Position numbers and translations under genes: made by a program
Part shown: positions 1-64,000 of the stretch, piece after piece
Layout of the letters: every line of letters begins with the position of its first letter
Numbering within the stretch: position 1 is the first letter of the stretch
The notes under the pieces: model-generated
The model's database searches: none
What the model saw: only the letters and a program-made list of their open reading frames with translations
Told to the model about the DNA's origin: nothing
Source: Fibrobacteria bacterium
GTDB lineage: Bacteria > Fibrobacterota > Fibrobacteria > UBA11236
Length of the DNA: 64,000 nucleotides
Assembly (NCBI GenBank): GCA_041746255.1
Contig: JBGTHM010000100.1
Span: 96,001-160,000, forward strand
Reading direction: 5' to 3'

Positions 1-453
1 GGAGAAAATCTGGGTTTTTTACCCGGAGTGGTGAGCGAAAAAATCGCGCCCTATATGCGACCCTTATATGATTCGCTAAGTGTCATGTTGTCTGCGGAGA
101 GGCTCCGGGAGTATTGGGACAGCAATGCCATCGAAATCGCTCCCCTGGCCTATATGCGCGGGCGAACGCTTACGCGCGCCTTCATCATTCTGGATGAGGC
201 CCAAAATACCACCATACCCCAAATGAAAATGTTTTTAACGCGGCTTGGCTTGAACAGTAAGGCCGTACTTACCGGGGATGAAACCCAGGTCGATTTGGGG
301 CGTTCGGAAAAATCGGGCTTTGCCCATGCGCGCAAAATTCTCGCGGGTATTGAGGGTATCGACGAATTGGAATTGCATGTTGAGGATGTGGTGCGACACA
401 AACTCGTACAGGACATCATTCTGGCCTATGAGAGGTCTGGCTACATAAGTTGA
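1..453 (+). CDS. phoH: PhoH family ATPase (5' truncated by window edge)
   Basis: Frame is open from base 1 (GENLGFLPG...). Contains the PhoH motifs IEIAPLAYMRGRTL, ILDEAQN, LTGDETQVDL and DVVRH. Confidence 0.93.
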   Translation, partial: GENLGFLPGVVSEKIAPYMRPLYDSLSVMLSAERLREYWDSNAIEIAPLAYMRGRTLTRAFIILDEAQNTTIPQMKMFLTRLGLNSKAVLTGDETQVDLGRSEKSGFAHARKILAGIEGIDELELHVEDVVRHKLVQDIILAYERSGYIS

Positions 454-542
454 AATTTCCGGTATTCGCATCTTGACTGAAACGCCACTTCTAACCTATT
501 TTATAGCCCATCATTCGGAAGGATTTCCGGGTTCGGATTGAA

Positions 543-758
543 ATGACTGATTATTTTTCCAAAAAAAATTATGTGGGAATCGCATTGGGAGTCGCGGTCA
601 TTTTGCTTGGCTACTTTTGCTTGGCACAAGGACCTGCTGACAACTGGATTTCCCTGAATGTAGCACCTGTTCTTCTGATCATCGGTTATACGGTAATCCT
701 CCCTTTGAGCCTTTTACTGGGCAATAAAAAAAGGGCGGGGACGGGCGACTCGGTATAA
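543..758 (+). CDS. Small two-TM membrane protein, DUF3098-like
   Basis: 71 aa, FSKKNY followed by two hydrophobic helices, with the VAPVLLIIGY motif. Confidence 0.7.
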   Translation: MTDYFSKKNYVGIALGVAVILLGYFCLAQGPADNWISLNVAPVLLIIGYTVILPLSLLLGNKKRAGTGDSV

Positions 759-759
759 T
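754..759 (+). promoter_or_regulatory. Candidate -10 box for the tRNA pair
   Basis: Perfect TATAAT 12 nt upstream of tRNA-Val. No clear -35 box. Confidence 0.3.
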
Positions 760-771
760 CGGGTGCTTGCA

Positions 772-849
772 GGGCGTTTAGCTCAGTTGGTTTAGAGCAT
801 CTGCCTTACAAGCAGAGGGTCGCAAGTTCAAATCTTGCAACGCCCACCA
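772..849 (+). tRNA. tRNA-Val (anticodon TAC)
   Basis: Cloverleaf with GGGCGTT acceptor stem, anticodon arm TCTGC-CTTACAA-GCAGA, TTCAAAT T-loop and encoded CCA. Confidence 0.97.
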
Positions 850-858
850 ATAATTCGC

Positions 859-935
859 GGAGTGGTAGCTCAATTGGTTAGAGTACTAGCCTGTCACGCT
901 AGGGGTTGCGAGTTCAAGTCTCGTCCATTCCGCCA
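859..935 (+). tRNA. tRNA-Asp (anticodon GTC)
   Basis: Cloverleaf with GGAGTGG/CCATTCC acceptor stem, anticodon arm CTAGC-CTGTCAC-GCTAG, TTCAAGT T-loop and encoded CCA. Confidence 0.97.
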
Positions 936-940
936 ACTTT

Positions 941-982
941 AGAACCTCTTTCCGGAAACACCCGGTGAGAGGTTTCTTTTTT
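941..982 (+). terminator. Intrinsic terminator after the tRNA pair
   Basis: Imperfect hairpin AGAACCTCT...AGAGGTTTCT followed by a T run. Confidence 0.65.
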
Positions 983-1022
983 ATGGCCTTCGTTCACTGC
1001 CAACGCTATCGAGAGGGGTGAA

Positions 1023-3206
1023 ATGGGTTCTTCCAGCTGCCTATTAAGCCCTGACGAATTGGAGGGGTTCCTCCGGTTACGCGTCCGCGATCCCTTTCGG
1101 CGATTAGGGTTTCATCATTCCCAGGTTAACGGAAAGCCACAGGGAATCATCCGTGTTTTCAATCCCGAATTCGAAGCGGTGGAAATTCTCTCCGAAGGAG
1201 AAAGCATACCCTGCAATACATCCGATAAAGGGTGTTTTGAGGCTCTTTTCCCCACTCGCCTGGAATTTTTCCCTTACCGGATTCGAGGCCGGCTCCCTTC
1301 CGGTCAAATGCTCGAATACGACGATCCCTACTCCTTTACCCCTGTACTCAGCGATCATGATCTGCATCAAATGACGTTGGGCTTGCATCCGCGCTTATGG
1401 AAAAAATTGGGAGCCAATGTAATAACGCACCAGGGCCGCCTGGGTGTCCATTTCGCGGTTTGGGCGCCTGGCGCCTTAGGCGTGGGAGTCACAGGTGATT
1501 TTAACCGCTGGAATCCCCTTTCCCATCCAATGAAAAGACTGGCTGAAACTGGAGTTTGGGAGATATTTGTTCCGGAAGTGGCTGCGGGCTCGGGATACGG
1601 CTTCCGGATACACGCTCCTACCGGGAAGATTCTGGAAAAATCCGACCCACTCGCCCGAGCATTCGATCCAGAGCGCGAATCCATCTCCATGGTAGACGGA
1701 GAAATGGAAAAAACATGGTCCGACGATGTCTGGATGAAAACGCGAACCCAGAACGCCCCCATGGGTTTCTCCATTTATCGCATACCTCCCGCATTGTGGG
1801 AAAAAAACCAAAACGAAGCCAGGCCGCGAAATTTCGGTGAGCTGGCTCAAGTCCTCATTCCCCGTATTCTCGACTTGGGACATACTCACGTTCTGATAGG
1901 TCCGGTGCAACAACCGGCTCCCGAAGCTCAGGAGCGCGATGTCTCAGGGTTCTATGCCCCCAATTCCCGCATGGGCGGCGCCGCCGGATTGAAAGATTTC
2001 ATAGAAGCCTGTCATCGGAATGGATTGTCGGTGCTTCTGGACTGGGTGGGAACACGTTTTCCCAATCATCCCTCCGGATTGCATCAATTCGACGGGAGCT
2101 CGCTTTATACCTATGGCGGAGCGGCACAGGAAGAACAAGCCAAACGGAAATACCAGCCTTTCGATGTGGAGAAGAAGCCGGTGGCCAATTTTCTGGCGGC
2201 CAATGCCCTTTACTGGATGCTGGAGTATCATTTCGACGGCCTCTATCTGGGAAATCTGTCGGCCATGCTGTCATTGGACTATGGAAGGTCCCGGGGAGAA
2301 TGGATTCCCAACCCGGATGGCAGTAATGTGCATTACCGTGCCCTGGATGTCCTCAAGCGCATACTCCGTTCCTTGCGCCAGCACCATGCCGGCTGTCTCC
2401 TGCTGGCCAAAGCCGAACCGCCCCTGCCCCTGCAGATTTCAGCGGCTTTACACTCGCAAGGCACCCTTCCCGCTTTACTCAACCGATCCACCACCCGTTC
2501 CCTGCTTGCCTATTTGCGAGAGGATCCGGTTTTCCGCTTGCACCACCACGCCAAGGTCGCCGCAACCGTGGATGTCACCGCCGGTGCAACCTGCTTGATA
2601 TTGCCACCCGAACCCGGTGAAAGCGGTGCGGACATACTGAAAAGCCTTCCCGGCGATGAATGGCAACGCCACGCAAACTTTCGCTTGATGATGGCCTATG
2701 TAGCGGCTTACCCCGGCAGCAAGCTCCAAGTAGCGGGTCTGGAACAGGGTCTCGAGCTGGATTGGCCCCTGCCCGACCCGGAAGGCGCTGCGGGAACAGA
2801 GGCTTTACGAGGCTTGTACCGCCTGGCCAAGGCGCTGAATAAGCTGTACAACCAGCAACCCGCCTTACACGCTCCGGAATCGACCCTGGTCCCGGTGGAT
2901 TTTACCTGCGCCGATTTGAATCTGCTTGCCTTCCTGCGCCAGGGAGAGGGAAGGGAAATTGTCGTCGTCTTCAATTTCAGCCCCGTGCCGCAATCCGATT
3001 ACCGTGTGGGAGTCACTCACCCTGGAAATTATCGGGAGATTCTCAATACCGACTCCGCCTATTTCGGAGGGAGCAATCTCGGAAACCAGGGATTGGTCCG
3101 CTCCACCTCCCTCCCCCATGCAGGACAGCCCGATTCCATAACGGTGCTTGCCCCACCCCTGGGCGCTTGCTGGTTCCAACTCGAAACCAAAAAAGAGGAC
3201 AAATGA
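1023..3206 (+). CDS. glgB: 1,4-alpha-glucan branching enzyme (GlgB)-like protein with degenerate GH13 catalytic motifs
   Basis: GlgB N-domain, CBM48 (FAVWAP, GDFNRW, GVWEIFVP), TIM barrel (LDWV, ANALYW..YHFDG) and C-domain (VVFNFSPVP, EILNTDSAYFGGSNLGN). The catalytic residues are substituted (see findings). Confidence 0.88.
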   Translation: MGSSSCLLSPDELEGFLRLRVRDPFRRLGFHHSQVNGKPQGIIRVFNPEFEAVEILSEGESIPCNTSDKGCFEALFPTRLEFFPYRIRGRLPSGQMLEYDDPYSFTPVLSDHDLHQMTLGLHPRLWKKLGANVITHQGRLGVHFAVWAPGALGVGVTGDFNRWNPLSHPMKRLAETGVWEIFVPEVAAGSGYGFRIHAPTGKILEKSDPLARAFDPERESISMVDGEMEKTWSDDVWMKTRTQNAPMGFSIYRIPPALWEKNQNEARPRNFGELAQVLIPRILDLGHTHVLIGPVQQPAPEAQERDVSGFYAPNSRMGGAAGLKDFIEACHRNGLSVLLDWVGTRFPNHPSGLHQFDGSSLYTYGGAAQEEQAKRKYQPFDVEKKPVANFLAANALYWMLEYHFDGLYLGNLSAMLSLDYGRSRGEWIPNPDGSNVHYRALDVLKRILRSLRQHHAGCLLLAKAEPPLPLQISAALHSQGTLPALLNRSTTRSLLAYLREDPVFRLHHHAKVAATVDVTAGATCLILPPEPGESGADILKSLPGDEWQRHANFRLMMAYVAAYPGSKLQVAGLEQGLELDWPLPDPEGAAGTEALRGLYRLAKALNKLYNQQPALHAPESTLVPVDFTCADLNLLAFLRQGEGREIVVVFNFSPVPQSDYRVGVTHPGNYREILNTDSAYFGGSNLGNQGLVRSTSLPHAGQPDSITVLAPPLGACWFQLETKKEDK

Positions 3207-3853
3207 AAGCACCCCGATTCTCGCGATGGCTAATCTTACCGGTCCTGGCGACGGCATTGCTCACCGCTTGCGACTTTTTCGACGTACTCCGGTCACGCTT
3301 TGCCGTGTTGTCCCTGAATTTCGGCTTCGCATCCCTGAACGTTTCCGATCTTGTCTATCCCGGAACCCTCTTGCAAATGGCTCAGGATGCCGCCAGCGGA
3401 GACGCGTCGAAACTTGCGGGTTATGGGGTCAATATCCGCTGCGGTATTCGGGTGGAGAATCCCAATTCCCAGCGCGCGGTCTTGGACGCGATGACGGCGC
3501 GCCTGCGGGTAAGCGATACCACAGCAGGCGCCCCGAGCATCGCCGCGGCGATAAACGCATTCAGCGTTGATGGCGGCGCCGATACGGTGCTGAACGTGGT
3601 TTTTCCCCTGCGGCTCAATAGCCCGGTATTTTCCCGCTCGGTTTGGACGGCCATCGTCGAGGGAGCAGACATGCCTTATCGGGTCAGCGCGGAAACTTTT
3701 GTGAATCTGGTAATACCCAATGGATTGGGAGGCCAGGATACTTTGGCGACGCGTCCTTTGGAATTCAGCGTAGCCAAGGGAAACGTTAATGCCTATGAAA
3801 AGCGGCAAACGATTCTGGACGCTTTTCTCGCTTTGATCCATCTGGCGCTTTAG
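3203..3853 (+). CDS. Lipoprotein, LEA_2/WHy-like
   Basis: ATG overlaps the glgB-like stop (ATGA). Lipobox LLTAC. The 'VENPN' motif is typical of LEA_2 domains. Confidence 0.65.
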   Translation: MKAPRFSRWLILPVLATALLTACDFFDVLRSRFAVLSLNFGFASLNVSDLVYPGTLLQMAQDAASGDASKLAGYGVNIRCGIRVENPNSQRAVLDAMTARLRVSDTTAGAPSIAAAINAFSVDGGADTVLNVVFPLRLNSPVFSRSVWTAIVEGADMPYRVSAETFVNLVIPNGLGGQDTLATRPLEFSVAKGNVNAYEKRQTILDAFLALIHLAL

Positions 3854-3859
3854 CCCGAA

Positions 3860-6562
3860 TTACCTTCCCAGACCCTTTAGGATACTTTTGGCCTTGTCTT
3901 TGGCCTTTTCGGTCGCTTCCTGCTTTTTCTCTTCGACCTTTTCTTCCAGCTTGTCTTTTTCGGAATCCACCCGCGCTTTCGCCTGCTCTTCCAACTTCCG
4001 TTTTTCCGCTTCGGCGCGGGCCTTCAATTCATCCGCCTTCTGGCGGGCCTGGTCCTCAAGCTGGCTTTTCACGCCACCTCCAGCCTCCTTCGCCATGCGT
4101 CCGGCGTCCAAGGAGAAAGACGGCGAAGCCAATGTTCCGCCAATTTGATAATAGAGAATGGCGCGTCCTTGATTGTCCTGAGGAATGACGCTGGCATTCG
4201 CCAGCGCCGGCACGCCCGAGAGTTTCGCCACCTGCGAGGATAAGGCGCCGGTAGCGCCCGTAACCCTTTTACTCATGGCGGGCGGCAGATAGTTGGCCAA
4301 GCTCAAAGCCAAGGTGTTATCGAATCCGATATCGCCCAATACTTCGATATCTCCCACAGGGGTGTTGCGGAAGTTGGCATGTTTGACTTGCAGGCGGCCC
4401 GCTACCGCTTCCAGGGTGGATTCGAACAGGGAAAAGGAAAGTTCGCCGAAACGAAGCGATTCGTTGACTTTGCCCAAAGCCCCGGAAAGACTGGAGATTA
4501 AGCCCGTTTCCGCAATACGACCGTCGCTCAGCTGAGTATAAATGGTTCCCGTCAGATTCTCAGCGAAGGTATGGGGCAGACCATGCGTGACCAGATCGGC
4601 GTTCAAGGTGAATTTTCCGAACAAAGTGCTATCCATCCGGGACATAGTCCGGGTCAAGCGATTGCCGGCGGGGATTTTATCATTGAGTCGTGAAATGAAA
4701 TCATTAGCCTCCACCTTATCGACTTTAAGCGAAAGGCCTACCTTGGCATCAGTGGGATCCAGCAAATCGAAGCGCATCTTGGAGGAGAACCCGCCGGTAT
4801 ACAGGCGTCCCTTAACATCGGTATCGGCTACCTGATTGGCGACCTTGGTGGTCGATTTGAAATCGGTCATGGCCATATCGAGAAATTGGGTGCGAGCGAG
4901 ATTTACTTCCACGACAGCGTCGACCTTGGGCAGTTCAGGGAAGGCCCGCATGGGGGGGCCGTCCTGGCTCTCCGTTTTTTTCTGGCCGGCAAGCAACTCA
5001 TCCAGATTCAAATATTCGGAGGTCACCTTGAGCCGGATAAGCGGAACTTTTCCCTGGGCCTTTTCCGGAAGCACCAACGCAAGATAATGACTGAGACTCC
5101 CCTGCACCGAAACGTCGGATTCGCCGATTTGCAAGGCCAGGTCCTCGGTGATTTTTTCGTCGGTAAGGGTAATACGCCCTTTGGCCCGAACCGGCATCGG
5201 AAGGGATTCGTCTTTGACCAGAATATTTTCCAGCTCGACTTCACCCATGACGCTCAAGGCGGTTGGGTCTTGCGGATTGAGTCGGCCATTGGCTTTGACA
5301 TCGGATTTGACCAAGCCCTCAAGCTGCGGTCCTTCAGGCAATAAGCCTAATTTGACTAACAGCGGCACGAGTTTGCTTAAATCCACCACGGAATTCAAAG
5401 CAAAATGATTCAGCTGGGGAAATTCGTCCCGTAGGCCGCTTAATAAAGCCGTCATGGTAACGGGATTGGACGCCAACTCAAAACCGAAATCCTTTAAGTC
5501 GAAGCTATCCGCGGTGGCCACGGCTCGGACATGCAGATTATGGATACCCTCCCCCAACTCCTTATGGCTGATGGCACCGTCTTTCAATTCAAAATCCACC
5601 TGCAGGGAAGGAATGTCAGTGCTATCCAACTTACCCTTGACCCACCCTTTGAGTCCCATGGTGCCTTCCGCGAGAATATTTCCGATTTCCGCATGCACTC
5701 CGGGTGGGATTTCGCGAATCACCGACGCCAAAGAAATATCCGGCGCGGCAAAACGAAGGTCCAGCGCCAGGGGGCCTGTCGTGAAGTCCGCAATCTCGCC
5801 CTCCAGATTGGCCTTGACGTCTTGAAAGGTGAGTTCAATTCCATTGATGCGCATTTTTTCGCCCGGCAAATCGGCATTCACATCGTGTTTAATCGCAACC
5901 GAGATATTTCCTTTTTTAATCCCTGACGAGCGGTCGGAAATCTGGATTTCCCGAATCATCAATTCACCGGCAGTGCGGATATTTTCCAATTTCTGGTCTA
6001 CGTCGAGTGATGCCCTTTGGTTGATGCGGTTTAAAACTACTTCCTGTCCATCCCGCAAGTTCCGGTAGCGCACTCTGCCGTCCTGAATGATAAACGCCTG
6101 TAAGGCCAAAGCCACGGGAGATTGGACTTGCGCGGTGTCCGCCACCGCTTCGACTTCCTCGGTTCCGAACAATCCTTCCAGATTATTTTTACCCTTGGCA
6201 TCCACTTCATAGAGAATCTCGGGTTCGTTGAGACGGATTTCATTGATTACCGGGCTGAATCTCAGAAGGGACATGACACTAACGGATAGGCCCAATTCCC
6301 GGATGCTCAGCGTAGGGTCGGGGGAGAACCCCGGAGCGTTGGCCACCCGTAAATCCTTAAGGGCGATTTTCAAATTCGGAAAAATCCCGATCGAAGCGCC
6401 CCCAATGGATACGTCCCGGTTCATGGCCTTGGAGGCCTGGACGCTAACGATGGCTTTGATCTTTTCCGGGGGAAAGGCGAGCTGAACGGCTATATAGGCC
6501 CCTACCCAAAGTAGTGCGACCACAGCCACCAAGCCAATTATGATTTTTTTACCCAAATGCAT
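3860..6562 (-). CDS. AsmA family protein
   Basis: 900 aa with an N-terminal TM anchor, an AsmA N-terminus (RDVSIG, LRVAN, EIRLNEPEI), an AsmA_2-like C-terminus (IGGTLASPSF) and a charged coiled-coil tail. Confidence 0.85.
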   Translation of the reverse strand: MHLGKKIIIGLVAVVALLWVGAYIAVQLAFPPEKIKAIVSVQASKAMNRDVSIGGASIGIFPNLKIALKDLRVANAPGFSPDPTLSIRELGLSVSVMSLLRFSPVINEIRLNEPEILYEVDAKGKNNLEGLFGTEEVEAVADTAQVQSPVALALQAFIIQDGRVRYRNLRDGQEVVLNRINQRASLDVDQKLENIRTAGELMIREIQISDRSSGIKKGNISVAIKHDVNADLPGEKMRINGIELTFQDVKANLEGEIADFTTGPLALDLRFAAPDISLASVIREIPPGVHAEIGNILAEGTMGLKGWVKGKLDSTDIPSLQVDFELKDGAISHKELGEGIHNLHVRAVATADSFDLKDFGFELASNPVTMTALLSGLRDEFPQLNHFALNSVVDLSKLVPLLVKLGLLPEGPQLEGLVKSDVKANGRLNPQDPTALSVMGEVELENILVKDESLPMPVRAKGRITLTDEKITEDLALQIGESDVSVQGSLSHYLALVLPEKAQGKVPLIRLKVTSEYLNLDELLAGQKKTESQDGPPMRAFPELPKVDAVVEVNLARTQFLDMAMTDFKSTTKVANQVADTDVKGRLYTGGFSSKMRFDLLDPTDAKVGLSLKVDKVEANDFISRLNDKIPAGNRLTRTMSRMDSTLFGKFTLNADLVTHGLPHTFAENLTGTIYTQLSDGRIAETGLISSLSGALGKVNESLRFGELSFSLFESTLEAVAGRLQVKHANFRNTPVGDIEVLGDIGFDNTLALSLANYLPPAMSKRVTGATGALSSQVAKLSGVPALANASVIPQDNQGRAILYYQIGGTLASPSFSLDAGRMAKEAGGGVKSQLEDQARQKADELKARAEAEKRKLEEQAKARVDSEKDKLEEKVEEKKQEATEKAKDKAKSILKGLGR

Positions 6563-6640
6563 CGGCTGCTCTCCTGATGAGATTCAAAGCATCTTAAACT
6601 AGGTTTTTTTCAGTTTCTCTGCATACGCGGGGGAACAACG

Positions 6641-6666
6641 AAAAACACCCCTTGCAAGGGGTGTTT
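6641..6666 (-). terminator. Intrinsic terminator of the 6699..7289 gene
   Basis: Perfect hairpin AAACACCCCT-TGCA-AGGGGTGTTT with a T tract on the minus strand. Confidence 0.75.
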
Positions 6667-6698
6667 CAACCGGCCGGGGGCCTATTAAGGGGAAAGTT

Positions 6699-7289
6699 TT
6701 AGAATCGGGAACGGCCCGATAAGGTCATGGCCCCACCTTCGCCCTGGGTAACCGCATCGACGCGCAGCATAACCAAGCGGTCTTCGCTGGTTTCAATCAT
6801 GAAAACCGCCCCTGCCGTCACGGCCAAGCGGCCGTTTTCCTGCGGAGTTCCGCCATCCCAAGCGGATTGTAATCCACTTTGGTTGAGAACAGATTCCCAT
6901 TGGCTGCTCGCCACGTTTCGGATGGGCGTGGTGCGAGCCGGGGAGAAATTTGCGTAAAGAATGAAACCCTCGCTTACTCCCGGTATGCCTTCCACGGCTA
7001 CGTTGGGTGAATACACTGCGGAAACTTCTTGTTCGGTGGAAAATGCAAAAACCAGATCGATGTCTCCGGCTCGGGTCCTTGCTTCGGCGATAGGATAGAC
7101 CACCATGGCATCGGCATCCAAGGAGGATCCCAAAACATTCCCCTGAGCGCCCATTTGCACGTCACGGGTAGTTAACTCATCGACCGGGCCGTTGCCACCA
7201 CCGTCATCGGTAAGGCAACCGGTAAAAACAAAACTCATGACCAACAGGGAAATGGGCAGCCATTTTTTGGAAAAGAAAAGGGAATTCAT
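6699..7289 (-). CDS. Hypothetical lipoprotein (paralog of 7457..8065)
   Basis: AAGGAG RBS, lipobox FTGC, and motifs shared with the neighbour (GAQ, GSSLD, IDLVFA, YSP). Confidence 0.8.
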   Translation of the reverse strand: MNSLFFSKKWLPISLLVMSFVFTGCLTDDGGGNGPVDELTTRDVQMGAQGNVLGSSLDADAMVVYPIAEARTRAGDIDLVFAFSTEQEVSAVYSPNVAVEGIPGVSEGFILYANFSPARTTPIRNVASSQWESVLNQSGLQSAWDGGTPQENGRLAVTAGAVFMIETSEDRLVMLRVDAVTQGEGGAMTLSGRSRF

Positions 7290-7407
7290 GCCGTGGCTCC
7301 TTTATTGTTGAGGGTTCGACTCCAAGCCTTCAAATAAGGTCGAACCAAAGGAGTAGGCAAGAAAAATTTTCAGTCAGGCAAATTCTTTTCTGAAATGCCT
7401 TAAACAG

Positions 7408-7433
7408 GAAACGCCCCCGGATGGGGGCGTTTC
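7408..7433 (-). terminator. Hairpin terminator of the 7457..8065 gene
   Basis: Perfect 11-bp stem GAAACGCCCCC-GGAT-GGGGGCGTTTC just past the stop codon. Confidence 0.7.
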
Positions 7434-7456
7434 GGAGGAATCGATTAATTTAAATT

Positions 7457-8065
7457 TTAATACTTGGCTTTGAGACTCAAGCTGGTGGAACCCGAAGCTC
7501 CAGTAACAACCTCTTGAACAGTGAATATCACGATTTTGCCCAAATTCGATTTTGCCATGATGACATCATCTTTAGCAACGAGTACACGTCCCGGATCGAC
7601 TGGGGATATGGAGTCCCATAGCGTCTGCAACTTTGCTGGCGTGTCGGTCGAAGCGAATTTGGACTTGTCGTTTACCGGCTTGATGTCCGTTTTGTTGGCT
7701 GGACTCAAATCTGCCAAAAAGGCGAATCCAGCTGAGCCGCCGATTCCGTTTTTCGCCGCATCGGGTGAATATATGGCCGAGGCACTCGCTGAGGTGGAAT
7801 AGGCAAAAACCAAATCAATTGCGGCACTATTAGCAGCGAGTTGTGACATTGTATAAACAGTCGGTCCATCAAGATCCAAGGAAGAGCCCGCGGAAGCGGT
7901 TTGCGCGCCCAAGGTCACATTTTTTGATGTTAAGGTTTCAGTGGGAGTTGGATCCGGATCCGGATCCTTTTCGCTATCGGTCAAGCAGCCCGTGAAACCA
8001 ATGCTCAGGGCAACTAACGAGGTATATACCAGTTTACGGGGAAATTTGAAGGTATTGATATTCAT
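7457..8065 (-). CDS. Hypothetical lipoprotein (paralog of 6699..7289)
   Basis: AAGGAG RBS before the ATG at 8065, lipobox FTGC and a DPDPDPTP linker. Confidence 0.8.
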   Translation of the reverse strand: MNINTFKFPRKLVYTSLVALSIGFTGCLTDSEKDPDPDPTPTETLTSKNVTLGAQTASAGSSLDLDGPTVYTMSQLAANSAAIDLVFAYSTSASASAIYSPDAAKNGIGGSAGFAFLADLSPANKTDIKPVNDKSKFASTDTPAKLQTLWDSISPVDPGRVLVAKDDVIMAKSNLGKIVIFTVQEVVTGASGSTSLSLKAKY

Positions 8066-8252
8066 ACAGGACTCCTTGAAATAATTAAGAGAAAGGCGGT
8101 TAGAATAATAGAAATTCATTTGGTGGAAAAGTAAGTTACCTCCACCCCAAGAGGGTAACGCTTAAATTGCGACGGTGAGCGAAAAGAGAGGCTTTTCTTG
8201 ACATCCGGCCTCATTTTTACTTATCCAGATTTGGAAAGTCAAGAGAGATATT

Positions 8253-8414
8253 TCAATTCAGTTCCAGCTCTTTGATACGGTCGCGCAGCCGCGCAGCCTT
8301 TTCAAATTCCAGATTTTCCGCCGCCAAACGCATCAAGGTGCGCAATTTTCCTACGTCCTCCCGCCCGTATTTCTCCGTAGGCTCCGCCACGGCCGCCAAA
8401 CGGAGGGGATCCGG
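8253..8414 (-). repeat. Orphan duplicate of the uvrB 3' end (UVR domain, 53 codons plus stop); direct repeat of 9466..9627
   Basis: Codon-by-codon comparison gives 162 bp with 9 mismatches. Seven of the 8 changed codons are synonymous. Confidence 0.95.
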
Positions 8415-8692
8415 CATTGCGCGCATAGTGTGCAATGAAGGCGGGAAGAGAGAAAGCGGACATTGGCGCCAGGCGAAGTTCGCGCCGTTCGAAACCCATC
8501 CTGAATTGCCGCGAGGTCTTGAAAACCTATTTGGGCGAAGCCCCGAGCGAGCCCTGTGAGCGCCGCGCCCTGCGGTTTGTGGGCGATCGTGGGCCTCGGC
8601 ATTTTTGGGGGCGTCTTTTCTTCCTATTGACGGAAATTGGCTAAAGAGATGCGATTGTTATATGGCGACGCTTCATCCTTCAATGCCGGCTC
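8408..8692. repeat. Imperfect palindromic element (MITE- or attC-like)
   Basis: Terminal inverted repeats GATCCGGCATTG (8408-8419) and CAATGCCGGCTC (8681-8692) match at 11/12. Contains internal complementary tracts and a GGGC-GAA-GCCC hairpin. Confidence 0.45.
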
Positions 8693-9627
8693 CTCTACCC
8701 TCCGCAATTGTTTTTCAAATCCCGTAATCGATAAAATCATTTAAAATTGAGATCTGAATTTTTTTTGGGTCCCCTTTTTTATACTCTCTTTGAAATCCAA
8801 TCCACTTGTTTTTTTCAGATACTATTGAACCGGGCTCATTAGGTGTTGGCCAATAAACGTTGAATTCGTATCGCCTGCCCGATTCGACAAGCAGCGTTTC
8901 GGAAATTGACTTAGGAGGAATAGTATCTATAAAAATAAATGGTGTAGGTACCTTAGCTTCATGGCCTTGCAGCGGTTCTACATAGACCCGGATTGTTAGG
9001 TCAGAATTCATGTTATTTATGGTGACTCTATGGATATCCGGCAAGCTGTTGGTTTCTTCTTTAAGGCATCCGAAAAGGAGAAGCGTTATCAAAGCCAGGT
9101 ATGTTTTCACGATTTTCCACCAGTCACTTGACCTCGTCCGTACAACAAGGAATTGAAGCGCTGTTCTTTCTTCACGCCCCCAAATATACTTTCATTCGCT
9201 GGCCTTCAAGGACACAATTCGAGGCCCATGTCGCCCAACGTACCTTAGGCGAAAGCCTACCAGAATCCATGCGACCCAGGGCCCTCATTTGGATGGCTCT
9301 GGACAATTAAATAAAAATCCAGTTGTCCCACAGTATTTTCACGTGGGATTTGGAATCCTTCAGTAATTTGTCAAAAACCTCATTTTTAATGGATATAAGT
9401 ATCATTTCGTGAATAGGTTATGACAATAGGTTATGACTATTTACACAAAACTTCATATTCACTCCTCAGTTGACTTCCAGCTCTTTGATACGGTCGCGCA
9501 GCCGCGCCGCCTTTTCAAATTCCAGATTTTCCGCCGCCAAACGCATCAAGGTGCGCAATTTTCCCACGTCCTCCCGCCCGTATTTCTCAGTCGGCTCCGC
9601 CACGGCCGCCAGACGGAGGGGATCGGG
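8415..9627 (-). mobile_element. Putative islet inserted at the uvrB 3' end (no integrase in view)
   Basis: Bounded by the 162-bp uvrB direct repeats and carries an AT-rich cargo gene. Confidence 0.6.
8715..9110 (-). CDS. Small AT-rich hypothetical lipoprotein
   Basis: GTG start, signal peptide MKTYLALITLLLFGC. Only 19 of 60 bases are G+C at 8761-8820, well below the flanking genes. Confidence 0.7.
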   Translation of the reverse strand: MKTYLALITLLLFGCLKEETNSLPDIHRVTINNMNSDLTIRVYVEPLQGHEAKVPTPFIFIDTIPPKSISETLLVESGRRYEFNVYWPTPNEPGSIVSEKNKWIGFQREYKKGDPKKIQISILNDFIDYGI

Positions 9628-11445
9628 CGCCTCCGGGGTCATTTGCAGGTATTGGTGGATGATTCTCTGTACACTGCGCGGCTCTATTCCCCGCTCTAAA
9701 TTATAGGCCCGCTGCCGGTCGCGCCTTTTCGCCGTTTCATCCATGGCATAACGCATGGCTGCCGTTATCCTATCCGCATAGAGCAACACGCGCCCGTTCA
9801 CATTGCGAGCGGCGCGCCCAATGGTTTGGATCAAGGAACGTCCACTGCGGAGAAAACCTTCCTTATCCGCATCCAAAATTGCGATTAGCGAGACTTCGGG
9901 TAAATCCAGACCCTCGCGAAGCAGGTTGATGCCCACCAGAACATCAATCTCCCCTACCCTGAGTTGACGGACGATTTCACTTCGCTCCAAAGTGTCAGTA
10001 TCGGAGTGCATATACTGCACCTTCAAACCCGCATTTTGCAGGTACTCGGTAAGATCCTCGGCGCTGCGTTTAGTCAGGGTGGTTATCAAGGTTCTTTCGC
10101 CGAGCACTATCCGCTTGTGGATTTCATTGAGAATATCGTCAATTTGACCTTTCGGAGGTCGGATTTCAATTTCCGGATCCAGCAAACCCGTGGGACGGAT
10201 GACCTGTTCCACCACCAGGCCTTCCGATTTTTCCAATTCATAATCCGCCGGCGTGGCCGAAACGAAAAGGGTAAGCGGCATGCGCTGCTCGAATTCCTGG
10301 AATTTGAGCGGCCGGTTATCCATGGCGCAGGGCAAGCGAAAGCCATGTTCCACCAGGGATTCCTTGCGCGAGCGATCCCCGCTATACATGGCGCCTATTT
10401 GGGGAATGGTGGCATGGGATTCATCGATGACCAGGAGATAATCGTCGCCGAAAAAATCCATCAAGGTGCTGGGAGGACTGCCGGGCGCACGGTTTTCAAT
10501 CACCCGCGAGTAATTTTCGATTCCCGAACAATGCCCCACTTCCTTGAGCATTTCCATGTCATATTGCGTGCGCTGCACCAGGCGCTGAGCCTCCAGCAAT
10601 TTGTTCTGTGATGTGAATAGCCGTGATTGCTCATTCAGCTCGTTGCGAATGTCCGCCAAAATGCGATCCATATTGGCTTCGCTGGTGACATAATGGCGGG
10701 CGGGATATATCAGTATGCTCGGAAGCTCCGCCTCCTCTTCGCCGGTGAGTAGGTTGACCCGGGTCAGCTTTTCAATTTCGTCGCCGAAGAATTCGAGTCG
10801 ATAGGCGAAATCGTCATAAGCGGGATGGATTTCCACTACGTCCCCGCGTACCCGGAAAGTGCCCCTACGGAAATCGATGTCGTTGCGGGCATAGTGAATG
10901 TCCACCAGCTTACGCAATAAATCCGAGCGCTGGATTTCTTCGCCGCGACGCAATTCGACCATCATTTTGCGGTATTCCGCCGGCGCTCCCAGGCCATAGA
11001 TGCAGGATACCGAGGACACGACGATGACGTCCTGGCGGGACATCAGTGAGGCCGTGGCCCGCAGGCGCAATTTGTCGATTTCCTGATTGAGGCTGGAATC
11101 CTTTTCGATATAAGTATCCGAGCTGGCGACATAAGCTTCGGGCTGATAATAATCGTAATAGCTGACGAAATACTCCACCGCATTGCGGGGAAAAAACGCC
11201 TTGAACTCCTGGTATAACTGAGCCGCCAAGGTCTTATTATGGGAGATGATAAGCGTGGGTTTGGAGAGGCTCTGGATGACGTTGGCGATGGTGTAGGTTT
11301 TGCCGGAACCGGTAACACCCAGGAGGGTTTGGAATTTCTGGCCGTCGGATATTCCCTCCAGCAGACGACGGATGGCCTCAGGCTGGTCGCCGGCCGGTGA
11401 AAAGGGAGCTTCCAAATGAAAGAGAGAGTCGGGGACTTCAGTCAT
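9466..11445 (-). CDS. uvrB: Excinuclease ABC subunit B
   Basis: GDQPEAI, Walker [49 protein letters not shown] and a C-terminal UVR domain. Confidence 0.99.
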
Positions 11446-11520
11446 GGCTGAGTGGAATATACCCGATTACCGGAAACGGGTCTCCTTGAATCGCCGTCAA
11501 CCGGCCTGGTTTTAAAAAAG

Positions 11521-12243
11521 CTAAAAGGTGGCTAAAAGGCGGATGGCTTCATGGGCTTCCCGGGTATCGGGATAGATTTTCACCAACTTCTCCGCGGTTT
11601 CTTTCACTTTACCCGGTTGATTCACTTCCTGGTAATTAAGCGTCAATTTCCATAAGGCATTGGGTACGGCCGGACTCAAATCGGATGGCTCACGCCCCGC
11701 GGAACGCTCGACCGGATTACCCGTACGCCGCATATAAAGCCGGATGAATTCTTCCAGGTGGGTAATCGCTTGCGTGTATTCCTCTTTTTGCATATGGCTG
11801 GAGGCGATGCCGTGCAAGGCGCCGGAGGTGATGAGGCTGAATTTCCGGGTATCGAGGTTCACCTTGGAAAAGGCCTCGATGGCTTGGTCGTAATCGCCCT
11901 TTTGATAAAAGGTTTCTCCCAACAGCAGGTAAGCCTTGGAGTGCACCAGTTTGGGACGGCTGGTTTGCACGAATTGGGTCAAAAAGGCCTGGGCGGAATC
12001 CAGTTTCCCCTCCCCGAAGTAAATATAGGCCGGGCCCAAATCCCGATTGGCCGTGACCTCCTGGGCGCCCTGGGTACGGCTGAAATAAATCAGGCCCGCC
12101 ACCAACGCCAATACCGCAATGGCAACGGTCAGAGCCGAACGGCCATGGCGAGGAATGAATTCGTAGATCACCCATTCCGAAAAGGTCATTTTCGCCCCGG
12201 CGGTGTCGAGGGGCTGATTTTTTACATCGTCTTTTTGTGGCAC
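11521..12243 (-). CDS. Membrane-anchored TPR protein (YfgM-like)
   Basis: Single N-terminal TM helix followed by TPR repeats (AYLLLGETFYQKGDYDQAIEAF; LVKIYPDT). Confidence 0.8.
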   Translation of the reverse strand: MPQKDDVKNQPLDTAGAKMTFSEWVIYEFIPRHGRSALTVAIAVLALVAGLIYFSRTQGAQEVTANRDLGPAYIYFGEGKLDSAQAFLTQFVQTSRPKLVHSKAYLLLGETFYQKGDYDQAIEAFSKVNLDTRKFSLITSGALHGIASSHMQKEEYTQAITHLEEFIRLYMRRTGNPVERSAGREPSDLSPAVPNALWKLTLNYQEVNQPGKVKETAEKLVKIYPDTREAHEAIRLLATF

Positions 12244-12326
12244 TTCGACTCCCGATCAAATGCGGAATTCTTACAAATTCGGCAAAAACTAGCTATCGCC
12301 CCCCAGGCGGTCAATAAGGGAATGGT

Positions 12327-12354
12327 TTGCTTCCCGGCGTCCAAGTGGTATAAT
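12327..12354 (+). promoter_or_regulatory. Candidate sigma70 promoter of the PP2C-pgeF genes
   Basis: TTGCTT, 16-nt spacer, TATAAT, with an extended -10 TG. Confidence 0.5.
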
Positions 12355-12398
12355 GGGGTCGCGGCAGACGGAAAAAGCATGCGTTGGCTGTCACTGAT

Positions 12399-13757
12399 AT
12401 GACGAATCCTACCGAAAACCACCCTTACACCCTCCTATCCCGCGAGTTGATGCTCAACTCGATGGCGAGCGACATCATCCGGGTGATTTTAACCGCTCCT
12501 TCCCGGCAAAAAGCCTTATCCAGCCTTTTGTTGGGCATTTCCGAAATTACCGGCGTGCGTAGCCTGGCATTATTCCGCGTCAATTTACAAAATTCATGTC
12601 TTGAGCCTTTAGCCAGCGAAGAACTGAGTCGAGCCCGTCTCCGCAGTTGTCGTCCCAGCTTGGACAGGGCCCCATTAAATGAAGTGCTGGAATCCAGCCA
12701 ACATGTTGTAGTCAAAGACCCCGGAACCCACCACGCCTTCGAGTCTTTGGGATCGAAAAATTACATGGTGTACCCACTGGGTTTCTCAAATCGATTTGAT
12801 AAGACGAAAAACAGCGAAATCGACAGTGAAAACCTGATTTTGTGGCTCGATACCTCCCCTCCCAGCGCACCCATGACCGCCCAGTCCATCGCTTCCCTGT
12901 TATTTCTCAACCAACAGGCCGCTTTGGTTTTGGAAAACCTCCGTATCCGGCAGGTTCTTTCGACCACCAATAAACGCTTGAAGAATCTCAATATCGCCCT
13001 GAAGCAGGTTCAAGCCCATATCGATGAAGACCTGGATCGGGCCCGATCCATCCAGAAAAGCCTGTTGCCCAGCCATGACGATTCTGCCTTACCCGCTCAA
13101 TCCGCCTATCGCTACTTTCCCGCGGGCGCCGTAGGTGGCGATTATTTCGATTGTTTCGAGCTCGAAGGCGGGCGCACGGGGTTGGTCATAGCCGACGTAG
13201 CAGGCCATGGTATAGCCGCTTCCATGATCATGTCCATGTTCAAGGTAATCCTCAAAACCTTGGCTGCGGGAGAAACCTCTCCCTGCAAAACCTTACAGAA
13301 AATAAATTCCATCCTCCTGAAAGAATTGGAAGGGGCGCCCTTTATCACAGCGTTCTACGCCGTCTTCGAAAAATCCACGCGTAAACTCACCTATTGTAAC
13401 GCGGGCCATATTCCCCAATACCTGCTGGAGCAGAACAACCTGCGTGAATTGACATCGCAAGGGTTGTTCCTCGGCGCGTTTCCCGATACTTTTTTAAAGG
13501 AAGAGACCTTGATTGTCTCAGCCCCCGGAAGACTGGTTCTCCTGACGGATGGCCTGACCGAATCGGCCGACTTGGATGGTAGACTTTTCTCCCGAGCCTT
13601 GGAGAAGTTGCTGAAAAGTACCCGGGACGAGACTCCGAGTGTCGCCATAGAAAAGGTGATGGAAGCCTCTTTGAAATTCCATGGAAACCTGCAGGCGAAT
13701 TCATCGACCCCGCAAGAATTGAGCGATGATATCACGGTAGCTATCCTTGACTTGTGA
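12399..13757 (+). CDS. GAF-like sensor plus SpoIIE/RsbU-type PP2C phosphatase
   Basis: ARSIQKSLLP coiled coil, then the PP2C motifs VGGDYFD, ADVAGHG, NAGH, TDGLTE and DDIT, all intact. Confidence 0.9.
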   Translation: MTNPTENHPYTLLSRELMLNSMASDIIRVILTAPSRQKALSSLLLGISEITGVRSLALFRVNLQNSCLEPLASEELSRARLRSCRPSLDRAPLNEVLESSQHVVVKDPGTHHAFESLGSKNYMVYPLGFSNRFDKTKNSEIDSENLILWLDTSPPSAPMTAQSIASLLFLNQQAALVLENLRIRQVLSTTNKRLKNLNIALKQVQAHIDEDLDRARSIQKSLLPSHDDSALPAQSAYRYFPAGAVGGDYFDCFELEGGRTGLVIADVAGHGIAASMIMSMFKVILKTLAAGETSPCKTLQKINSILLKELEGAPFITAFYAVFEKSTRKLTYCNAGHIPQYLLEQNNLRELTSQGLFLGAFPDTFLKEETLIVSAPGRLVLLTDGLTESADLDGRLFSRALEKLLKSTRDETPSVAIEKVMEASLKFHGNLQANSSTPQELSDDITVAILDL

Positions 13758-14497
13758 CATCCAATAGCCTCGCCAACCTGGAAGCCTTTCCCGGAGAACC
13801 GGTAACCGCCTTTTTCTCGACGCGAACGGGCGGTGTGAGTCCCCCACCCTACCATTCCCTCAACCTGGGCCGACATACCGGCGATAACCCGGAAAACGTG
13901 GACGCCAATTGGGAGAGGCTGTTGCGATCGAATAATTTGGAACAACAGATTTTATGCATGCCCCGGCTGGTACATGGCGCCACTTTAATCGCAGCGGATC
14001 CCCCGCGGGATATTTCTTGCGAAGCAGCGGATGCCCTCTATACCTGCAGTCCCGATCAGGTTTTGGCGGTTACCACGGCGGATTGCCTTCCCATTTTGCT
14101 TTTCGACCCGGAGCGCGGTCTCATCGCCGCTGTGCACGCCGGTTGGCGGGGAACCCGGGAAGGAATTCTGGAAAAGGCGCTGCGTACTTTACTCAGGGAA
14201 AACCGGATTTCGGCGGCAACGACACGTTTGGCTTTCGGCCCTTGTCTGCAAGCCGAAAATCTGGAAATCGGGAGCGATATAGCCGCAACCCTGCCGAAAC
14301 AACATGTGCGCTTGAAGAGAGGACGATTCACCTTCGATATGCCGGGAGCCAATTTCGAGCAAGCTTTGAGCGCGGGGATTAAAGCGCGCCACATCCATAT
14401 CTTCTCCGAATGTACTTGGAACGATCCGGACCGTTTTTTTTCTCATCGACGGGATAAGGGGATTACGGGACGTATGGCCGCCGTTATCGCCTTATAG
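13754..14497 (+). CDS. pgeF: PgeF/YfiH (laccase-domain purine nucleoside phosphorylase family)
   Basis: STRTGGVS..PY.SLNLG, VHG, TADCLPI, HAGWRG, FFSHRRD and TGRMAA. Confidence 0.93.
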   Translation: MTSNSLANLEAFPGEPVTAFFSTRTGGVSPPPYHSLNLGRHTGDNPENVDANWERLLRSNNLEQQILCMPRLVHGATLIAADPPRDISCEAADALYTCSPDQVLAVTTADCLPILLFDPERGLIAAVHAGWRGTREGILEKALRTLLRENRISAATTRLAFGPCLQAENLEIGSDIAATLPKQHVRLKRGRFTFDMPGANFEQALSAGIKARHIHIFSECTWNDPDRFFSHRRDKGITGRMAAVIAL

Positions 14498-14604
14498 TCC
14501 AGGATTCGCCGGAAGGGTTTGGAATACCAATGCTGATCTTTATTGCAGGAAATTTTTCTAAAAGCTAAAATGAAGGGCAAGCATTTTTCATCAAAGGAGA
14601 ATCC

Positions 14605-15369
14605 ATGAAGGCTATGCATTGGAAAGTTTTGGCTCTGGTCGGCGGAATCACCGCTTCGTCGCATGCCCTGTTTGGACTAGGCGCGCATTGGACACCGGCG
14701 CCGGGTTTTGAAATTCCCTCCTCGGAAGGCGTACTCGCCGAGGGAGGAGGTCAAAGCATTCGGATTTTGCAACCCACCGCAACGGGCCTGCAAGGATTCG
14801 GCGTCAAGCTGTGGCTGGACTTCATTCCCGTAGTCGATGTCGAAGCCACAGCCAACGTCATGTGGGGCGCCTACGACGTCTCCTTGCTATATCCTGACGG
14901 CGGGGCAGGTCATGATACCATCCCCTTGAATTTCGACCTTGAAGTTCCCTTCGTGGAAGGCAAGCCCCATTTGGCGAACGTCGCTCTTGACCTCAGCGTT
15001 CTCTATCCCGTACTTAAATTCCCCCCCATGGTTTCCATCGCCAAAATTTATGTGGGAGCAGGACTGACATACGGAATGACTACCGCTGTTCTGGACCAGG
15101 AATTCGGTAAAGCCGCATTAAGCAACGTCACCTTCAGCCCGATACCTTCCGAAGAAGAAATCAGTGAACAACTCATCGACGCCATCGTGAACGAAGGCTT
15201 CAAAATGGGTATGGGAGCGCATCTCATCCTGGGTGCAAAGGTAAAGCCGCCGGTTATTCCCCTGGCTGTTTACGCCAACTTGAAGTATTACTTCCTGGGT
15301 ACCTTGCCCGACTCATTCGATTCGAGCACTTTGATGGCTTTTGAATTGGGCGCCGGCCTGGCGTTCTAA
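14605..15369 (+). CDS. Outer-membrane beta-barrel protein (hypothetical)
   Basis: AAGGAG RBS, signal peptide, amphipathic strands (IYVGAGLTY) and a C-terminal BAM-type motif ELGAGLAF. Confidence 0.7.
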   Translation: MKAMHWKVLALVGGITASSHALFGLGAHWTPAPGFEIPSSEGVLAEGGGQSIRILQPTATGLQGFGVKLWLDFIPVVDVEATANVMWGAYDVSLLYPDGGAGHDTIPLNFDLEVPFVEGKPHLANVALDLSVLYPVLKFPPMVSIAKIYVGAGLTYGMTTAVLDQEFGKAALSNVTFSPIPSEEEISEQLIDAIVNEGFKMGMGAHLILGAKVKPPVIPLAVYANLKYYFLGTLPDSFDSSTLMAFELGAGLAF

Positions 15370-15378
15370 ACGGCCACG

Positions 15379-16473
15379 TTAAGTGCTGGGGCCGGGCGCG
15401 AATCCCGGTTCCAGCAGCTTCGCCATGAGGACATGGCCTGGAAGCACGTTCACCTTACCGCTATCCCTCAAAGCATCGATAAGCAGGTTCAACATCTCCT
15501 GGGTACAGGTGTGATTGTTCAACTGATTCGGGGTTTTGCCCCATAGCGGCACGCGTGGCTGCTCGTTCCACAAGGTTTCCAAAACCCATTCCAGCTCGGG
15601 AATGGCTACGGTCGCTCCTTCCAAATCGCTCACTACCGCTTGCAGTAAGCGTTCCGAAGGTTCGAGCTCGTGTAAAAAGCAACGGAAAGACTCGGACGAC
15701 TCCAGGTCGCCTTGCAAATATTCTTCCCATCTCACCAGCGCCTGCAAATAACCTTCGGAGGGTATCGGCATGTCCACGCAGAAATCCATCCAATGGGCCC
15801 GGTGCCAAAGCTTACGCTCCAACTTGAAGCTGGACAAGGCGGTGGGGCTCAAGCGGATGGAAGTGAGTCCGCGCGCCTTCAGTTCGCTGCCGGTAAAATA
15901 GGTGGGGGTGCTGAGAATCACGGCTTCGGGTACTTGCTGTCCTACCGTACGCAGGGAAACGCGGTAGATCTGCATGAACAATCCATCTTTTTGCGGCCGC
16001 GTGGGAAGGCTCCAATACTCGAGATAGTCGTTGGGGCTATAGAGCATTTCTTTGCCCGAAGAAAGGTCGCGGGCATAGAAGCGGCATTCATCTTTGTGCA
16101 TGCCCATGAATTCCACCAAAGCGACTTCGGCCTGGGCCAGACGCATAGCCAGGATTTCTTCCAGCTGCGAGTTGAATTGACCCTCCTTGAGGTACATCTC
16201 GAAAATGCTGCCTTCCGGCTGAACCACTTCATGGAGATAATAGGGAAGAAAGCGTCCCCGGGCGGCCGAAGCATCGCAGCCGGAATAAGCCCAATGATAG
16301 GCGTTATCTCCCCCCCCGACGAAATTTTTCCAATGCAAGGCTTCCTCGAAAAGGTCGGGCTGACCCAAGGCGTAATGGCAGATTTTTTTCCATTCCAAAC
16401 CTAAAAGGATGGCCTGCTGGGATACGGGAAAACAGTATTTTCTTTTCACTTTGTTCCTGCGCGATTCGGTCAT
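15379..16473 (-). CDS. Hypothetical protein
   Basis: Long ORF with uncertain start (ATG at 16473 chosen). C-terminal WNEQPRVPLWGKTPNQ motif. Confidence 0.65.
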   Translation of the reverse strand: MTESRRNKVKRKYCFPVSQQAILLGLEWKKICHYALGQPDLFEEALHWKNFVGGGDNAYHWAYSGCDASAARGRFLPYYLHEVVQPEGSIFEMYLKEGQFNSQLEEILAMRLAQAEVALVEFMGMHKDECRFYARDLSSGKEMLYSPNDYLEYWSLPTRPQKDGLFMQIYRVSLRTVGQQVPEAVILSTPTYFTGSELKARGLTSIRLSPTALSSFKLERKLWHRAHWMDFCVDMPIPSEGYLQALVRWEEYLQGDLESSESFRCFLHELEPSERLLQAVVSDLEGATVAIPELEWVLETLWNEQPRVPLWGKTPNQLNNHTCTQEMLNLLIDALRDSGKVNVLPGHVLMAKLLEPGFAPGPST

Positions 16474-16598
16474 TCTGACGATACAACCTGGCGGGAAATT
16501 TCCACAAGTTTTGGGGCGGTTTAACCGCTGTAACCGCGGAGGTTTGCGGATAAGTGGGAGTTTGAGTTTGGGAAGGTAGGGATAAGGCTTGACGGCCT

Positions 16599-18032
16599 TC
16601 AAGGCAGGTGGGCGCGGATGCGGATGCGCGTGGCGCCCGCGTCGGTGGCGACCCACAGGAAGTCGCCCTCGACGAGAAAAGTGCGCACCTGGGAACCGGG
16701 AATCCCGTCCTCGAGCCGGAAATCGGTCCAGAGATTGTTCTGGAGGTTGAACACCGTTACGCCCGATCGGAACGCGACGAACAGGAGATTGTCGTGTACC
16801 TCGAGGCGGGTAGGCTGATCGCGTTGCAGAAGCGGATGGGCGGATTTGCCTTTGGGTTTAACCATCACTTGATTCCGGGCGAGCCAATAAAGGGCGCCGC
16901 CATGATAGGTGATGTCGGGCACGTCGATGCCATAACTGGAAGGCGCCGACTCGGGGGTAAAATCCTTCAAGGCGTTCCATTTTTCGCCTCGACGAATGTA
17001 AACTCCGTAACGGGTTCCTACCAATAAGTCCGGGCCGTTGGATCCCAGCGCGTTGACGGGAATATCGATTCCCTCCGGCGTAGGCACGGTGACGAATCCT
17101 TCATCCGGATTGGCCATGCGGGAAACGCCGGATTGGGTAGCCGCGAAAAGCGCCCCGACATGGTTGTGCAGGCGGTTGATGCGCACACCGCTGCCTCCCT
17201 GGAACAAGTCGTAATGCCGGAAATCACGGGTGTTGGGACGGTGCCGCACCACCCCATGTTCGCTGGCCAACCAGATGTAATCCCGCCAAGGAAAAATATC
17301 ATGCACGCAGCCATGCACGAAGCCTTGTTCTTTGCGCGCGAGTCGCATATTCCAGTCGCCCAGGTTCGCTGACCGCGCGGAAATCAAGGCCCCCTCCACT
17401 TCGCAGGATCCGAACCAGATCCGGTCGCCACCAAGGGCCATTGCCGTCACGTCGGGGTTATCCAAGCCGAACCAGACCGAAGCGGCATCTTTGCGTCGGG
17501 CGGATCCCAGAAAAGGACCAAGCCCGTCGGTAAGCACCCAGAGATTGTCGTAGTCGAAAACGCGGGCCTGGGTGAGCGAAGCGCGCCGCATATAGCGATC
17601 ACGGATGCCGTCCCCCAGGAAAAAATATTCTTCGTTCAATACCAGGCCGATCAAATCGGCTTCGCGCCCCAAACCGAGATCGCCGCCGGGAAGCGACCGA
17701 CCCGCATCGGTGAATCGTTGGAAGGTAGGATTGTATTCCAGGTAACGCCCGCCCACATCCACCCACAGCATACCCCGGTCTTTGGGCAGGTAAAGCCCGC
17801 GCACCCGCTCCCCTTGCAATCCCATATGGATATTGTCCACCCAGGCGCTGCGGCGGTAATCGTACATGAGGATTCCGCCTTCGGTGAGAACGAAGGCCTG
17901 GCGGTCGTCGGAAACCACTTGCACGGGCCGCTTGTGGGTGGAGACGAAAAGAATGTCGCGCGGTTGGAGATTGGCCGCCAGCGTCAGGCTAACGGAGAGG
18001 AGGACGAGCGGAAAGTATTTGTGCGTATTCAT
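16599..18032 (-). CDS. Secreted beta-propeller protein
   Basis: Signal peptide and repeated blades (LWVLTDGLG, IWFGS, IWLASEHGV, LFAATQSGV, LWVATDAGA) resembling the Reg_prop family. Confidence 0.8.
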   Translation of the reverse strand: MNTHKYFPLVLLSVSLTLAANLQPRDILFVSTHKRPVQVVSDDRQAFVLTEGGILMYDYRRSAWVDNIHMGLQGERVRGLYLPKDRGMLWVDVGGRYLEYNPTFQRFTDAGRSLPGGDLGLGREADLIGLVLNEEYFFLGDGIRDRYMRRASLTQARVFDYDNLWVLTDGLGPFLGSARRKDAASVWFGLDNPDVTAMALGGDRIWFGSCEVEGALISARSANLGDWNMRLARKEQGFVHGCVHDIFPWRDYIWLASEHGVVRHRPNTRDFRHYDLFQGGSGVRINRLHNHVGALFAATQSGVSRMANPDEGFVTVPTPEGIDIPVNALGSNGPDLLVGTRYGVYIRRGEKWNALKDFTPESAPSSYGIDVPDITYHGGALYWLARNQVMVKPKGKSAHPLLQRDQPTRLEVHDNLLFVAFRSGVTVFNLQNNLWTDFRLEDGIPGSQVRTFLVEGDFLWVATDAGATRIRIRAHLP

Positions 18033-18921
18033 CCAGGACGTCCTGCAAGTCGAAGCCGGTGCTGCCGAGACTGACAAGATCCATTTCTCGCCGCGATTTG
18101 GCAAGCAAAACGGTGTCCTTCTCGATGAGCAATTTGAGTGCTTGGGCCGTCAGGGCGGGAACCAGCAATCCCAATTCCCGATAGATTCCCACAGCCTTGT
18201 TGTTTTCTTCCAGAGCCGCCAGCGAATCTCCCAAAGCCAGGCGGCACACCGCCAGTTTGTTGAGACTCGCCGCAACCTGCGAAAGACGTCCCTGACCACG
18301 GAAATCCTCGACCAACAAGCTCCAGAGCTCCTGCGCTTCTTTGAAGGCTCCCATTTGCATGGCCGCCGTAGCGCGTAGGCTACGCTGCAGTATACGTTCT
18401 TTTTTGCCATGTTTTTTGATGAAATTCTTCAAGAGAGGCGACCATTCCGGGCTGGTTCCCCGGGAAATCGCGATACGAATGCGATCAGCCTCCAGCGCGG
18501 GGCGGGCGGCATGACCGCTGGGCAAGACGGCCAAGGCGGAATCACAGACGAAAGCGGCTTCGTTTACGCGTTTTTGCGCATGCAGTATTTGGGCTTTTTT
18601 CCACAGCAGCAGCGCTTCCAATTCCGGATGGGAACTCCTCGGCGTCTTATCCAAAATGAGCAGCGCCGCTGCGATATCATGCGACTCTAATTCCAGATCG
18701 ATGAGGTTGAGCGCCGCCTTGACCAGCCATTCGTCCATACCCCGGAGAACGGCATCCTCCATGGCCCGCTGGAAATACATGCGCGACAATTCCAGGCGCC
18801 CCTCCTGATAGGCCTTCACCCCCCGTAACGCCCATTCCGGGGAGCCTTGCGCGAAGACGGAACCCAGCGCCAGCGAGCAAACCAGGATTACCGTCGCCAA
18901 CCGTCTCGTCAAGCGCATCAC
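17989..18921 (-). CDS. Exported TPR-like protein
   Basis: Signal peptide (VFA-Q) and helical repeats (VAASLNKLAVCRLALGD...A.GIYRELG). Overlaps the mlaD stop. Confidence 0.75.
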   Translation of the reverse strand: MMRLTRRLATVILVCSLALGSVFAQGSPEWALRGVKAYQEGRLELSRMYFQRAMEDAVLRGMDEWLVKAALNLIDLELESHDIAAALLILDKTPRSSHPELEALLLWKKAQILHAQKRVNEAAFVCDSALAVLPSGHAARPALEADRIRIAISRGTSPEWSPLLKNFIKKHGKKERILQRSLRATAAMQMGAFKEAQELWSLLVEDFRGQGRLSQVAASLNKLAVCRLALGDSLAALEENNKAVGIYRELGLLVPALTAQALKLLIEKDTVLLAKSRREMDLVSLGSTGFDLQDVLDEYAQILSARPPLR

Positions 18922-19871
18922 GGTCCCATTTCCTGAAGCAATAGAGGATAGGCTTTAACCTCGGGGCGCATTTTGCCGCGGATAAACCAGAGTTGCGAAA
19001 CCGCGTCCATCAATTCGCCGGCCTGATCGACTTTTCCCGCTCCGTCAAGCAAAATTCCGTCCACCCTATCCAGCAAGGTTTCTCCCCTTTCCGCCAGGTG
19101 ATTGGCATTGATGCTCAATATCTCCGCTTGTATCGAAGCGTTCTGCAAAGCGCGTATGGCGCTATCGGCATTGGCGAGCATGGGTCCCGCCGAAGCCGAG
19201 ACCGTCTTTTCCAACCGGTGAATGCCGGCAAGCATGTCGTTTCCCTGCGACATCACGGTATCCAATCTGTCGAGACTGACGAAAAAGCGGTCGTACAGGG
19301 CGCGTGAACCCAACATGGCCCCGATGGTCGAGGAGGAATCCTGACTCATAGCCACTACCCTGCCTATGCTGGCCAGCAATTGGTCCGTCTTCCCCATCAA
19401 ATCGGTCAATCCCGTCAAAACCGACTCGATGTCGCGGGAATGGGAAACCATAATCCTGTCCCCATCCCCCAAAATCCTCCCTCCCGGACTCAAGCTCTCG
19501 ATATTAATCACCCTGTCGCTAACCAGATTCTTGTCACGTAACGCAAAGGCTGCCGAGCGATCGGTAATATATTCCTGAAAGCGTTTTTCGATTATCAATT
19601 CCAATACCACCCGGCCCGATGAGGTGCCCGAGGCCGGATCGCGGTAAAGGTTGATGTTTCCCACCTGGCCGATATGCACGCCATTCAACAAGACATCGGT
19701 GCCCTGACGCAGCCCGATTCCGCTGTCGAAAACCGCCAGAATGGTATAGCGCCTTTCGAACACACCTTTTTTCTGGAAAAGCAGGAGCAGCGCCACGCCG
19801 AAAACCACCAGGCAGCTGGCGACGAAAAACCCGGTCAACAGGTTTTTATGCCGATGGAGGTTGATTCTCAT
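18918..19871 (-). CDS. mlaD: MCE/MlaD family protein with long helical extension
   Basis: N-terminal TM, MCE motif GLRQGTDVLLNGVHIGQV and a C-terminal helical region. ATGA overlap with the ATPase stop. Confidence 0.9.
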   Translation of the reverse strand: MRINLHRHKNLLTGFFVASCLVVFGVALLLLFQKKGVFERRYTILAVFDSGIGLRQGTDVLLNGVHIGQVGNINLYRDPASGTSSGRVVLELIIEKRFQEYITDRSAAFALRDKNLVSDRVINIESLSPGGRILGDGDRIMVSHSRDIESVLTGLTDLMGKTDQLLASIGRVVAMSQDSSSTIGAMLGSRALYDRFFVSLDRLDTVMSQGNDMLAGIHRLEKTVSASAGPMLANADSAIRALQNASIQAEILSINANHLAERGETLLDRVDGILLDGAGKVDQAGELMDAVSQLWFIRGKMRPEVKAYPLLLQEMGP

Positions 19872-20629
19872 ACCGGAACCTGCGCTGACTCTTCTTCCAG
19901 GTAACGGAAAAGGTATTCCACGAAAGAATCCTGGCAATTCTTCATTTGCTCATAACCCATGGGTTCCAACATCTCGCCTTCCTTGAGCACGCCGATTTCG
20001 CCTCCGAGTTCCCGTGCAGCCATCATATCATGCGTAACGATAATCATGGAAGCATGGTGTAGGCGCCGGATGTTACCGATGAGGGCCAAAAGCACCGAAC
20101 GGCTGACGCGGTCGAGTCCCGCGGTCGGTTCGTCCATGAGAATGAGCTTGGGCCGCATGATCATGGCGCGCGCCACCGCGGCCCGCTTTTGGATGCCGAG
20201 GCTCAGGTTGGATGGGTATTGATGCTGGTATTCCTTGATGAGCAGCATCTCCAAGGCGCCGTCGACACGCGAGCGGATTTCGTCCTCCGTTCCCGCACCA
20301 TGGTAATACATGGGGAGGGCGACATTTTCCCAAATGCTGCGATTGGAAATAAGGGCGGGATGCTGAAAGACAAAACCGATATCTTTCTTCAACCGGTTGA
20401 ATTCTTCCGGGCTCAAATTGTGGATGTCTTCGTTGAAAATCCGGATAATGCCCGCATCGGGGGTTTCCAAACCCACCAACAGCCGGAGCAAAGTGCTTTT
20501 CCCCTGTCCGCTCAGCCCGCAAACGGTTAATATCTGCCCCGGAACCAGATGGAAATCCACTCCCCTTAAAACGGGTTCATGTCCCTTATATGCGAAGCGC
20601 AGATTTTGGACCGACACCACTGCACTCAT
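19868..20629 (-). CDS. mlaF: ABC ATP-binding protein, MlaF/Mkl family
   Basis: Walker A GLSGQGKST, signature LSLGIQKR, Walker B LMDEPTAGLD and VTHD. Confidence 0.9.
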   Translation of the reverse strand: MSAVVSVQNLRFAYKGHEPVLRGVDFHLVPGQILTVCGLSGQGKSTLLRLLVGLETPDAGIIRIFNEDIHNLSPEEFNRLKKDIGFVFQHPALISNRSIWENVALPMYYHGAGTEDEIRSRVDGALEMLLIKEYQHQYPSNLSLGIQKRAAVARAMIMRPKLILMDEPTAGLDRVSRSVLLALIGNIRRLHHASMIIVTHDMMAARELGGEIGVLKEGEMLEPMGYEQMKNCQDSFVEYLFRYLEEESAQVPV

Positions 20630-20642
20630 GCGACCACCCCCA

Positions 20643-21464
20643 TCAGAGTATCTCCAATTGGGCCAAAAAGGGAATGGCCATGATGGAATCGCATAATACG
20701 ATGAATACGAAGGAGTTGACGACGCCCTTGGTGGTGGCTTTCGGAACGTCCCGGATATCGTTCGACACGCTTATCCCATGGTAACACGACACCAAAGCGA
20801 TAATCGCTCCGAAAAACAAGGGCTTGAGTATCGCCAACACACCGTCCATAATGCCCATGGAGGAAATGATCCTATCCATGTACAACGCCAGGGGCAATTG
20901 CATGCCCGCGAAATCGGGAATCACCACCCCCAGAATCTGCACCACGAAGAACCCGCCGATAATCGCCGTCAGGTTGAAGACCACCGTTAGGCAGAAAAGG
21001 GAAACAATGGTGGCCACGAAGGCGGGAAACACCAGGAAGCGCACCGGATCGACTCCCATGGCCGTTAAGGCATCGATTTCCTGTTGCACTTTCATGTTTC
21101 CGAGAAAAGTGCTGAGAGCGGAACCGGTGCGCCCGGCCACCAGGAAGGCGGTGAACAAGGGGCCGATTTCCCGCACGATAACCACGACCATGACATTGCC
21201 GAAATAATCCGTGGCGCCGATTTTTGGCATTACCGTTACAGCTTGCAAAATTGTGGCGCTGCCGAGTACCAGAGCCAGAAAAGCCACCAGGGGGATGGCC
21301 TCGACACCCGTGAAATAGGTTTGTCCCACCATTTGCTGGAAATTCTGTTTACGATTCGCCTTGCCGCCGAAAACGCAGAGCGAGGATTTTACTCCCAATT
21401 CCAACAATTGGCCGAGATAGGATCTCCGTGAAACGGAGCCGATCCAAGTGAGTACGCTTGCCAT
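20643..21464 (-). CDS. mlaE: MlaE family permease
   Basis: REIGPLFTAFLVAGRTGSA, EIDALTAMGVDP and VPKATTKGVV. Confidence 0.93.
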   Translation of the reverse strand: MASVLTWIGSVSRRSYLGQLLELGVKSSLCVFGGKANRKQNFQQMVGQTYFTGVEAIPLVAFLALVLGSATILQAVTVMPKIGATDYFGNVMVVVIVREIGPLFTAFLVAGRTGSALSTFLGNMKVQQEIDALTAMGVDPVRFLVFPAFVATIVSLFCLTVVFNLTAIIGGFFVVQILGVVIPDFAGMQLPLALYMDRIISSMGIMDGVLAILKPLFFGAIIALVSCYHGISVSNDIRDVPKATTKGVVNSFVFIVLCDSIMAIPFLAQLEIL

Positions 21465-21634
21465 CCCTACATTCTACCGCCTGGAACCCGGATTGGAAAA
21501 GGACGTCTGACAGGTTCTTTTAGGAGGGCTTAGATGACGTTCAAGCGGATTTCATAGCCGGGATTCGGCGCTATTTCGGAAAATCAACCCCGTGGGCGGG
21601 GGGATTCCGCGATTAGAGGTGGTGGTGCGGAAGC

Positions 21635-22216
21635 CTAGGACTTAAGCAATTGTTCCACTTGCTCCCAAACCTCGTCGGCCCCTTTTTTCTTCAGGGTGCT
21701 GGTAAGCAGGGGGATGGTGGGAAGATCGTAGGTTTTCTGTAATTGGCTCAAGGCCGCACGTGCGGCGTTGGTTCCCAATTTATCCCCCTTGGTTGCCACC
21801 GGCAAAATGGAATGGCCCAGGGTCAAGAGCCATTCCAACGCCAGTTGATCGATTTTGGTGGAAGGAAGCCGGATATCCAGCAAATAGAGAATGCCGCGCA
21901 GGGCGGGGGCTTGGGTAAAATAAGTTTCCAGGGCCGATTCCATGGACCGGAGTGTTTCGTGGCCGGCCTTGGCATAACCCAAACCCGGCAAATCCACCAG
22001 GTAAAACAAACGGTTGATGCGGAAGAATTGGATAGCCCGGGTTTTCCCGGGCACGCGGCTGGTTTTGACCAGGCCTTTGCGACCCAGGAGATAATTGATG
22101 AGGGAGGATTTTCCGACATTGGAGCGGCCTATCAAGGCTACTTGCGGCAAGTCGTCTTCGGGATAGTCGGAGCGATGGATGGCCGATTTTACAAATTCGG
22201 CGGACTGGATTTTCAT
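21635..22216 (-). CDS. engB: Ribosome biogenesis GTPase YihA/EngB
   Basis: GRSNVGKSSLIN, PGKT, DLPGLGYAK and TKGDK. Confidence 0.95.
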   Translation of the reverse strand: MKIQSAEFVKSAIHRSDYPEDDLPQVALIGRSNVGKSSLINYLLGRKGLVKTSRVPGKTRAIQFFRINRLFYLVDLPGLGYAKAGHETLRSMESALETYFTQAPALRGILYLLDIRLPSTKIDQLALEWLLTLGHSILPVATKGDKLGTNAARAALSQLQKTYDLPTIPLLTSTLKKKGADEVWEQVEQLLKS

Positions 22217-22219
22217 GAC

Positions 22220-22879
22220 CTAGGCGATATCCTGACCGGAAAAATCGACGCGCCCTTCCAAAGCCCTTTGCATGGTAAGTTCGTCCACGTATTCGAGATC
22301 ACTTCCAATGGGAATGCCGCGCGCCAGGCGGGAGATCTTCACTCGGCTACCTTGCAGTTTTCTGGCGATGTACATGGCGGTGGCTTCACCCTCGGCATGG
22401 GTTCCCAGCGCCAGGATGAGCTCGGCTTCGGAGCCCTCGACCCGCTGGAACAACCGCGCAAGATTCAATTCCTGCGGACCGACTCCGTCCAGCGGCGATA
22501 GGCAGCCTCCGAGAATGTGGTACACTCCGGGGAAACGCCCCGACCTTTCCAAGGCGAGTACGTCCCAGGGTTTTTCGACCACGCAAACAAGCGATCGCTG
22601 CCTCCTCGGGTTGGTGCAGACGGGACATAAGTCCATTTGCGTGTAATTGCCGCATTCCCTACAGGCATGCACATGCTTGCGCGCCTCGGAAATGGCCTGG
22701 GCCAGACGCTCGGCCGAATCGTTGCGGCCCTGCAACAGGAAATAAGCCAATCTTTGCGCGGTTTTGCGTCCTATGGAGGGAAGTCGCGACAATTGTTGCA
22801 CCAGATTATCGATAACCGGTTCGGTTTTAGTTCCTGGGGCCGCTTCCCCCCCTTCGGGGCTTCGGAAAAATTCAGACAT
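22220..22879 (-). CDS. recR: Recombination mediator RecR
   Basis: HhH LPSIGRKTAQRLA, C4 zinc finger CREC...CPVC, TOPRIM domain (VVE; EGEATA; ARGIPIGSDLEYVD). Start codon uncertain. Confidence 0.95.
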   Translation of the reverse strand: MSEFFRSPEGGEAAPGTKTEPVIDNLVQQLSRLPSIGRKTAQRLAYFLLQGRNDSAERLAQAISEARKHVHACRECGNYTQMDLCPVCTNPRRQRSLVCVVEKPWDVLALERSGRFPGVYHILGGCLSPLDGVGPQELNLARLFQRVEGSEAELILALGTHAEGEATAMYIARKLQGSRVKISRLARGIPIGSDLEYVDELTMQRALEGRVDFSGQDIA

Positions 22880-23068
22880 AGGGCATAAAGTACTTAAAGT
22901 TATCTCCTCGAATTCGCTTCTTCCGGATGACAAGGGTCACTTCGATGTTCTCTCCCAGCGCAATTTGTTAGATTTGCTGGGCAAATCACCGCCTTTCCGG
23001 CCCGTCGGCCCACGGTAGCCAAAAAGGGAAGCGCGGAGTATGCACCGACACTCCAATCGAGGAAAGCA

Positions 23069-23998
23069 TTGCTCTTGGGAACCCGATTTAGCCTAATCGT
23101 TGTAAGCATATTCGGCTTGACCTGTGCTCTCCAAGCTGTTGCCCGCTCTATCAACGCCCATGCCGGTTTTTCCCAACCCGGTATCCATTCGGGCGATACC
23201 CTCAGCTATACAGTGAAAGTGGAATGGATGGAGCAGGGGCCGGAAATTGCAGTAGCTGCGCCGGAGGACTTGAATTTCACCGCTTTTACCGTCATCGAGC
23301 GGAAAACCGCCTTTCGCAAATCCGCCGCCGAGGGAAATACCCTGAATAGTATTGAATTCACCTATCATCTGCGCAGTGGCGATGCCGGCAATGGAATGGC
23401 CTCGGCAGCCCGAATTCCCTATTCCGATGCGAATGGAACCCACCACCTCCCCCTTGCGTCCGCAAATCTGGAAATCCTTCCCCCACGCGTCCCCCTGTTG
23501 GAGCGGCCGGGATTCCGATATACCGCTTATGCGGGGTTCGTGGCACTGGCTTTCGCCGGAGGACTGATAACCCGAAAAAAATTCAAGGATAAAAAGGCGC
23601 GGGAAAACCGGAATGAACTACCGGGTTGGGCGGAAGAAATCAAGCGTCTTAAAAGCCGGCTGGCAGTAGCTGAAAGCAAATTGCTGCTGGAGGATATGGA
23701 AAGTCTCACGGTGCGCTACCTGCGCGCGGAAATTGCGCGACTCGACGGCGCCCGAAAATCGCGTTCCTCTACCGCCACTACCAGCGACAAAGATATACCG
23801 GTGGCTGGATTCGACCATCTCCTGCCGCGTTACCTGGAATTGATGGACAATGCCGAGGCGGATTCCTGGAACAAATTGGGAGACCTATTCCGATATGCCC
23901 GTTATGCCGGAGGGCACAAGGAGCGGCATGAACTTTCCGCCGGATATGGATTATTGAAAACCTGCATGCGCGTCAACGAAGAAAAAGGGGATACCTAA
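23069..23998 (+). CDS. BatD-like single-domain membrane protein
   Basis: Signal peptide, Ig-like BatD-type domain (GDTLSYTVKVEW), a TM helix and a helical C-terminus. Lies 1 nt upstream of moxR. Confidence 0.65.
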   Translation: MLLGTRFSLIVVSIFGLTCALQAVARSINAHAGFSQPGIHSGDTLSYTVKVEWMEQGPEIAVAAPEDLNFTAFTVIERKTAFRKSAAEGNTLNSIEFTYHLRSGDAGNGMASAARIPYSDANGTHHLPLASANLEILPPRVPLLERPGFRYTAYAGFVALAFAGGLITRKKFKDKKARENRNELPGWAEEIKRLKSRLAVAESKLLLEDMESLTVRYLRAEIARLDGARKSRSSTATTSDKDIPVAGFDHLLPRYLELMDNAEADSWNKLGDLFRYARYAGGHKERHELSAGYGLLKTCMRVNEEKGDT

Positions 23999-23999
23999 A

Positions 24000-24983
24000 G
24001 TGGATATACAAGCAATCACGGAAAAGGTGAAAAGCCTGGAGCCGTTAATCCTCAAAATACAGGATGAGTTGGGAAAAGCCGTAATCGGCCAGAAAAGCAT
24101 GTTGGAACGCTTGCTTATCGGCATAATCGCCGATGGGCACGTTCTGCTCGAAGGCGTGCCGGGTCTGGCCAAAACCACCGCCGTCAAAGCGCTGGCGGCC
24201 TCCATCCACGCGCAATTCAGCCGTATCCAATTCACCCCCGACTTGTTGCCGGCCGACCTCATCGGCACTTTGGTGTTCAATCCGAAATCGGGCGACTTCA
24301 ACATCAAGAAGGGTCCCATTTTCGCCAACCTTATTTTGGCGGACGAAATCAACCGTGCTCCGTCCAAGGTGCAGTCCGCCCTGCTGGAAGCCATGCAGGA
24401 GAAAACCGTGACCATCGGGGACACCACTTTCGAATTACCCCCACTATTCTTGGTGCTTGCCACCCAGAACCCTTTGGAACAGGAAGGAACCTATCCCCTG
24501 CCCGAGGCCCAAGTGGATCGTTTCATGCTCAAGGTCACCCTCGACTACCCCACTCGGGAGGAGGAAAAGGCCATCGTCAACGCCGTCTCGGGCGCGGGCT
24601 TTCCCCAGTCGAAGCCGGTGGCCACCACGGAAGATTTGCTGCGCGCGCGGGAAATCGCCAAAGGCGTCTACATGGACGAGAAAATCAAGGATTATATCGT
24701 GAACCTGGTCGCCGCCACGCGCGATCCGGTAGGCGCGGGCATCAAAGACCTGGCCAACCTGGTGGAATACGGAGCCTCGCCGCGTACCAGCATCAGCTTG
24801 GCCAAGGCGGCCAAGGCCCATGCCCTGTTGAAGGCGCGCGGTTACGTCACCCCCGAAGACGTCAAGGCGGTGGGCATGGACGTGATGAAGCATCGCATCA
24901 TCCTTTCCTATGAGGCGCAGGCCGAAGAAATCAAGGTGGAGAACGTGGTGCAACGGGTATTCGACAACGTGGAAGTGCCGTAA
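24000..24983 (+). CDS. moxR: MoxR family AAA+ ATPase
   Basis: LEGVPGLAKT, RIQFTPDLLPAD, ADEINRAPSKVQSALLEAMQE, ATQNP and YGASPR. Confidence 0.96.
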   Translation: MDIQAITEKVKSLEPLILKIQDELGKAVIGQKSMLERLLIGIIADGHVLLEGVPGLAKTTAVKALAASIHAQFSRIQFTPDLLPADLIGTLVFNPKSGDFNIKKGPIFANLILADEINRAPSKVQSALLEAMQEKTVTIGDTTFELPPLFLVLATQNPLEQEGTYPLPEAQVDRFMLKVTLDYPTREEEKAIVNAVSGAGFPQSKPVATTEDLLRAREIAKGVYMDEKIKDYIVNLVAATRDPVGAGIKDLANLVEYGASPRTSISLAKAAKAHALLKARGYVTPEDVKAVGMDVMKHRIILSYEAQAEEIKVENVVQRVFDNVEVP

Positions 24984-25873
24984 TGATTTCCAAGGAAGTG
25001 CTTCGCAAGGTCCGGCAAATCGAAATACGCACCAGCAGCGTAGTCGATTCCGTGCTTTCCGGAGCGTACCATTCCTCGTTCAAGGGCAGGGGCATGGAGT
25101 TTTCCGAAGTGCGCGAATACGTGCCGGGAGACGAAATCCGTTCCATCGACTGGAATGTTACCGCCCGCACCGGCACGCCTTTCATCAAAAAATACGTGGA
25201 GGAGCGCGAGCTTACCGTGATTTTGGTGGTGGACGCGAGCTCTTCGGGGGAATTCGGCAGCCAATCGGAAATGAAGGGCGAGGTGATGGCTACCATCAGC
25301 GCACTACTGGCCTTTTCCGCCATTAAAAACAACGACCGCGTCGGATTGCTTATTTTCACCTCGCAAGTGGAGAAATTCATCCCGCCCCAAAAGGGTAAGA
25401 AACACGTGCTGCGCGTTATTCGGGAATTGCTGTATTTCCGCCCCCAGGCCAAGGGAACCGATTTGGCCATGGCCCTGGATCATCTCAACCGTATCCAGAA
25501 ACGCCGGGCCGTAGTCTTCGTGATCTCCGATTTCGCCACCGGCTCTTTCGAGAAACCCATCAAGCTGCTTAAACGGCGGCATGACAGCGTAGCTGTGGCG
25601 GTACTGGATCCGCGGGAGCGGGACTTTCCCGATATCGGATTCATCGAGTTGGAAGACGCCGAAACCGGCGAGTCCGTACTGGTGGATACCGGCGACGCGA
25701 ATTTCCGCAAACTTTTCCAGCGGGAGTCGCTACGGGAAACCACCGAGTTGCAAAAACTTTTCCGGCGGTTGAGTATGGACTATGTAGAAGTTCTCATCCG
25801 CAAAAATTACGACCAGACCGTGCATCCCCTCTTGGAATATTTTCGCAAAAGGTCGCTGAAGCATGGGCACTGA
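24983..25873 (+). CDS. DUF58 domain protein
   Basis: GRGMEFSEVREYVPGDEIRSIDWNVTAR and KYVEERE. Confidence 0.95.
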   Translation: MISKEVLRKVRQIEIRTSSVVDSVLSGAYHSSFKGRGMEFSEVREYVPGDEIRSIDWNVTARTGTPFIKKYVEERELTVILVVDASSSGEFGSQSEMKGEVMATISALLAFSAIKNNDRVGLLIFTSQVEKFIPPQKGKKHVLRVIRELLYFRPQAKGTDLAMALDHLNRIQKRRAVVFVISDFATGSFEKPIKLLKRRHDSVAVAVLDPRERDFPDIGFIELEDAETGESVLVDTGDANFRKLFQRESLRETTELQKLFRRLSMDYVEVLIRKNYDQTVHPLLEYFRKRSLKHGH

Positions 25874-26837
25874 CCGTCGCGGCGCTCTCTGGGCGCTGGT
25901 ACTCTGTATTTTCGGTTTCACCGGAGCGGGCGCGGCTTCCGCCGCGGGAAAGTTGGAGATATCTTCCCAGGTGGACCGCTCCGAAATTACCGTGGGCGAC
26001 CGCATCGTCTACACCATCACCGTGCAATATCCGGAAAATGGGACTGTCGAGCTGCCGTCGGTGCTGGGAAATCTCGGCGCCTTTGAAGTGAAGGAATACG
26101 GGGTGACCCCCGCGGAAACCAGAGATGGCCGCGTCTCGCAAACTTGGCGCTTCAGCCTGTCCACCTTTACCCTGGGAGATTTCACCCTTCCTCCCCAGCG
26201 AATCGATTTCATGGAAGGCGACGGAAAACTGCGCACCACCCACTTTACCCAGCCTATCGAAATCACGGTCAAGCGCACCTCACCCGAAGGAGCCAAGACC
26301 ATAGCGGATATCGCCGACTTGGCCGACATTCCCCAAGCGCCTCCCTGGGGCCTTATCGCCTTGGGAGCCCTGCTTGCCCTGGCAGCAGGCCTATGGGTCT
26401 GGCGGTCCAGGCGGAATCGGTCAGGCGCTTCCGACAAATCCATTCCTCGGTTGCCCCCCTATGAAGAGGCTTTGGAGCACCTCTCCCGATTGAACGCAAC
26501 CCAGTCGGTCCGGCAAAACCAGGCGCGGGAATTGTGTTTCGCCCTGTCTGAGATTTTACGGCGTTATGTGTCCCGACGGTTTACCGTCAACGGGTTGGAG
26601 GCCACCACCGAAGAATTCCTGCAACGCACTGCTGATCTTCCGGTGGACGTACCCCACCGCCGCTGGCTCGGGGATTTCTGCAGCCGCACCGATTTGGTCA
26701 AATTTGCGAACCTGAACCTGTTGGAAACCGAGGCCAACCAACTCATGCGCGAATTGCGGGAATTCCTCGATGCCACCCGACCGGCGCCCGAAACCCCCTC
26801 GGCATCTCCCTCCTCGAAGGGAGTGGCCCAAGCGTGA
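25863..26837 (+). CDS. BatD-like/DUF4381-like membrane protein of the bat operon
   Basis: Signal peptide, Ig-like domain (VDRSEITVGDRIVYTITV), TM helix, PPYEEAL, LEATTEE and DLVKFA. Confidence 0.8.
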   Translation: MGTDRRGALWALVLCIFGFTGAGAASAAGKLEISSQVDRSEITVGDRIVYTITVQYPENGTVELPSVLGNLGAFEVKEYGVTPAETRDGRVSQTWRFSLSTFTLGDFTLPPQRIDFMEGDGKLRTTHFTQPIEITVKRTSPEGAKTIADIADLADIPQAPPWGLIALGALLALAAGLWVWRSRRNRSGASDKSIPRLPPYEEALEHLSRLNATQSVRQNQARELCFALSEILRRYVSRRFTVNGLEATTEEFLQRTADLPVDVPHRRWLGDFCSRTDLVKFANLNLLETEANQLMRELREFLDATRPAPETPSASPSSKGVAQA

Positions 26838-27832
26838 TGTGGCCCACCTTTAACAGTCCCTGGTTTCTGCTGGGACTGCTGCTGATTCCCCTGTTGTTGT
26901 GGCGATACATTCGCTTAAGCGGCCGAAAGGAAGCGGGTATCCGCTTCCCCAGCCTGGGCATCATCAAACGTATTCCCAAGGGAACCTTCTACCATTTGCG
27001 CCATAGCCTTATCGCCCTGCGCCTGGCGGCTATAGCCTTTATCGTCATCGCCCTGGCGCGTCCGCAATACGGGGAATCCCTGGAAGAGGTGACCACCTCG
27101 GGCGTGGACATCGTGCTCATCCTGGATGTTTCCACCTCCATGAAAGTCATGGATTTCAAACCCAAGAACCGCTTGGTGGTCGCAAAACAGATTCTGGAGG
27201 ACTTCATCCTGGGCCGCAGGCATGACCGTATCGGCCTGGTGGTGTTCGCCGGAAAAAGCTACACCCAAAGCCCCCTTACCCTGGACTACGGTATCCTTGT
27301 CCAATTTTTACGTTCCGTCGATTTCGGAATTGTCGAGGACGGCACGGCCATCGGCACCGGGATACTGAACGGCGTGAATCGCCTTAAGAGCAGCGACGCC
27401 AAAAGCAAGGTGGCGGTGTTGCTCACCGATGGGGAAAACAACGCAGGGGAAGTCAGCCCCATGATGGCCGCCAGGGCCGCCAAAGCCATGGGAGTCAAGG
27501 TACATACCATTGGCGTGGGCAAGGACGGCGATCAGCCCATGGAAATCGACGATCCGGTTTTCGGGAAACGTATCGTCAGCGTGCCCACGAAAATGAACGA
27601 AGAGGAGTTGCTTGAAATCGCGACGCTTACGGGCGGGCAGTATTATCGCGCGCAGGATCCCGAGGCGTTGCGGAATATATTCGCGGCCATCGACGAATTG
27701 GAGAAAACCGAAATCCATACCACCACTTATAACCGTTACCATGAGCTTTTTTACAATTTGCTTCTGGTTGCGCTCGGCCTGCTTTTCGCGGAAATCATTC
27801 TCGCCAATACAAGGTTCATGAAAATCCCATGA
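26837..27832 (+). CDS. batA: BatA VWA-domain protein
   Basis: BatA N-terminal TM, LARPQ, MIDAS DVSTS, DRIGLVVFAG, GTAIG and LLTDGENN. Confidence 0.92.
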   Translation: MWPTFNSPWFLLGLLLIPLLLWRYIRLSGRKEAGIRFPSLGIIKRIPKGTFYHLRHSLIALRLAAIAFIVIALARPQYGESLEEVTTSGVDIVLILDVSTSMKVMDFKPKNRLVVAKQILEDFILGRRHDRIGLVVFAGKSYTQSPLTLDYGILVQFLRSVDFGIVEDGTAIGTGILNGVNRLKSSDAKSKVAVLLTDGENNAGEVSPMMAARAAKAMGVKVHTIGVGKDGDQPMEIDDPVFGKRIVSVPTKMNEEELLEIATLTGGQYYRAQDPEALRNIFAAIDELEKTEIHTTTYNRYHELFYNLLLVALGLLFAEIILANTRFMKIP

Positions 27833-28854
27833 GATTCGGATCCCCAACCAGCTTTTGGCTGCTGCTAGCCCTGCCCTTGCTGGCGGCTTTCTTCCTCTAT
27901 GCCATCCGGCGCAAGCGCCGCATGCTCCGACGTTTCGCCGAAGTGGAAATGCTGCGGAAAATGTCACAGAACATTTCGCCTTACCGGCAATTCCTGAAAG
28001 CCGCTTTGCAATTGACGGTGGTATTCTTCGTAGTGCTGGCTCTAACCCGCCCCCAATACGGCACCAAAATGGAAATGATGACGCGCCAGGGATTGGACGT
28101 GGTCATTGCCGCCGACGTTTCGCTTTCCATGCTCGCGGAAGACCTGAAACCCACACGCCTGGCCCGTACCAAACAGGAAATGGGCCGTTTCGTCGACAAT
28201 CTCTCCGGCGACCGTATCGGCCTGGTGGCTTTCGCGGGTGAGGCTTTTCTGCAATGTCCGCTTACCACGGACTACGGGGCCTTCAAAATTTTTCTCGACG
28301 AACTCGGTCCCGAGTTGATCGGCACGCCGGGGACCTCGATAGGAGCGGCGTTGGAAACGGCCCTCAAGGCGTTCGATCCCACGGAAAGGAAATACCGGGT
28401 GGTGGTATTGCTTACCGATGGCGAAGACCACAGCGGCGCGGCCGAAAAAGCGGCCCAGAAAGCCGCCGAGCAGGGAGTCATACTCTATACCGTCGGCATC
28501 GGATCACGCGGGGGAGCGCCCATTCCAGTCCGGGATCAGCGCGGTAGGGTCAGTTATAAAACCGATGCGCGTGGAAACGTGGTCACCACCCGCCTCGACG
28601 AGGTTTTACTCCAGAAAATGGCCTTGGCTACGGGAGGCAAGTATTTTCATGCTTCTCCCGGCAGCTTTGAACTGAAGCAGGTTTTGGAGGAAATCAACGC
28701 CATGGAAAAAAGGAAACTGGAGGGAGAACACTTCACCCAATTCGAGGAACGCTTCCAATGGCCGCTTACCGTGGCGCTAATCCTGATCGTGGGCGAAATG
28801 CTGCTTTCCGACCGGCGAAGGCGGAAACGCGAATGGGAGGGGCGTTTTTCATGA
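27829..28854 (+). CDS. batB: BatB VWA-domain protein
   Basis: LTRPQYG, MIDAS DVSLS, QCPLTTDY, LLTDGEDH and the GAPIP...VTTRLDE insert. Confidence 0.9.
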   Translation: MRFGSPTSFWLLLALPLLAAFFLYAIRRKRRMLRRFAEVEMLRKMSQNISPYRQFLKAALQLTVVFFVVLALTRPQYGTKMEMMTRQGLDVVIAADVSLSMLAEDLKPTRLARTKQEMGRFVDNLSGDRIGLVAFAGEAFLQCPLTTDYGAFKIFLDELGPELIGTPGTSIGAALETALKAFDPTERKYRVVVLLTDGEDHSGAAEKAAQKAAEQGVILYTVGIGSRGGAPIPVRDQRGRVSYKTDARGNVVTTRLDEVLLQKMALATGGKYFHASPGSFELKQVLEEINAMEKRKLEGEHFTQFEERFQWPLTVALILIVGEMLLSDRRRRKREWEGRFS

Positions 28855-29750
28855 ATTCTTCCCACCGTTATCCCATGTATTTCAAGATGCCTTATCCGCT
28901 CACTATGGCCGTGTGCCTTTCCATCACCATCGCTTTCTCTCAGGAAGCGTCTCCCGGCGAGGAAAATCGCGCCGCCCGTCATGAAGCGGGTGAGCAATGG
29001 AAGTCCACCTCGGGCCCGGAAAGAATATGGGAGAAAATCCTGCAATCCTTTCTCCTCAAACCGACGCCTGCCAAAGCCGGTAAGCGCGCCTATGTCGCGG
29101 AAGATTATGCCACGGCACTGCGGAAATACACGGAAGCCGGATTCGACCATCCCGGTTCGCAATCGCTGGCATATAATACGGGAAACGTCCATTACCGCCA
29201 GGGCCGCTTCGACGACGCCGCCCGTCATTTCGAGGAAGCGCTGAAAGGGACCAATGCGACCCTGGCCGCTAATGCCTATTACAATCTCGGCAATGTCTTT
29301 TTCCGGAAAGGGGAAGCGGCCGGGGAAGGAGGCGCGGAAAAAGCTTTAGCGGAATTTCGCGAAGCCTTGGCGCATTACAAAAAGTCCCTGGAAATTAAGC
29401 CCGAAAACGCCGAAGCCAAACGAAACATCGAAGTGACGCAGGCCCGTATCAAGGAGTTGCTGGAACAGCAGCAGCAAGATCCATCCCAGGGGGGCGGGGA
29501 GCCGCCTCCGGAGCCAAGCGAACGCGCTAAACAAATTCTGGCTCGCGCCATGCAACTTTCGGCGCAACGCAAATATTCCGAGGCCAAAAGCCTGCTGGAA
29601 GCGATAATTCGCGAAGACGAAACCGCCGCGAGTTTCAAATCGCATGTACAAAGGATTCAGGATGTACTCGATTTGCTGAGCGGTAAGATGCCGACTCCTC
29701 CCGAGTCCGGCGATCCACGCGCAAGACAAGAGGGGTTGGGTGTGATATGA
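28851..29750 (+). CDS. batC: BatC-like TPR protein
   Basis: TPR repeats (YNTGNVHYRQG, AYYNLGNVFF, YKKSLEIKPENAEAKRN). ATGA overlap with batB. Confidence 0.75.
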   Translation: MNSSHRYPMYFKMPYPLTMAVCLSITIAFSQEASPGEENRAARHEAGEQWKSTSGPERIWEKILQSFLLKPTPAKAGKRAYVAEDYATALRKYTEAGFDHPGSQSLAYNTGNVHYRQGRFDDAARHFEEALKGTNATLAANAYYNLGNVFFRKGEAAGEGGAEKALAEFREALAHYKKSLEIKPENAEAKRNIEVTQARIKELLEQQQQDPSQGGGEPPPEPSERAKQILARAMQLSAQRKYSEAKSLLEAIIREDETAASFKSHVQRIQDVLDLLSGKMPTPPESGDPRARQEGLGVI

Positions 29751-30322
29751 AAAGCCCCGCCTTTTTTCCCAAATCCCTGTCACTCCTATTTCTGGTCCTC
29801 GCTGGGGCGCTTTGCGCCAAATCGGCGGATATGTATTTCCACGGCGGAGGACATAAATATGTGCAGGGACGCATCCAGGAAGCTTCCATCGAAATCGAGG
29901 AAGGCGTGCGGGCACATCCTCAGGACAAGCGACTGACGGACTTTGCGGAATATCTACGAAAACTGAAAGACGAACAAAAGCAACAAGACGGCGATCAGCA
30001 ACAGAATAAGCAAGAGCAACAAGAGGGTCAAGACCAGGAGAAACCGGAAGATTCGGGCGAACAGGACCGGCAACAAGATAAACCGCCGGAAGACAAACCC
30101 GAGGATCAAGAAGGGAAATCCGATCCGAAGCCCGATGAAGGTTCAGAAAAACCGGAGGAGGAAAAGCCCAAGCCCGATGCCGCCCGGCCGCAACCGCAGC
30201 CCGGCGAAATGTCGGAGGAGGAGGCGGAACGTTTGCTGAGGGCTTTTGAAGCCGACGAAAAAGAGCAACGGAAAAAGGCGCCTGCGCCCGCACAAAGAGG
30301 GGGTGGCGATGTGGATTGGTAA
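29747..30322 (+). CDS. Gln/Glu/Lys-rich exported protein resembling the BatC C-terminus
   Basis: Signal peptide, low-complexity Q/E/K tract, MSEEEAERLL motif and a terminal DW. Confidence 0.75.
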   Translation: MKSPAFFPKSLSLLFLVLAGALCAKSADMYFHGGGHKYVQGRIQEASIEIEEGVRAHPQDKRLTDFAEYLRKLKDEQKQQDGDQQQNKQEQQEGQDQEKPEDSGEQDRQQDKPPEDKPEDQEGKSDPKPDEGSEKPEEEKPKPDAARPQPQPGEMSEEEAERLLRAFEADEKEQRKKAPAPAQRGGGDVDW

Positions 30323-30335
30323 TCGACGGCCACGC

Positions 30336-32117
30336 ATGCGCGTATCCCGGTTCGGCTTCGCTTTCCTGGCCATTCTATTTACGGTTCATCTGGCTTCAGC
30401 CGATTTTACCGCGGACGCGACCATTTCCACCAATCATGTGGGAACGGGCGAGCCGTTTCAGCTTTCGGTGCAAGTGGGGGTTACCAACGAAGATACCGAT
30501 CTTCCCTGGCCCATCGTGGAAAACCTGGAACCCTTCACAGTCGCCAAGGGCTCAACCACCGCCCAGTCCTCGGAAACCACCATCATTAATGGACGCATCA
30601 CCCGCAGAAACCGTTTTATCACCACCTTCACCTATACCTTGACCGCTGCGCAACCGGGTAATTTCCACATCGGACCCATCCGATACCGGTATGCGAATTC
30701 GGAACGTAACCTGGGCAGTACCACGGTACAGGTGGTCAAACGCGAGCCGGGTATCCGGCTGATTCCCAGCCTGAATAAATCCTCCGTCTTCGTAGGGGAG
30801 CAGTTGGTCTATACGCTGCGCATCATTCCCGGTCCCGGCGTGCAGAAAATCTCCCGCCCGGAAATCCAAAAGCTTATCGGCGACAAGTTCTGGTTCCAAC
30901 ATCTGGACGATAAAATCGATTCAAAAATCGTGAAAATCGGCGGTGAAGATACCCGCGTCTTCGACGTGCGCATCGTGCTTTTTCCCTTGCTGGCCGGAGC
31001 AGTCGACTTGCCGGGCATTCCGGTGGAATATGAACAGGCTACGCGCACCCGGCGACGCACCGGATCGGTTTTCGATTTCTTCGAAGACGATTTTTTCGGA
31101 GGAGCGGCGCAATCCCTTTCCGCCACCAGCCACGGACTCAAATTAAAGGTCGAACCTTTGCCCTTGCCCTCTCCCGACGGCTTCTCCGGAGCGACGGGCA
31201 ATTATAGCCTGTCGGCGCAGGTCGATAAATCATCTCTGCCTTCCGGCGACGCCTTTACCCTTACGGTCACCATCAAAGGCGACGGACAGCCCAAATCCAT
31301 TACCCAGCCGCAACTACCTGATTTAGGCGATTTCGAACTTTACGATCCCGAGGTAACGGAAAAAACCCAGGTGCAGGGGTCTACCCTCATTACTACCAAA
31401 ACATTCAAATATGTCCTGGTCCCGCGCCGTAGCGGATCCCGGAAAATCGACCCTTTGCAATTCCACTATTTCGACCCGAAAAAAGGCCGCTACGCTTCCG
31501 CCTCCTCGGAAACCATCCCCATCGAAGTCACACCGGGCAAGGATTTGGCCGAACCGGCGGGTGTGGTGTTATCGCAGCGGGAAATCACGGAACTGGGATC
31601 CGATATCCGGCATATCAAATCGGCTGGCGCGCCCCTGGCCATGGAAAACGGTTTTCTGCATAAGCGTTGGGGATTCTGGCTGCTTTTCGTCTTCCCCCCT
31701 CTGGGCTTTTTCGCCCTGCTGTGGCAAGGCAGGCGCCGCGCCAGGCTGGATTCCGACATCGGCCTGAGACGGAGACTCGGAGCGGGATCCGAATCGAGAA
31801 AGCGATTGCAATTGGCGCGTAAAGCCCTGGAAGGCGAGGATGCGCGTGAATTCCATCGCTTGCTTTCGTCGGCGCTTCAGGGTTACCTCTCGGATAAACT
31901 CGTCACGGAGTTCAAAGGCATGACGAGCGGACAGGAGCGGGATAGGCTCATGGCGGCGGGCGTATCCGAGAATACGCGCTTGCTTTATGACAAATTACGG
32001 CAACAATGTGATTTCGCACAATTCGCCGGCGCGCGTTTCGATAAACAAACCTTGCAAAAAACCTATGCGGAAGCCGAAACCGTCTTGAAAAGCCTGGACA
32101 AGGAGATACGCGTATGA
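30336..32117 (+). CDS. batD: BatD family protein
   Basis: Tandem BatD Ig-like domains (TTIING; VFVGEQLVYT; FSGATGNY; YFDPKKGRY) and a C-terminal TM helix. Confidence 0.9.
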   Translation: MRVSRFGFAFLAILFTVHLASADFTADATISTNHVGTGEPFQLSVQVGVTNEDTDLPWPIVENLEPFTVAKGSTTAQSSETTIINGRITRRNRFITTFTYTLTAAQPGNFHIGPIRYRYANSERNLGSTTVQVVKREPGIRLIPSLNKSSVFVGEQLVYTLRIIPGPGVQKISRPEIQKLIGDKFWFQHLDDKIDSKIVKIGGEDTRVFDVRIVLFPLLAGAVDLPGIPVEYEQATRTRRRTGSVFDFFEDDFFGGAAQSLSATSHGLKLKVEPLPLPSPDGFSGATGNYSLSAQVDKSSLPSGDAFTLTVTIKGDGQPKSITQPQLPDLGDFELYDPEVTEKTQVQGSTLITTKTFKYVLVPRRSGSRKIDPLQFHYFDPKKGRYASASSETIPIEVTPGKDLAEPAGVVLSQREITELGSDIRHIKSAGAPLAMENGFLHKRWGFWLLFVFPPLGFFALLWQGRRRARLDSDIGLRRRLGAGSESRKRLQLARKALEGEDAREFHRLLSSALQGYLSDKLVTEFKGMTSGQERDRLMAAGVSENTRLLYDKLRQQCDFAQFAGARFDKQTLQKTYAEAETVLKSLDKEIRV

Positions 32118-32899
32118 AAATCCGGGCCATTACTGCATTGTGGGCCGTTTTGCTCGCGGTAGGCGCCGTGATTTTCATGTCTCCGAGCGTAGCGCGCGCC
32201 GATGCGCAGCGAGCCCATGAGCAATTCCTTGCGGGTAACCAGGCCTATGAAGCCGGTGAGTTCCAAATGGCGGTGGATGCCTACCGCCGCGCGCTGGATG
32301 AAGGTTTGGTGAACAGTCGTCTCTATTACAACTATGGGAATGCCCTTTATCGGTTGAACCGGCTAGGCCCAGCCATTCTCTACTATGAAAGGGCGCTTAA
32401 ACTCACGCCCCATGACGACGACATCCGGCACAACCTCCGATTCGCCAACGCCCGCATCGTCGATAAACCGTCGGAGCCGGCCTCGAACGCGCTGACCCGC
32501 TTTCTCTGGAAGGTCCATGCCGGGTACTCGCTCAATCAGGGACTTTGGGCGTCCTTGGCCCTATTTTCCCTCATTTTCCTGTTCGCGGGCTTGCGAACCT
32601 ACCTTCCGAACTGGAAAGCCTTATGGACAATGGCACTGGTAGCGTGTCTACTGGCCATTGTGAGCTTCGTACCTTCCTTGACCTATCGCATATACGTGAC
32701 GGAAGCCGCCCGGCATGCCGTGGTTTTGGAGCCCACCCTGAATTTATACAGCGGTCCTGGTCGGAATTATGAGCTCCTGTCCAAAATCCACGAGGGGACC
32801 AAAGTGGAAGTGACCAGCGCGAAAGACGATTGGGCCCTCATTAAGCTGTCCAATGGTCTCGGAGGTTACGTTACTTTAGATGCTTTAGGACGCATATAG
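32114..32899 (+). CDS. batE: BatE (TPR + SH3-like)
   Basis: GNQAYEAG, LYYNYGNALYR, AILYYERALKL.P.D.DIRHNL, two TM helices and an SH3-like IHEGTKV. Confidence 0.9.
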   Translation: MKIRAITALWAVLLAVGAVIFMSPSVARADAQRAHEQFLAGNQAYEAGEFQMAVDAYRRALDEGLVNSRLYYNYGNALYRLNRLGPAILYYERALKLTPHDDDIRHNLRFANARIVDKPSEPASNALTRFLWKVHAGYSLNQGLWASLALFSLIFLFAGLRTYLPNWKALWTMALVACLLAIVSFVPSLTYRIYVTEAARHAVVLEPTLNLYSGPGRNYELLSKIHEGTKVEVTSAKDDWALIKLSNGLGGYVTLDALGRI

Positions 32900-33029
32900 T
32901 TTCCGTTCTACCCCCTGTTTTTCGCAAAATCATCCCTTATTGTCTCAAAATCCCCCGTTAGGGGCGAGAATTGAGTTCTTTGGAGCCCCCGCGGATTGCT
33001 CTTTTCCCGGGCAAGACCAATGTGACTTT

Positions 33030-33057
33030 TTGAAATGACCTTTTTCGGGAGTATATT
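33030..33057 (+). promoter_or_regulatory. Candidate sigma70 promoter of the fibro-slime gene
   Basis: TTGAAA, 16-nt spacer, TATATT. Confidence 0.35.
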
Positions 33058-33264
33058 TCACTCATAATCAGCTTGAGTACCCGTAAAAACGCCAATTCCG
33101 GATGAAATCCTAAGGTTGGGTAGAGTTATAATCAAGTAGGCGTATCCTAAAGCTGATTGGGGATTCCAATGAACACATCAAAGCAAACGACCTTGCCGCA
33201 AGGCAAGACTGAAGTATCCACCTGCTTACCTGGTACTCCAAAAATTATTATCAAGGAAATTGGC

Positions 33265-36200
33265 ATGAAATTGACCGTAGTGGGACTAACCCTCTTCGCG
33301 TTTTGCACCGGCGCTTTGGCGCAGAATAATCCTCCCTCCACTATCACCCTGCAAGCCAAACTGCGCGACTTCAAAGAAAGTCCCGATCTCGGCAAGGTGG
33401 TTGCGGGTCATCACCCCCATTTCAATGCTTGCGCGAGTACCGGATTGGCCGCGGGAAACATTGAGACTCAAATCAATGTGAATGGTCAATCAGATCCCCG
33501 ATTTGAAGGAGATAATCGCAATCCCAAGTTGAAAGTTCCCCTGAATTCCAATGCATGCCTTACCCCCGTCGAACGTTTCGAAGATTGGTTCAACGACAAA
33601 AGCTCCGACATAAACCGTGCCTTTCTCACCGAACTCCAATTTGTGCGTAATGATGTTACAGGTATGTACGAATACGGCAACAGCGCCTACTTTCCCCTGA
33701 ATAATGGAAAACTGAACCAGGCGGGTGGATACACAAAATTCGACCCAAGCGATCCCAACCCGTTCGGACACTTACAAAGTGGAATTGTGAATAACATTGA
33801 TCTTTCAAGCCGTAACTATGGTTTTACTCTGGAAATGCATACCAGCTTCGCATATCATGCCGGCGAAGGGCAGACCTTTCTTTTTCGCGGCGATGACGAT
33901 GTTTGGGTGTTCATAAACGATAAATTGGTAATTGATTTGGGAGGAATTCATTCAGCCTTGGAAAGAGTCGTGAACCTGGACAATCTGGCCGCACAACTCG
34001 GACTTGTAGACGGTGAAAATTATCCCCTCGACTTTTTCTTTGCGGAACGACGTGTCACTCAATCCAACCTTTTCATCACTACCAGTCTGGCCTTGGCTCA
34101 GCCATCGATTGTCGATAATATCACCGCATCCCCACCGGGCCACACCTTCCCTATTCAAACCCAGGTGACCCTGTCTACCCCGACTCCTGAGGTAACCATA
34201 CGCTATACGATTGACGGCAGCACTCCCGACAGCACCAGCACCATCTACACCGGCCCCCTCACTTTCATCGAAACCACCATCCTAAAAGCCATAGCCTATA
34301 AGGCCGGCTGGTTACCAAGCGAAGTGTTGACCGAGACTTATACCAAGGTTGCACCCAAGAGTAGTCTGCAAATCCTGAACGCTACAGGCCAACCCTTCGC
34401 CTCGGGCTATCTCACCCAAAATGACAATGCTTTCACCGTCCAGGTCACCACGTACCAGGCCGGACTCACCTCCATCTCCCCCACTTCGGCCACACAAATC
34501 AAAGGAGATAACCTCACACTCACCCTCTCCAATCCTGTCATCGGCAATACCATCGTGTATACCGGGACTGTTCCTTTCAAATCCAGTGACGATCCGGTAT
34601 CTATTGCCAATACACTGGAGGCTGCCTTTTACGACACGGTAACGGTAACCTGGGTCAATCCCAGCGATCCCACCGATATCGCCACCGCCAAAATGCCGGT
34701 ACGAGCGGCTCCGAAACAGGCAACGGCCTATTTTTCCACCAACCCCCAGGGAACAGACACTACGGACACCTATGTGGGAACAGAAGCCTTCCTCTATATC
34801 ATCATCGATGACCAGATTCTGCCTCCCGGGGCCGGCCAAGTTACCCTGACCACCACTCCTTTTTTGGGAGGCCAGCCCGACAATCTTATCCTGCCCCTGA
34901 CCCCGGTTGCGGGAACGCCTGGACGCTATAGCGCCACCATCCCTACAGACCTGCTTAACCCCGTGAATACAGCGGACGGCTTGTTACAACTGGCGCTGCA
35001 AGACGAAATAAAAGCCACCTACCAGGATCCCACCTCACCGACGGAGCCTCCCGCCATAGCTAATGCCGGGTTCGGCATCAAACCCGAAATTACCGCCCAA
35101 TTCGAGTTTACTGATGCGAATTACGTTCCCTTACCCCCCGGAATCCACTGGAGCCCCACCGAAGGTTTCATCTACCTTCGTTACCGCGACGACGTTTTTG
35201 ACGGCTCCATTACCACTAAGCAACTGAATGTGGTGGTAACCAACAACCAGGGTAAGGCTAAAGGCGATGAAGAAAAATCCACCCTCGTTCTCACCCTCAA
35301 TCCCGGCGCCACCCAGCAATCCACCGGATTCTGGTTCGGAAAATTTCCACTCAAAGATCTGCCCAATCCCGGCCTCGAGAATTCGATTGTGGAGACCTAT
35401 ATCCTGGGTGAGGTCACGGTAAGCGTTCCTACGCATAACAAATTAGGGACGGCAGGCCCGAATATCACGACCCAGCTTCGGGTTGCCTATCCCGATGAGA
35501 ACGAAGTACTGGCCCTAGTGAATACCGCGGATCCCGTCGCCGAAATTGAACGGGCCACCAACTCGATAACCGTAATCATCAAGGACCAGACTTATTCGTC
35601 GGTGCAGGACACCATCTTCGCCGACATGAGTTGCACCAATTCCGGAGATATTTTACGGAATGTCCGCCTGATCGAATCCGACACGCAACCCGGAACCTAC
35701 ACCTCGGCGCCCGTCGCAAAAAACGAGGGAAGCGTCGATACGGGCGACTTGGTCTTGACCTGCAAGGATACGGATGAAATCAAGCTGCAATACACCGATC
35801 AAGTTTACGGAAACATTCGCGAAATCGTGGTTCCCTTCGGTGGTCAGAGCGTCAATCTCAAACTCTATTATACCGAAAAGGATAAAACCCAGCCTATATC
35901 CTTCATCCGCGTCTCGCAGGGAAATTCCTTTATGGCCTGGGTGGAAGGACACAGCCCCCGGGTCAATCAAATCGATACCATCGCCATTTCCTTCACCACG
36001 GAGCAAGGGGAGAATGAAACATTTTACGCCGTGGAAACCGGACCCTTCACCCAGCTTTTCAAGGTTGAGGTTCCTTTCGCTTTCGTAGACGGAAAACCCA
36101 CCGTCAACAACAAGATTATCGATGCTCAACTCGTCAGCCAAACTTCCCTGGGGAGAGTGGTGGTAACCGGTAAGGTAACCCATAACGGTGTTACCCGTGA

Positions 36201-37503
36201 AGCGACAATCGTTCTGCAATCCGAATTCATCCTGGCCACCACCGCATATATCAAGGACGAGAATGGTAACGGCCGCGGTGATAAGGTGTACATCGTTTTC
36301 GAAAGCCCGTTAGCCGAATTGCCTGCGCAACTGGACAGCGTCTACTGGAACGAAGCCAAAAAGGAATTCGTCCAGGTCGCCGGAAAAAGCCGCCTCTCCT
36401 TTTTGGAAGGCAGCAACAATACAGTTGTAGTCGCCGATTTTACCGATTCGGAGTTCGGAGAAAACCTGACCTCCATTCCCGCAGGTGCGAACCCTTATGT
36501 CCTGCTCCCCGATAACCTGGTTTTTCTGGGGCAGAAAGTCGCCATCGCCGATTCGATCGGGCCGGTAATCATTACCGCGGTGAAAAAACCCGCTGACCTT
36601 ACCAACCCCAACTCCAGCAATCCTGAATTCAATCTCGATACCTTGGTGGTAAAGCTTTCTGAGCCTATCACGACCCAAACCGATTGGAACGAACTCCTGC
36701 GATTTTCGACGGACTGTAAGGATTACACCAATAGTTTCGTAATCAAGCCGAACGGAGACCCGGTTTTCGGAGACGGCGGCACTACCGTCACCATAGTAAT
36801 CAACAATGCCGATGGAAAATCCCCTCAACCTGGAAATTGCCTGTTCCTGAACACCGATGGACGCTATACCGACAAAGTCGGAAACATCCCGCCCGAGAAG
36901 GGGGTTAAGATTACAGGAGAGCCTGCCAAGCTGATATTGCAGGGCCTGCGGGGCTTCCCTCCCGTAGCCGGAATGGATCCGAGTAAGAACCCCGATAAAT
37001 TCATCTTCGCCATAAACGAGAAAATATCCGATACGGAAAACCCGAAGGGTTATACCGTTAAGGATGGCGACTCGCGTGTTGTGAATTGGATTCCTCCGGT
37101 GGAATGGCAAAAGAATTCAACCTTCCGACCCTTCATACCCGACAAGGTAACCGACGGCAGTCAGGGAGGCGATAATACTGGGATTCAGCCCATGCCTGTG
37201 AATGAGGTCAGCGCCGTCCAGGTTATTACCACGGGTAAATACATCGCCCACATAAACCTTTTCGACCATCTGGGAAACTTCGTAAAATCGTGGAGCCAAG
37301 CTTTCGGCTATCGAGGCGAATTGGCCAACCGGGACCGCATTGTTCCCAAGGGATTGGTAAGTTACCTGGTATGGGACATGAAGGACCATCGGGGCCAAAG
37401 GGCCGGACAGGGTGCTTATGTTTGGAAGGTGATTTTCACCTTCGAAAGCAACAAGCAGGAAGTCCGATATATCCGTACTGGAGTACTCAGAAGCGACGAC
37501 TGA
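33265..37503 (+). CDS. Fibro-slime domain surface protein with CHB_HEX_C domain and FlgD-Ig-like C-terminus
   Basis: AAGGAA RBS and signal peptide. Fibro-slime/PA14 motifs NYGFTLEMHT, FRGDDDVWVFIN, IDLGGIH and FFAER. CHB_HEX_C motif IRYTIDGSTP. C-terminal WDMKDHRGQRAGQGAYVWK. Confidence 0.9.
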   Translation: MKLTVVGLTLFAFCTGALAQNNPPSTITLQAKLRDFKESPDLGKVVAGHHPHFNACASTGLAAGNIETQINVNGQSDPRFEGDNRNPKLKVPLNSNACLTPVERFEDWFNDKSSDINRAFLTELQFVRNDVTGMYEYGNSAYFPLNNGKLNQAGGYTKFDPSDPNPFGHLQSGIVNNIDLSSRNYGFTLEMHTSFAYHAGEGQTFLFRGDDDVWVFINDKLVIDLGGIHSALERVVNLDNLAAQLGLVDGENYPLDFFFAERRVTQSNLFITTSLALAQPSIVDNITASPPGHTFPIQTQVTLSTPTPEVTIRYTIDGSTPDSTSTIYTGPLTFIETTILKAIAYKAGWLPSEVLTETYTKVAPKSSLQILNATGQPFASGYLTQNDNAFTVQVTTYQAGLTSISPTSATQIKGDNLTLTLSNPVIGNTIVYTGTVPFKSSDDPVSIANTLEAAFYDTVTVTWVNPSDPTDIATAKMPVRAAPKQATAYFSTNPQGTDTTDTYVGTEAFLYIIIDDQILPPGAGQVTLTTTPFLGGQPDNLILPLTPVAGTPGRYSATIPTDLLNPVNTADGLLQLALQDEIKATYQDPTSPTEPPAIANAGFGIKPEITAQFEFTDANYVPLPPGIHWSPTEGFIYLRYRDDVFDGSITTKQLNVVVTNNQGKAKGDEEKSTLVLTLNPGATQQSTGFWFGKFPLKDLPNPGLENSIVETYILGEVTVSVPTHNKLGTAGPNITTQLRVAYPDENEVLALVNTADPVAEIERATNSITVIIKDQTYSSVQDTIFADMSCTNSGDILRNVRLIESDTQPGTYTSAPVAKNEGSVDTGDLVLTCKDTDEIKLQYTDQVYGNIREIVVPFGGQSVNLKLYYTEKDKTQPISFIRVSQGNSFMAWVEGHSPRVNQIDTIAISFTTEQGENETFYAVETGPFTQLFKVEVPFAFVDGKPTVNNKIIDAQLVSQTSLGRVVVTGKVTHNGVTREATIVLQSEFILATTAYIKDENGNGRGDKVYIVFESPLAELPAQLDSVYWNEAKKEFVQVAGKSRLSFLEGSNNTVVVADFTDSEFGENLTSIPAGANPYVLLPDNLVFLGQKVAIADSIGPVIITAVKKPADLTNPNSSNPEFNLDTLVVKLSEPITTQTDWNELLRFSTDCKDYTNSFVIKPNGDPVFGDGGTTVTIVINNADGKSPQPGNCLFLNTDGRYTDKVGNIPPEKGVKITGEPAKLILQGLRGFPPVAGMDPSKNPDKFIFAINEKISDTENPKGYTVKDGDSRVVNWIPPVEWQKNSTFRPFIPDKVTDGSQGGDNTGIQPMPVNEVSAVQVITTGKYIAHINLFDHLGNFVKSWSQAFGYRGELANRDRIVPKGLVSYLVWDMKDHRGQRAGQGAYVWKVIFTFESNKQEVRYIRTGVLRSDD

Positions 37504-37520
37504 TTTCCCACTTTTACATC

Positions 37521-37553
37521 GAATCCTCCTCCGGTATTTCCGAAGGAGGATTC
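37521..37553 (+). terminator. Hairpin downstream of the fibro-slime gene
   Basis: GAATCCTCCT...AGGAGGATTC stem with no strong T tail. Confidence 0.45.
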
Positions 37554-37750
37554 CGATAGCCTCCCAGCCCCCCCAAAAACCTCCACCTCCAAAAATGGTC
37601 GTTTGAGTTTCCCTCCACAATTCTGCGCCAAAACCCGGCCTCCCCGCAAGCAACTCAAAATGCGTGTATTCGCCGTTTTTTCCCGCTATACTTAGGCTTG
37701 CAGAGATGTCCCTTGACCCGGAATACCCCGCAGTCACGGTGAGGTGACAA

Positions 37751-40700
37751 ATGAAAAAATCCCCCTTAGGCTACGCAGTCATTTTGCTCTTCCTCCCCTT
37801 TTGTGATTTCGCCTCGGCTCAAGCTAAGCGATGCGATCTGACCGGTGCTTTACTTACCGACGGCAACGGCATTGGATTTAAAAAATGCCTGGACGTTTCG
37901 ACGCTGGACGGTAAAACCCTGACCATTCCCCAAAACGTGACGCGTATTGACAACGATGGATTGGCTCTGTGCCGCACCACCATTCAAGAAGGTGGAGACG
38001 CCGATATAGTCTACGTGATGGACCAGTCTGGTAGCATGTACGCGAATTTCGTCCATATCAGTCCCAGCGGCGATACCACCTATATCGAAAGAATGGCAGG
38101 ATGCAATGCTTCGCCCGCGATCGTGGGGAAAATAACCTTACCCTATTCCACCGGCACCCGGACAGTGGATTTACTTGATCCCAACGGAAGCATAATGGGA
38201 TGCCCACTGGCAGGCGACCCCTTCGCCCAGCGCGGCGTGGCCTTCAAGGCGGCCATCGACTATCAGGCCCAACAATCCCCGCAATCGACCGCGGGATATA
38301 TCGGGTTCAACAGTTCCATCGTGGAACAGCAATCCTTGCTGCAGCTAACACCGGCCAATGTGACCATATTGAAGAACACCATCGGACTCAAAACGGGCGG
38401 AACCAATTACAAACCGCCCTTGGAGAGATCCAAACAATGGTTGACCAATACCTCCCTGATCAAAACCCAAAGCCAGGCAGTCATATTTTTGTCCGACGGA
38501 CAACCCTTCGACAGTTATCTCGATGTCCTTTCCCCGACTTATCTGAACGCCCCCGGTATCATGCCGCCTATTTTCGGAATCTTTCTCGGCAATCCCAACG
38601 CGGCCTACCAAAAGCTGGAAGAATTATCCTCACTAACCGGAGGCCGATTCTATCTCATTCCACCCAATCGGCCCGATAGCCTGAAAACCGTGGTCGAAGA
38701 AATCCTTAATCTCATTCTCCTGGAGTTCCAGCCCATCTCGGCAACGGTTTCCAACAAAAGCCTTATACCGGTACAAAACTCCCTCGGAGATTTATCCGGG
38801 ATGACCAAGCAATCCGACGGAAGTTGGCTGATTAAATTGGATAGCGCCGTCGCCATCCAACCAGGCAATAATGAAATCACCGTCACCTCCCATTATCGCG
38901 AAATCCAAGGTGATTCGATCCGCCTGCAGAATATCCGCTTTTGGCTTAACGCCACAGGCGGGGCCGAAACCCAGAACAAAATCGTGGGTGGGGGCGCCTT
39001 TTCCACCCAATGCCACGATCCTTCCACCTTGCAGATCCGCAACGCGCAAGGATTGCTCCCGGCCTATTTAACGGAACTGGATACGGCTTACCGAGTGCAT
39101 CTGAACATGTCCCAATCGTCCCTTACCCAAGTTACCGCCAATGCCTTGGCGGTCCTACAAGGCGACGACGAACGTCTCGCTATGAGTGGACCCACCCTCT
39201 CGGCCGGTCGGTCATTGTTTCAATCGAGCTTTCCCTTCCGGGCTGGAGGGTCCCATACCGATTTCAACGGGCGTCTGGAAAGTTCCGCTTATGATTCGCT
39301 CCTGGTAACCTGGCGTCATCCTCGGGACCCTCGCGATATGGCTTCGGGTACCATGAAGGTGCAAGCCGCTTTCAAGGCGGCGGAAGTCTATTTCGCGGCC
39401 ACCTCCGGGGGTGAAAAAATCACCAACTATCCCATATCGCAAAAAACCGTTTTCGTGGTCGTAAAAGACCAGGTTTGGAATCCATCCCTGACCTATACGG
39501 TTCAGGTCAAGAACAATAATTTCGGTGAAGACCGGGAAACTCTGAGCCTGACGCAATTGTCGCCCGGTGTATACGGCGCGCAAGTGCCGGTGGAAGTAAA
39601 CCTTAAAGTTCCCCATGATGGAAAATTTCAAATGGCCCTGGCCGGCGATCAATTGACGGCCATTTTCGTGGATCCCGTTTACAAAGACACGGCCACCGGG
39701 AATGCCGGTTTCGACCGTGACGCTGAAGTGGCCGCCAAGGTGGATTTCACCAATTCGTTAGGCGTTCCTCTGCCCCCTGACGCCATCTATTCACCTTCCT
39801 CTGGGAGAATTTATTTGCGCTATGAGGATGACCGGGTATTCGGCACCATTCCCACAAAAAAAGTCTCGCTGTTGGTCAATAACAAAAAATACGGCGATAT
39901 CATCGGTACCGACTTCGAAAGAGTCACCGTCACCCTGCAGGCGGCAACAGGAAACCAGGGTGTATGGACGGGATCGATTCCGCTCAAAGACGTTTTTCCC
40001 GCCCAGGATTCCAATGGAACCGTGGAAACCCGCTTTCGGGGGGAAATCACCGCCTCGGTCTTACCGCATTCGAATCAGGGCGTGGCAGGCGATATCCCTG
40101 TAACCGATTTTCTGGTGGTCGCTTATGCCGATATTCCCGCGGTGATCGAATGGGCCCCGGTGGGACCCTCGGTTGAAGTTCCGCCGGGTCAAGAAGCTTT
40201 TATCGTTAAAGTGACCGATCAACCCTTCACCACCGGCGGCAGCGACAGCCTGAGGATTTCCGTAAAATGCCTGCGCTCGGGTGACGGGCTGGGAAATATC
40301 CTACTCATCGAAGACGGTAAAGGCAGTTTCACTTCGGTTCCCATTTTCCAGAACAATAGCAACCCCAATTTTACCGATGCCATTTTATCCTGTCAAAACC
40401 CCGACGAAATCGAAGTCACTTATATCGACCCCGTTTTCGGAACCATCACCACACTCCTCATACGGGAAACCGCACCTCCCGTCGCCAACCCATCCGGTCG
40501 GAATTTCCTTTACCAACTTGGCGTGGTGCTGACTAGCCCCACTCCCGATGCGCGCATCTATTACACCCTGGACGGAACCCGCCCCGACACCGCCTCCACC
40601 CTGTATACCGGTCCCATACCGGTGATAACCGGAACCACCCTGAGGGCAGTAGCCGTAAAAACCGGATGGAAGAACAGCAAGGAATTGCAAGAAGTCTATG

Positions 40701-43700
40701 TGAAACAATTCACCCCCTCGCGTTTGGAAATTTTGGATCAGGCTGGAAACCCCCTCGCCGGCGGCGCCCTGACCCAACGGGATAGCTTGTTCATGGTGAA
40801 AATAATCACCACCCAAGGTGGATTGTCTGTGGTGCAACCCGAAGCCACGACCCGCGTGCTCGGCGATAAGGAAACCCTGGATTTATCCTATAAATTGGAA
40901 TTGCCGGATAGGGTCGAATACCGGGATCTCATCCCCTTGAAAATCACAACCGGAAGTCCGACGCGCGTGGACACGGTGGAAGCCTTCGTCATCGATACCT
41001 TACGGGTTTTCTGGCGCAACCCACTCGACAGCAATGATGTTGCCGAAGCAACCGTCCTCGTGCGTCCGGCTTTCCAGGCCGCCGAAGTATACTTTTCGCA
41101 AAGCGAGGGAGGTCCCCGCACCACGCGCTTCCCTGCCGATCAGGATACCGTCTTCATCGTTATCAAGGATCAACCCGGCGATCCCCGTCTGAGTTATACG
41201 GTTGACATTTTCAGTTCCGTCGCGGGGGACACCGAGACCCGTCCCTTAACCGAGCTGTCTCCGGGAACCTATTCCACCTTCATAACCATCGGTAAGACCC
41301 AGGCCTCGAAGGGAGACGGTATCTTACAGGTCTCCCCGGCATCGGATCAATTGACGGCCGTTTTCAAGGATCCCATTTACCTGGACGTGGCAACGGGCAA
41401 TGCCGGTTTCGACGAAGACGTGCAAGAATCCGGGGTGCTGGTTTTCACCGATTCCGAAGGGGCCATCCTCCCGCCTGGACATTTCTGGAATCCGGAAGCA
41501 GGTAAGATCTTTGTGCGTTATTACGACGACTGGAATCCGGCCGTGGACGCCTCTCTGGCGACCAAACAGGTGAATTTCTCCCTTTCCCAGAAAAAATCGC
41601 AGGAAATCGTGGGTACCGATACCGAAGCGGGAACGATGGCTCTGATTCCGGCCAACAACACGGCCACGCGCGGAACCTGGAGCGGGCAATTCAATCTCGC
41701 GGATCTCTTCCCTCCGACTCCGGGAAATTCGATGCTGGAAACCTATTATCGAGGGGAACTCACGGCATCAGTGGTACCACACAATAATGCCGGAACCCCG
41801 CTATCGACTCAACTGCACTCGTTACTACTTATCGCTTACCCCGATAAACCGGCTACTATCCGGATATCCGACGCCGATAATCGTCTCCAAGTTGACAGGC
41901 TTACCGGCAAGCTCCGCATCCGGATAACGGATCAGGTTTTTTCCTCTTCCGGAACCCCGACCCTGACGGTGCAAGCAAGCTGCGCAGGCTCGGGTGATCA
42001 GGTAAATAATGTGGTTTTGACCCTGATAGACCCCTCGGGTATATACGAAACCAAAACCGATCTAATCAAGGGAGAATGGTATTCGGGCGCGCCGGATAAA
42101 GGCGACGGCATCCTTTCATGTAAGGAATCGGATATTATCACCGTTCACTACACCGATCCCGTGTACGGAACCCAGGCCAGCGAGAACGTACGCTATGAGG
42201 ATGTGACTCCCACCCGTATTTATTTCGCTTCCATCACGGACACCTCCGAAATCAAGTCGCTTTCGACCACCCAGGCTGGTTATTTTCTGGTGGTGGTGGA
42301 AAGCAAAAGCCCCACCCGTAATGCGCGCGATACCCTTGCCGTTATTTTGATCGCGCCCGACGGGGAGAAAGAAACCGTATCCGTCATCGAGACCGCGCCT
42401 TTTTCCGGGGTATTCGTAGGCCGGGTTCCCTTCGGGTTCGCATTGGCCGCGCCTACCGCGGGCAACGGGAAAATCGAGGGAAAAATCGACAATACCAAGC
42501 GCATCAACTCCCTGGTTACGCAAAGTGAAATTACCGTGGACGGGAAAAAATACTCTAGCGCATTGACCCTGGTAGCCGAATTCAACCTGGTGCAATACGT
42601 TTATGTGAAAGATCTCGACGGCGACGGCCGGGTGGATAGGGCCTACTTCGCGTTCGATCGAAAACTGGGACGACTTCCCACCGGCATCGACCCCGTATAT
42701 TGGAACGAAGAGTCGCTTGCCAAGGCCCGCAAAGCGGGAGCCGCCCAGATATCCTTCGTGAATAACGATTCCACCCTGGTGATGGCGGACTTTTCCGCCA
42801 ATCCCTTCGCCTACGGGCTTACGGGCTGGGGCCGCGGCGACAAGCCCACCGCCCGCTTCCCATCCGACGAATTGTTCGGCGGTCAGAAACCCATTCTCCA
42901 CGACTCCGTCGGACCCGTGATAATCTCGGCCCTGAAGAAACCCTCCGACCTGTCGGCCTACGATTATTCCGAAACGGAAAAACGTTTCAACCCCGATACC
43001 CTGGTGGTGGAAGTCTCGGAACGCATGCGCACCTTGACCCATTGGAAGAATATGCTGCGCTTCACGCGCGGATGCGGCGATTACTCGGCCTCCATCCCGT
43101 TGATCACCTATGGCGAACCCATATTGGAAGCCGACGGCGTCACATGGACCATAATCGTCGACAATACTCCCGGCTCGCAAACACCCGTACTGGGAGACTG
43201 CGTTTTCCTGACGGTGGATGGCCGCTATTTGGATGAACACGGCAATAGGCCTCCGGTTCTCGGAATGAAACTGGAAGGGAAGAACCCCAAAATGGTGATA
43301 CGTCAATTCCGGGCCTATCCACCGGTTGCGGGCCTGGACCCCAACTCGCCCGAATTCATCCTTTCGATGAACGAAACCCGCACCGAAAAGAAAGGCGAGT
43401 ACGGTTTGCGGCGGGGCGAAACGGAATGGATAATGGAATGGATGCCTCCCTACGGTTTTACCGATGTGGAATCATTCAAACCTTATATGCCAAGCAATCC
43501 GGGGGAGCCTGCGCGCAACGAGATTGAATACGCCGGACCCGTTCCCATGCCGAAAAACATCAGTACCGTGCAAATCATCACCACTGGAAAGTATATCGCT
43601 TTCGTAACCATATACGATCATTTGGGCCAATTCGTGAACGAATTCAAGCAGTCGTTCGGTTATCACGGTGAAATGCGCAACCCCAACCGCAGCGCCGATC

Positions 43701-43849
43701 AGGGCATGGTCAGCTATCTGGTTTGGAACATGAAGGACACCCGGAAACAACCGGTGGGAAACGGCGCCTATGTCTGGAAGGTGAACTTCTATCTGGAAAA
43801 TCAGAAACAAGAGGTGCAATTCATACGCACCGGATTAATCCGGCGCTAG
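37751..43849 (+). CDS. VWA-domain large surface protein, paralogous in its stalk to 33265..37503
   Basis: GAGGTG RBS, signal peptide, MIDAS DQSGS...GGTNY...FLSDG, CHB_HEX_C (IYYTLDGTRP) and C-terminal WNMKD...VGNGAYVWK. Confidence 0.88.
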   Translation: MKKSPLGYAVILLFLPFCDFASAQAKRCDLTGALLTDGNGIGFKKCLDVSTLDGKTLTIPQNVTRIDNDGLALCRTTIQEGGDADIVYVMDQSGSMYANFVHISPSGDTTYIERMAGCNASPAIVGKITLPYSTGTRTVDLLDPNGSIMGCPLAGDPFAQRGVAFKAAIDYQAQQSPQSTAGYIGFNSSIVEQQSLLQLTPANVTILKNTIGLKTGGTNYKPPLERSKQWLTNTSLIKTQSQAVIFLSDGQPFDSYLDVLSPTYLNAPGIMPPIFGIFLGNPNAAYQKLEELSSLTGGRFYLIPPNRPDSLKTVVEEILNLILLEFQPISATVSNKSLIPVQNSLGDLSGMTKQSDGSWLIKLDSAVAIQPGNNEITVTSHYREIQGDSIRLQNIRFWLNATGGAETQNKIVGGGAFSTQCHDPSTLQIRNAQGLLPAYLTELDTAYRVHLNMSQSSLTQVTANALAVLQGDDERLAMSGPTLSAGRSLFQSSFPFRAGGSHTDFNGRLESSAYDSLLVTWRHPRDPRDMASGTMKVQAAFKAAEVYFAATSGGEKITNYPISQKTVFVVVKDQVWNPSLTYTVQVKNNNFGEDRETLSLTQLSPGVYGAQVPVEVNLKVPHDGKFQMALAGDQLTAIFVDPVYKDTATGNAGFDRDAEVAAKVDFTNSLGVPLPPDAIYSPSSGRIYLRYEDDRVFGTIPTKKVSLLVNNKKYGDIIGTDFERVTVTLQAATGNQGVWTGSIPLKDVFPAQDSNGTVETRFRGEITASVLPHSNQGVAGDIPVTDFLVVAYADIPAVIEWAPVGPSVEVPPGQEAFIVKVTDQPFTTGGSDSLRISVKCLRSGDGLGNILLIEDGKGSFTSVPIFQNNSNPNFTDAILSCQNPDEIEVTYIDPVFGTITTLLIRETAPPVANPSGRNFLYQLGVVLTSPTPDARIYYTLDGTRPDTASTLYTGPIPVITGTTLRAVAVKTGWKNSKELQEVYVKQFTPSRLEILDQAGNPLAGGALTQRDSLFMVKIITTQGGLSVVQPEATTRVLGDKETLDLSYKLELPDRVEYRDLIPLKITTGSPTRVDTVEAFVIDTLRVFWRNPLDSNDVAEATVLVRPAFQAAEVYFSQSEGGPRTTRFPADQDTVFIVIKDQPGDPRLSYTVDIFSSVAGDTETRPLTELSPGTYSTFITIGKTQASKGDGILQVSPASDQLTAVFKDPIYLDVATGNAGFDEDVQESGVLVFTDSEGAILPPGHFWNPEAGKIFVRYYDDWNPAVDASLATKQVNFSLSQKKSQEIVGTDTEAGTMALIPANNTATRGTWSGQFNLADLFPPTPGNSMLETYYRGELTASVVPHNNAGTPLSTQLHSLLLIAYPDKPATIRISDADNRLQVDRLTGKLRIRITDQVFSSSGTPTLTVQASCAGSGDQVNNVVLTLIDPSGIYETKTDLIKGEWYSGAPDKGDGILSCKESDIITVHYTDPVYGTQASENVRYEDVTPTRIYFASITDTSEIKSLSTTQAGYFLVVVESKSPTRNARDTLAVILIAPDGEKETVSVIETAPFSGVFVGRVPFGFALAAPTAGNGKIEGKIDNTKRINSLVTQSEITVDGKKYSSALTLVAEFNLVQYVYVKDLDGDGRVDRAYFAFDRKLGRLPTGIDPVYWNEESLAKARKAGAAQISFVNNDSTLVMADFSANPFAYGLTGWGRGDKPTARFPSDELFGGQKPILHDSVGPVIISALKKPSDLSAYDYSETEKRFNPDTLVVEVSERMRTLTHWKNMLRFTRGCGDYSASIPLITYGEPILEADGVTWTIIVDNTPGSQTPVLGDCVFLTVDGRYLDEHGNRPPVLGMKLEGKNPKMVIRQFRAYPPVAGLDPNSPEFILSMNETRTEKKGEYGLRRGETEWIMEWMPPYGFTDVESFKPYMPSNPGEPARNEIEYAGPVPMPKNISTVQIITTGKYIAFVTIYDHLGQFVNEFKQSFGYHGEMRNPNRSADQGMVSYLVWNMKDTRKQPVGNGAYVWKVNFYLENQKQEVQFIRTGLIRR

Positions 43850-44445
43850 GAACCGGCCCTCGCCTGGAGGAAAGACTGGACCGCCCGGCCCCGGTGGCTG
43901 AGCGCGTCCTTGACCTCTGGCGGAAGTTCCGCGAAGGATTGGTGATGGCCCTCGGGTAGGAAAAGCGGGTCGTAGCCGAAACCCAATTCGCCCTTTTCTT
44001 CGTAGGCGATCTCTCCCTCGCATATGCCCTCGAAATATTCGGGGAGATGGGAAGGAGCCAAAAAGCAAAGCACGCATACGAAGCGCGCTTTTCGGTTCTC
44101 CACGCCTTCCAGCTCGCGGAGCAGCTTGGCCCGGTTTTGCCCATTCGTAGCGGAAGGCCCGGCATAGCGTGCCGTATGCAGACCCGGCGCGCCTCCCAGG
44201 GCTTCCACTTCCAGCCCACTGTCATCGGCCAGCACCGGTAGGCCGGAGAAGCGCGCCAGCGCCTCGGCTTTAATCAAGGCATTAGCCCGGAAGGAGGCGC
44301 CCGTCTCCGGTATGTCGTCGGTAAACTCGACATCACCGGGGGTTTTCAGCAGGTAGCCATGCGGCTCCAACAGGGTTTTAAACTCCCCCACCTTACCCGC
44401 GTTACCGGTGGCCAATAAAATCACCTTACGTGAATTCGCGTCCAT
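43846..44445 (-). CDS. rdgB: Non-canonical purine NTP pyrophosphatase (RdgB/HAM1)
   Basis: ATGNAGK, ADDSGLEVEALGGAPG, GFGYDPLF and SHRGRA. Confidence 0.96.
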   Translation of the reverse strand: MDANSRKVILLATGNAGKVGEFKTLLEPHGYLLKTPGDVEFTDDIPETGASFRANALIKAEALARFSGLPVLADDSGLEVEALGGAPGLHTARYAGPSATNGQNRAKLLRELEGVENRKARFVCVLCFLAPSHLPEYFEGICEGEIAYEEKGELGFGYDPLFLPEGHHQSFAELPPEVKDALSHRGRAVQSFLQARAGS

Positions 44446-44453
44446 GCTGCAAA

Positions 44454-46985
44454 TCACCCCTTGGGCTTGACTACGAAATTGACCAGTTTATCTTTCACGC
44501 GAATCACCCGGATAATGTCCTGGTTTTCCAGATAGGTCGCGAATTTGGCGTCGCTGCGCGCCATTTTTTCCAACTCGTCTTCGGGAGTATCCTTGGCTAC
44601 TTCCAGACGCGCCCTCACCTTACCATTGGCTTGTAGCACGACCGTTACGGTATCCTCTACGATAAGAGCCGGATCGAATTCGGGCCAGGGCTCGTATGCC
44701 AGCGATTCGGAATGACCCAAACGTTCCCAGATTTCCTCGGCGATATGCGGAGCGTAGGGTGCGGTCAAAAGCACCAGAGTCTCCGCGGCTTCGCGATGAC
44801 AAACCGGACGATCGTAAGCGGCGGTCAATTCGTTGCAAAGAATCATCAAGGCCGAAATTCCGGTATTGAAGCGCAGCCCTTCAATGTCGTCGCCCACCTT
44901 GGCGATGGTGCGGTGCAATGCCCGACGTACGTTCTCCGGAGGCGTCGCTTCCAGAATTTCGACTTCGTTTCTATCATCGCCTACCGTAAGGCGCCAGACC
45001 TTGTTGAGAAAACGCCATAAACCTTCGATTCCCGCCGTCTGCCAAGGCTTCATACGTTCCAGCGGCCCCATGAACATTTCGTATAACCGCAGCGAGTCGG
45101 CGCCGTATTCCTTGACCACGTCGTCGGGGTTGACCACGTTGCCGCGTGACTTCGACATTTTCTCGCCGTCTTCGCCCAGAATCAAACCCTGATTCACCAG
45201 CTTGTGAAAAGGCTCCCGCGTAGAGACGTATCCCAAATCGAAAAGCACCTTATGCCAAAAGCGCGCATAAAGCAGGTGCAGCACCGCATGCTCGGCGCCT
45301 CCGATATACAGGTCCACCGACATCCAATGCTTTTCGGCATCGGAGGTAAACGGCGCCTCATCACTTTCCGGGCTCAGGTAACGCAGGTAATACCAGCTCG
45401 ACCCCGCCCATTGCGGCATGGTATTCAATTCTCGGGTTCCCTTGATACCATCCTTGCCTTTATAGGTCGCCCATTCCCTGGCTTTGGCCAGAGGCGGTTC
45501 GAAAGTTCCCGTGGGGCGATAGTCTTCCAACGCGGGAAGCTCCACCGGAAGCTCCTCGTCAGGAACCGCCACCGGGCCTGTGTCGGTATGTACGATGGGA
45601 AAAGGCTCCCCCCAATACCGTTGCCGGGAGAAAAGCCAATCGCGCAGACGGTATTGCACTTTGGCCCTGCCTCGGTGTTTTTCCTCCAGCCAGGCGATGA
45701 TTTGCTCCTTGGCGGTTTCCACATCGAGTCCGTTCAGAAAACCGGAATTCACCAAGACTCCGTCGCCGGTATAGGCCTCGGTGGAAATATCCCCTCCGCT
45801 GATGACCTCGACGATGGGGAGGTCGAACTTTTTCGCGAAGGCATAATCCCTTTCGTCATGAGCCGGCACGGCCATGATGGCCCCGGTGCCGTAGCCCATC
45901 ATCACATAATCGGCGGTGTATATGGGTATCTCGGCTCCGTTGACCGGATTGATGGCATAGGCTCCGGTAAACACGCCGGTTTTGTCCTTTTCCATGCCCC
46001 GTTCCAAATCCGATTTTCCGGCCGCCTGACGCTTATAGGCCTCCACCGCATTTTCCTGCGCGGGGGTGGTTATCGTGTCCAAGTAAGGGTGTTCGGGAGC
46101 CATGACCATATAGGTGGCGCCGAAAAGGGTGTCGGGTCGAGTCGTGAATATTTCGAGGCGGCTTTTACGGCCTTTGATATCGAAGCTCACTTCGGCTCCC
46201 TGGGAGCGTCCAATCCAATTCTTCTGCATCATCTTGATGGAGTCGGACCAATCCAATCCCTGTAAATCGTCGATGAGGCGCTCCGCATAAGCGGTGATGC
46301 GCAAAACCCATTGCCGCATGGGCTTGCGTTCGCAGGGGAAATCGCCGCGCTCGGACTTTCCGTCGATAACCTCCTCATTGGCTAACACCGTACCCAGTTC
46401 GGGACACCACCACACGGCGATTTCGTCCATATAGGCTAAGCGGTGCAAATCGAGGAAGGCCTGTATCTGGTGGTTATCGCCACGGATTTCGTGTGGAATA
46501 ACCAATTCGGAAATGGGCCTCGCCTTGTTGGCTTTGGTGTCGTACCAGCTCTCGAACAGCTTTTTGAAAATCCATTGCGTCCACCGGAAATACTTGGGAT
46601 CGCTGGTATTGATTTCGCGGTCCCAGTCATAGGAAAAACCCAGCGATTGGATTTGCCTCCGGAAGTTGTTGATGTTCTCTTCGGTGGTAATGCGCGGATG
46701 CGTACCGGTTTTAATGGCATGCTGTTCGGCTGGAAGCCCGAAAGCGTCCCACCCAATCGGGTGCAGCACATTGAAGCCCCGCATGCGCTTATAACGGCAA
46801 ACGATATCCGTGGCCGTATACCCTTCGGGATGCCCCACGTGCAATCCATTGCTGGAAGGATAGGGAAACATATCCAGGCAGTAGAATTTCGGCTGGTCCG
46901 CTACCCTCTCGGTTTTGAAGGTCTTCTTTGAGACCCAATGATTTTGCCATTTCGGTTCGATGGCATGGGGATTGTATTTCGGCAA
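44454..46985 (-). CDS. leuS: Leucyl-tRNA synthetase
   Basis: DMFPYPS..GLHVGH, editing domain FTTRPDT and [12 protein letters not shown], and KMSKS. TTG start after an AGAGG RBS. Confidence 0.98.
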
Positions 46986-47123
46986 TGTAAAACCTCTTGG
47001 AATGACCGGGGAAAATAGCAAATCCAGGCGAAACTGGCCTTGTGGACTAGTATGACGCTATGCGGCGATTTATCCAATTTTAGGGAGCAATTCCGGGGAA
47101 ACCCGTGGCTCGAAAGGACATCA

Positions 47124-48101
47124 ATGCGATATCGGGAATTAGGTAAAACGGGTGTGCGGCTATCGGAAATCGGGTTTGGAGGCTGGGCCATCGGGGGTTC
47201 CTGGGGGCCGCAAAAAGAAGAGGATTCGCTGGCGGCCCTGAATCGCGCCGCGGAATCGGGAGTGGATTTTATCGACACCGCAGCCGGTTACGGCGACGGG
47301 AACAGCGAACGAATCATCGGAGCTTATTGCAAACAATCCCCCAAAAAGTTTTTCGTAGCGACCAAAATTCCTCCAGTCGCCGGTAGCTGGCCGCCTTCCC
47401 CTTATGACGCCATCGAAACTTCCTACCCCGCCGCCTATATACGCAAAAGCCTAAAGCAGCGGATGGAAAACCTGCAAACGGATTGTATCGACCTTATCCA
47501 GTTCCACACGTGGACTCGCGCCTGGAACCGTAAGCCCTCAGCTCTGGATGTACTACGCGAGCTAAGGGACGAAGGCAAGATTCGCTATATCGGCATGTCG
47601 ACGCCGGAGCATGACCAGAATTGCCTGATCGATTTAATGCGCAACGGCTACTTGGACGTCGTGCAAATCATATACAACATCTTCGAGCAAGATCTGGCCG
47701 CCGAGTTTCTGGATACTGCGGCCGAAAACGGGGTCGGAGTCATCGTGCGCGCGCCCTTCGAAGAAGGGGCTTTGACGGGAAAATATACGGTGGAAACACG
47801 CTTCGCTGACGACGATTTTCGCAAGGGTTACTTCCTGGGAGACCGGCTCCCCCGCACGGTTCGGCGCGCGAACCTTATCGCCGAAGAATTAAAGGGAAGC
47901 GGGTATACCCTACCCCAGGCGGCGCTGAAATTCTGCCTGGCCCACCCGGCTGTCTCTACGGTGATACCGGGTATGCGCAATGCCGTTCAGGCGGAAGCCA
48001 ATTGCCGGGTTTCGGATATGCCGGATATGCCGCGGGAATTGTTGCTAAGGCTGAGAAAGCACCAATGGCGACGCTCGATTTGGTATCCCGGGAATGAATA
48101 G
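47124..48101 (+). CDS. Aldo/keto reductase
   Basis: AAGGA RBS, LGKTG..LSEIGFG, DTAAGYGDG.SE, ATK, DLIQFH and VIPGMRN. Confidence 0.93.
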   Translation: MRYRELGKTGVRLSEIGFGGWAIGGSWGPQKEEDSLAALNRAAESGVDFIDTAAGYGDGNSERIIGAYCKQSPKKFFVATKIPPVAGSWPPSPYDAIETSYPAAYIRKSLKQRMENLQTDCIDLIQFHTWTRAWNRKPSALDVLRELRDEGKIRYIGMSTPEHDQNCLIDLMRNGYLDVVQIIYNIFEQDLAAEFLDTAAENGVGVIVRAPFEEGALTGKYTVETRFADDDFRKGYFLGDRLPRTVRRANLIAEELKGSGYTLPQAALKFCLAHPAVSTVIPGMRNAVQAEANCRVSDMPDMPRELLLRLRKHQWRRSIWYPGNE

Positions 48102-48203
48102 CCGCCTTATCGCGACAGAAAAGCTCCTGAACTGAAAGTTCCGGCATGGAGATCCGATCCCGAGGCGGTTAGGGCAAGGACAAATCGTCCATACGACCAG
48201 TTC

Positions 48204-49994
48204 TCAAGGGGGAAGAGGCGCTGGCAGCAGGTCTCCCACCACATTGCCGGAAAAAACCACGTCGCTTTGCTCCAAAGTTCCGCCCAGATTCCGGATTCCC
48301 AACCCTGCGCTTTGGCTGATGACGCTGTTGCTGATGGAGAAGCGGGCACCTATGCTCATTTCCACGTTGGCCTTGCGGTTGGCGCCGTCAAAACCGGCAC
48401 TGCCGCCGCCGGATATGACCGTAAACGCGAAGTTGTTGTTCGTGCTGTTGGACTCGAATCTGAATCCTTTCCAGATCCCCGTGCCGCCTTCGGCACCCCG
48501 AAAATAAATTGAATCCGCCGCCATCCCTTCGGCCCGAAACGATCCACCAGAAACGATGGTCACACCGGCGTTCTGCTCCGCTTCGAAGCGGGCTCCGGGG
48601 AGAACCGTGATATTGCCTTCCACTTTGATGTCCGCTCCCACCAGACGGTATGGGACATTGAGCGCCTTCCATACATGATTGCCCTTCACCTCCCGTTGAA
48701 ACCCCAGATAGGCGTCGCCGACATAGCCCTGGGTATTGCCGGAATAATCAGAGGCGGTGTCCAAATAAGAGAAGTGCTGCGCCATCACATGCACTCCGGC
48801 TCCCAGGTTTCCCTTGAAGTCGTTGGTGGAAAAACCTTCCAAGGAGCAATTCTCCCAATACGTCCAGACACCGTGTTTGGCGCTTTTGTTCACCTGGCTG
48901 TGAGTGATTTTAACCCGACCCCCATTATCCAGAAAAAGATTGGCGCGCCTGTTGGCATCCCCATCGAAACTTTTACTACCGCCATGGGAGAGACGCACAT
49001 GGGTCAATTCATTGGATGGGCTGTTGGAGAGGACTTTGATGCCTCTCCAGTATCCGGCAACGTCTTCCTTGCCGGAAAACTCGATAGGCTTTTCCGCGGT
49101 TCCCACCGCCTTCAGAAAGCCGCTGCTAGCCACCTCCAGACCCGCGTCTTGGACGGCTAGAAAGCGGGCTCCGGGAAGAATGGTCAATTGACCTTTGATG
49201 ACATGACTTCCCTTCAACTCATAAGGCACATCAAGGCCCACAACGGAATAGACTCCGGTGATATCATCGTCAAAACCCTGGAAAAAGTTTTCGATGTAAC
49301 TCTTTCCATTGCCGGTATATGCCGACGCGGTATCGAGATAAGCGAAATGGCGCACGCGCAGACTGATGGGGGCGCCGGTATTTGCGGCGAAAACGTTGTT
49401 GGAAAAGTCGGCAAGAACAGCCTCCGATCCCGAAACCAGCAAACCCAAGTCGCCGCTACGCGTGGAGCGGCTTTGGGACATTTTCAATCGCCCTCCTCCC
49501 GCAAGGGTTATGTTGGCTTTATACCCGTGCCCGGTAAAGCCGTCGCTTCCGCCGTTTTCCACCACCACATGAGCGAACATATTGGAATTGCTGTTGCTCT
49601 CGATATTCACGCCTTTCCAATACCCCTGGGTATTTTCCTTCCCACGCATGATAATCAATGCGGTGTCCAGTCCCATGGCGGTGAGTGATCCGCCGATTTT
49701 CACCAAAATGCCCTTGCCGGCATCCACCTCGATGAGAACGCCCGGCTCCACCGTCACCTTAGCCAGAATGTTCAAATCGGCGGTCACGCGATAATCCGCC
49801 TTCCCGCTATCGGCGAATTTATTTTTGAGAACCACTTCCGCTTTGATATCGCCTTTGAGCGTATCGGGTCCCGAGCCTGTGGCAACGGGATTTCCACTCC
49901 CCTCGGGGTCGTCTTCAGGGGAATTGAAACACCCTGTAAACATCACCGAAGACAGACCCAAAAGGACCAGAGTTTTCGTAAAATTCATAATCAT
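48204..49994 (-). CDS. Lipoprotein with three beta-helix-like repeats
   Basis: AAGGAG RBS and lipobox FTGC. Three ~190-aa repeats (T..PG...; G.W.G....SNS..N; GGS..F.G...AN), the third shorter. Confidence 0.85.
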   Translation of the reverse strand: MIMNFTKTLVLLGLSSVMFTGCFNSPEDDPEGSGNPVATGSGPDTLKGDIKAEVVLKNKFADSGKADYRVTADLNILAKVTVEPGVLIEVDAGKGILVKIGGSLTAMGLDTALIIMRGKENTQGYWKGVNIESNSNSNMFAHVVVENGGSDGFTGHGYKANITLAGGGRLKMSQSRSTRSGDLGLLVSGSEAVLADFSNNVFAANTGAPISLRVRHFAYLDTASAYTGNGKSYIENFFQGFDDDITGVYSVVGLDVPYELKGSHVIKGQLTILPGARFLAVQDAGLEVASSGFLKAVGTAEKPIEFSGKEDVAGYWRGIKVLSNSPSNELTHVRLSHGGSKSFDGDANRRANLFLDNGGRVKITHSQVNKSAKHGVWTYWENCSLEGFSTNDFKGNLGAGVHVMAQHFSYLDTASDYSGNTQGYVGDAYLGFQREVKGNHVWKALNVPYRLVGADIKVEGNITVLPGARFEAEQNAGVTIVSGGSFRAEGMAADSIYFRGAEGGTGIWKGFRFESNSTNNNFAFTVISGGGSAGFDGANRKANVEMSIGARFSISNSVISQSAGLGIRNLGGTLEQSDVVFSGNVVGDLLPAPLPP

Positions 49995-50558
49995 TACTCC
50001 TTGGAGTCCGACCCGGATACACTTTACGATTAGCCGGATTGCAACAAATTAGATTGACCGGATGACATTCAGACGGCACCGTTTAATGATAATAAGAACC
50101 GGAATATTTGGACATGGACTCGGTCGGGAACCGGCAAAACTTTTTTGCATAATTGTTACCACCCATTGACTTGATGCATCGAAGGAAGAATGGAGCCGAT
50201 TAAGAATATTATCAGGCGATTTTTCCTCCTGCCGAAATGGGATACAGTATAGGTACGCCTTTGGTAATATGGAATCTCGGAAAAATACCGGTGCGGAGAT
50301 TTTCCTAACCCCACCGGGTCCTCGAGTTGGCTTCAGTGGCCCCCAGTCCACCCCTCGAAACCTCAATTTCCCAATTTTCTAATGGGTCGGAATCCCGCAC
50401 CCCGTGCCGCCAGGCTGTACAATTGTTGAGTTAATTGAAGAAGAATAGGGCTAGAAAGTTGCTCTCCATATGAGGAGAAATTGAAGCTACGATCGGGTTG
50501 TATTTGAACTCCATACAGCGACCGTGAAGGTCTCTCTTTAGGGGTATTGGAATTCCAT

Positions 50559-53500
50559 ATGTGCGTTGGATTAGGCCGAATACTTCTATTGCGATTTTTA
50601 CTTCCGCTGGTTGCCCTCTCGCAACCGGTTATCGCGCAAGTGGGGGCGCCTACCGACGTTTCGGCGGCCGCCGGCAATGCCCAGGTGAAGGTATCCTGGA
50701 AAACAGGAAGTCCTATATCCCAGACAAGCGAGTTCATTCTCTATTACGCTCCCGGAAATGTCACCATCAATGAATCCACTCTGGCATCAATTACCGGCCT
50801 GGAGCAGGTAACCGCAATACCCCGAGACGCGGATGAGAGCCAGGAAAAAATCGTAACCAATTTAACAAACGGAGAGATATACTCCTTTGCGGTACGCGCG
50901 AACGCGAACACCAATCAAAACTTCAAATTCAGTGAAACCGTGACGGCCACCCCCAATACACCGCCCGCCATCACCTCCGGACCGGCCCATGCCTCCGTCA
51001 TCGAACCCGCAAAGGCCACCTTTTCCGTTACGGCTACCGGCAGCCCGACCCTTGCCTACCAATGGTACAAGAACAACGCGGTAATTTCGGGTGCCAACTC
51101 TTCATCGTATACGACTCCCGCCACCACCCTTTCCGATGGCGGTACCCAGTTTTCCGTAGTGGTCAGCAACGGCATCGGCCGGGATTCGAGCACAGCGGCG
51201 ACCTTGACGGTAAGTAAATTCAACAATCCGCCCAAGGCCGATGCAGGGCCGGACCAATCGATTACCCTGCCCTCTAAAGCCAATCTCGACGGGTCCGCAT
51301 CCACGGATCAAGAAGGCGATACCTTGACCTATGCGTGGTCCAAAGCCGGAGGACCCGGCACGGTAACCTTCGGAACAGCCGGCTCAGCCAAGACCACGGC
51401 GGACTTCTCCTTGGACGGGTCCTACAGCCTGCGCCTGGTGGTCAGCGACGGAGCGAAACAGGACACCGATTTGGTAACAGTCACCGTTAAACCGGCGCCA
51501 GTACCGCCCGCCAAGCCGACTGCCAGTCCGGGCGGAGGGATCTACACCGAGGCCCTCAACGTCACGCTATCCTCTCCGGAAGCCGGTTTGGAAATTCGCT
51601 ATTCCACGGGGCAGACTAATCCCACCCCCACCTCGGGGCAAATCTACTCCGGCCCTATTTCTCTGGCATCGTCCGCGACCATCAGGGCCATCACCATAAG
51701 GGAGGGCATTGCCAGCGACGCGTTGATTCTGGAATATGCCATCAACATCTCCACCAACACCCCCCCCACCGTATCCCTTACTTCGCCCAGCGATGGAGAT
51801 ACTTCTTTTCTGGCCCCTGCGAGTATCACCCTGACCGCCTCGGCAAGCGATTTGGACGGTTCCATCACGGCGGTGGTTTTCCGCCAGGGTGCGACCCTTC
51901 TCGCCACCGTGCAAGCCCCCAATGCTTTCACTTATGCCTGGAAAAGCGTGGGTGCGGGAACCTACTCCTTGACTGCCGAGGCAACCGACGATAAGGGCGC
52001 CAAGACCATTTCCTCGCCCATAACGGTTACCGTGAAACAACCCCCGAATGCACCTCCGGTGGTTTCCATTTCGCAGCCCCACAACGGGGCGACTTTTTCG
52101 ACCGACGCGGCGGTAAAGGTGATAGCGAAGGCAGCGGATGACGGTGGAATTGAAAAAGTCGACTTCTATGTCGATAACCGATACACGTCAACCCAACGTG
52201 TCGCACCTTACACTTTTTTTCCGAAAACCAGCATTGCCGGGACTTTTTCCCTCAAGGCCCGAGCCTTCGACAATTCCGGTCTTTCCGTTTATTCCGAACC
52301 CATTTCCATTCAAGTTATCAAGCCCAACCAACCTCCCGTCATTTCCTGGTCGGCTCCGGCGGAAGGAGCCTCCTTCATCTCGCCCGCAACCATCGATATC
52401 AGCGTCGGCGCAATCGACAATGACGGCGCCATCTCCAAGGTTCGGTTTTTTCAAAACGACAAAATACTGGGAGATGTGAATGCCCCGCAATCGGGCAATA
52501 TTTTCACCTATTCGTGGTCCAATGTATCGGCCGGGTCCTATACCCTCAAGGCGGTGGCTTATGATAACGAGGGCGATTCGGCCGTCACGGCGCCCCCCCG
52601 CTCGATCACAGTGAACTCTCCCGGCAACAAATCCCCTACCGTCGCCATCGCCAAACCGCTCAACAACACCAAATTCGTCGCACCCGGTCAAATTACTTTG
52701 GAAGCATCTGCTTCGGATCCCGATGGAACCGTCAACACCGTCCGTTATTTTTATGGCGGCACCAATCAAATAGGACAATCATCTGGCTCTCCATTCAGCG
52801 TAAGTTGGCCCCAGGTTTCCGCCGGCACTTACACCCTTACCGCACGCGCAACCGACAACGGCGGAAACAGCACCCTTTCATCTCCCCTCAGTATTTCGGT
52901 CACTCTTCCACCGCCTGCCGGCATCGAGGCGTCTCCTGGTAATGCCTCCGCTACCCTCAGATGGAATACGGTGACAGGAGCTACGAGTTATAACCTCGCC
53001 TACAACCCGGGAGCATCGGTGGGCGCCTCCCCCATCGTACTTCCCACCGCCGGCGATACCTCTTATACGGTAAACAACCTGGCCAACGGCCAACAATATG
53101 CCTTTCATGTGACTACCGAGGGCCCGGGAGGAACATCTCCACCGAGTGTCGTGGTCACGGCAACGCCAAATCCCCATTCGCCGCCCGCGCAGCCGGGAAA
53201 CCTAGTCGCTACGGCGCAGGATGGCAGCGTGCATCTTACGTGGAACGCATCCGGAGGAGCCGACCATTACAATGTGTATTACGCGCAGGGAAATACCGTC
53301 GACCGGAATACGCTCACGAAACTAACCGGCATCAATGTCACCTCGGCGACAATCGAGGGCCTAATCAATGAAAACCTATATGCGTTTTCGGTCGCGGCGA
53401 ATAACACGATTGGTGAATCCCCTCTCAGTACCATCAAAACCGCCATGCCCGCAGGCTCTCCACCTATAATAAGCGCCATATCCCCGGCCACAGCCACCAT

Positions 53501-56500
53501 CAGGGTGGGAGAGCCGCATAAAATCACGGTGACTGTTTCAGAAGGAACATCTCCCTTGAATTTTGCCTGGACGCGCAATGGAAGTGTTATTTCGGGTGCG
53601 ACGGATAATGTCATTTCCTTGCCGGACCCGCAATTGGAGGATGCGGGAAATTATAGTGTCACCGTAAGCAATGCCCTAGGCGAAACGAAAGCTTCCTCCC
53701 ACCTGATTGTGAATCAACGCAAGGTGGCTATTCCCCACGCCACGCCGACCGGACAAGCCTATACCCAGCCTCTGACGGTGGGATTGCATTCCAATACCCC
53801 TCAAACTGTAATACGGTACACCTTGAACGGGTCGGAGCCCGATGAGCAAAGCAAGATTTACGATTCCGCAGCGAAAATAATTTTCGACCGGCAATCGGTA
53901 ACCCTCAAAGTGAAGGGGTTCAGGGCTGGATACATTTCCAGCAATCTTCGCGTCGAAACCTATTCCTATATCGAATCCGGCCGGGTCGTGACCCCCAAAG
54001 CCGAACCTTTCGACTCCACTTTCACCGGTAGCGGGGCAATCACCTTGTCCACACTCACTTCGGGAGCCGATATCCATTACACTACCGATGGTTCCATTCC
54101 GACTACCGCTTCACCGAAATATGCAACCGCTTTGCAAATCAATCGGACTGCTACCGTAAAGGCCATTGCCGTCAAATCCGGTATGCAGCCATCACCCATG
54201 TTGGAGAAAACCTACACGATCATAGCCCGCTCGGAGGCCGCCCTGAAACCCGAAGCGGATCCGACCGGCCGAAATTTCAACGAATCCATCGTCGTCAGGC
54301 TCTCAACCGAATCCCCGGGATCGCAAATACTGTATGCCTTGAATGACTCCGTGGCCGAAAGCGGGACCTGGCCGGTCTATTCCGTGCCGCTAACCCTTAA
54401 GAGCACTACCTTGCTGCGCGCAAAAACAAGGAAGTCCGGCTTGCTCGATAGTGACATCCTGGAGGAGGAATACGTTCAACTTCCCACCACCCCCACTTCG
54501 CTCCCGCGCGGAGATTCCGTATTTTCCGGGTTCATTTCCGTGGAGCTGCAAGCCACTCCGGTGGGAGCCGCCATCTATTACACCTTGGACGGATCCAACC
54601 CCTTGGGCTCTAACCGGCAACCCTCGTCCACAAGCGAGCGATACAGGCATGGCTTTCCCATTTTGATAACCTCATCCCGTTCGCTGAATGCCGTGGCATT
54701 TTTGAATGGACATGCGAGCAAAGACATCCTCACCAATTTTTATCTCAAAGACGGGGAACCATTACCCTCTCCCTCCGCCAACCCCTCGGCGACCCCCTTT
54801 AGTGACACGTTATCCATTCTGCTGCGAGGACCGTCCGGTTCCGCTATCCACTATACCCTTAACGGAAGCATCCCCAACTCTTCCAGTCCCAAATACCTGG
54901 GTATACCCCTCGTCATAACCGGTTCCGCTACCTTGCAGGCCATTACCGTAAAAGGCGGTTTCCCCAATTCCAAAATAATGGTCGAACGATACGTATTCGT
55001 TCCCGCCGACCTGGTGGCGAATCCCACCGGCGGAAATTATGTAACGGGAGTTACCGTGAATTTATCTTCCCCTACCTCCGGCGCGAAAATATTCTATACC
55101 ACCGACGGTCGTTCACCCTTGTCTACCTCGGCGATACCCTATGATTTTGCCAAGGGAATCAAATTGACGGCCAACGCAACGATCAAAGCTTATGCCGCCC
55201 TTGGTGGAGAGGCCGGCAAGGTGCTTACCGAAACCTATACCATCACCCCTGCCGGAGACACCCTCCTCTTTCCCGGAGAAACCTACTTTCTACCGGGAAA
55301 TTATGCCGTCTCCAACCCGTTGGATTCCAGGGATCCGGTCCTTGCAAAGCTGCTGTCAGGCGAAAGCGTGGATATCAACGGGTTCTCCGATAAACGCTTC
55401 GGACTGAACTTGACCGCCAGCGCCTCCGATGTGTCCTTTCCACGACTCGATTTCCGGGGGCCCCCTGGCGGAAAACACCTGCTGTATCGGCACAACGAAG
55501 ACGGCCGGGTTCATTTCATCTCCCGCGGGGATGACGGGGTCATTTCTGAGGCTGGCTTACACGTATTGGCGGTTGACGACGTAGCGCCCAAGCTCGTCCT
55601 CTTAGAACAGAAGTTTGACGGCTCAGACTCCACTCTCGTTCGCTTGCGATTTATCGATAATGTCGCTAACCTGAGCTTTGATTTCAAGCGCAATGACGAC
55701 ACCCTCGCCTCCCACAAAGGATGGTCGATTCTTGATGATGACGTAGTGGAATTCAAAGTCAAGCATGCCGATGGAACACTCAAACCTTTGCTCATACAGG
55801 TTATTGCCAATGATTCACGCCACCGCGGTTACTTTCCCAAAACCCCCGCGACGCGTTTTGGGGTTTCTCAAAAATTACGGAATGTTAAAAGTCCGAAGGT
55901 GGTGAAGCTCGCCAGTCCCAATGCGGCCTCTAGTTGGGATCTGGTTGGTTTCCCCTTCGCTTCCGCATCGAAGATGTCTTCCTCATGGCTGCAATCACAC
56001 CATAACGGTATCCGCTTCACCGCGGCGGAGAATGAGACCCATCTGGGTCCCGACGAATCGTTGCAATCGGGACGGGGATATTGGATGAACGCTTCCAAAG
56101 GCCTCGAAAACTTCTCTTTCAAAACCCTGGAGACTCTCCCTTTCGTTACCGACAGTCTCACGGTCACACTTTCACCCGGGTGGAATCAGGTATCGAACCC
56201 TTACATGAACACCTTGCATTGGCCGCATTCCCGCCAATTTCCGGACGCGTATGGAGTATCACTCATCAAAGGGCTTTACCATTGGAGTCCGACTTCGGCG
56301 GCCTACGCGCATTCCGATTCCTTGGAGCCCTGGCGAGGTTATTTCGTCTACAGCAACTCCACTCGCGATTCCATCGTGAAACTGCTTCCCCGACCAGCGG
56401 AACCGCCCCTTGTTCTGAGAAAGCAAACCGGTGCCGAAGGACTGGATATATGGTTGCAACTCCAAGAGCAGGCGCCTCTCTGGCTGGGCGCCTCCGCTTC

Positions 56501-57164
56501 GGCGGATAATGAAGTGGGCGTGGAAGATGAGTTCCCGCTTCCCAAGCGGGGCACTCGCGCATCCGCCTATGCATTGCGGGGAACCACAGCGTTGCAAACC
56601 GATAGAGTGCGGTTAAAGCGGGATGAATTACTGCGCTGGAGCTTGGTACTGGCTGGCTGGTCAAACGGCGACTCCCTTCCCACCCTGCGCGTAATCAAGT
56701 CGGCGTTACCTCCAGGCTACGAGGCTTGGGCGTTTTCCCGGGTACGTAACCTGAAATTTCCATTGACCCAGGGTAATGAAATCAGTGTACCGGGTGATAT
56801 TTCCGACACTTTGGACGTGGTGGCCGGTCCCCGTGAGAAAGTGGCGGGCCTGGGCGACTTCAAAAACTTCTCGCCACTGGAAAATTTCGGGCTGACCGTG
56901 CATCCGATGCATGGAGACTTTCACGTGCGTCTGGAAATTCCCGGTCAGTCGCGGGTGCGCCTTTCAGTATGGGATATCCGGGGTCGGCGCCTGGGGCTTT
57001 TGCAGGCGGGTAGGCTGGCGGAGGGTCGCTATCGTTTTTCCTTCTCCGCGGATTTCGGCCGAGGTTCTGGTTCTCATCTTGCTTCCGGCCTTTATTTTCT
57101 TCTGGCCGAGATAAACGGTAGCGAAGAAAATCACCGCCTCGTCAAACGCCTGCCCATCCGGTAG
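50559..57164 (+). CDS. Giant secreted multi-Ig protein (FN3, Ig, PKD, Big-like, CHB_HEX_C repeats) with T9SS/FlgD-like C-terminal domain
   Basis: Signal peptide, FN3 repeats (Y.F.V.A), PKADAGPDQ, four NxPPxV...V.F...GTYxLxA.A.D Big repeats, many IxYTxxGSxP repeats, and C-terminal VWDIRGR...LASGLYFL. Confidence 0.88.
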   Translation: MCVGLGRILLLRFLLPLVALSQPVIAQVGAPTDVSAAAGNAQVKVSWKTGSPISQTSEFILYYAPGNVTINESTLASITGLEQVTAIPRDADESQEKIVTNLTNGEIYSFAVRANANTNQNFKFSETVTATPNTPPAITSGPAHASVIEPAKATFSVTATGSPTLAYQWYKNNAVISGANSSSYTTPATTLSDGGTQFSVVVSNGIGRDSSTAATLTVSKFNNPPKADAGPDQSITLPSKANLDGSASTDQEGDTLTYAWSKAGGPGTVTFGTAGSAKTTADFSLDGSYSLRLVVSDGAKQDTDLVTVTVKPAPVPPAKPTASPGGGIYTEALNVTLSSPEAGLEIRYSTGQTNPTPTSGQIYSGPISLASSATIRAITIREGIASDALILEYAINISTNTPPTVSLTSPSDGDTSFLAPASITLTASASDLDGSITAVVFRQGATLLATVQAPNAFTYAWKSVGAGTYSLTAEATDDKGAKTISSPITVTVKQPPNAPPVVSISQPHNGATFSTDAAVKVIAKAADDGGIEKVDFYVDNRYTSTQRVAPYTFFPKTSIAGTFSLKARAFDNSGLSVYSEPISIQVIKPNQPPVISWSAPAEGASFISPATIDISVGAIDNDGAISKVRFFQNDKILGDVNAPQSGNIFTYSWSNVSAGSYTLKAVAYDNEGDSAVTAPPRSITVNSPGNKSPTVAIAKPLNNTKFVAPGQITLEASASDPDGTVNTVRYFYGGTNQIGQSSGSPFSVSWPQVSAGTYTLTARATDNGGNSTLSSPLSISVTLPPPAGIEASPGNASATLRWNTVTGATSYNLAYNPGASVGASPIVLPTAGDTSYTVNNLANGQQYAFHVTTEGPGGTSPPSVVVTATPNPHSPPAQPGNLVATAQDGSVHLTWNASGGADHYNVYYAQGNTVDRNTLTKLTGINVTSATIEGLINENLYAFSVAANNTIGESPLSTIKTAMPAGSPPIISAISPATATIRVGEPHKITVTVSEGTSPLNFAWTRNGSVISGATDNVISLPDPQLEDAGNYSVTVSNALGETKASSHLIVNQRKVAIPHATPTGQAYTQPLTVGLHSNTPQTVIRYTLNGSEPDEQSKIYDSAAKIIFDRQSVTLKVKGFRAGYISSNLRVETYSYIESGRVVTPKAEPFDSTFTGSGAITLSTLTSGADIHYTTDGSIPTTASPKYATALQINRTATVKAIAVKSGMQPSPMLEKTYTIIARSEAALKPEADPTGRNFNESIVVRLSTESPGSQILYALNDSVAESGTWPVYSVPLTLKSTTLLRAKTRKSGLLDSDILEEEYVQLPTTPTSLPRGDSVFSGFISVELQATPVGAAIYYTLDGSNPLGSNRQPSSTSERYRHGFPILITSSRSLNAVAFLNGHASKDILTNFYLKDGEPLPSPSANPSATPFSDTLSILLRGPSGSAIHYTLNGSIPNSSSPKYLGIPLVITGSATLQAITVKGGFPNSKIMVERYVFVPADLVANPTGGNYVTGVTVNLSSPTSGAKIFYTTDGRSPLSTSAIPYDFAKGIKLTANATIKAYAALGGEAGKVLTETYTITPAGDTLLFPGETYFLPGNYAVSNPLDSRDPVLAKLLSGESVDINGFSDKRFGLNLTASASDVSFPRLDFRGPPGGKHLLYRHNEDGRVHFISRGDDGVISEAGLHVLAVDDVAPKLVLLEQKFDGSDSTLVRLRFIDNVANLSFDFKRNDDTLASHKGWSILDDDVVEFKVKHADGTLKPLLIQVIANDSRHRGYFPKTPATRFGVSQKLRNVKSPKVVKLASPNAASSWDLVGFPFASASKMSSSWLQSHHNGIRFTAAENETHLGPDESLQSGRGYWMNASKGLENFSFKTLETLPFVTDSLTVTLSPGWNQVSNPYMNTLHWPHSRQFPDAYGVSLIKGLYHWSPTSAAYAHSDSLEPWRGYFVYSNSTRDSIVKLLPRPAEPPLVLRKQTGAEGLDIWLQLQEQAPLWLGASASADNEVGVEDEFPLPKRGTRASAYALRGTTALQTDRVRLKRDELLRWSLVLAGWSNGDSLPTLRVIKSALPPGYEAWAFSRVRNLKFPLTQGNEISVPGDISDTLDVVAGPREKVAGLGDFKNFSPLENFGLTVHPMHGDFHVRLEIPGQSRVRLSVWDIRGRRLGLLQAGRLAEGRYRFSFSADFGRGSGSHLASGLYFLLAEINGSEENHRLVKRLPIR

Positions 57165-57179
57165 TTTGTTCAGAAGTCA

Positions 57180-58184
57180 TCATTCCAACGTATACAGGAA
57201 ACCGGCAATCGCCCAAGCGTCCTCCTCGGTGACTCCCACGTTCGGCATGGCCGTTTTCGGGTCCATCGCTTGGGGATTTTGAATCCAACGCGCAAGATTG
57301 ATGGGGTTGTTTACCCATCGTCCGGAAATATAATGGCGGACCCTCCAATTATGGAGCGGGGGTCCTGACATCGCTTGGAGCCCGGGTGCGCCCGGTATTC
57401 GGTGACAGGAGGTGCAGCCGTAATATTCCACCAGCCGCCTTCCCCGATCATCATCGCTCCTTTGCTCCAGCAACTCCCATCCTTGGTTTTCCGGAAGCCA
57501 GCGTATTTCAGCCATGGGATACTCTCCGCGAGTGGCGGCAACCATGTTCCGGTATTCCTCAGGAGGTAAGGTATTGAGGCGCTTTACGAATGCGGTAATA
57601 GCCCAGAGATCAAGCGGTCCCTTGCCTAACCCGAAGGCGGGCATACCGGCCATCTTAAGTCCGTAAGCGGTGATCCAGGCGACTTCGGCATGGGACCAAT
57701 CCTCCACCGCTTTCTCAAGGGGAGGAGGATTGGGATTGACGCCGACGCCCATCGGCGCACGCGCCTCCCCCGGAGCGCCGTGGCACGAAACACAATGGTC
57801 GCGATAGAGCACAAATCCCCGTTGAATGAGGTCGGCATCATCGAGTTCCGGCACAATCAGATCTCGGGCATGAAATTCCACGGACCTGCGTTTGACCAGG
57901 GTCAGCACTTTATTGGTGATTTCCAAATGGGGGCGGTATGCGGCGATATCGTAGATTCCGGAATAGATAAAAGCGAATGCACCCGCCAGACCCATCATGC
58001 CCAAACCAACTACCGTTGCCAATACGATCCATAGGGCCCGCATCCTCGGTCGCTCTTCGGGTCTGGAGAGTGGCGTGACCACCAGGGCGGTTGGTTGCCC
58101 GGGACGGACAAGGGTGGCCAGAACGGCAAGGCCCTTCATGAAAAAACGCGATACGGTAGCGATGGCTTTTCTAATCAACTTCAT
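57180..58184 (-). CDS. Membrane-anchored diheme cytochrome c
   Basis: TM helix, CVSCH...GLKMAGMP and CTSCH...TAMP. Confidence 0.88.
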   Translation of the reverse strand: MKLIRKAIATVSRFFMKGLAVLATLVRPGQPTALVVTPLSRPEERPRMRALWIVLATVVGLGMMGLAGAFAFIYSGIYDIAAYRPHLEITNKVLTLVKRRSVEFHARDLIVPELDDADLIQRGFVLYRDHCVSCHGAPGEARAPMGVGVNPNPPPLEKAVEDWSHAEVAWITAYGLKMAGMPAFGLGKGPLDLWAITAFVKRLNTLPPEEYRNMVAATRGEYPMAEIRWLPENQGWELLEQRSDDDRGRRLVEYYGCTSCHRIPGAPGLQAMSGPPLHNWRVRHYISGRWVNNPINLARWIQNPQAMDPKTAMPNVGVTEEDAWAIAGFLYTLE

Positions 58185-58193
58185 TGCGTCCCG

Positions 58194-58592
58194 TCATTGA
58201 CTATAGAGATAAGCCGCCATGGAGAGAGCCTCCACCTTGGATACGCCCAAATCCGGCATCGCCGTACCCGGTTTAAATTCCTGTGGATTTTGGATCCATT
58301 GCGCCAGTATGTGGGCCTCATTGGGGACTCTTCCCGCGATAAATTTCCTTTGCCCCCATTCGGTAAGCGGCGGGCCGATATTTCCAGGAATGCCGGAGAC
58401 ACCGGCTATCTCATGGCAGGCGCTGCATGCGTATACGGACACGAGGTCCTTTCCCCTGGAAACATCCGGAAGAAAATCTTCTTCCGTAAGGCGTTCCGGC
58501 GCACGCGTGCAACCGGCGATCCAAATCGAGAAGCATAGTACCATGGTAACTCGTATCGGAGTTAGAAGGGTTTTCCGGTTTTTCATGTTCAT
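58194..58592 (-). CDS. Monoheme cytochrome c (probable lipoprotein)
   Basis: IAGC lipobox and CSACH...GPPL...PGTAMP. ATGA overlap with the upstream stop. Confidence 0.88.
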   Translation of the reverse strand: MNMKNRKTLLTPIRVTMVLCFSIWIAGCTRAPERLTEEDFLPDVSRGKDLVSVYACSACHEIAGVSGIPGNIGPPLTEWGQRKFIAGRVPNEAHILAQWIQNPQEFKPGTAMPDLGVSKVEALSMAAYLYSQ

Positions 58593-58942
58593 AGGCAAGG
58601 CTCCAACATGAGATTCGGAAGCATATTGGCAAAAATGCCAAGCAGATAAAACCCACCGAGTATCATGGCCAGGATTGCGAGAAACCGTAAACCGATACGT
58701 TGCTGCGGGAAGTAGCGCATACTTAGCCAACCATATCCGATGCCGGCGGCGGCAATGCCAAAGGCGGCAAGCGCCCCGAGGTGTAAAAGCCAGATCCGGC
58801 CATGCGCACAGGCATAAGCGGCTAAGAAGAAATAGATGTTCAACTGCGCGAACCACGCCAGGAGAGGCGCCAGAAAAGCTATCCATAGGTAGAAGACGGG
58901 ACGAGGGGGTATTTTAGCCCCGTTTACCGGCGCCATATTCAT
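58589..58942 (-). CDS. Small three-TM membrane protein of the oxidase operon
   Basis: Hydrophobic 117-aa ORF translationally coupled at both ends. Confidence 0.7.
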   Translation of the reverse strand: MNMAPVNGAKIPPRPVFYLWIAFLAPLLAWFAQLNIYFFLAAYACAHGRIWLLHLGALAAFGIAAAGIGYGWLSMRYFPQQRIGLRFLAILAMILGGFYLLGIFANMLPNLMLEPCL

Positions 58943-59556
58943 TGAGTCCACCTCGGTAACCAATACAGCATCAGATAGATGGGAATCCAGGACAGGGCGG
59001 TAAATTTCCAGTGCATGATGTTTAAATCGACGCCTAATCGCCGCTCCGAATTGATATAACCTTTGATTGCCAACCACGCTAAAATTGCGGTCGCGAACAG
59101 CGCGGCAACCACATGCATGAGATGGTATCCCGTCAGAATCCAAACAAAGGAGGTATAGGCATTGTCTCCGAGGCCAAAAGGTAAAGCTTCGGACTGCAAC
59201 CACCGGAGCAGTACAGAAGTCGCTGCCATACCGCTGCAGAGGAACTGTGCCAAGACGAAGATCCGGGTATGCCCCCGCTCCAGATATTTACCACCGTAAA
59301 TCGTGGTGAATGCGCAAATCCCCAATAATAGGACTTCGATTCCGGGGTAAAGGGCTGGAGGGAGTTGCGTTCCAGCAGGTGGCCATCCCATTCGGTCCAG
59401 TGCCACGTTGACAATCCACAGGTAAAAAAATCCAACGATAAACACGGCAATGATGGTCGCAGCGATGGTAATGAACACAACGCCTCCCCACCAAAATGGG
59501 TGAGTCACGCCCGAATGGATGCGGGGCCATTGGCTGACGTCAATCGGCTCGCTCAC
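58939..59556 (-). CDS. ctaE: Cytochrome c oxidase subunit III
   Basis: NAYTSFVWILTGYHLMHV and HWKF...WIPIY. GTG start overlaps the subunit I stop. Confidence 0.85.
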   Translation of the reverse strand: MSEPIDVSQWPRIHSGVTHPFWWGGVVFITIAATIIAVFIVGFFYLWIVNVALDRMGWPPAGTQLPPALYPGIEVLLLGICAFTTIYGGKYLERGHTRIFVLAQFLCSGMAATSVLLRWLQSEALPFGLGDNAYTSFVWILTGYHLMHVVAALFATAILAWLAIKGYINSERRLGVDLNIMHWKFTALSWIPIYLMLYWLPRWTQ

Positions 59557-61448
59557 CTTTCCACCTTTCCGCTCACAGTGGATTTGATCGGCCAGAACCA
59601 GCATGCCGCGGCCATCAAGCCTCCGCAAAACCCGGCGACATACCACCAGGGGCTGAAAATACTCCCGATAAAGGCGATGGATGAAATCACCGCCAGGATA
59701 AAAGGCCAAATGCTGGGACCGGGAAGTTCGACTACCGCTTGCGGCTCCGCTTCCACTGAGGTGGTAATAATTATTTCCCGCGCGTCTTCGCGCAATCCTC
59801 TTACCCCGGGGGCTGGATGCGGTCCGTCCTTCCAAACGGGATTTAAGCTGGTGATTCGCGGAACTTCCGCGAAGTTGTAATTCGCGGGCGGCGAAGTTGT
59901 CATCCATTCCAAAGTATCCGCATTCCAGGGGTTATCTCCTGAAGGCCGGCCGCGCCGAAGGCTCCATACGATATTGATCAATAATACCAGCACGCCCAAT
60001 GCCAGCAGGTAAGTTCCCCAGGTCGAAAGCTGATTCAAGATATCCCATCCCAGGTCGGGGAGATAGGTATAAATGCGACGCGGCATGCCCCGAAAACCCA
60101 AGTTGTGCATGGGGAAAAAGGCGACATTGAATCCGATGAACATCATCCAAAAGTTGAGCTTGCCCAATCGCTCCGACAGCATACGGCCTGTGAACTTGGG
60201 CCACCAGTAATAGATTCCCCCGAAAATGGGAAACACCACGCCTCCAATCAGAACATAATGGAAATGGGCCACTACGAAATAACTGTCGTGTACTTGCAGG
60301 TCGAAGGGAATGGAAGCCACCATTACCCCGGTGAGACCGCCGATGAGAAACAGGGAAATGAACCCAAAGCAAAAGAGGAAGGGGGTTTTGAAAACGGGAC
60401 GGCCTCCCCATATCGTCGCCAACCATGCGAAGAATTGGATACCCGTGGGAAGCGCGACCAAGCCACTGGCCGCGGCAAAGAAGCCGTCCGCCTGGGTGGG
60501 AAGCCCGGTGGCGAACATATGATGCACCCATAACCCGAAACTGATCACTCCCGTCGAAATGATGGCCACGACTACGGCCGTGTAGCCGAACAGAGGGCGT
60601 CCGCAGAAAACGGGAATGATGGTCGACACGATACCCGTGGCGGGAAGGAAAATGATATAGACCTCCGGATGCCCGAACCACCAGAAAAGATGCTGCCAAA
60701 GCAGAACATCCCCGCCCAAAGCGGGTTGGAAAAATGCGGTTTCCAGCAAGCGATCCATAGCCAGCATGACGCTGGCCACGACTATTCCCGGCATGGCGAA
60801 AACGATCATGATGGCCGCCACGAGAATCGACCAGACGAAAGGAGAGGTTCTACCCAGAGTCATTCCCGGGGCGCGTTGCTTGAGAATGGTCACGATGAGC
60901 TCCACCGCGGCCGCCAGAGCAGCCACTTCAATAAAGCTGATGACGGTGGCGTACACGGAAATGCGATGGCTGGGAGAAAATTCCTTGAGGGCCAAGGTGG
61001 GATAATTGAACCAACCTGCATCGGGCGCCGAACCCAAAAAGAGGGAGATCCACAGGGCTATACCTCCGATGAGGAACACGTAATAACTATATGCGCTCAA
61101 GCGCGGGAAACACAAATCGCGCGTGCCGATCATCAAGGGAACCAGATAAATGGCGAATCCCTCGACCATGGGAATGGCGAACAGAAACATCATCACCGTA
61201 CCGTGTACCGTAAAGACTTGATTGAAGAAATCGGGTCCCATGAAATCGTTCTGCGGCGAAGCGAGTTGCACACGCATCAGGACACCCAGAACTCCCGCAC
61301 CCAGGAAGAATATGAAAGCGGTGACGAGATACCGTATCCCGATATTTTTATGATTTACAATCGTGAACCATCCCCAGAGTCCGAATGGGTTACCCCAGGT
61401 ACAGTCCAAGGTTTCGTGATTTACAGGGTCGTCGGTTTGGGTATTCAT
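59553..61448 (-). CDS. ctaD: Cytochrome c oxidase subunit I (A1-type GHPEVY), atypical proton channels
   Basis: HGTVM, WFGHPEVYI, WVHHMF, VVAHFHYV and GMPRR. Confidence 0.96.
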   Translation of the reverse strand: MNTQTDDPVNHETLDCTWGNPFGLWGWFTIVNHKNIGIRYLVTAFIFFLGAGVLGVLMRVQLASPQNDFMGPDFFNQVFTVHGTVMMFLFAIPMVEGFAIYLVPLMIGTRDLCFPRLSAYSYYVFLIGGIALWISLFLGSAPDAGWFNYPTLALKEFSPSHRISVYATVISFIEVAALAAAVELIVTILKQRAPGMTLGRTSPFVWSILVAAIMIVFAMPGIVVASVMLAMDRLLETAFFQPALGGDVLLWQHLFWWFGHPEVYIIFLPATGIVSTIIPVFCGRPLFGYTAVVVAIISTGVISFGLWVHHMFATGLPTQADGFFAAASGLVALPTGIQFFAWLATIWGGRPVFKTPFLFCFGFISLFLIGGLTGVMVASIPFDLQVHDSYFVVAHFHYVLIGGVVFPIFGGIYYWWPKFTGRMLSERLGKLNFWMMFIGFNVAFFPMHNLGFRGMPRRIYTYLPDLGWDILNQLSTWGTYLLALGVLVLLINIVWSLRRGRPSGDNPWNADTLEWMTTSPPANYNFAEVPRITSLNPVWKDGPHPAPGVRGLREDAREIIITTSVEAEPQAVVELPGPSIWPFILAVISSIAFIGSIFSPWWYVAGFCGGLMAAACWFWPIKSTVSGKVER

Positions 61449-62431
61449 TGCAGATTTTCCAGATAACGCAGCAGCGCCTGAAAATCCTCGGAATTAAGGG
61501 GAGTCGCGGGCATAAGGTTTCCCGGCTTGATGCCTTGCGGATCAGAGATCCATCCGCCCAGATGCCCTCTACGATTGGGAAGCGACGCGGCTGCCAGGGT
61601 ATGGCGGGGAGCGAGGTGAGTCAGGTCGGGACCCGCCTCAACGGCTACGGCAACCCCGCGGACGGTATGGCATTTAGCGCATCCGGCTTGCAGGAATACG
61701 TTTTTTCCACGGTGAGTCATTTCATCCTTCGGCTCCCGGGCTGGAAGTTGTTGCGCTTCCATCCACTCGGCAAACTCCTCCGGCAGTTGGGCTATCACCA
61801 GGAAAGCCATGAGGGCATGCTGGATGCCGCAGTATTCGGCGCATTGTCCCCGGTATATTCCCGCTTTGTTGGCCGCGAGCCGAAGGTAATTGGTGCGACC
61901 GGGCAGAAGATCGACTTTCCCGGCAAGACTAGGTACCCAAAAGCTGTGAATGACATTATCCGAACGAAGACGGAACCGAACTGGAACGCCCGTGGGAATA
62001 TGTATCTCATTTGCGGTTCGAAAAAGGGGTTCACCGTTCTCTCCCAGATAGGTGACCTCCCACCACCAAAGCTTTCCCACAACATCGATGGTTAAAGCTA
62101 CCGGCCCTTGCTCCGCATAGGCATCGGAAGAACGGAATGTCGCAGTAAGAATTACCGTCAAAAGAACGATGGTGACGCCTATTCCCCACCCCATGGCCAC
62201 CCCCAACTTTTTGTCCGGAACAGGAAGTTCTCCTTCGCTGCGTCTGCGGAAGGAAGCAACCAACAGGACTCCGATAACCGCGATGGTTACGAAAAGGCAG
62301 ATGGCGAAAAGAATCCACCAGAGGACAATGACGCGAGCGGCATCCGGGCCCGCGGTTTCGAACATGGACTGGGGACCCCCGCAAGCCATTAAAAGCAAAG
62401 CGACAATGGGAATTCTAAATCCTTTGCACAT
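61445..62431 (-). CDS. ctaC: Cytochrome c oxidase subunit II with fused cytochrome c (caa3-type)
   Basis: LMAC lipobox, two TM helices, WWW, VIHSFWVP, CuA motif CAEYCGIQHALM and C-terminal CAKCH. Alternative start at 62461. Confidence 0.95.
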   Translation of the reverse strand: MCKGFRIPIVALLLMACGGPQSMFETAGPDAARVIVLWWILFAICLFVTIAVIGVLLVASFRRRSEGELPVPDKKLGVAMGWGIGVTIVLLTVILTATFRSSDAYAEQGPVALTIDVVGKLWWWEVTYLGENGEPLFRTANEIHIPTGVPVRFRLRSDNVIHSFWVPSLAGKVDLLPGRTNYLRLAANKAGIYRGQCAEYCGIQHALMAFLVIAQLPEEFAEWMEAQQLPAREPKDEMTHRGKNVFLQAGCAKCHTVRGVAVAVEAGPDLTHLAPRHTLAAASLPNRRGHLGGWISDPQGIKPGNLMPATPLNSEDFQALLRYLENLQ

Positions 62432-63332
62432 TGAATTCCAATTTCTCCGAGTCTTTATCACGTAAGCCTATGAGCCAGGAAGCGAAAAGGGCGATGGCTA
62501 TGGCGGCGTAAATCATACAGGCGGGCATCCACATGATGTAGCCGGCCAAATGCTGATCGGTAAGCGGGGAGTATCCCAGCGCCGGGGTGGTATCCTCATA
62601 GTAGGGATACCAGACCACGGGAGAGAAAGCCATCAGAACTCCCAAGGCGGTGGAGTGGATCATGGCAAGAAACAGGTAGAGGACTCCCAGCCCCTGGTTG
62701 AGACGTCGCCGCGCCATGGGATGAAGGAGCGCCTGCCAAAACAGGCAAGCGGTCAGGAAAAAGGTGAGGTGCTGAATGTCGTGGAGAAATTGCGAACGCA
62801 ACGCTCCTTCGTAGAGAATAGGAATATGCCAAACCCAAAGTGTGAAGGCGAAGAGCAACCAGATGAGAATAGGCTGGCTAAAAGAAAAATACGGTAGCCG
62901 AAATCTTTGCACCCATTGCTGTGGCCGCCACAGTCGCCGTCTCCATACCCCAGGTAAGGCCCAAAGCATAAAGCTTCCCGGCGTTCCCAGAATAAACAGC
63001 GGCGCCGCCACCATCATCAAGGTGGTATGTTGAATCATATGTACCCATCCCAGCTTTCCCGCGTAGGTATCGAGTGGAGAAACCAGCGCCACGAGCAAGG
63101 CGATGATGGCGCCGCCGAAACACCAGAGACGAAGGCGGGGCAACGCGAAAGATCGGGACCGTTCCTTACGGCGGTAGCAGCCGAGTAAAAAAAGCAGCGT
63201 TAAAGTAAGGAGATTCAATAGAATCAAGGTCTGAGAGGGCCACCACCCTGAGCCACCTGTTGTGGATTCCGGCGCATGCGCCCATGCTCCCATGGGACAG
63301 AAAAAAAGGAACCTGTAGCCAAACCCCCTCAT
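62415..63332 (-). CDS. ctaG: caa3-type oxidase assembly factor CtaG
   Basis: SPLD, HMIQH...VAAPL, WVWHIP.LY, DQHLAGYIMW. AAGGAA RBS before the ATG at 63332. Confidence 0.9.
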   Translation of the reverse strand: MRGFGYRFLFFCPMGAWAHAPESTTGGSGWWPSQTLILLNLLTLTLLFLLGCYRRKERSRSFALPRLRLWCFGGAIIALLVALVSPLDTYAGKLGWVHMIQHTTLMMVAAPLFILGTPGSFMLWALPGVWRRRLWRPQQWVQRFRLPYFSFSQPILIWLLFAFTLWVWHIPILYEGALRSQFLHDIQHLTFFLTACLFWQALLHPMARRRLNQGLGVLYLFLAMIHSTALGVLMAFSPVVWYPYYEDTTPALGYSPLTDQHLAGYIMWMPACMIYAAIAIALFASWLIGLRDKDSEKLEFNVQRI

Positions 63333-63540
63333 GGATTTCCTTATGGAAGAATAACGAGATCCCGACATTCCGGTACCACCCACAGTTCATGCAGCGTGTA
63401 TGGTTTTTTAAAATGAAATGTTTCCAGCCCGGACGCAACAAAGAAACGCCCATTTCGACTGGATTACGGGAAAAATGTCCATCCCCTTGCTTCTCAGCAA
63501 AAGGGATGGATGGAGATTATCGAGAAGGTAATGTCGCGAA

Positions 63541-64000
63541 TTATTTAGTCAGGGACTGTACCCAATCCAGCTCACCTGCTTGCAGGCGAAGAATATGTGC
63601 ATTCGCCGCTGTATTACCCGGCAGGGGCAGGTTCACTTTTTCGGCAGCCTCGGTTCGAATGGGTTGCGCCAGAAGCAGCGTTCCATTGGCCCGATAAATA
63701 CTCATCAGGTAATTTCCCGCAAAGGGAAGGGTCAATTGCAGGGATTGATTCCCCAGTTCCACTTTTGCCCGGCCTACTCCGCTTATCCTGCCGGCCAAAT
63801 GGGTGGAAGCTTCCGAGACCACGCTTATCACCCAGTCTTTCGCCGCATCCGAAGGCGCATTGCCCAGGGCGACCTTGCCGCCGCCACTCACCGTGGTTAC
63901 AGACCCGTTCTTAAGCGCTCCTCCATTGCGGGGATCGTACCAGCGAACCAAAAAGGGACCGCTGGTTCCCGCAAGGTCCAAGGTGGTCGTTCCACCGCTT
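63541..64000 (-). CDS. C-terminal part of a secreted protein (Collagen_bind_2-like domain plus C-terminal sorting-like domain), 5' truncated
   Basis: VRWYDPRNGG...GGG...DWV motif followed by SIYRANGTLL...ILRLQAG. Frame runs off the window end. Confidence 0.65.
   Translation of the reverse strand, partial: SGGTTTLDLAGTSGPFLVRWYDPRNGGALKNGSVTTVSGGGKVALGNAPSDAAKDWVISVVSEASTHLAGRISGVGRAKVELGNQSLQLTLPFAGNYLMSIYRANGTLLLAQPIRTEAAEKVNLPLPGNTAANAHILRLQAGELDWVQSLTK

Follow-up and report, generated by a model that had tools for sequence, protein, structure and literature searches.

The 3' end of uvrB in a Fibrobacterota contig appears to carry the scar of a site-specific integration, which would have left an integrase-less, CIME-like remnant behind. 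We put the probability of this reading at about one half. The feature lies within a stretch of 64 kb that was analyzed as a whole and is referred to here as the window. It is real and cleanly bounded: the end of uvrB is present twice in direct orientation, and the segment between the two copies is foreign in composition and unique in sequence. It looks like an att-bounded, integrase-less islet with a replacement end at the 3' end of a gene, rather than a new mobile system.

The duplicated end of uvrB

A repeat search of the 64-kb window shows a direct repeat of 163 nt (positions 8253–8415 and 9466–9628) with 94% identity and a spacing of 1213. Base-by-base comparison of the 162-nt core (8253–8414 and 9466–9627) gives 153 identical positions out of 162, a divergence of 5.6%. 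The repeat consists of the last 53 codons of uvrB plus the TGA stop codon. There are nine mismatches, which fall in eight codons; seven of these are silent, and the eighth reads CTG (Leu) in one copy and GTC (Val) in the other. A preliminary description of this DNA had given the same repeat coordinates, the 1213-bp offset and the same count of silent and V/L codons, all of which were reproduced base by base. The repeat is not a product of chance, with a self-blastn E value of 1.7e-67. The window has three repeat pairs at E <= 1e-5, and the tail pair is the only one with more than 75% identity. No third copy of the tail is present in the 64 kb.

Both copies are on the minus strand. The in-gene copy (9466..9627) is in frame with the body of uvrB (9466..11445, minus strand), which is intact and encodes 659 aa with the Pfam domains UvrB_inter, Helicase_C, UvrB, ResIII and UVR. 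It forms an attL-like junction, in which the element side starts directly after the stop codon. The displaced copy (8253..8414) has the 53 codons and the TGA, forms an attR-like junction, and lies within an ORF of 57–60 aa (8253..8435). This ORF has NCBIfam matches to the UvrB/UvrC UVR motif, and the motif is intact. When small proteins similar to the displaced tail were sought, the one match among 61 candidates was the window's own 57-aa ORF. In a speculative reading of low probability, expression of this ORF would supply a free C-terminal domain of UvrB that acts on the UvrB–UvrC contact. Beyond the displaced copy is the native downstream context (7457..8252, minus strand), which consists of a 133-bp spacer and a gene for a 220-aa lipoprotein; a homologue of this gene is directly after uvrB in related genomes.

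The two edges of the repeat differ in character. One edge is exactly at the TGA (8252/9465), and the other is at codon Pro607 (8415/9628). The flanks beyond both edges are unrelated between the copies, and nothing aligns past the stop codon. Homology with an inner edge at no particular codon and an outer edge precisely at the stop is the form expected of an att site with a replacement 3' end. The strongest single argument for what would be an integration scar is that the tails are 94% alike, yet no alignment continues past the stop codon.

The contig might instead join two strain haplotypes of a metagenome, such that the two tails never share a genome. The lineage of the window is uncultured and known from MAGs only. 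In the protein collection the window's UvrB falls in a cluster of 2 member sequences that is seen on one contig of 184,911 bp, the single contig with the duplicated-tail arrangement, and the next best match to the UvrB C-terminus is 66–69% identical (8000 candidates sharing the most words were scored). The tails diverge about as much as strains or species that occur together would, as such an artefact would have it. However, after a switch between haplotypes a single tail would be followed by one or other of two downstream sequences, and the two would not stand in tandem. At the 8415 junction, non-uvrB sequence meets the middle of a tail, with no k-mer common to the other copy. The longest identical run shared by the tail copies is 56 bp, there is no other near-duplicate in the 64 kb, and the same anatomy is present in a finished genome, that of e14 at icd. 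An assembly artefact is considered improbable.

Divergence of the two tails

The method of Nei and Gojobori counts 8 differences at 39.8 synonymous sites and 1 difference at 119.2 non-synonymous sites, with dS = 0.234, dN = 0.0084 and dN/dS = 0.036. Substitutions were simulated with 100,000 runs for each of three transition biases. The probability that nine random substitutions produce at most one residue change and no stop is 9e-5, 2.1e-4 or 5.7e-4, depending on the transition bias (1e-4 to 6e-4 in round figures). These values bear out the earlier proposal that both copies diverged as functional UvrB tails. The copies therefore diverged at a time when both were in use as UvrB ends. One of the tails is accordingly xenologous, and its source is a relative that is fairly close or an element that lives in such hosts.

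Which tail is native was considered from codon usage. The GC3 values of the two tails are 0.72 and 0.66, compared with 0.64 for the body of uvrB, and at five of the seven synonymous differing codons it is the in-gene copy that has the commoner host codon; these differences are slight and too weak to decide the matter.

The nearness of the copies, and their position on the same strand, would also fit a duplication of the uvrB end in place, followed by divergence and without any foreign DNA. A dead copy would, however, gain mostly non-synonymous changes, and eight of the nine differences are silent. In addition, the duplication does not extend to the intervening 1051 bp, which are foreign in composition. 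This explanation is very unlikely and was rejected.

The segment between the copies

The insert extends from 8415 to 9465 (1051 bp) and has three parts. The first is an AT-rich non-coding arm (9111..9465, 42% GC) that runs from the uvrB stop to the start of the cargo ORF and has no family match in 10 frames. It contains a minus-strand match to a sigma-70-like promoter (9426–9398), which is weak, as two such matches were found and 2.6 are expected. A perfect tandem repeat of the 13-mer AATAGGTTATGAC is present in two copies at 9412..9437 (plus strand), 28 bp from the uvrB stop, and overlaps the promoter-like -35. The window has just two exact copies of this 13-mer; when up to three mismatches are allowed, there are 15 matches compared with 9.4 expected. 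The tandem 13-mer may be a protein-binding site, either of the arm type or an operator.

The second part is the cargo ORF (8715..9110, minus strand). It encodes 131 aa from a GTG start and displays a short N-terminal signal peptide and the lipobox LFGC (LLFGC). Its GC content of 39.2% is the lowest of the 43 window ORFs (mean 54.1%, z = -4.0). The sequence features suggest that it is probably an orphan lipoprotein gene, and the AT-rich lipoprotein gene that had been placed between the copies is accordingly found there. The third part is a GC-rich non-coding arm (8415..8714) that adjoins the displaced tail. It is host-like in composition, at 56% GC, and has no family match in 11 frames.

The cargo ORF belongs to no family in Pfam, NCBIfam or PHROGs and has no match in any of 80 uvrB loci. 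A word-index search of 5.8 billion proteins returned no homologues, the ORF itself included. As there is no self-match, the ORF was not called by the gene caller of the source, and the cargo gene is not certain. An exhaustive HMMER search of 1.84 billion representatives gave seven weak matches. All seven are giant repeat proteins of 1920–6629 aa with multiple matching stretches, and they were judged uninformative. Matches in the ESM Atlas are to unnamed small-protein clusters only, and the AF2 single-sequence model has a pLDDT of 37.8 and is unusable. Nothing points to a phenotype for the cargo. For the insert as a whole, no similarity was detected in the window, in the 80 related loci, or in plasmid and phage collections.

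No recombinase was detected in the islet. The cargo ORF and 21 stop-to-stop frames have no matches (Pfam at E <= 1, NCBIfam and PHROGs), and the 21 frames of the non-coding arms contain no remnants of mobility genes, whether integrase, excisionase or fragments of these. A recombinase or transposase domain is likewise absent from all 49 ORFs of the 64-kb window, and there is no intI. The islet thus lacks a recombinase, as had been noted before, and the tyrosine recombinase or integron integrase that it had been proposed to look for in the genome is not among the genes of the window.

The preliminary description also placed a palindromic element between the copies, which is not borne out. The fold of 8400–8720 is no better than that of shuffled sequences (z = -0.16; 43 of 100 shuffles fold as well), the inverted repeats of the islet are short ones at the level of chance, and Rfam gives no match over 8100–9700 at E <= 1. 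No recombinase core site is identifiable at the junction, where the small inverted repeats are also at chance level.

Two other types of element were considered and rejected. The insert is similar to an integron cassette in being a single-ORF unit of about 1 kb that would depend on an integrase encoded elsewhere. Cassettes, however, do not duplicate 162 bp of their target, and the cargo here has its own promoter-like region; moreover, there is no attC-like folded site (z = -0.16) and the inverted repeats do not exceed chance. A transposon, IS or MITE was rejected in that no inverted repeat pairs the insert ends at 8415 and 9465. The tail duplication is 162 bp and diverged, and therefore it was not made by staggered cleavage.

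The uvrB locus in related genomes

A scan of genome contigs for UvrB matched 599 stretches. Of these, 572 were confirmed and the best 80 were kept. The best 80 of the 572 loci include 12 Fibrobacterota-like MAGs with 70–79% UvrB identity; the remaining loci in this set are from Bacillota, Mycoplasmatota and Actinomycetota and have 54–61% identity. Downstream sequence is present in 10 of the 12 Fibrobacterota loci (L006 and L010 end within uvrB). All 10 have the order uvrB, one lipoprotein gene and asmA, with a single tail. The lipoprotein gene is homologous to those for the 220-aa and 196-aa lipoproteins of the window. An empty site, which it had been proposed to look for in related genomes, is consequently found in 10 of 10 relatives as an uninterrupted uvrB–lipoprotein–asmA segment, and these relatives are distant ones at 70–79% UvrB identity. 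The screen for a second tail covered 77 loci with the C-terminus present, of which 74 have at least 500 bp of downstream sequence; a second tail is absent from all 74.

Measured from the uvrB match to the asmA match, the interval is 0.9–1.2 kb in eight of the 10 relatives, 2.0 kb in L011, 1.7 kb in L078, and 2.9 kb in the window. L011 and L078 each have an extra lipoprotein-like ORF in this interval. Neither extra ORF lies between tail repeats, and neither is related to the cargo ORF.

The preliminary description had suggested a cassette that cycles, in which a circle of about 1.2 kb with its own uvrB tail integrates and excises repeatedly, by Campbell-type recombination or by an integrase from elsewhere, with uvrB as a site of cargo capture. 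With 162 bp and the 56-bp identical run, the repeats have sufficient length for RecA to mediate excision and re-insertion, the uvrB–asmA interval is variable among the relatives, with extra ORFs in L011 and L078, and the perfect tandem 13-mer by the junction could be an arm-type binding site. The duplicated tail, however, is confined to a single contig and is absent from the 10 relatives and from the 74 loci, and the additional ORFs of L011 and L078 come without tail repeats and do not resemble the cargo. Nor is there an integrase in the 64-kb window, and a 1.2-kb circle would be without any replication or transfer function. The proposal of recurrent cycling, of a 1213-bp circle, or of an integrase acting in trans for this purpose, is not upheld by these data, and there is only a small chance that it is correct.

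The main rival to an integration remnant needs no mobile element or integrase: a linear piece of a sister species' chromosome would have entered by homology-facilitated illegitimate recombination. Donor DNA would be anchored by homology inside uvrB and its other end joined illegitimately at codon 607 of the recipient. The recipient's last 53 codons would be left behind the donor uvrB end and donor downstream DNA. The mechanism is established in transformable bacteria, where it was reportedly described by de Vries and Wackernagel in 2002 and by Prudhomme et al. in 2002. To our knowledge, natural competence is not known for Fibrobacterota. Import of a fragment accounts for the missing recombinase and for the arbitrary inner edge at codon 607. 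It also fits the sister-species level of synonymous divergence (dS 0.23) and the host-like 56% GC of the 8415–8714 arm. In general form, too, the islet resembles the products of such recombination and small variable segments: about 1 kb of foreign DNA by a conserved gene, no mobility gene, and homology at one end. Small variable segments are presented as a major source of within-species diversity in the account of PMC2884548.

The sequence just after the stop codon is a difficulty for this explanation. Donor DNA at this point would be unlike that of the recipient, though the coding tails are 94% identical. As a lipoprotein homologue is directly after uvrB in 10 of 10 relatives, the donor would have to carry an insertion of its own precisely at the uvrB stop, which shifts the problem. 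The 39% GC cargo is foreign to the lineage in either case. Homology-facilitated illegitimate recombination predicts neither an edge exactly at the stop codon nor a complete substitute end maintained by selection. Fragment import is therefore considered unlikely.

Comparison with known systems

The closest parallel is the cryptic prophage e14 of Escherichia coli K-12. In the K-12 genome the e14 feature takes in the last 165 bp of icd, and icdC, a 165-bp pseudogene, is annotated just past the far end of e14. The two 165-bp copies differ by 12 mismatches (7.3%), 10 of them silent and the other two Asp/Glu exchanges. Homology continues up to the stop codon, and the sequences preceding the icd/icdC repeat are unrelated. 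Phage 21 also integrates at the 3' end of icd. The e14/icd arrangement is described in PMC13626634, citing Hill et al. 1989, where excision is said to recombine icd with icdC and e14 is said to excise on SOS induction.

The window and e14 have several properties in common. The repeat represents the last approximately 54 codons of the target and its stop (165 bp in e14, 162 bp in the window). Each target gene remains whole through the copy inside it, and the far end of the insert has the second copy as a displaced fragment. Almost all of the divergence is silent in both, with 10 of 12 differences silent at 7.3% in e14 and 8 of 9 at 5.6% in the window, and the homology ends at the stop codon in both. 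The e14 control reproduces the general statement, on which the earlier interpretation was based, that elements integrated in protein-coding genes carry a replacement 3' end. There are also differences. e14 is 15.2 kb and has intE and xisE, whereas the window insert is 1.05 kb and has no recombinase and one orphan gene. The target is icd in one case and uvrB in the other, and e14 excises, whereas the islet is known from sequence alone.

The islet also resembles a CIME, which is defined in the relevant part of PMC5704250 as an element that keeps attL and attR and has lost all of its recombination and transfer genes. Classical streptococcal CIMEs are given there and in PMC7563491 as 1.2–13 kb in length and located at the 3' ends of rpmG, rpsI, fda and rplL. 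The streptococcal sites comprise the 3' ends of fda, rpmG, rpsI and rplL, together with tRNA-Lys. Like a CIME, the window islet has cargo and no integrase or transfer genes, in a unit of 1.2 kb with one cargo gene. It has attL/attR-like repeats, but no recombinase core or arm site can be assigned in them, the tandem 13-mer at 9412–9437 being no more than suggestive. The preliminary description had suggested that uvrB may be an undescribed site of cargo capture. Since an integrase-less, att-bounded islet is already a named category, the CIME (PMC5704250 and PMC7563491, in the portions that treat these elements), that claim is too strong.

Three differences from the CIMEs are evident. What identifies a CIME is that it descends from a known ICE or IME with identical site specificity or has accreted in tandem with one, and no such element is known for uvrB or for Fibrobacterota. 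The window islet has no visible decayed mobility gene, and the streptococcal att repeats are short, compared with 162 bp here. A search of the window, of the 74 other uvrB loci and of a set of open-access papers gave no ICE or IME with uvrB specificity, and no report of uvrB as an attachment site, or of any element specific for it, was found in the open-access papers searched. Reports that do mention uvrB concern other matters in the passages where it appears. These are uvrA/uvrB as ICE cargo and not as an integration site (PMC7466150), a PICI that is integrated in tRNA-Thr and has a small mis-annotated 'UvrB' (PMC11773190), an insertion engineered into uvrB of pCF10 (PMC4894674), and a genome-completeness check that is unrelated to integration (PMC6951406).

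Several observations run counter to a remnant: no integrase was found in the islet, it is a single instance, no core site could be identified, there is no known uvrB-specific element, and even the cargo gene is not certain.

Proposed origin and significance

In the proposed origin by site-specific integration, an element would have brought a substitute copy of the last 53 uvrB codons. uvrB would still be intact because the element carried this substitute end, and the other copy would have been displaced 1.2 kb downstream as a pseudo-tail. An integrase of the tyrosine or serine type would have made the junctions, and it would either have been lost later by deletion, along with the remainder of the element, or have acted in trans. 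What is left between the att-like repeats would be a 1.05-kb stub that consists of one AT-rich orphan lipoprotein gene and its own promoter-like region. Exit of this stub would now be possible only by RecA recombination between the 162-bp repeats or by a cognate integrase supplied in trans.

A more far-reaching version is that the 3' end of uvrB is still an active attachment site. An integrase from another part of the genome would take up and release small integrase-less cassettes at this site, each with its own selection-maintained uvrB tail. The tandem 13-mer at 9412–9437 would be the arm site of this integrase, and the region between uvrB and asmA would be a spot where lipoprotein genes are shuffled. 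This version is highly improbable.

The mechanism itself is known already from e14/icd and from the CIME concept, so that no general principle is changed; the target gene uvrB and the phylum are apparently unreported. If the remnant interpretation is correct, uvrB would be a further protein-coding gene with an attachment site at its 3' end. The islet would also be the first att-bounded, integrase-less islet in Fibrobacterota, a phylum in which mobile elements are almost unstudied. It may further serve as a teaching case, in which the duplication of a gene end with divergence at silent sites would reveal an old integration despite the loss of the mobility genes.

The displaced uvrB tail and its junction with the insert

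The displaced tail is a second copy of the last 53 uvrB codons and the TGA (positions 8253–8414, minus strand). Its reading frame (8253–8657, minus strand) is open for 134 codons upstream and extends into the GC-rich arm of the insert (8415–8714). None of the start codons ATG, GTG and TTG is found in this frame before position 8435. The gene caller of the source has called a 57 aa protein with a UVR motif from the same frame. An inverted repeat of 16 nt (positions 8404–8419 and 8681–8696), with 14 of 16 positions complementary, flanks the GC-rich arm on both sides. One half of this inverted repeat crosses the junction between the uvrB repeat copy and the insert. It is one of 27 such pairs in 8 kb, i.e., at chance level.

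The 13-mer AATAGGTTATGAC is present as a perfect tandem duplication at positions 9412–9437, 28 bp past the uvrB stop codon. The duplication overlaps the -35 element of the cargo ORF's promoter-like site; this ORF is a putative orphan lipoprotein gene. There are no further exact copies of the 13-mer in the 64 kb.

Other genes in the window

Positions 24000–32896 represent a Bat/MoxR-type operon, which encodes an AAA_3 MoxR ATPase, a DUF58 protein, a DUF4381/BatD-like protein, two BatA-VWA proteins, BatD and a TPR-SH3 protein. Three giant, secreted-looking proteins of 1448, 2032 and 2205 aa are encoded at positions 33157–43846 and 50547–57161. These display CHB_HEX_C_1/Fn3_assoc, PA14, Big_7 and PKD repeats, and the first two share internal repeats that are 67–75% identical.

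Lipoprotein genes between uvrB and asmA

Two lipoprotein genes are located between the islet and asmA, both on the minus strand and both with an F-T-G-C lipobox (positions 6699–7289, 196 aa, and 7457–8119, 220 aa). They are tandem paralogues with an aa sequence identity of 37%, and show no family match in Pfam, NCBIfam or PHROGs. A single lipoprotein gene of this kind is found at the uvrB-asmA position in eight of the ten Fibrobacterota relatives with sequence downstream of uvrB.

Two related loci have an extra lipoprotein-like ORF on the opposite strand within this interval, 246 aa in L011 (12060–12800) and 129 aa in L078 (5301–5690). Neither ORF is flanked by uvrB-tail repeats or related to the cargo ORF of the window. 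Locus L005 (CAYQFG010000008.1), labelled 'uncultured Bifidobacterium sp.', has an additional copy of the lipoprotein gene on the far side of asmA. Its UvrB identity is 70%, and its gene order (Cu-oxidase_4, TPR, uvrB, lipoprotein, asmA) is that of full Fibrobacterota synteny. Given this identity and synteny, the Bifidobacterium bin label looks wrong.
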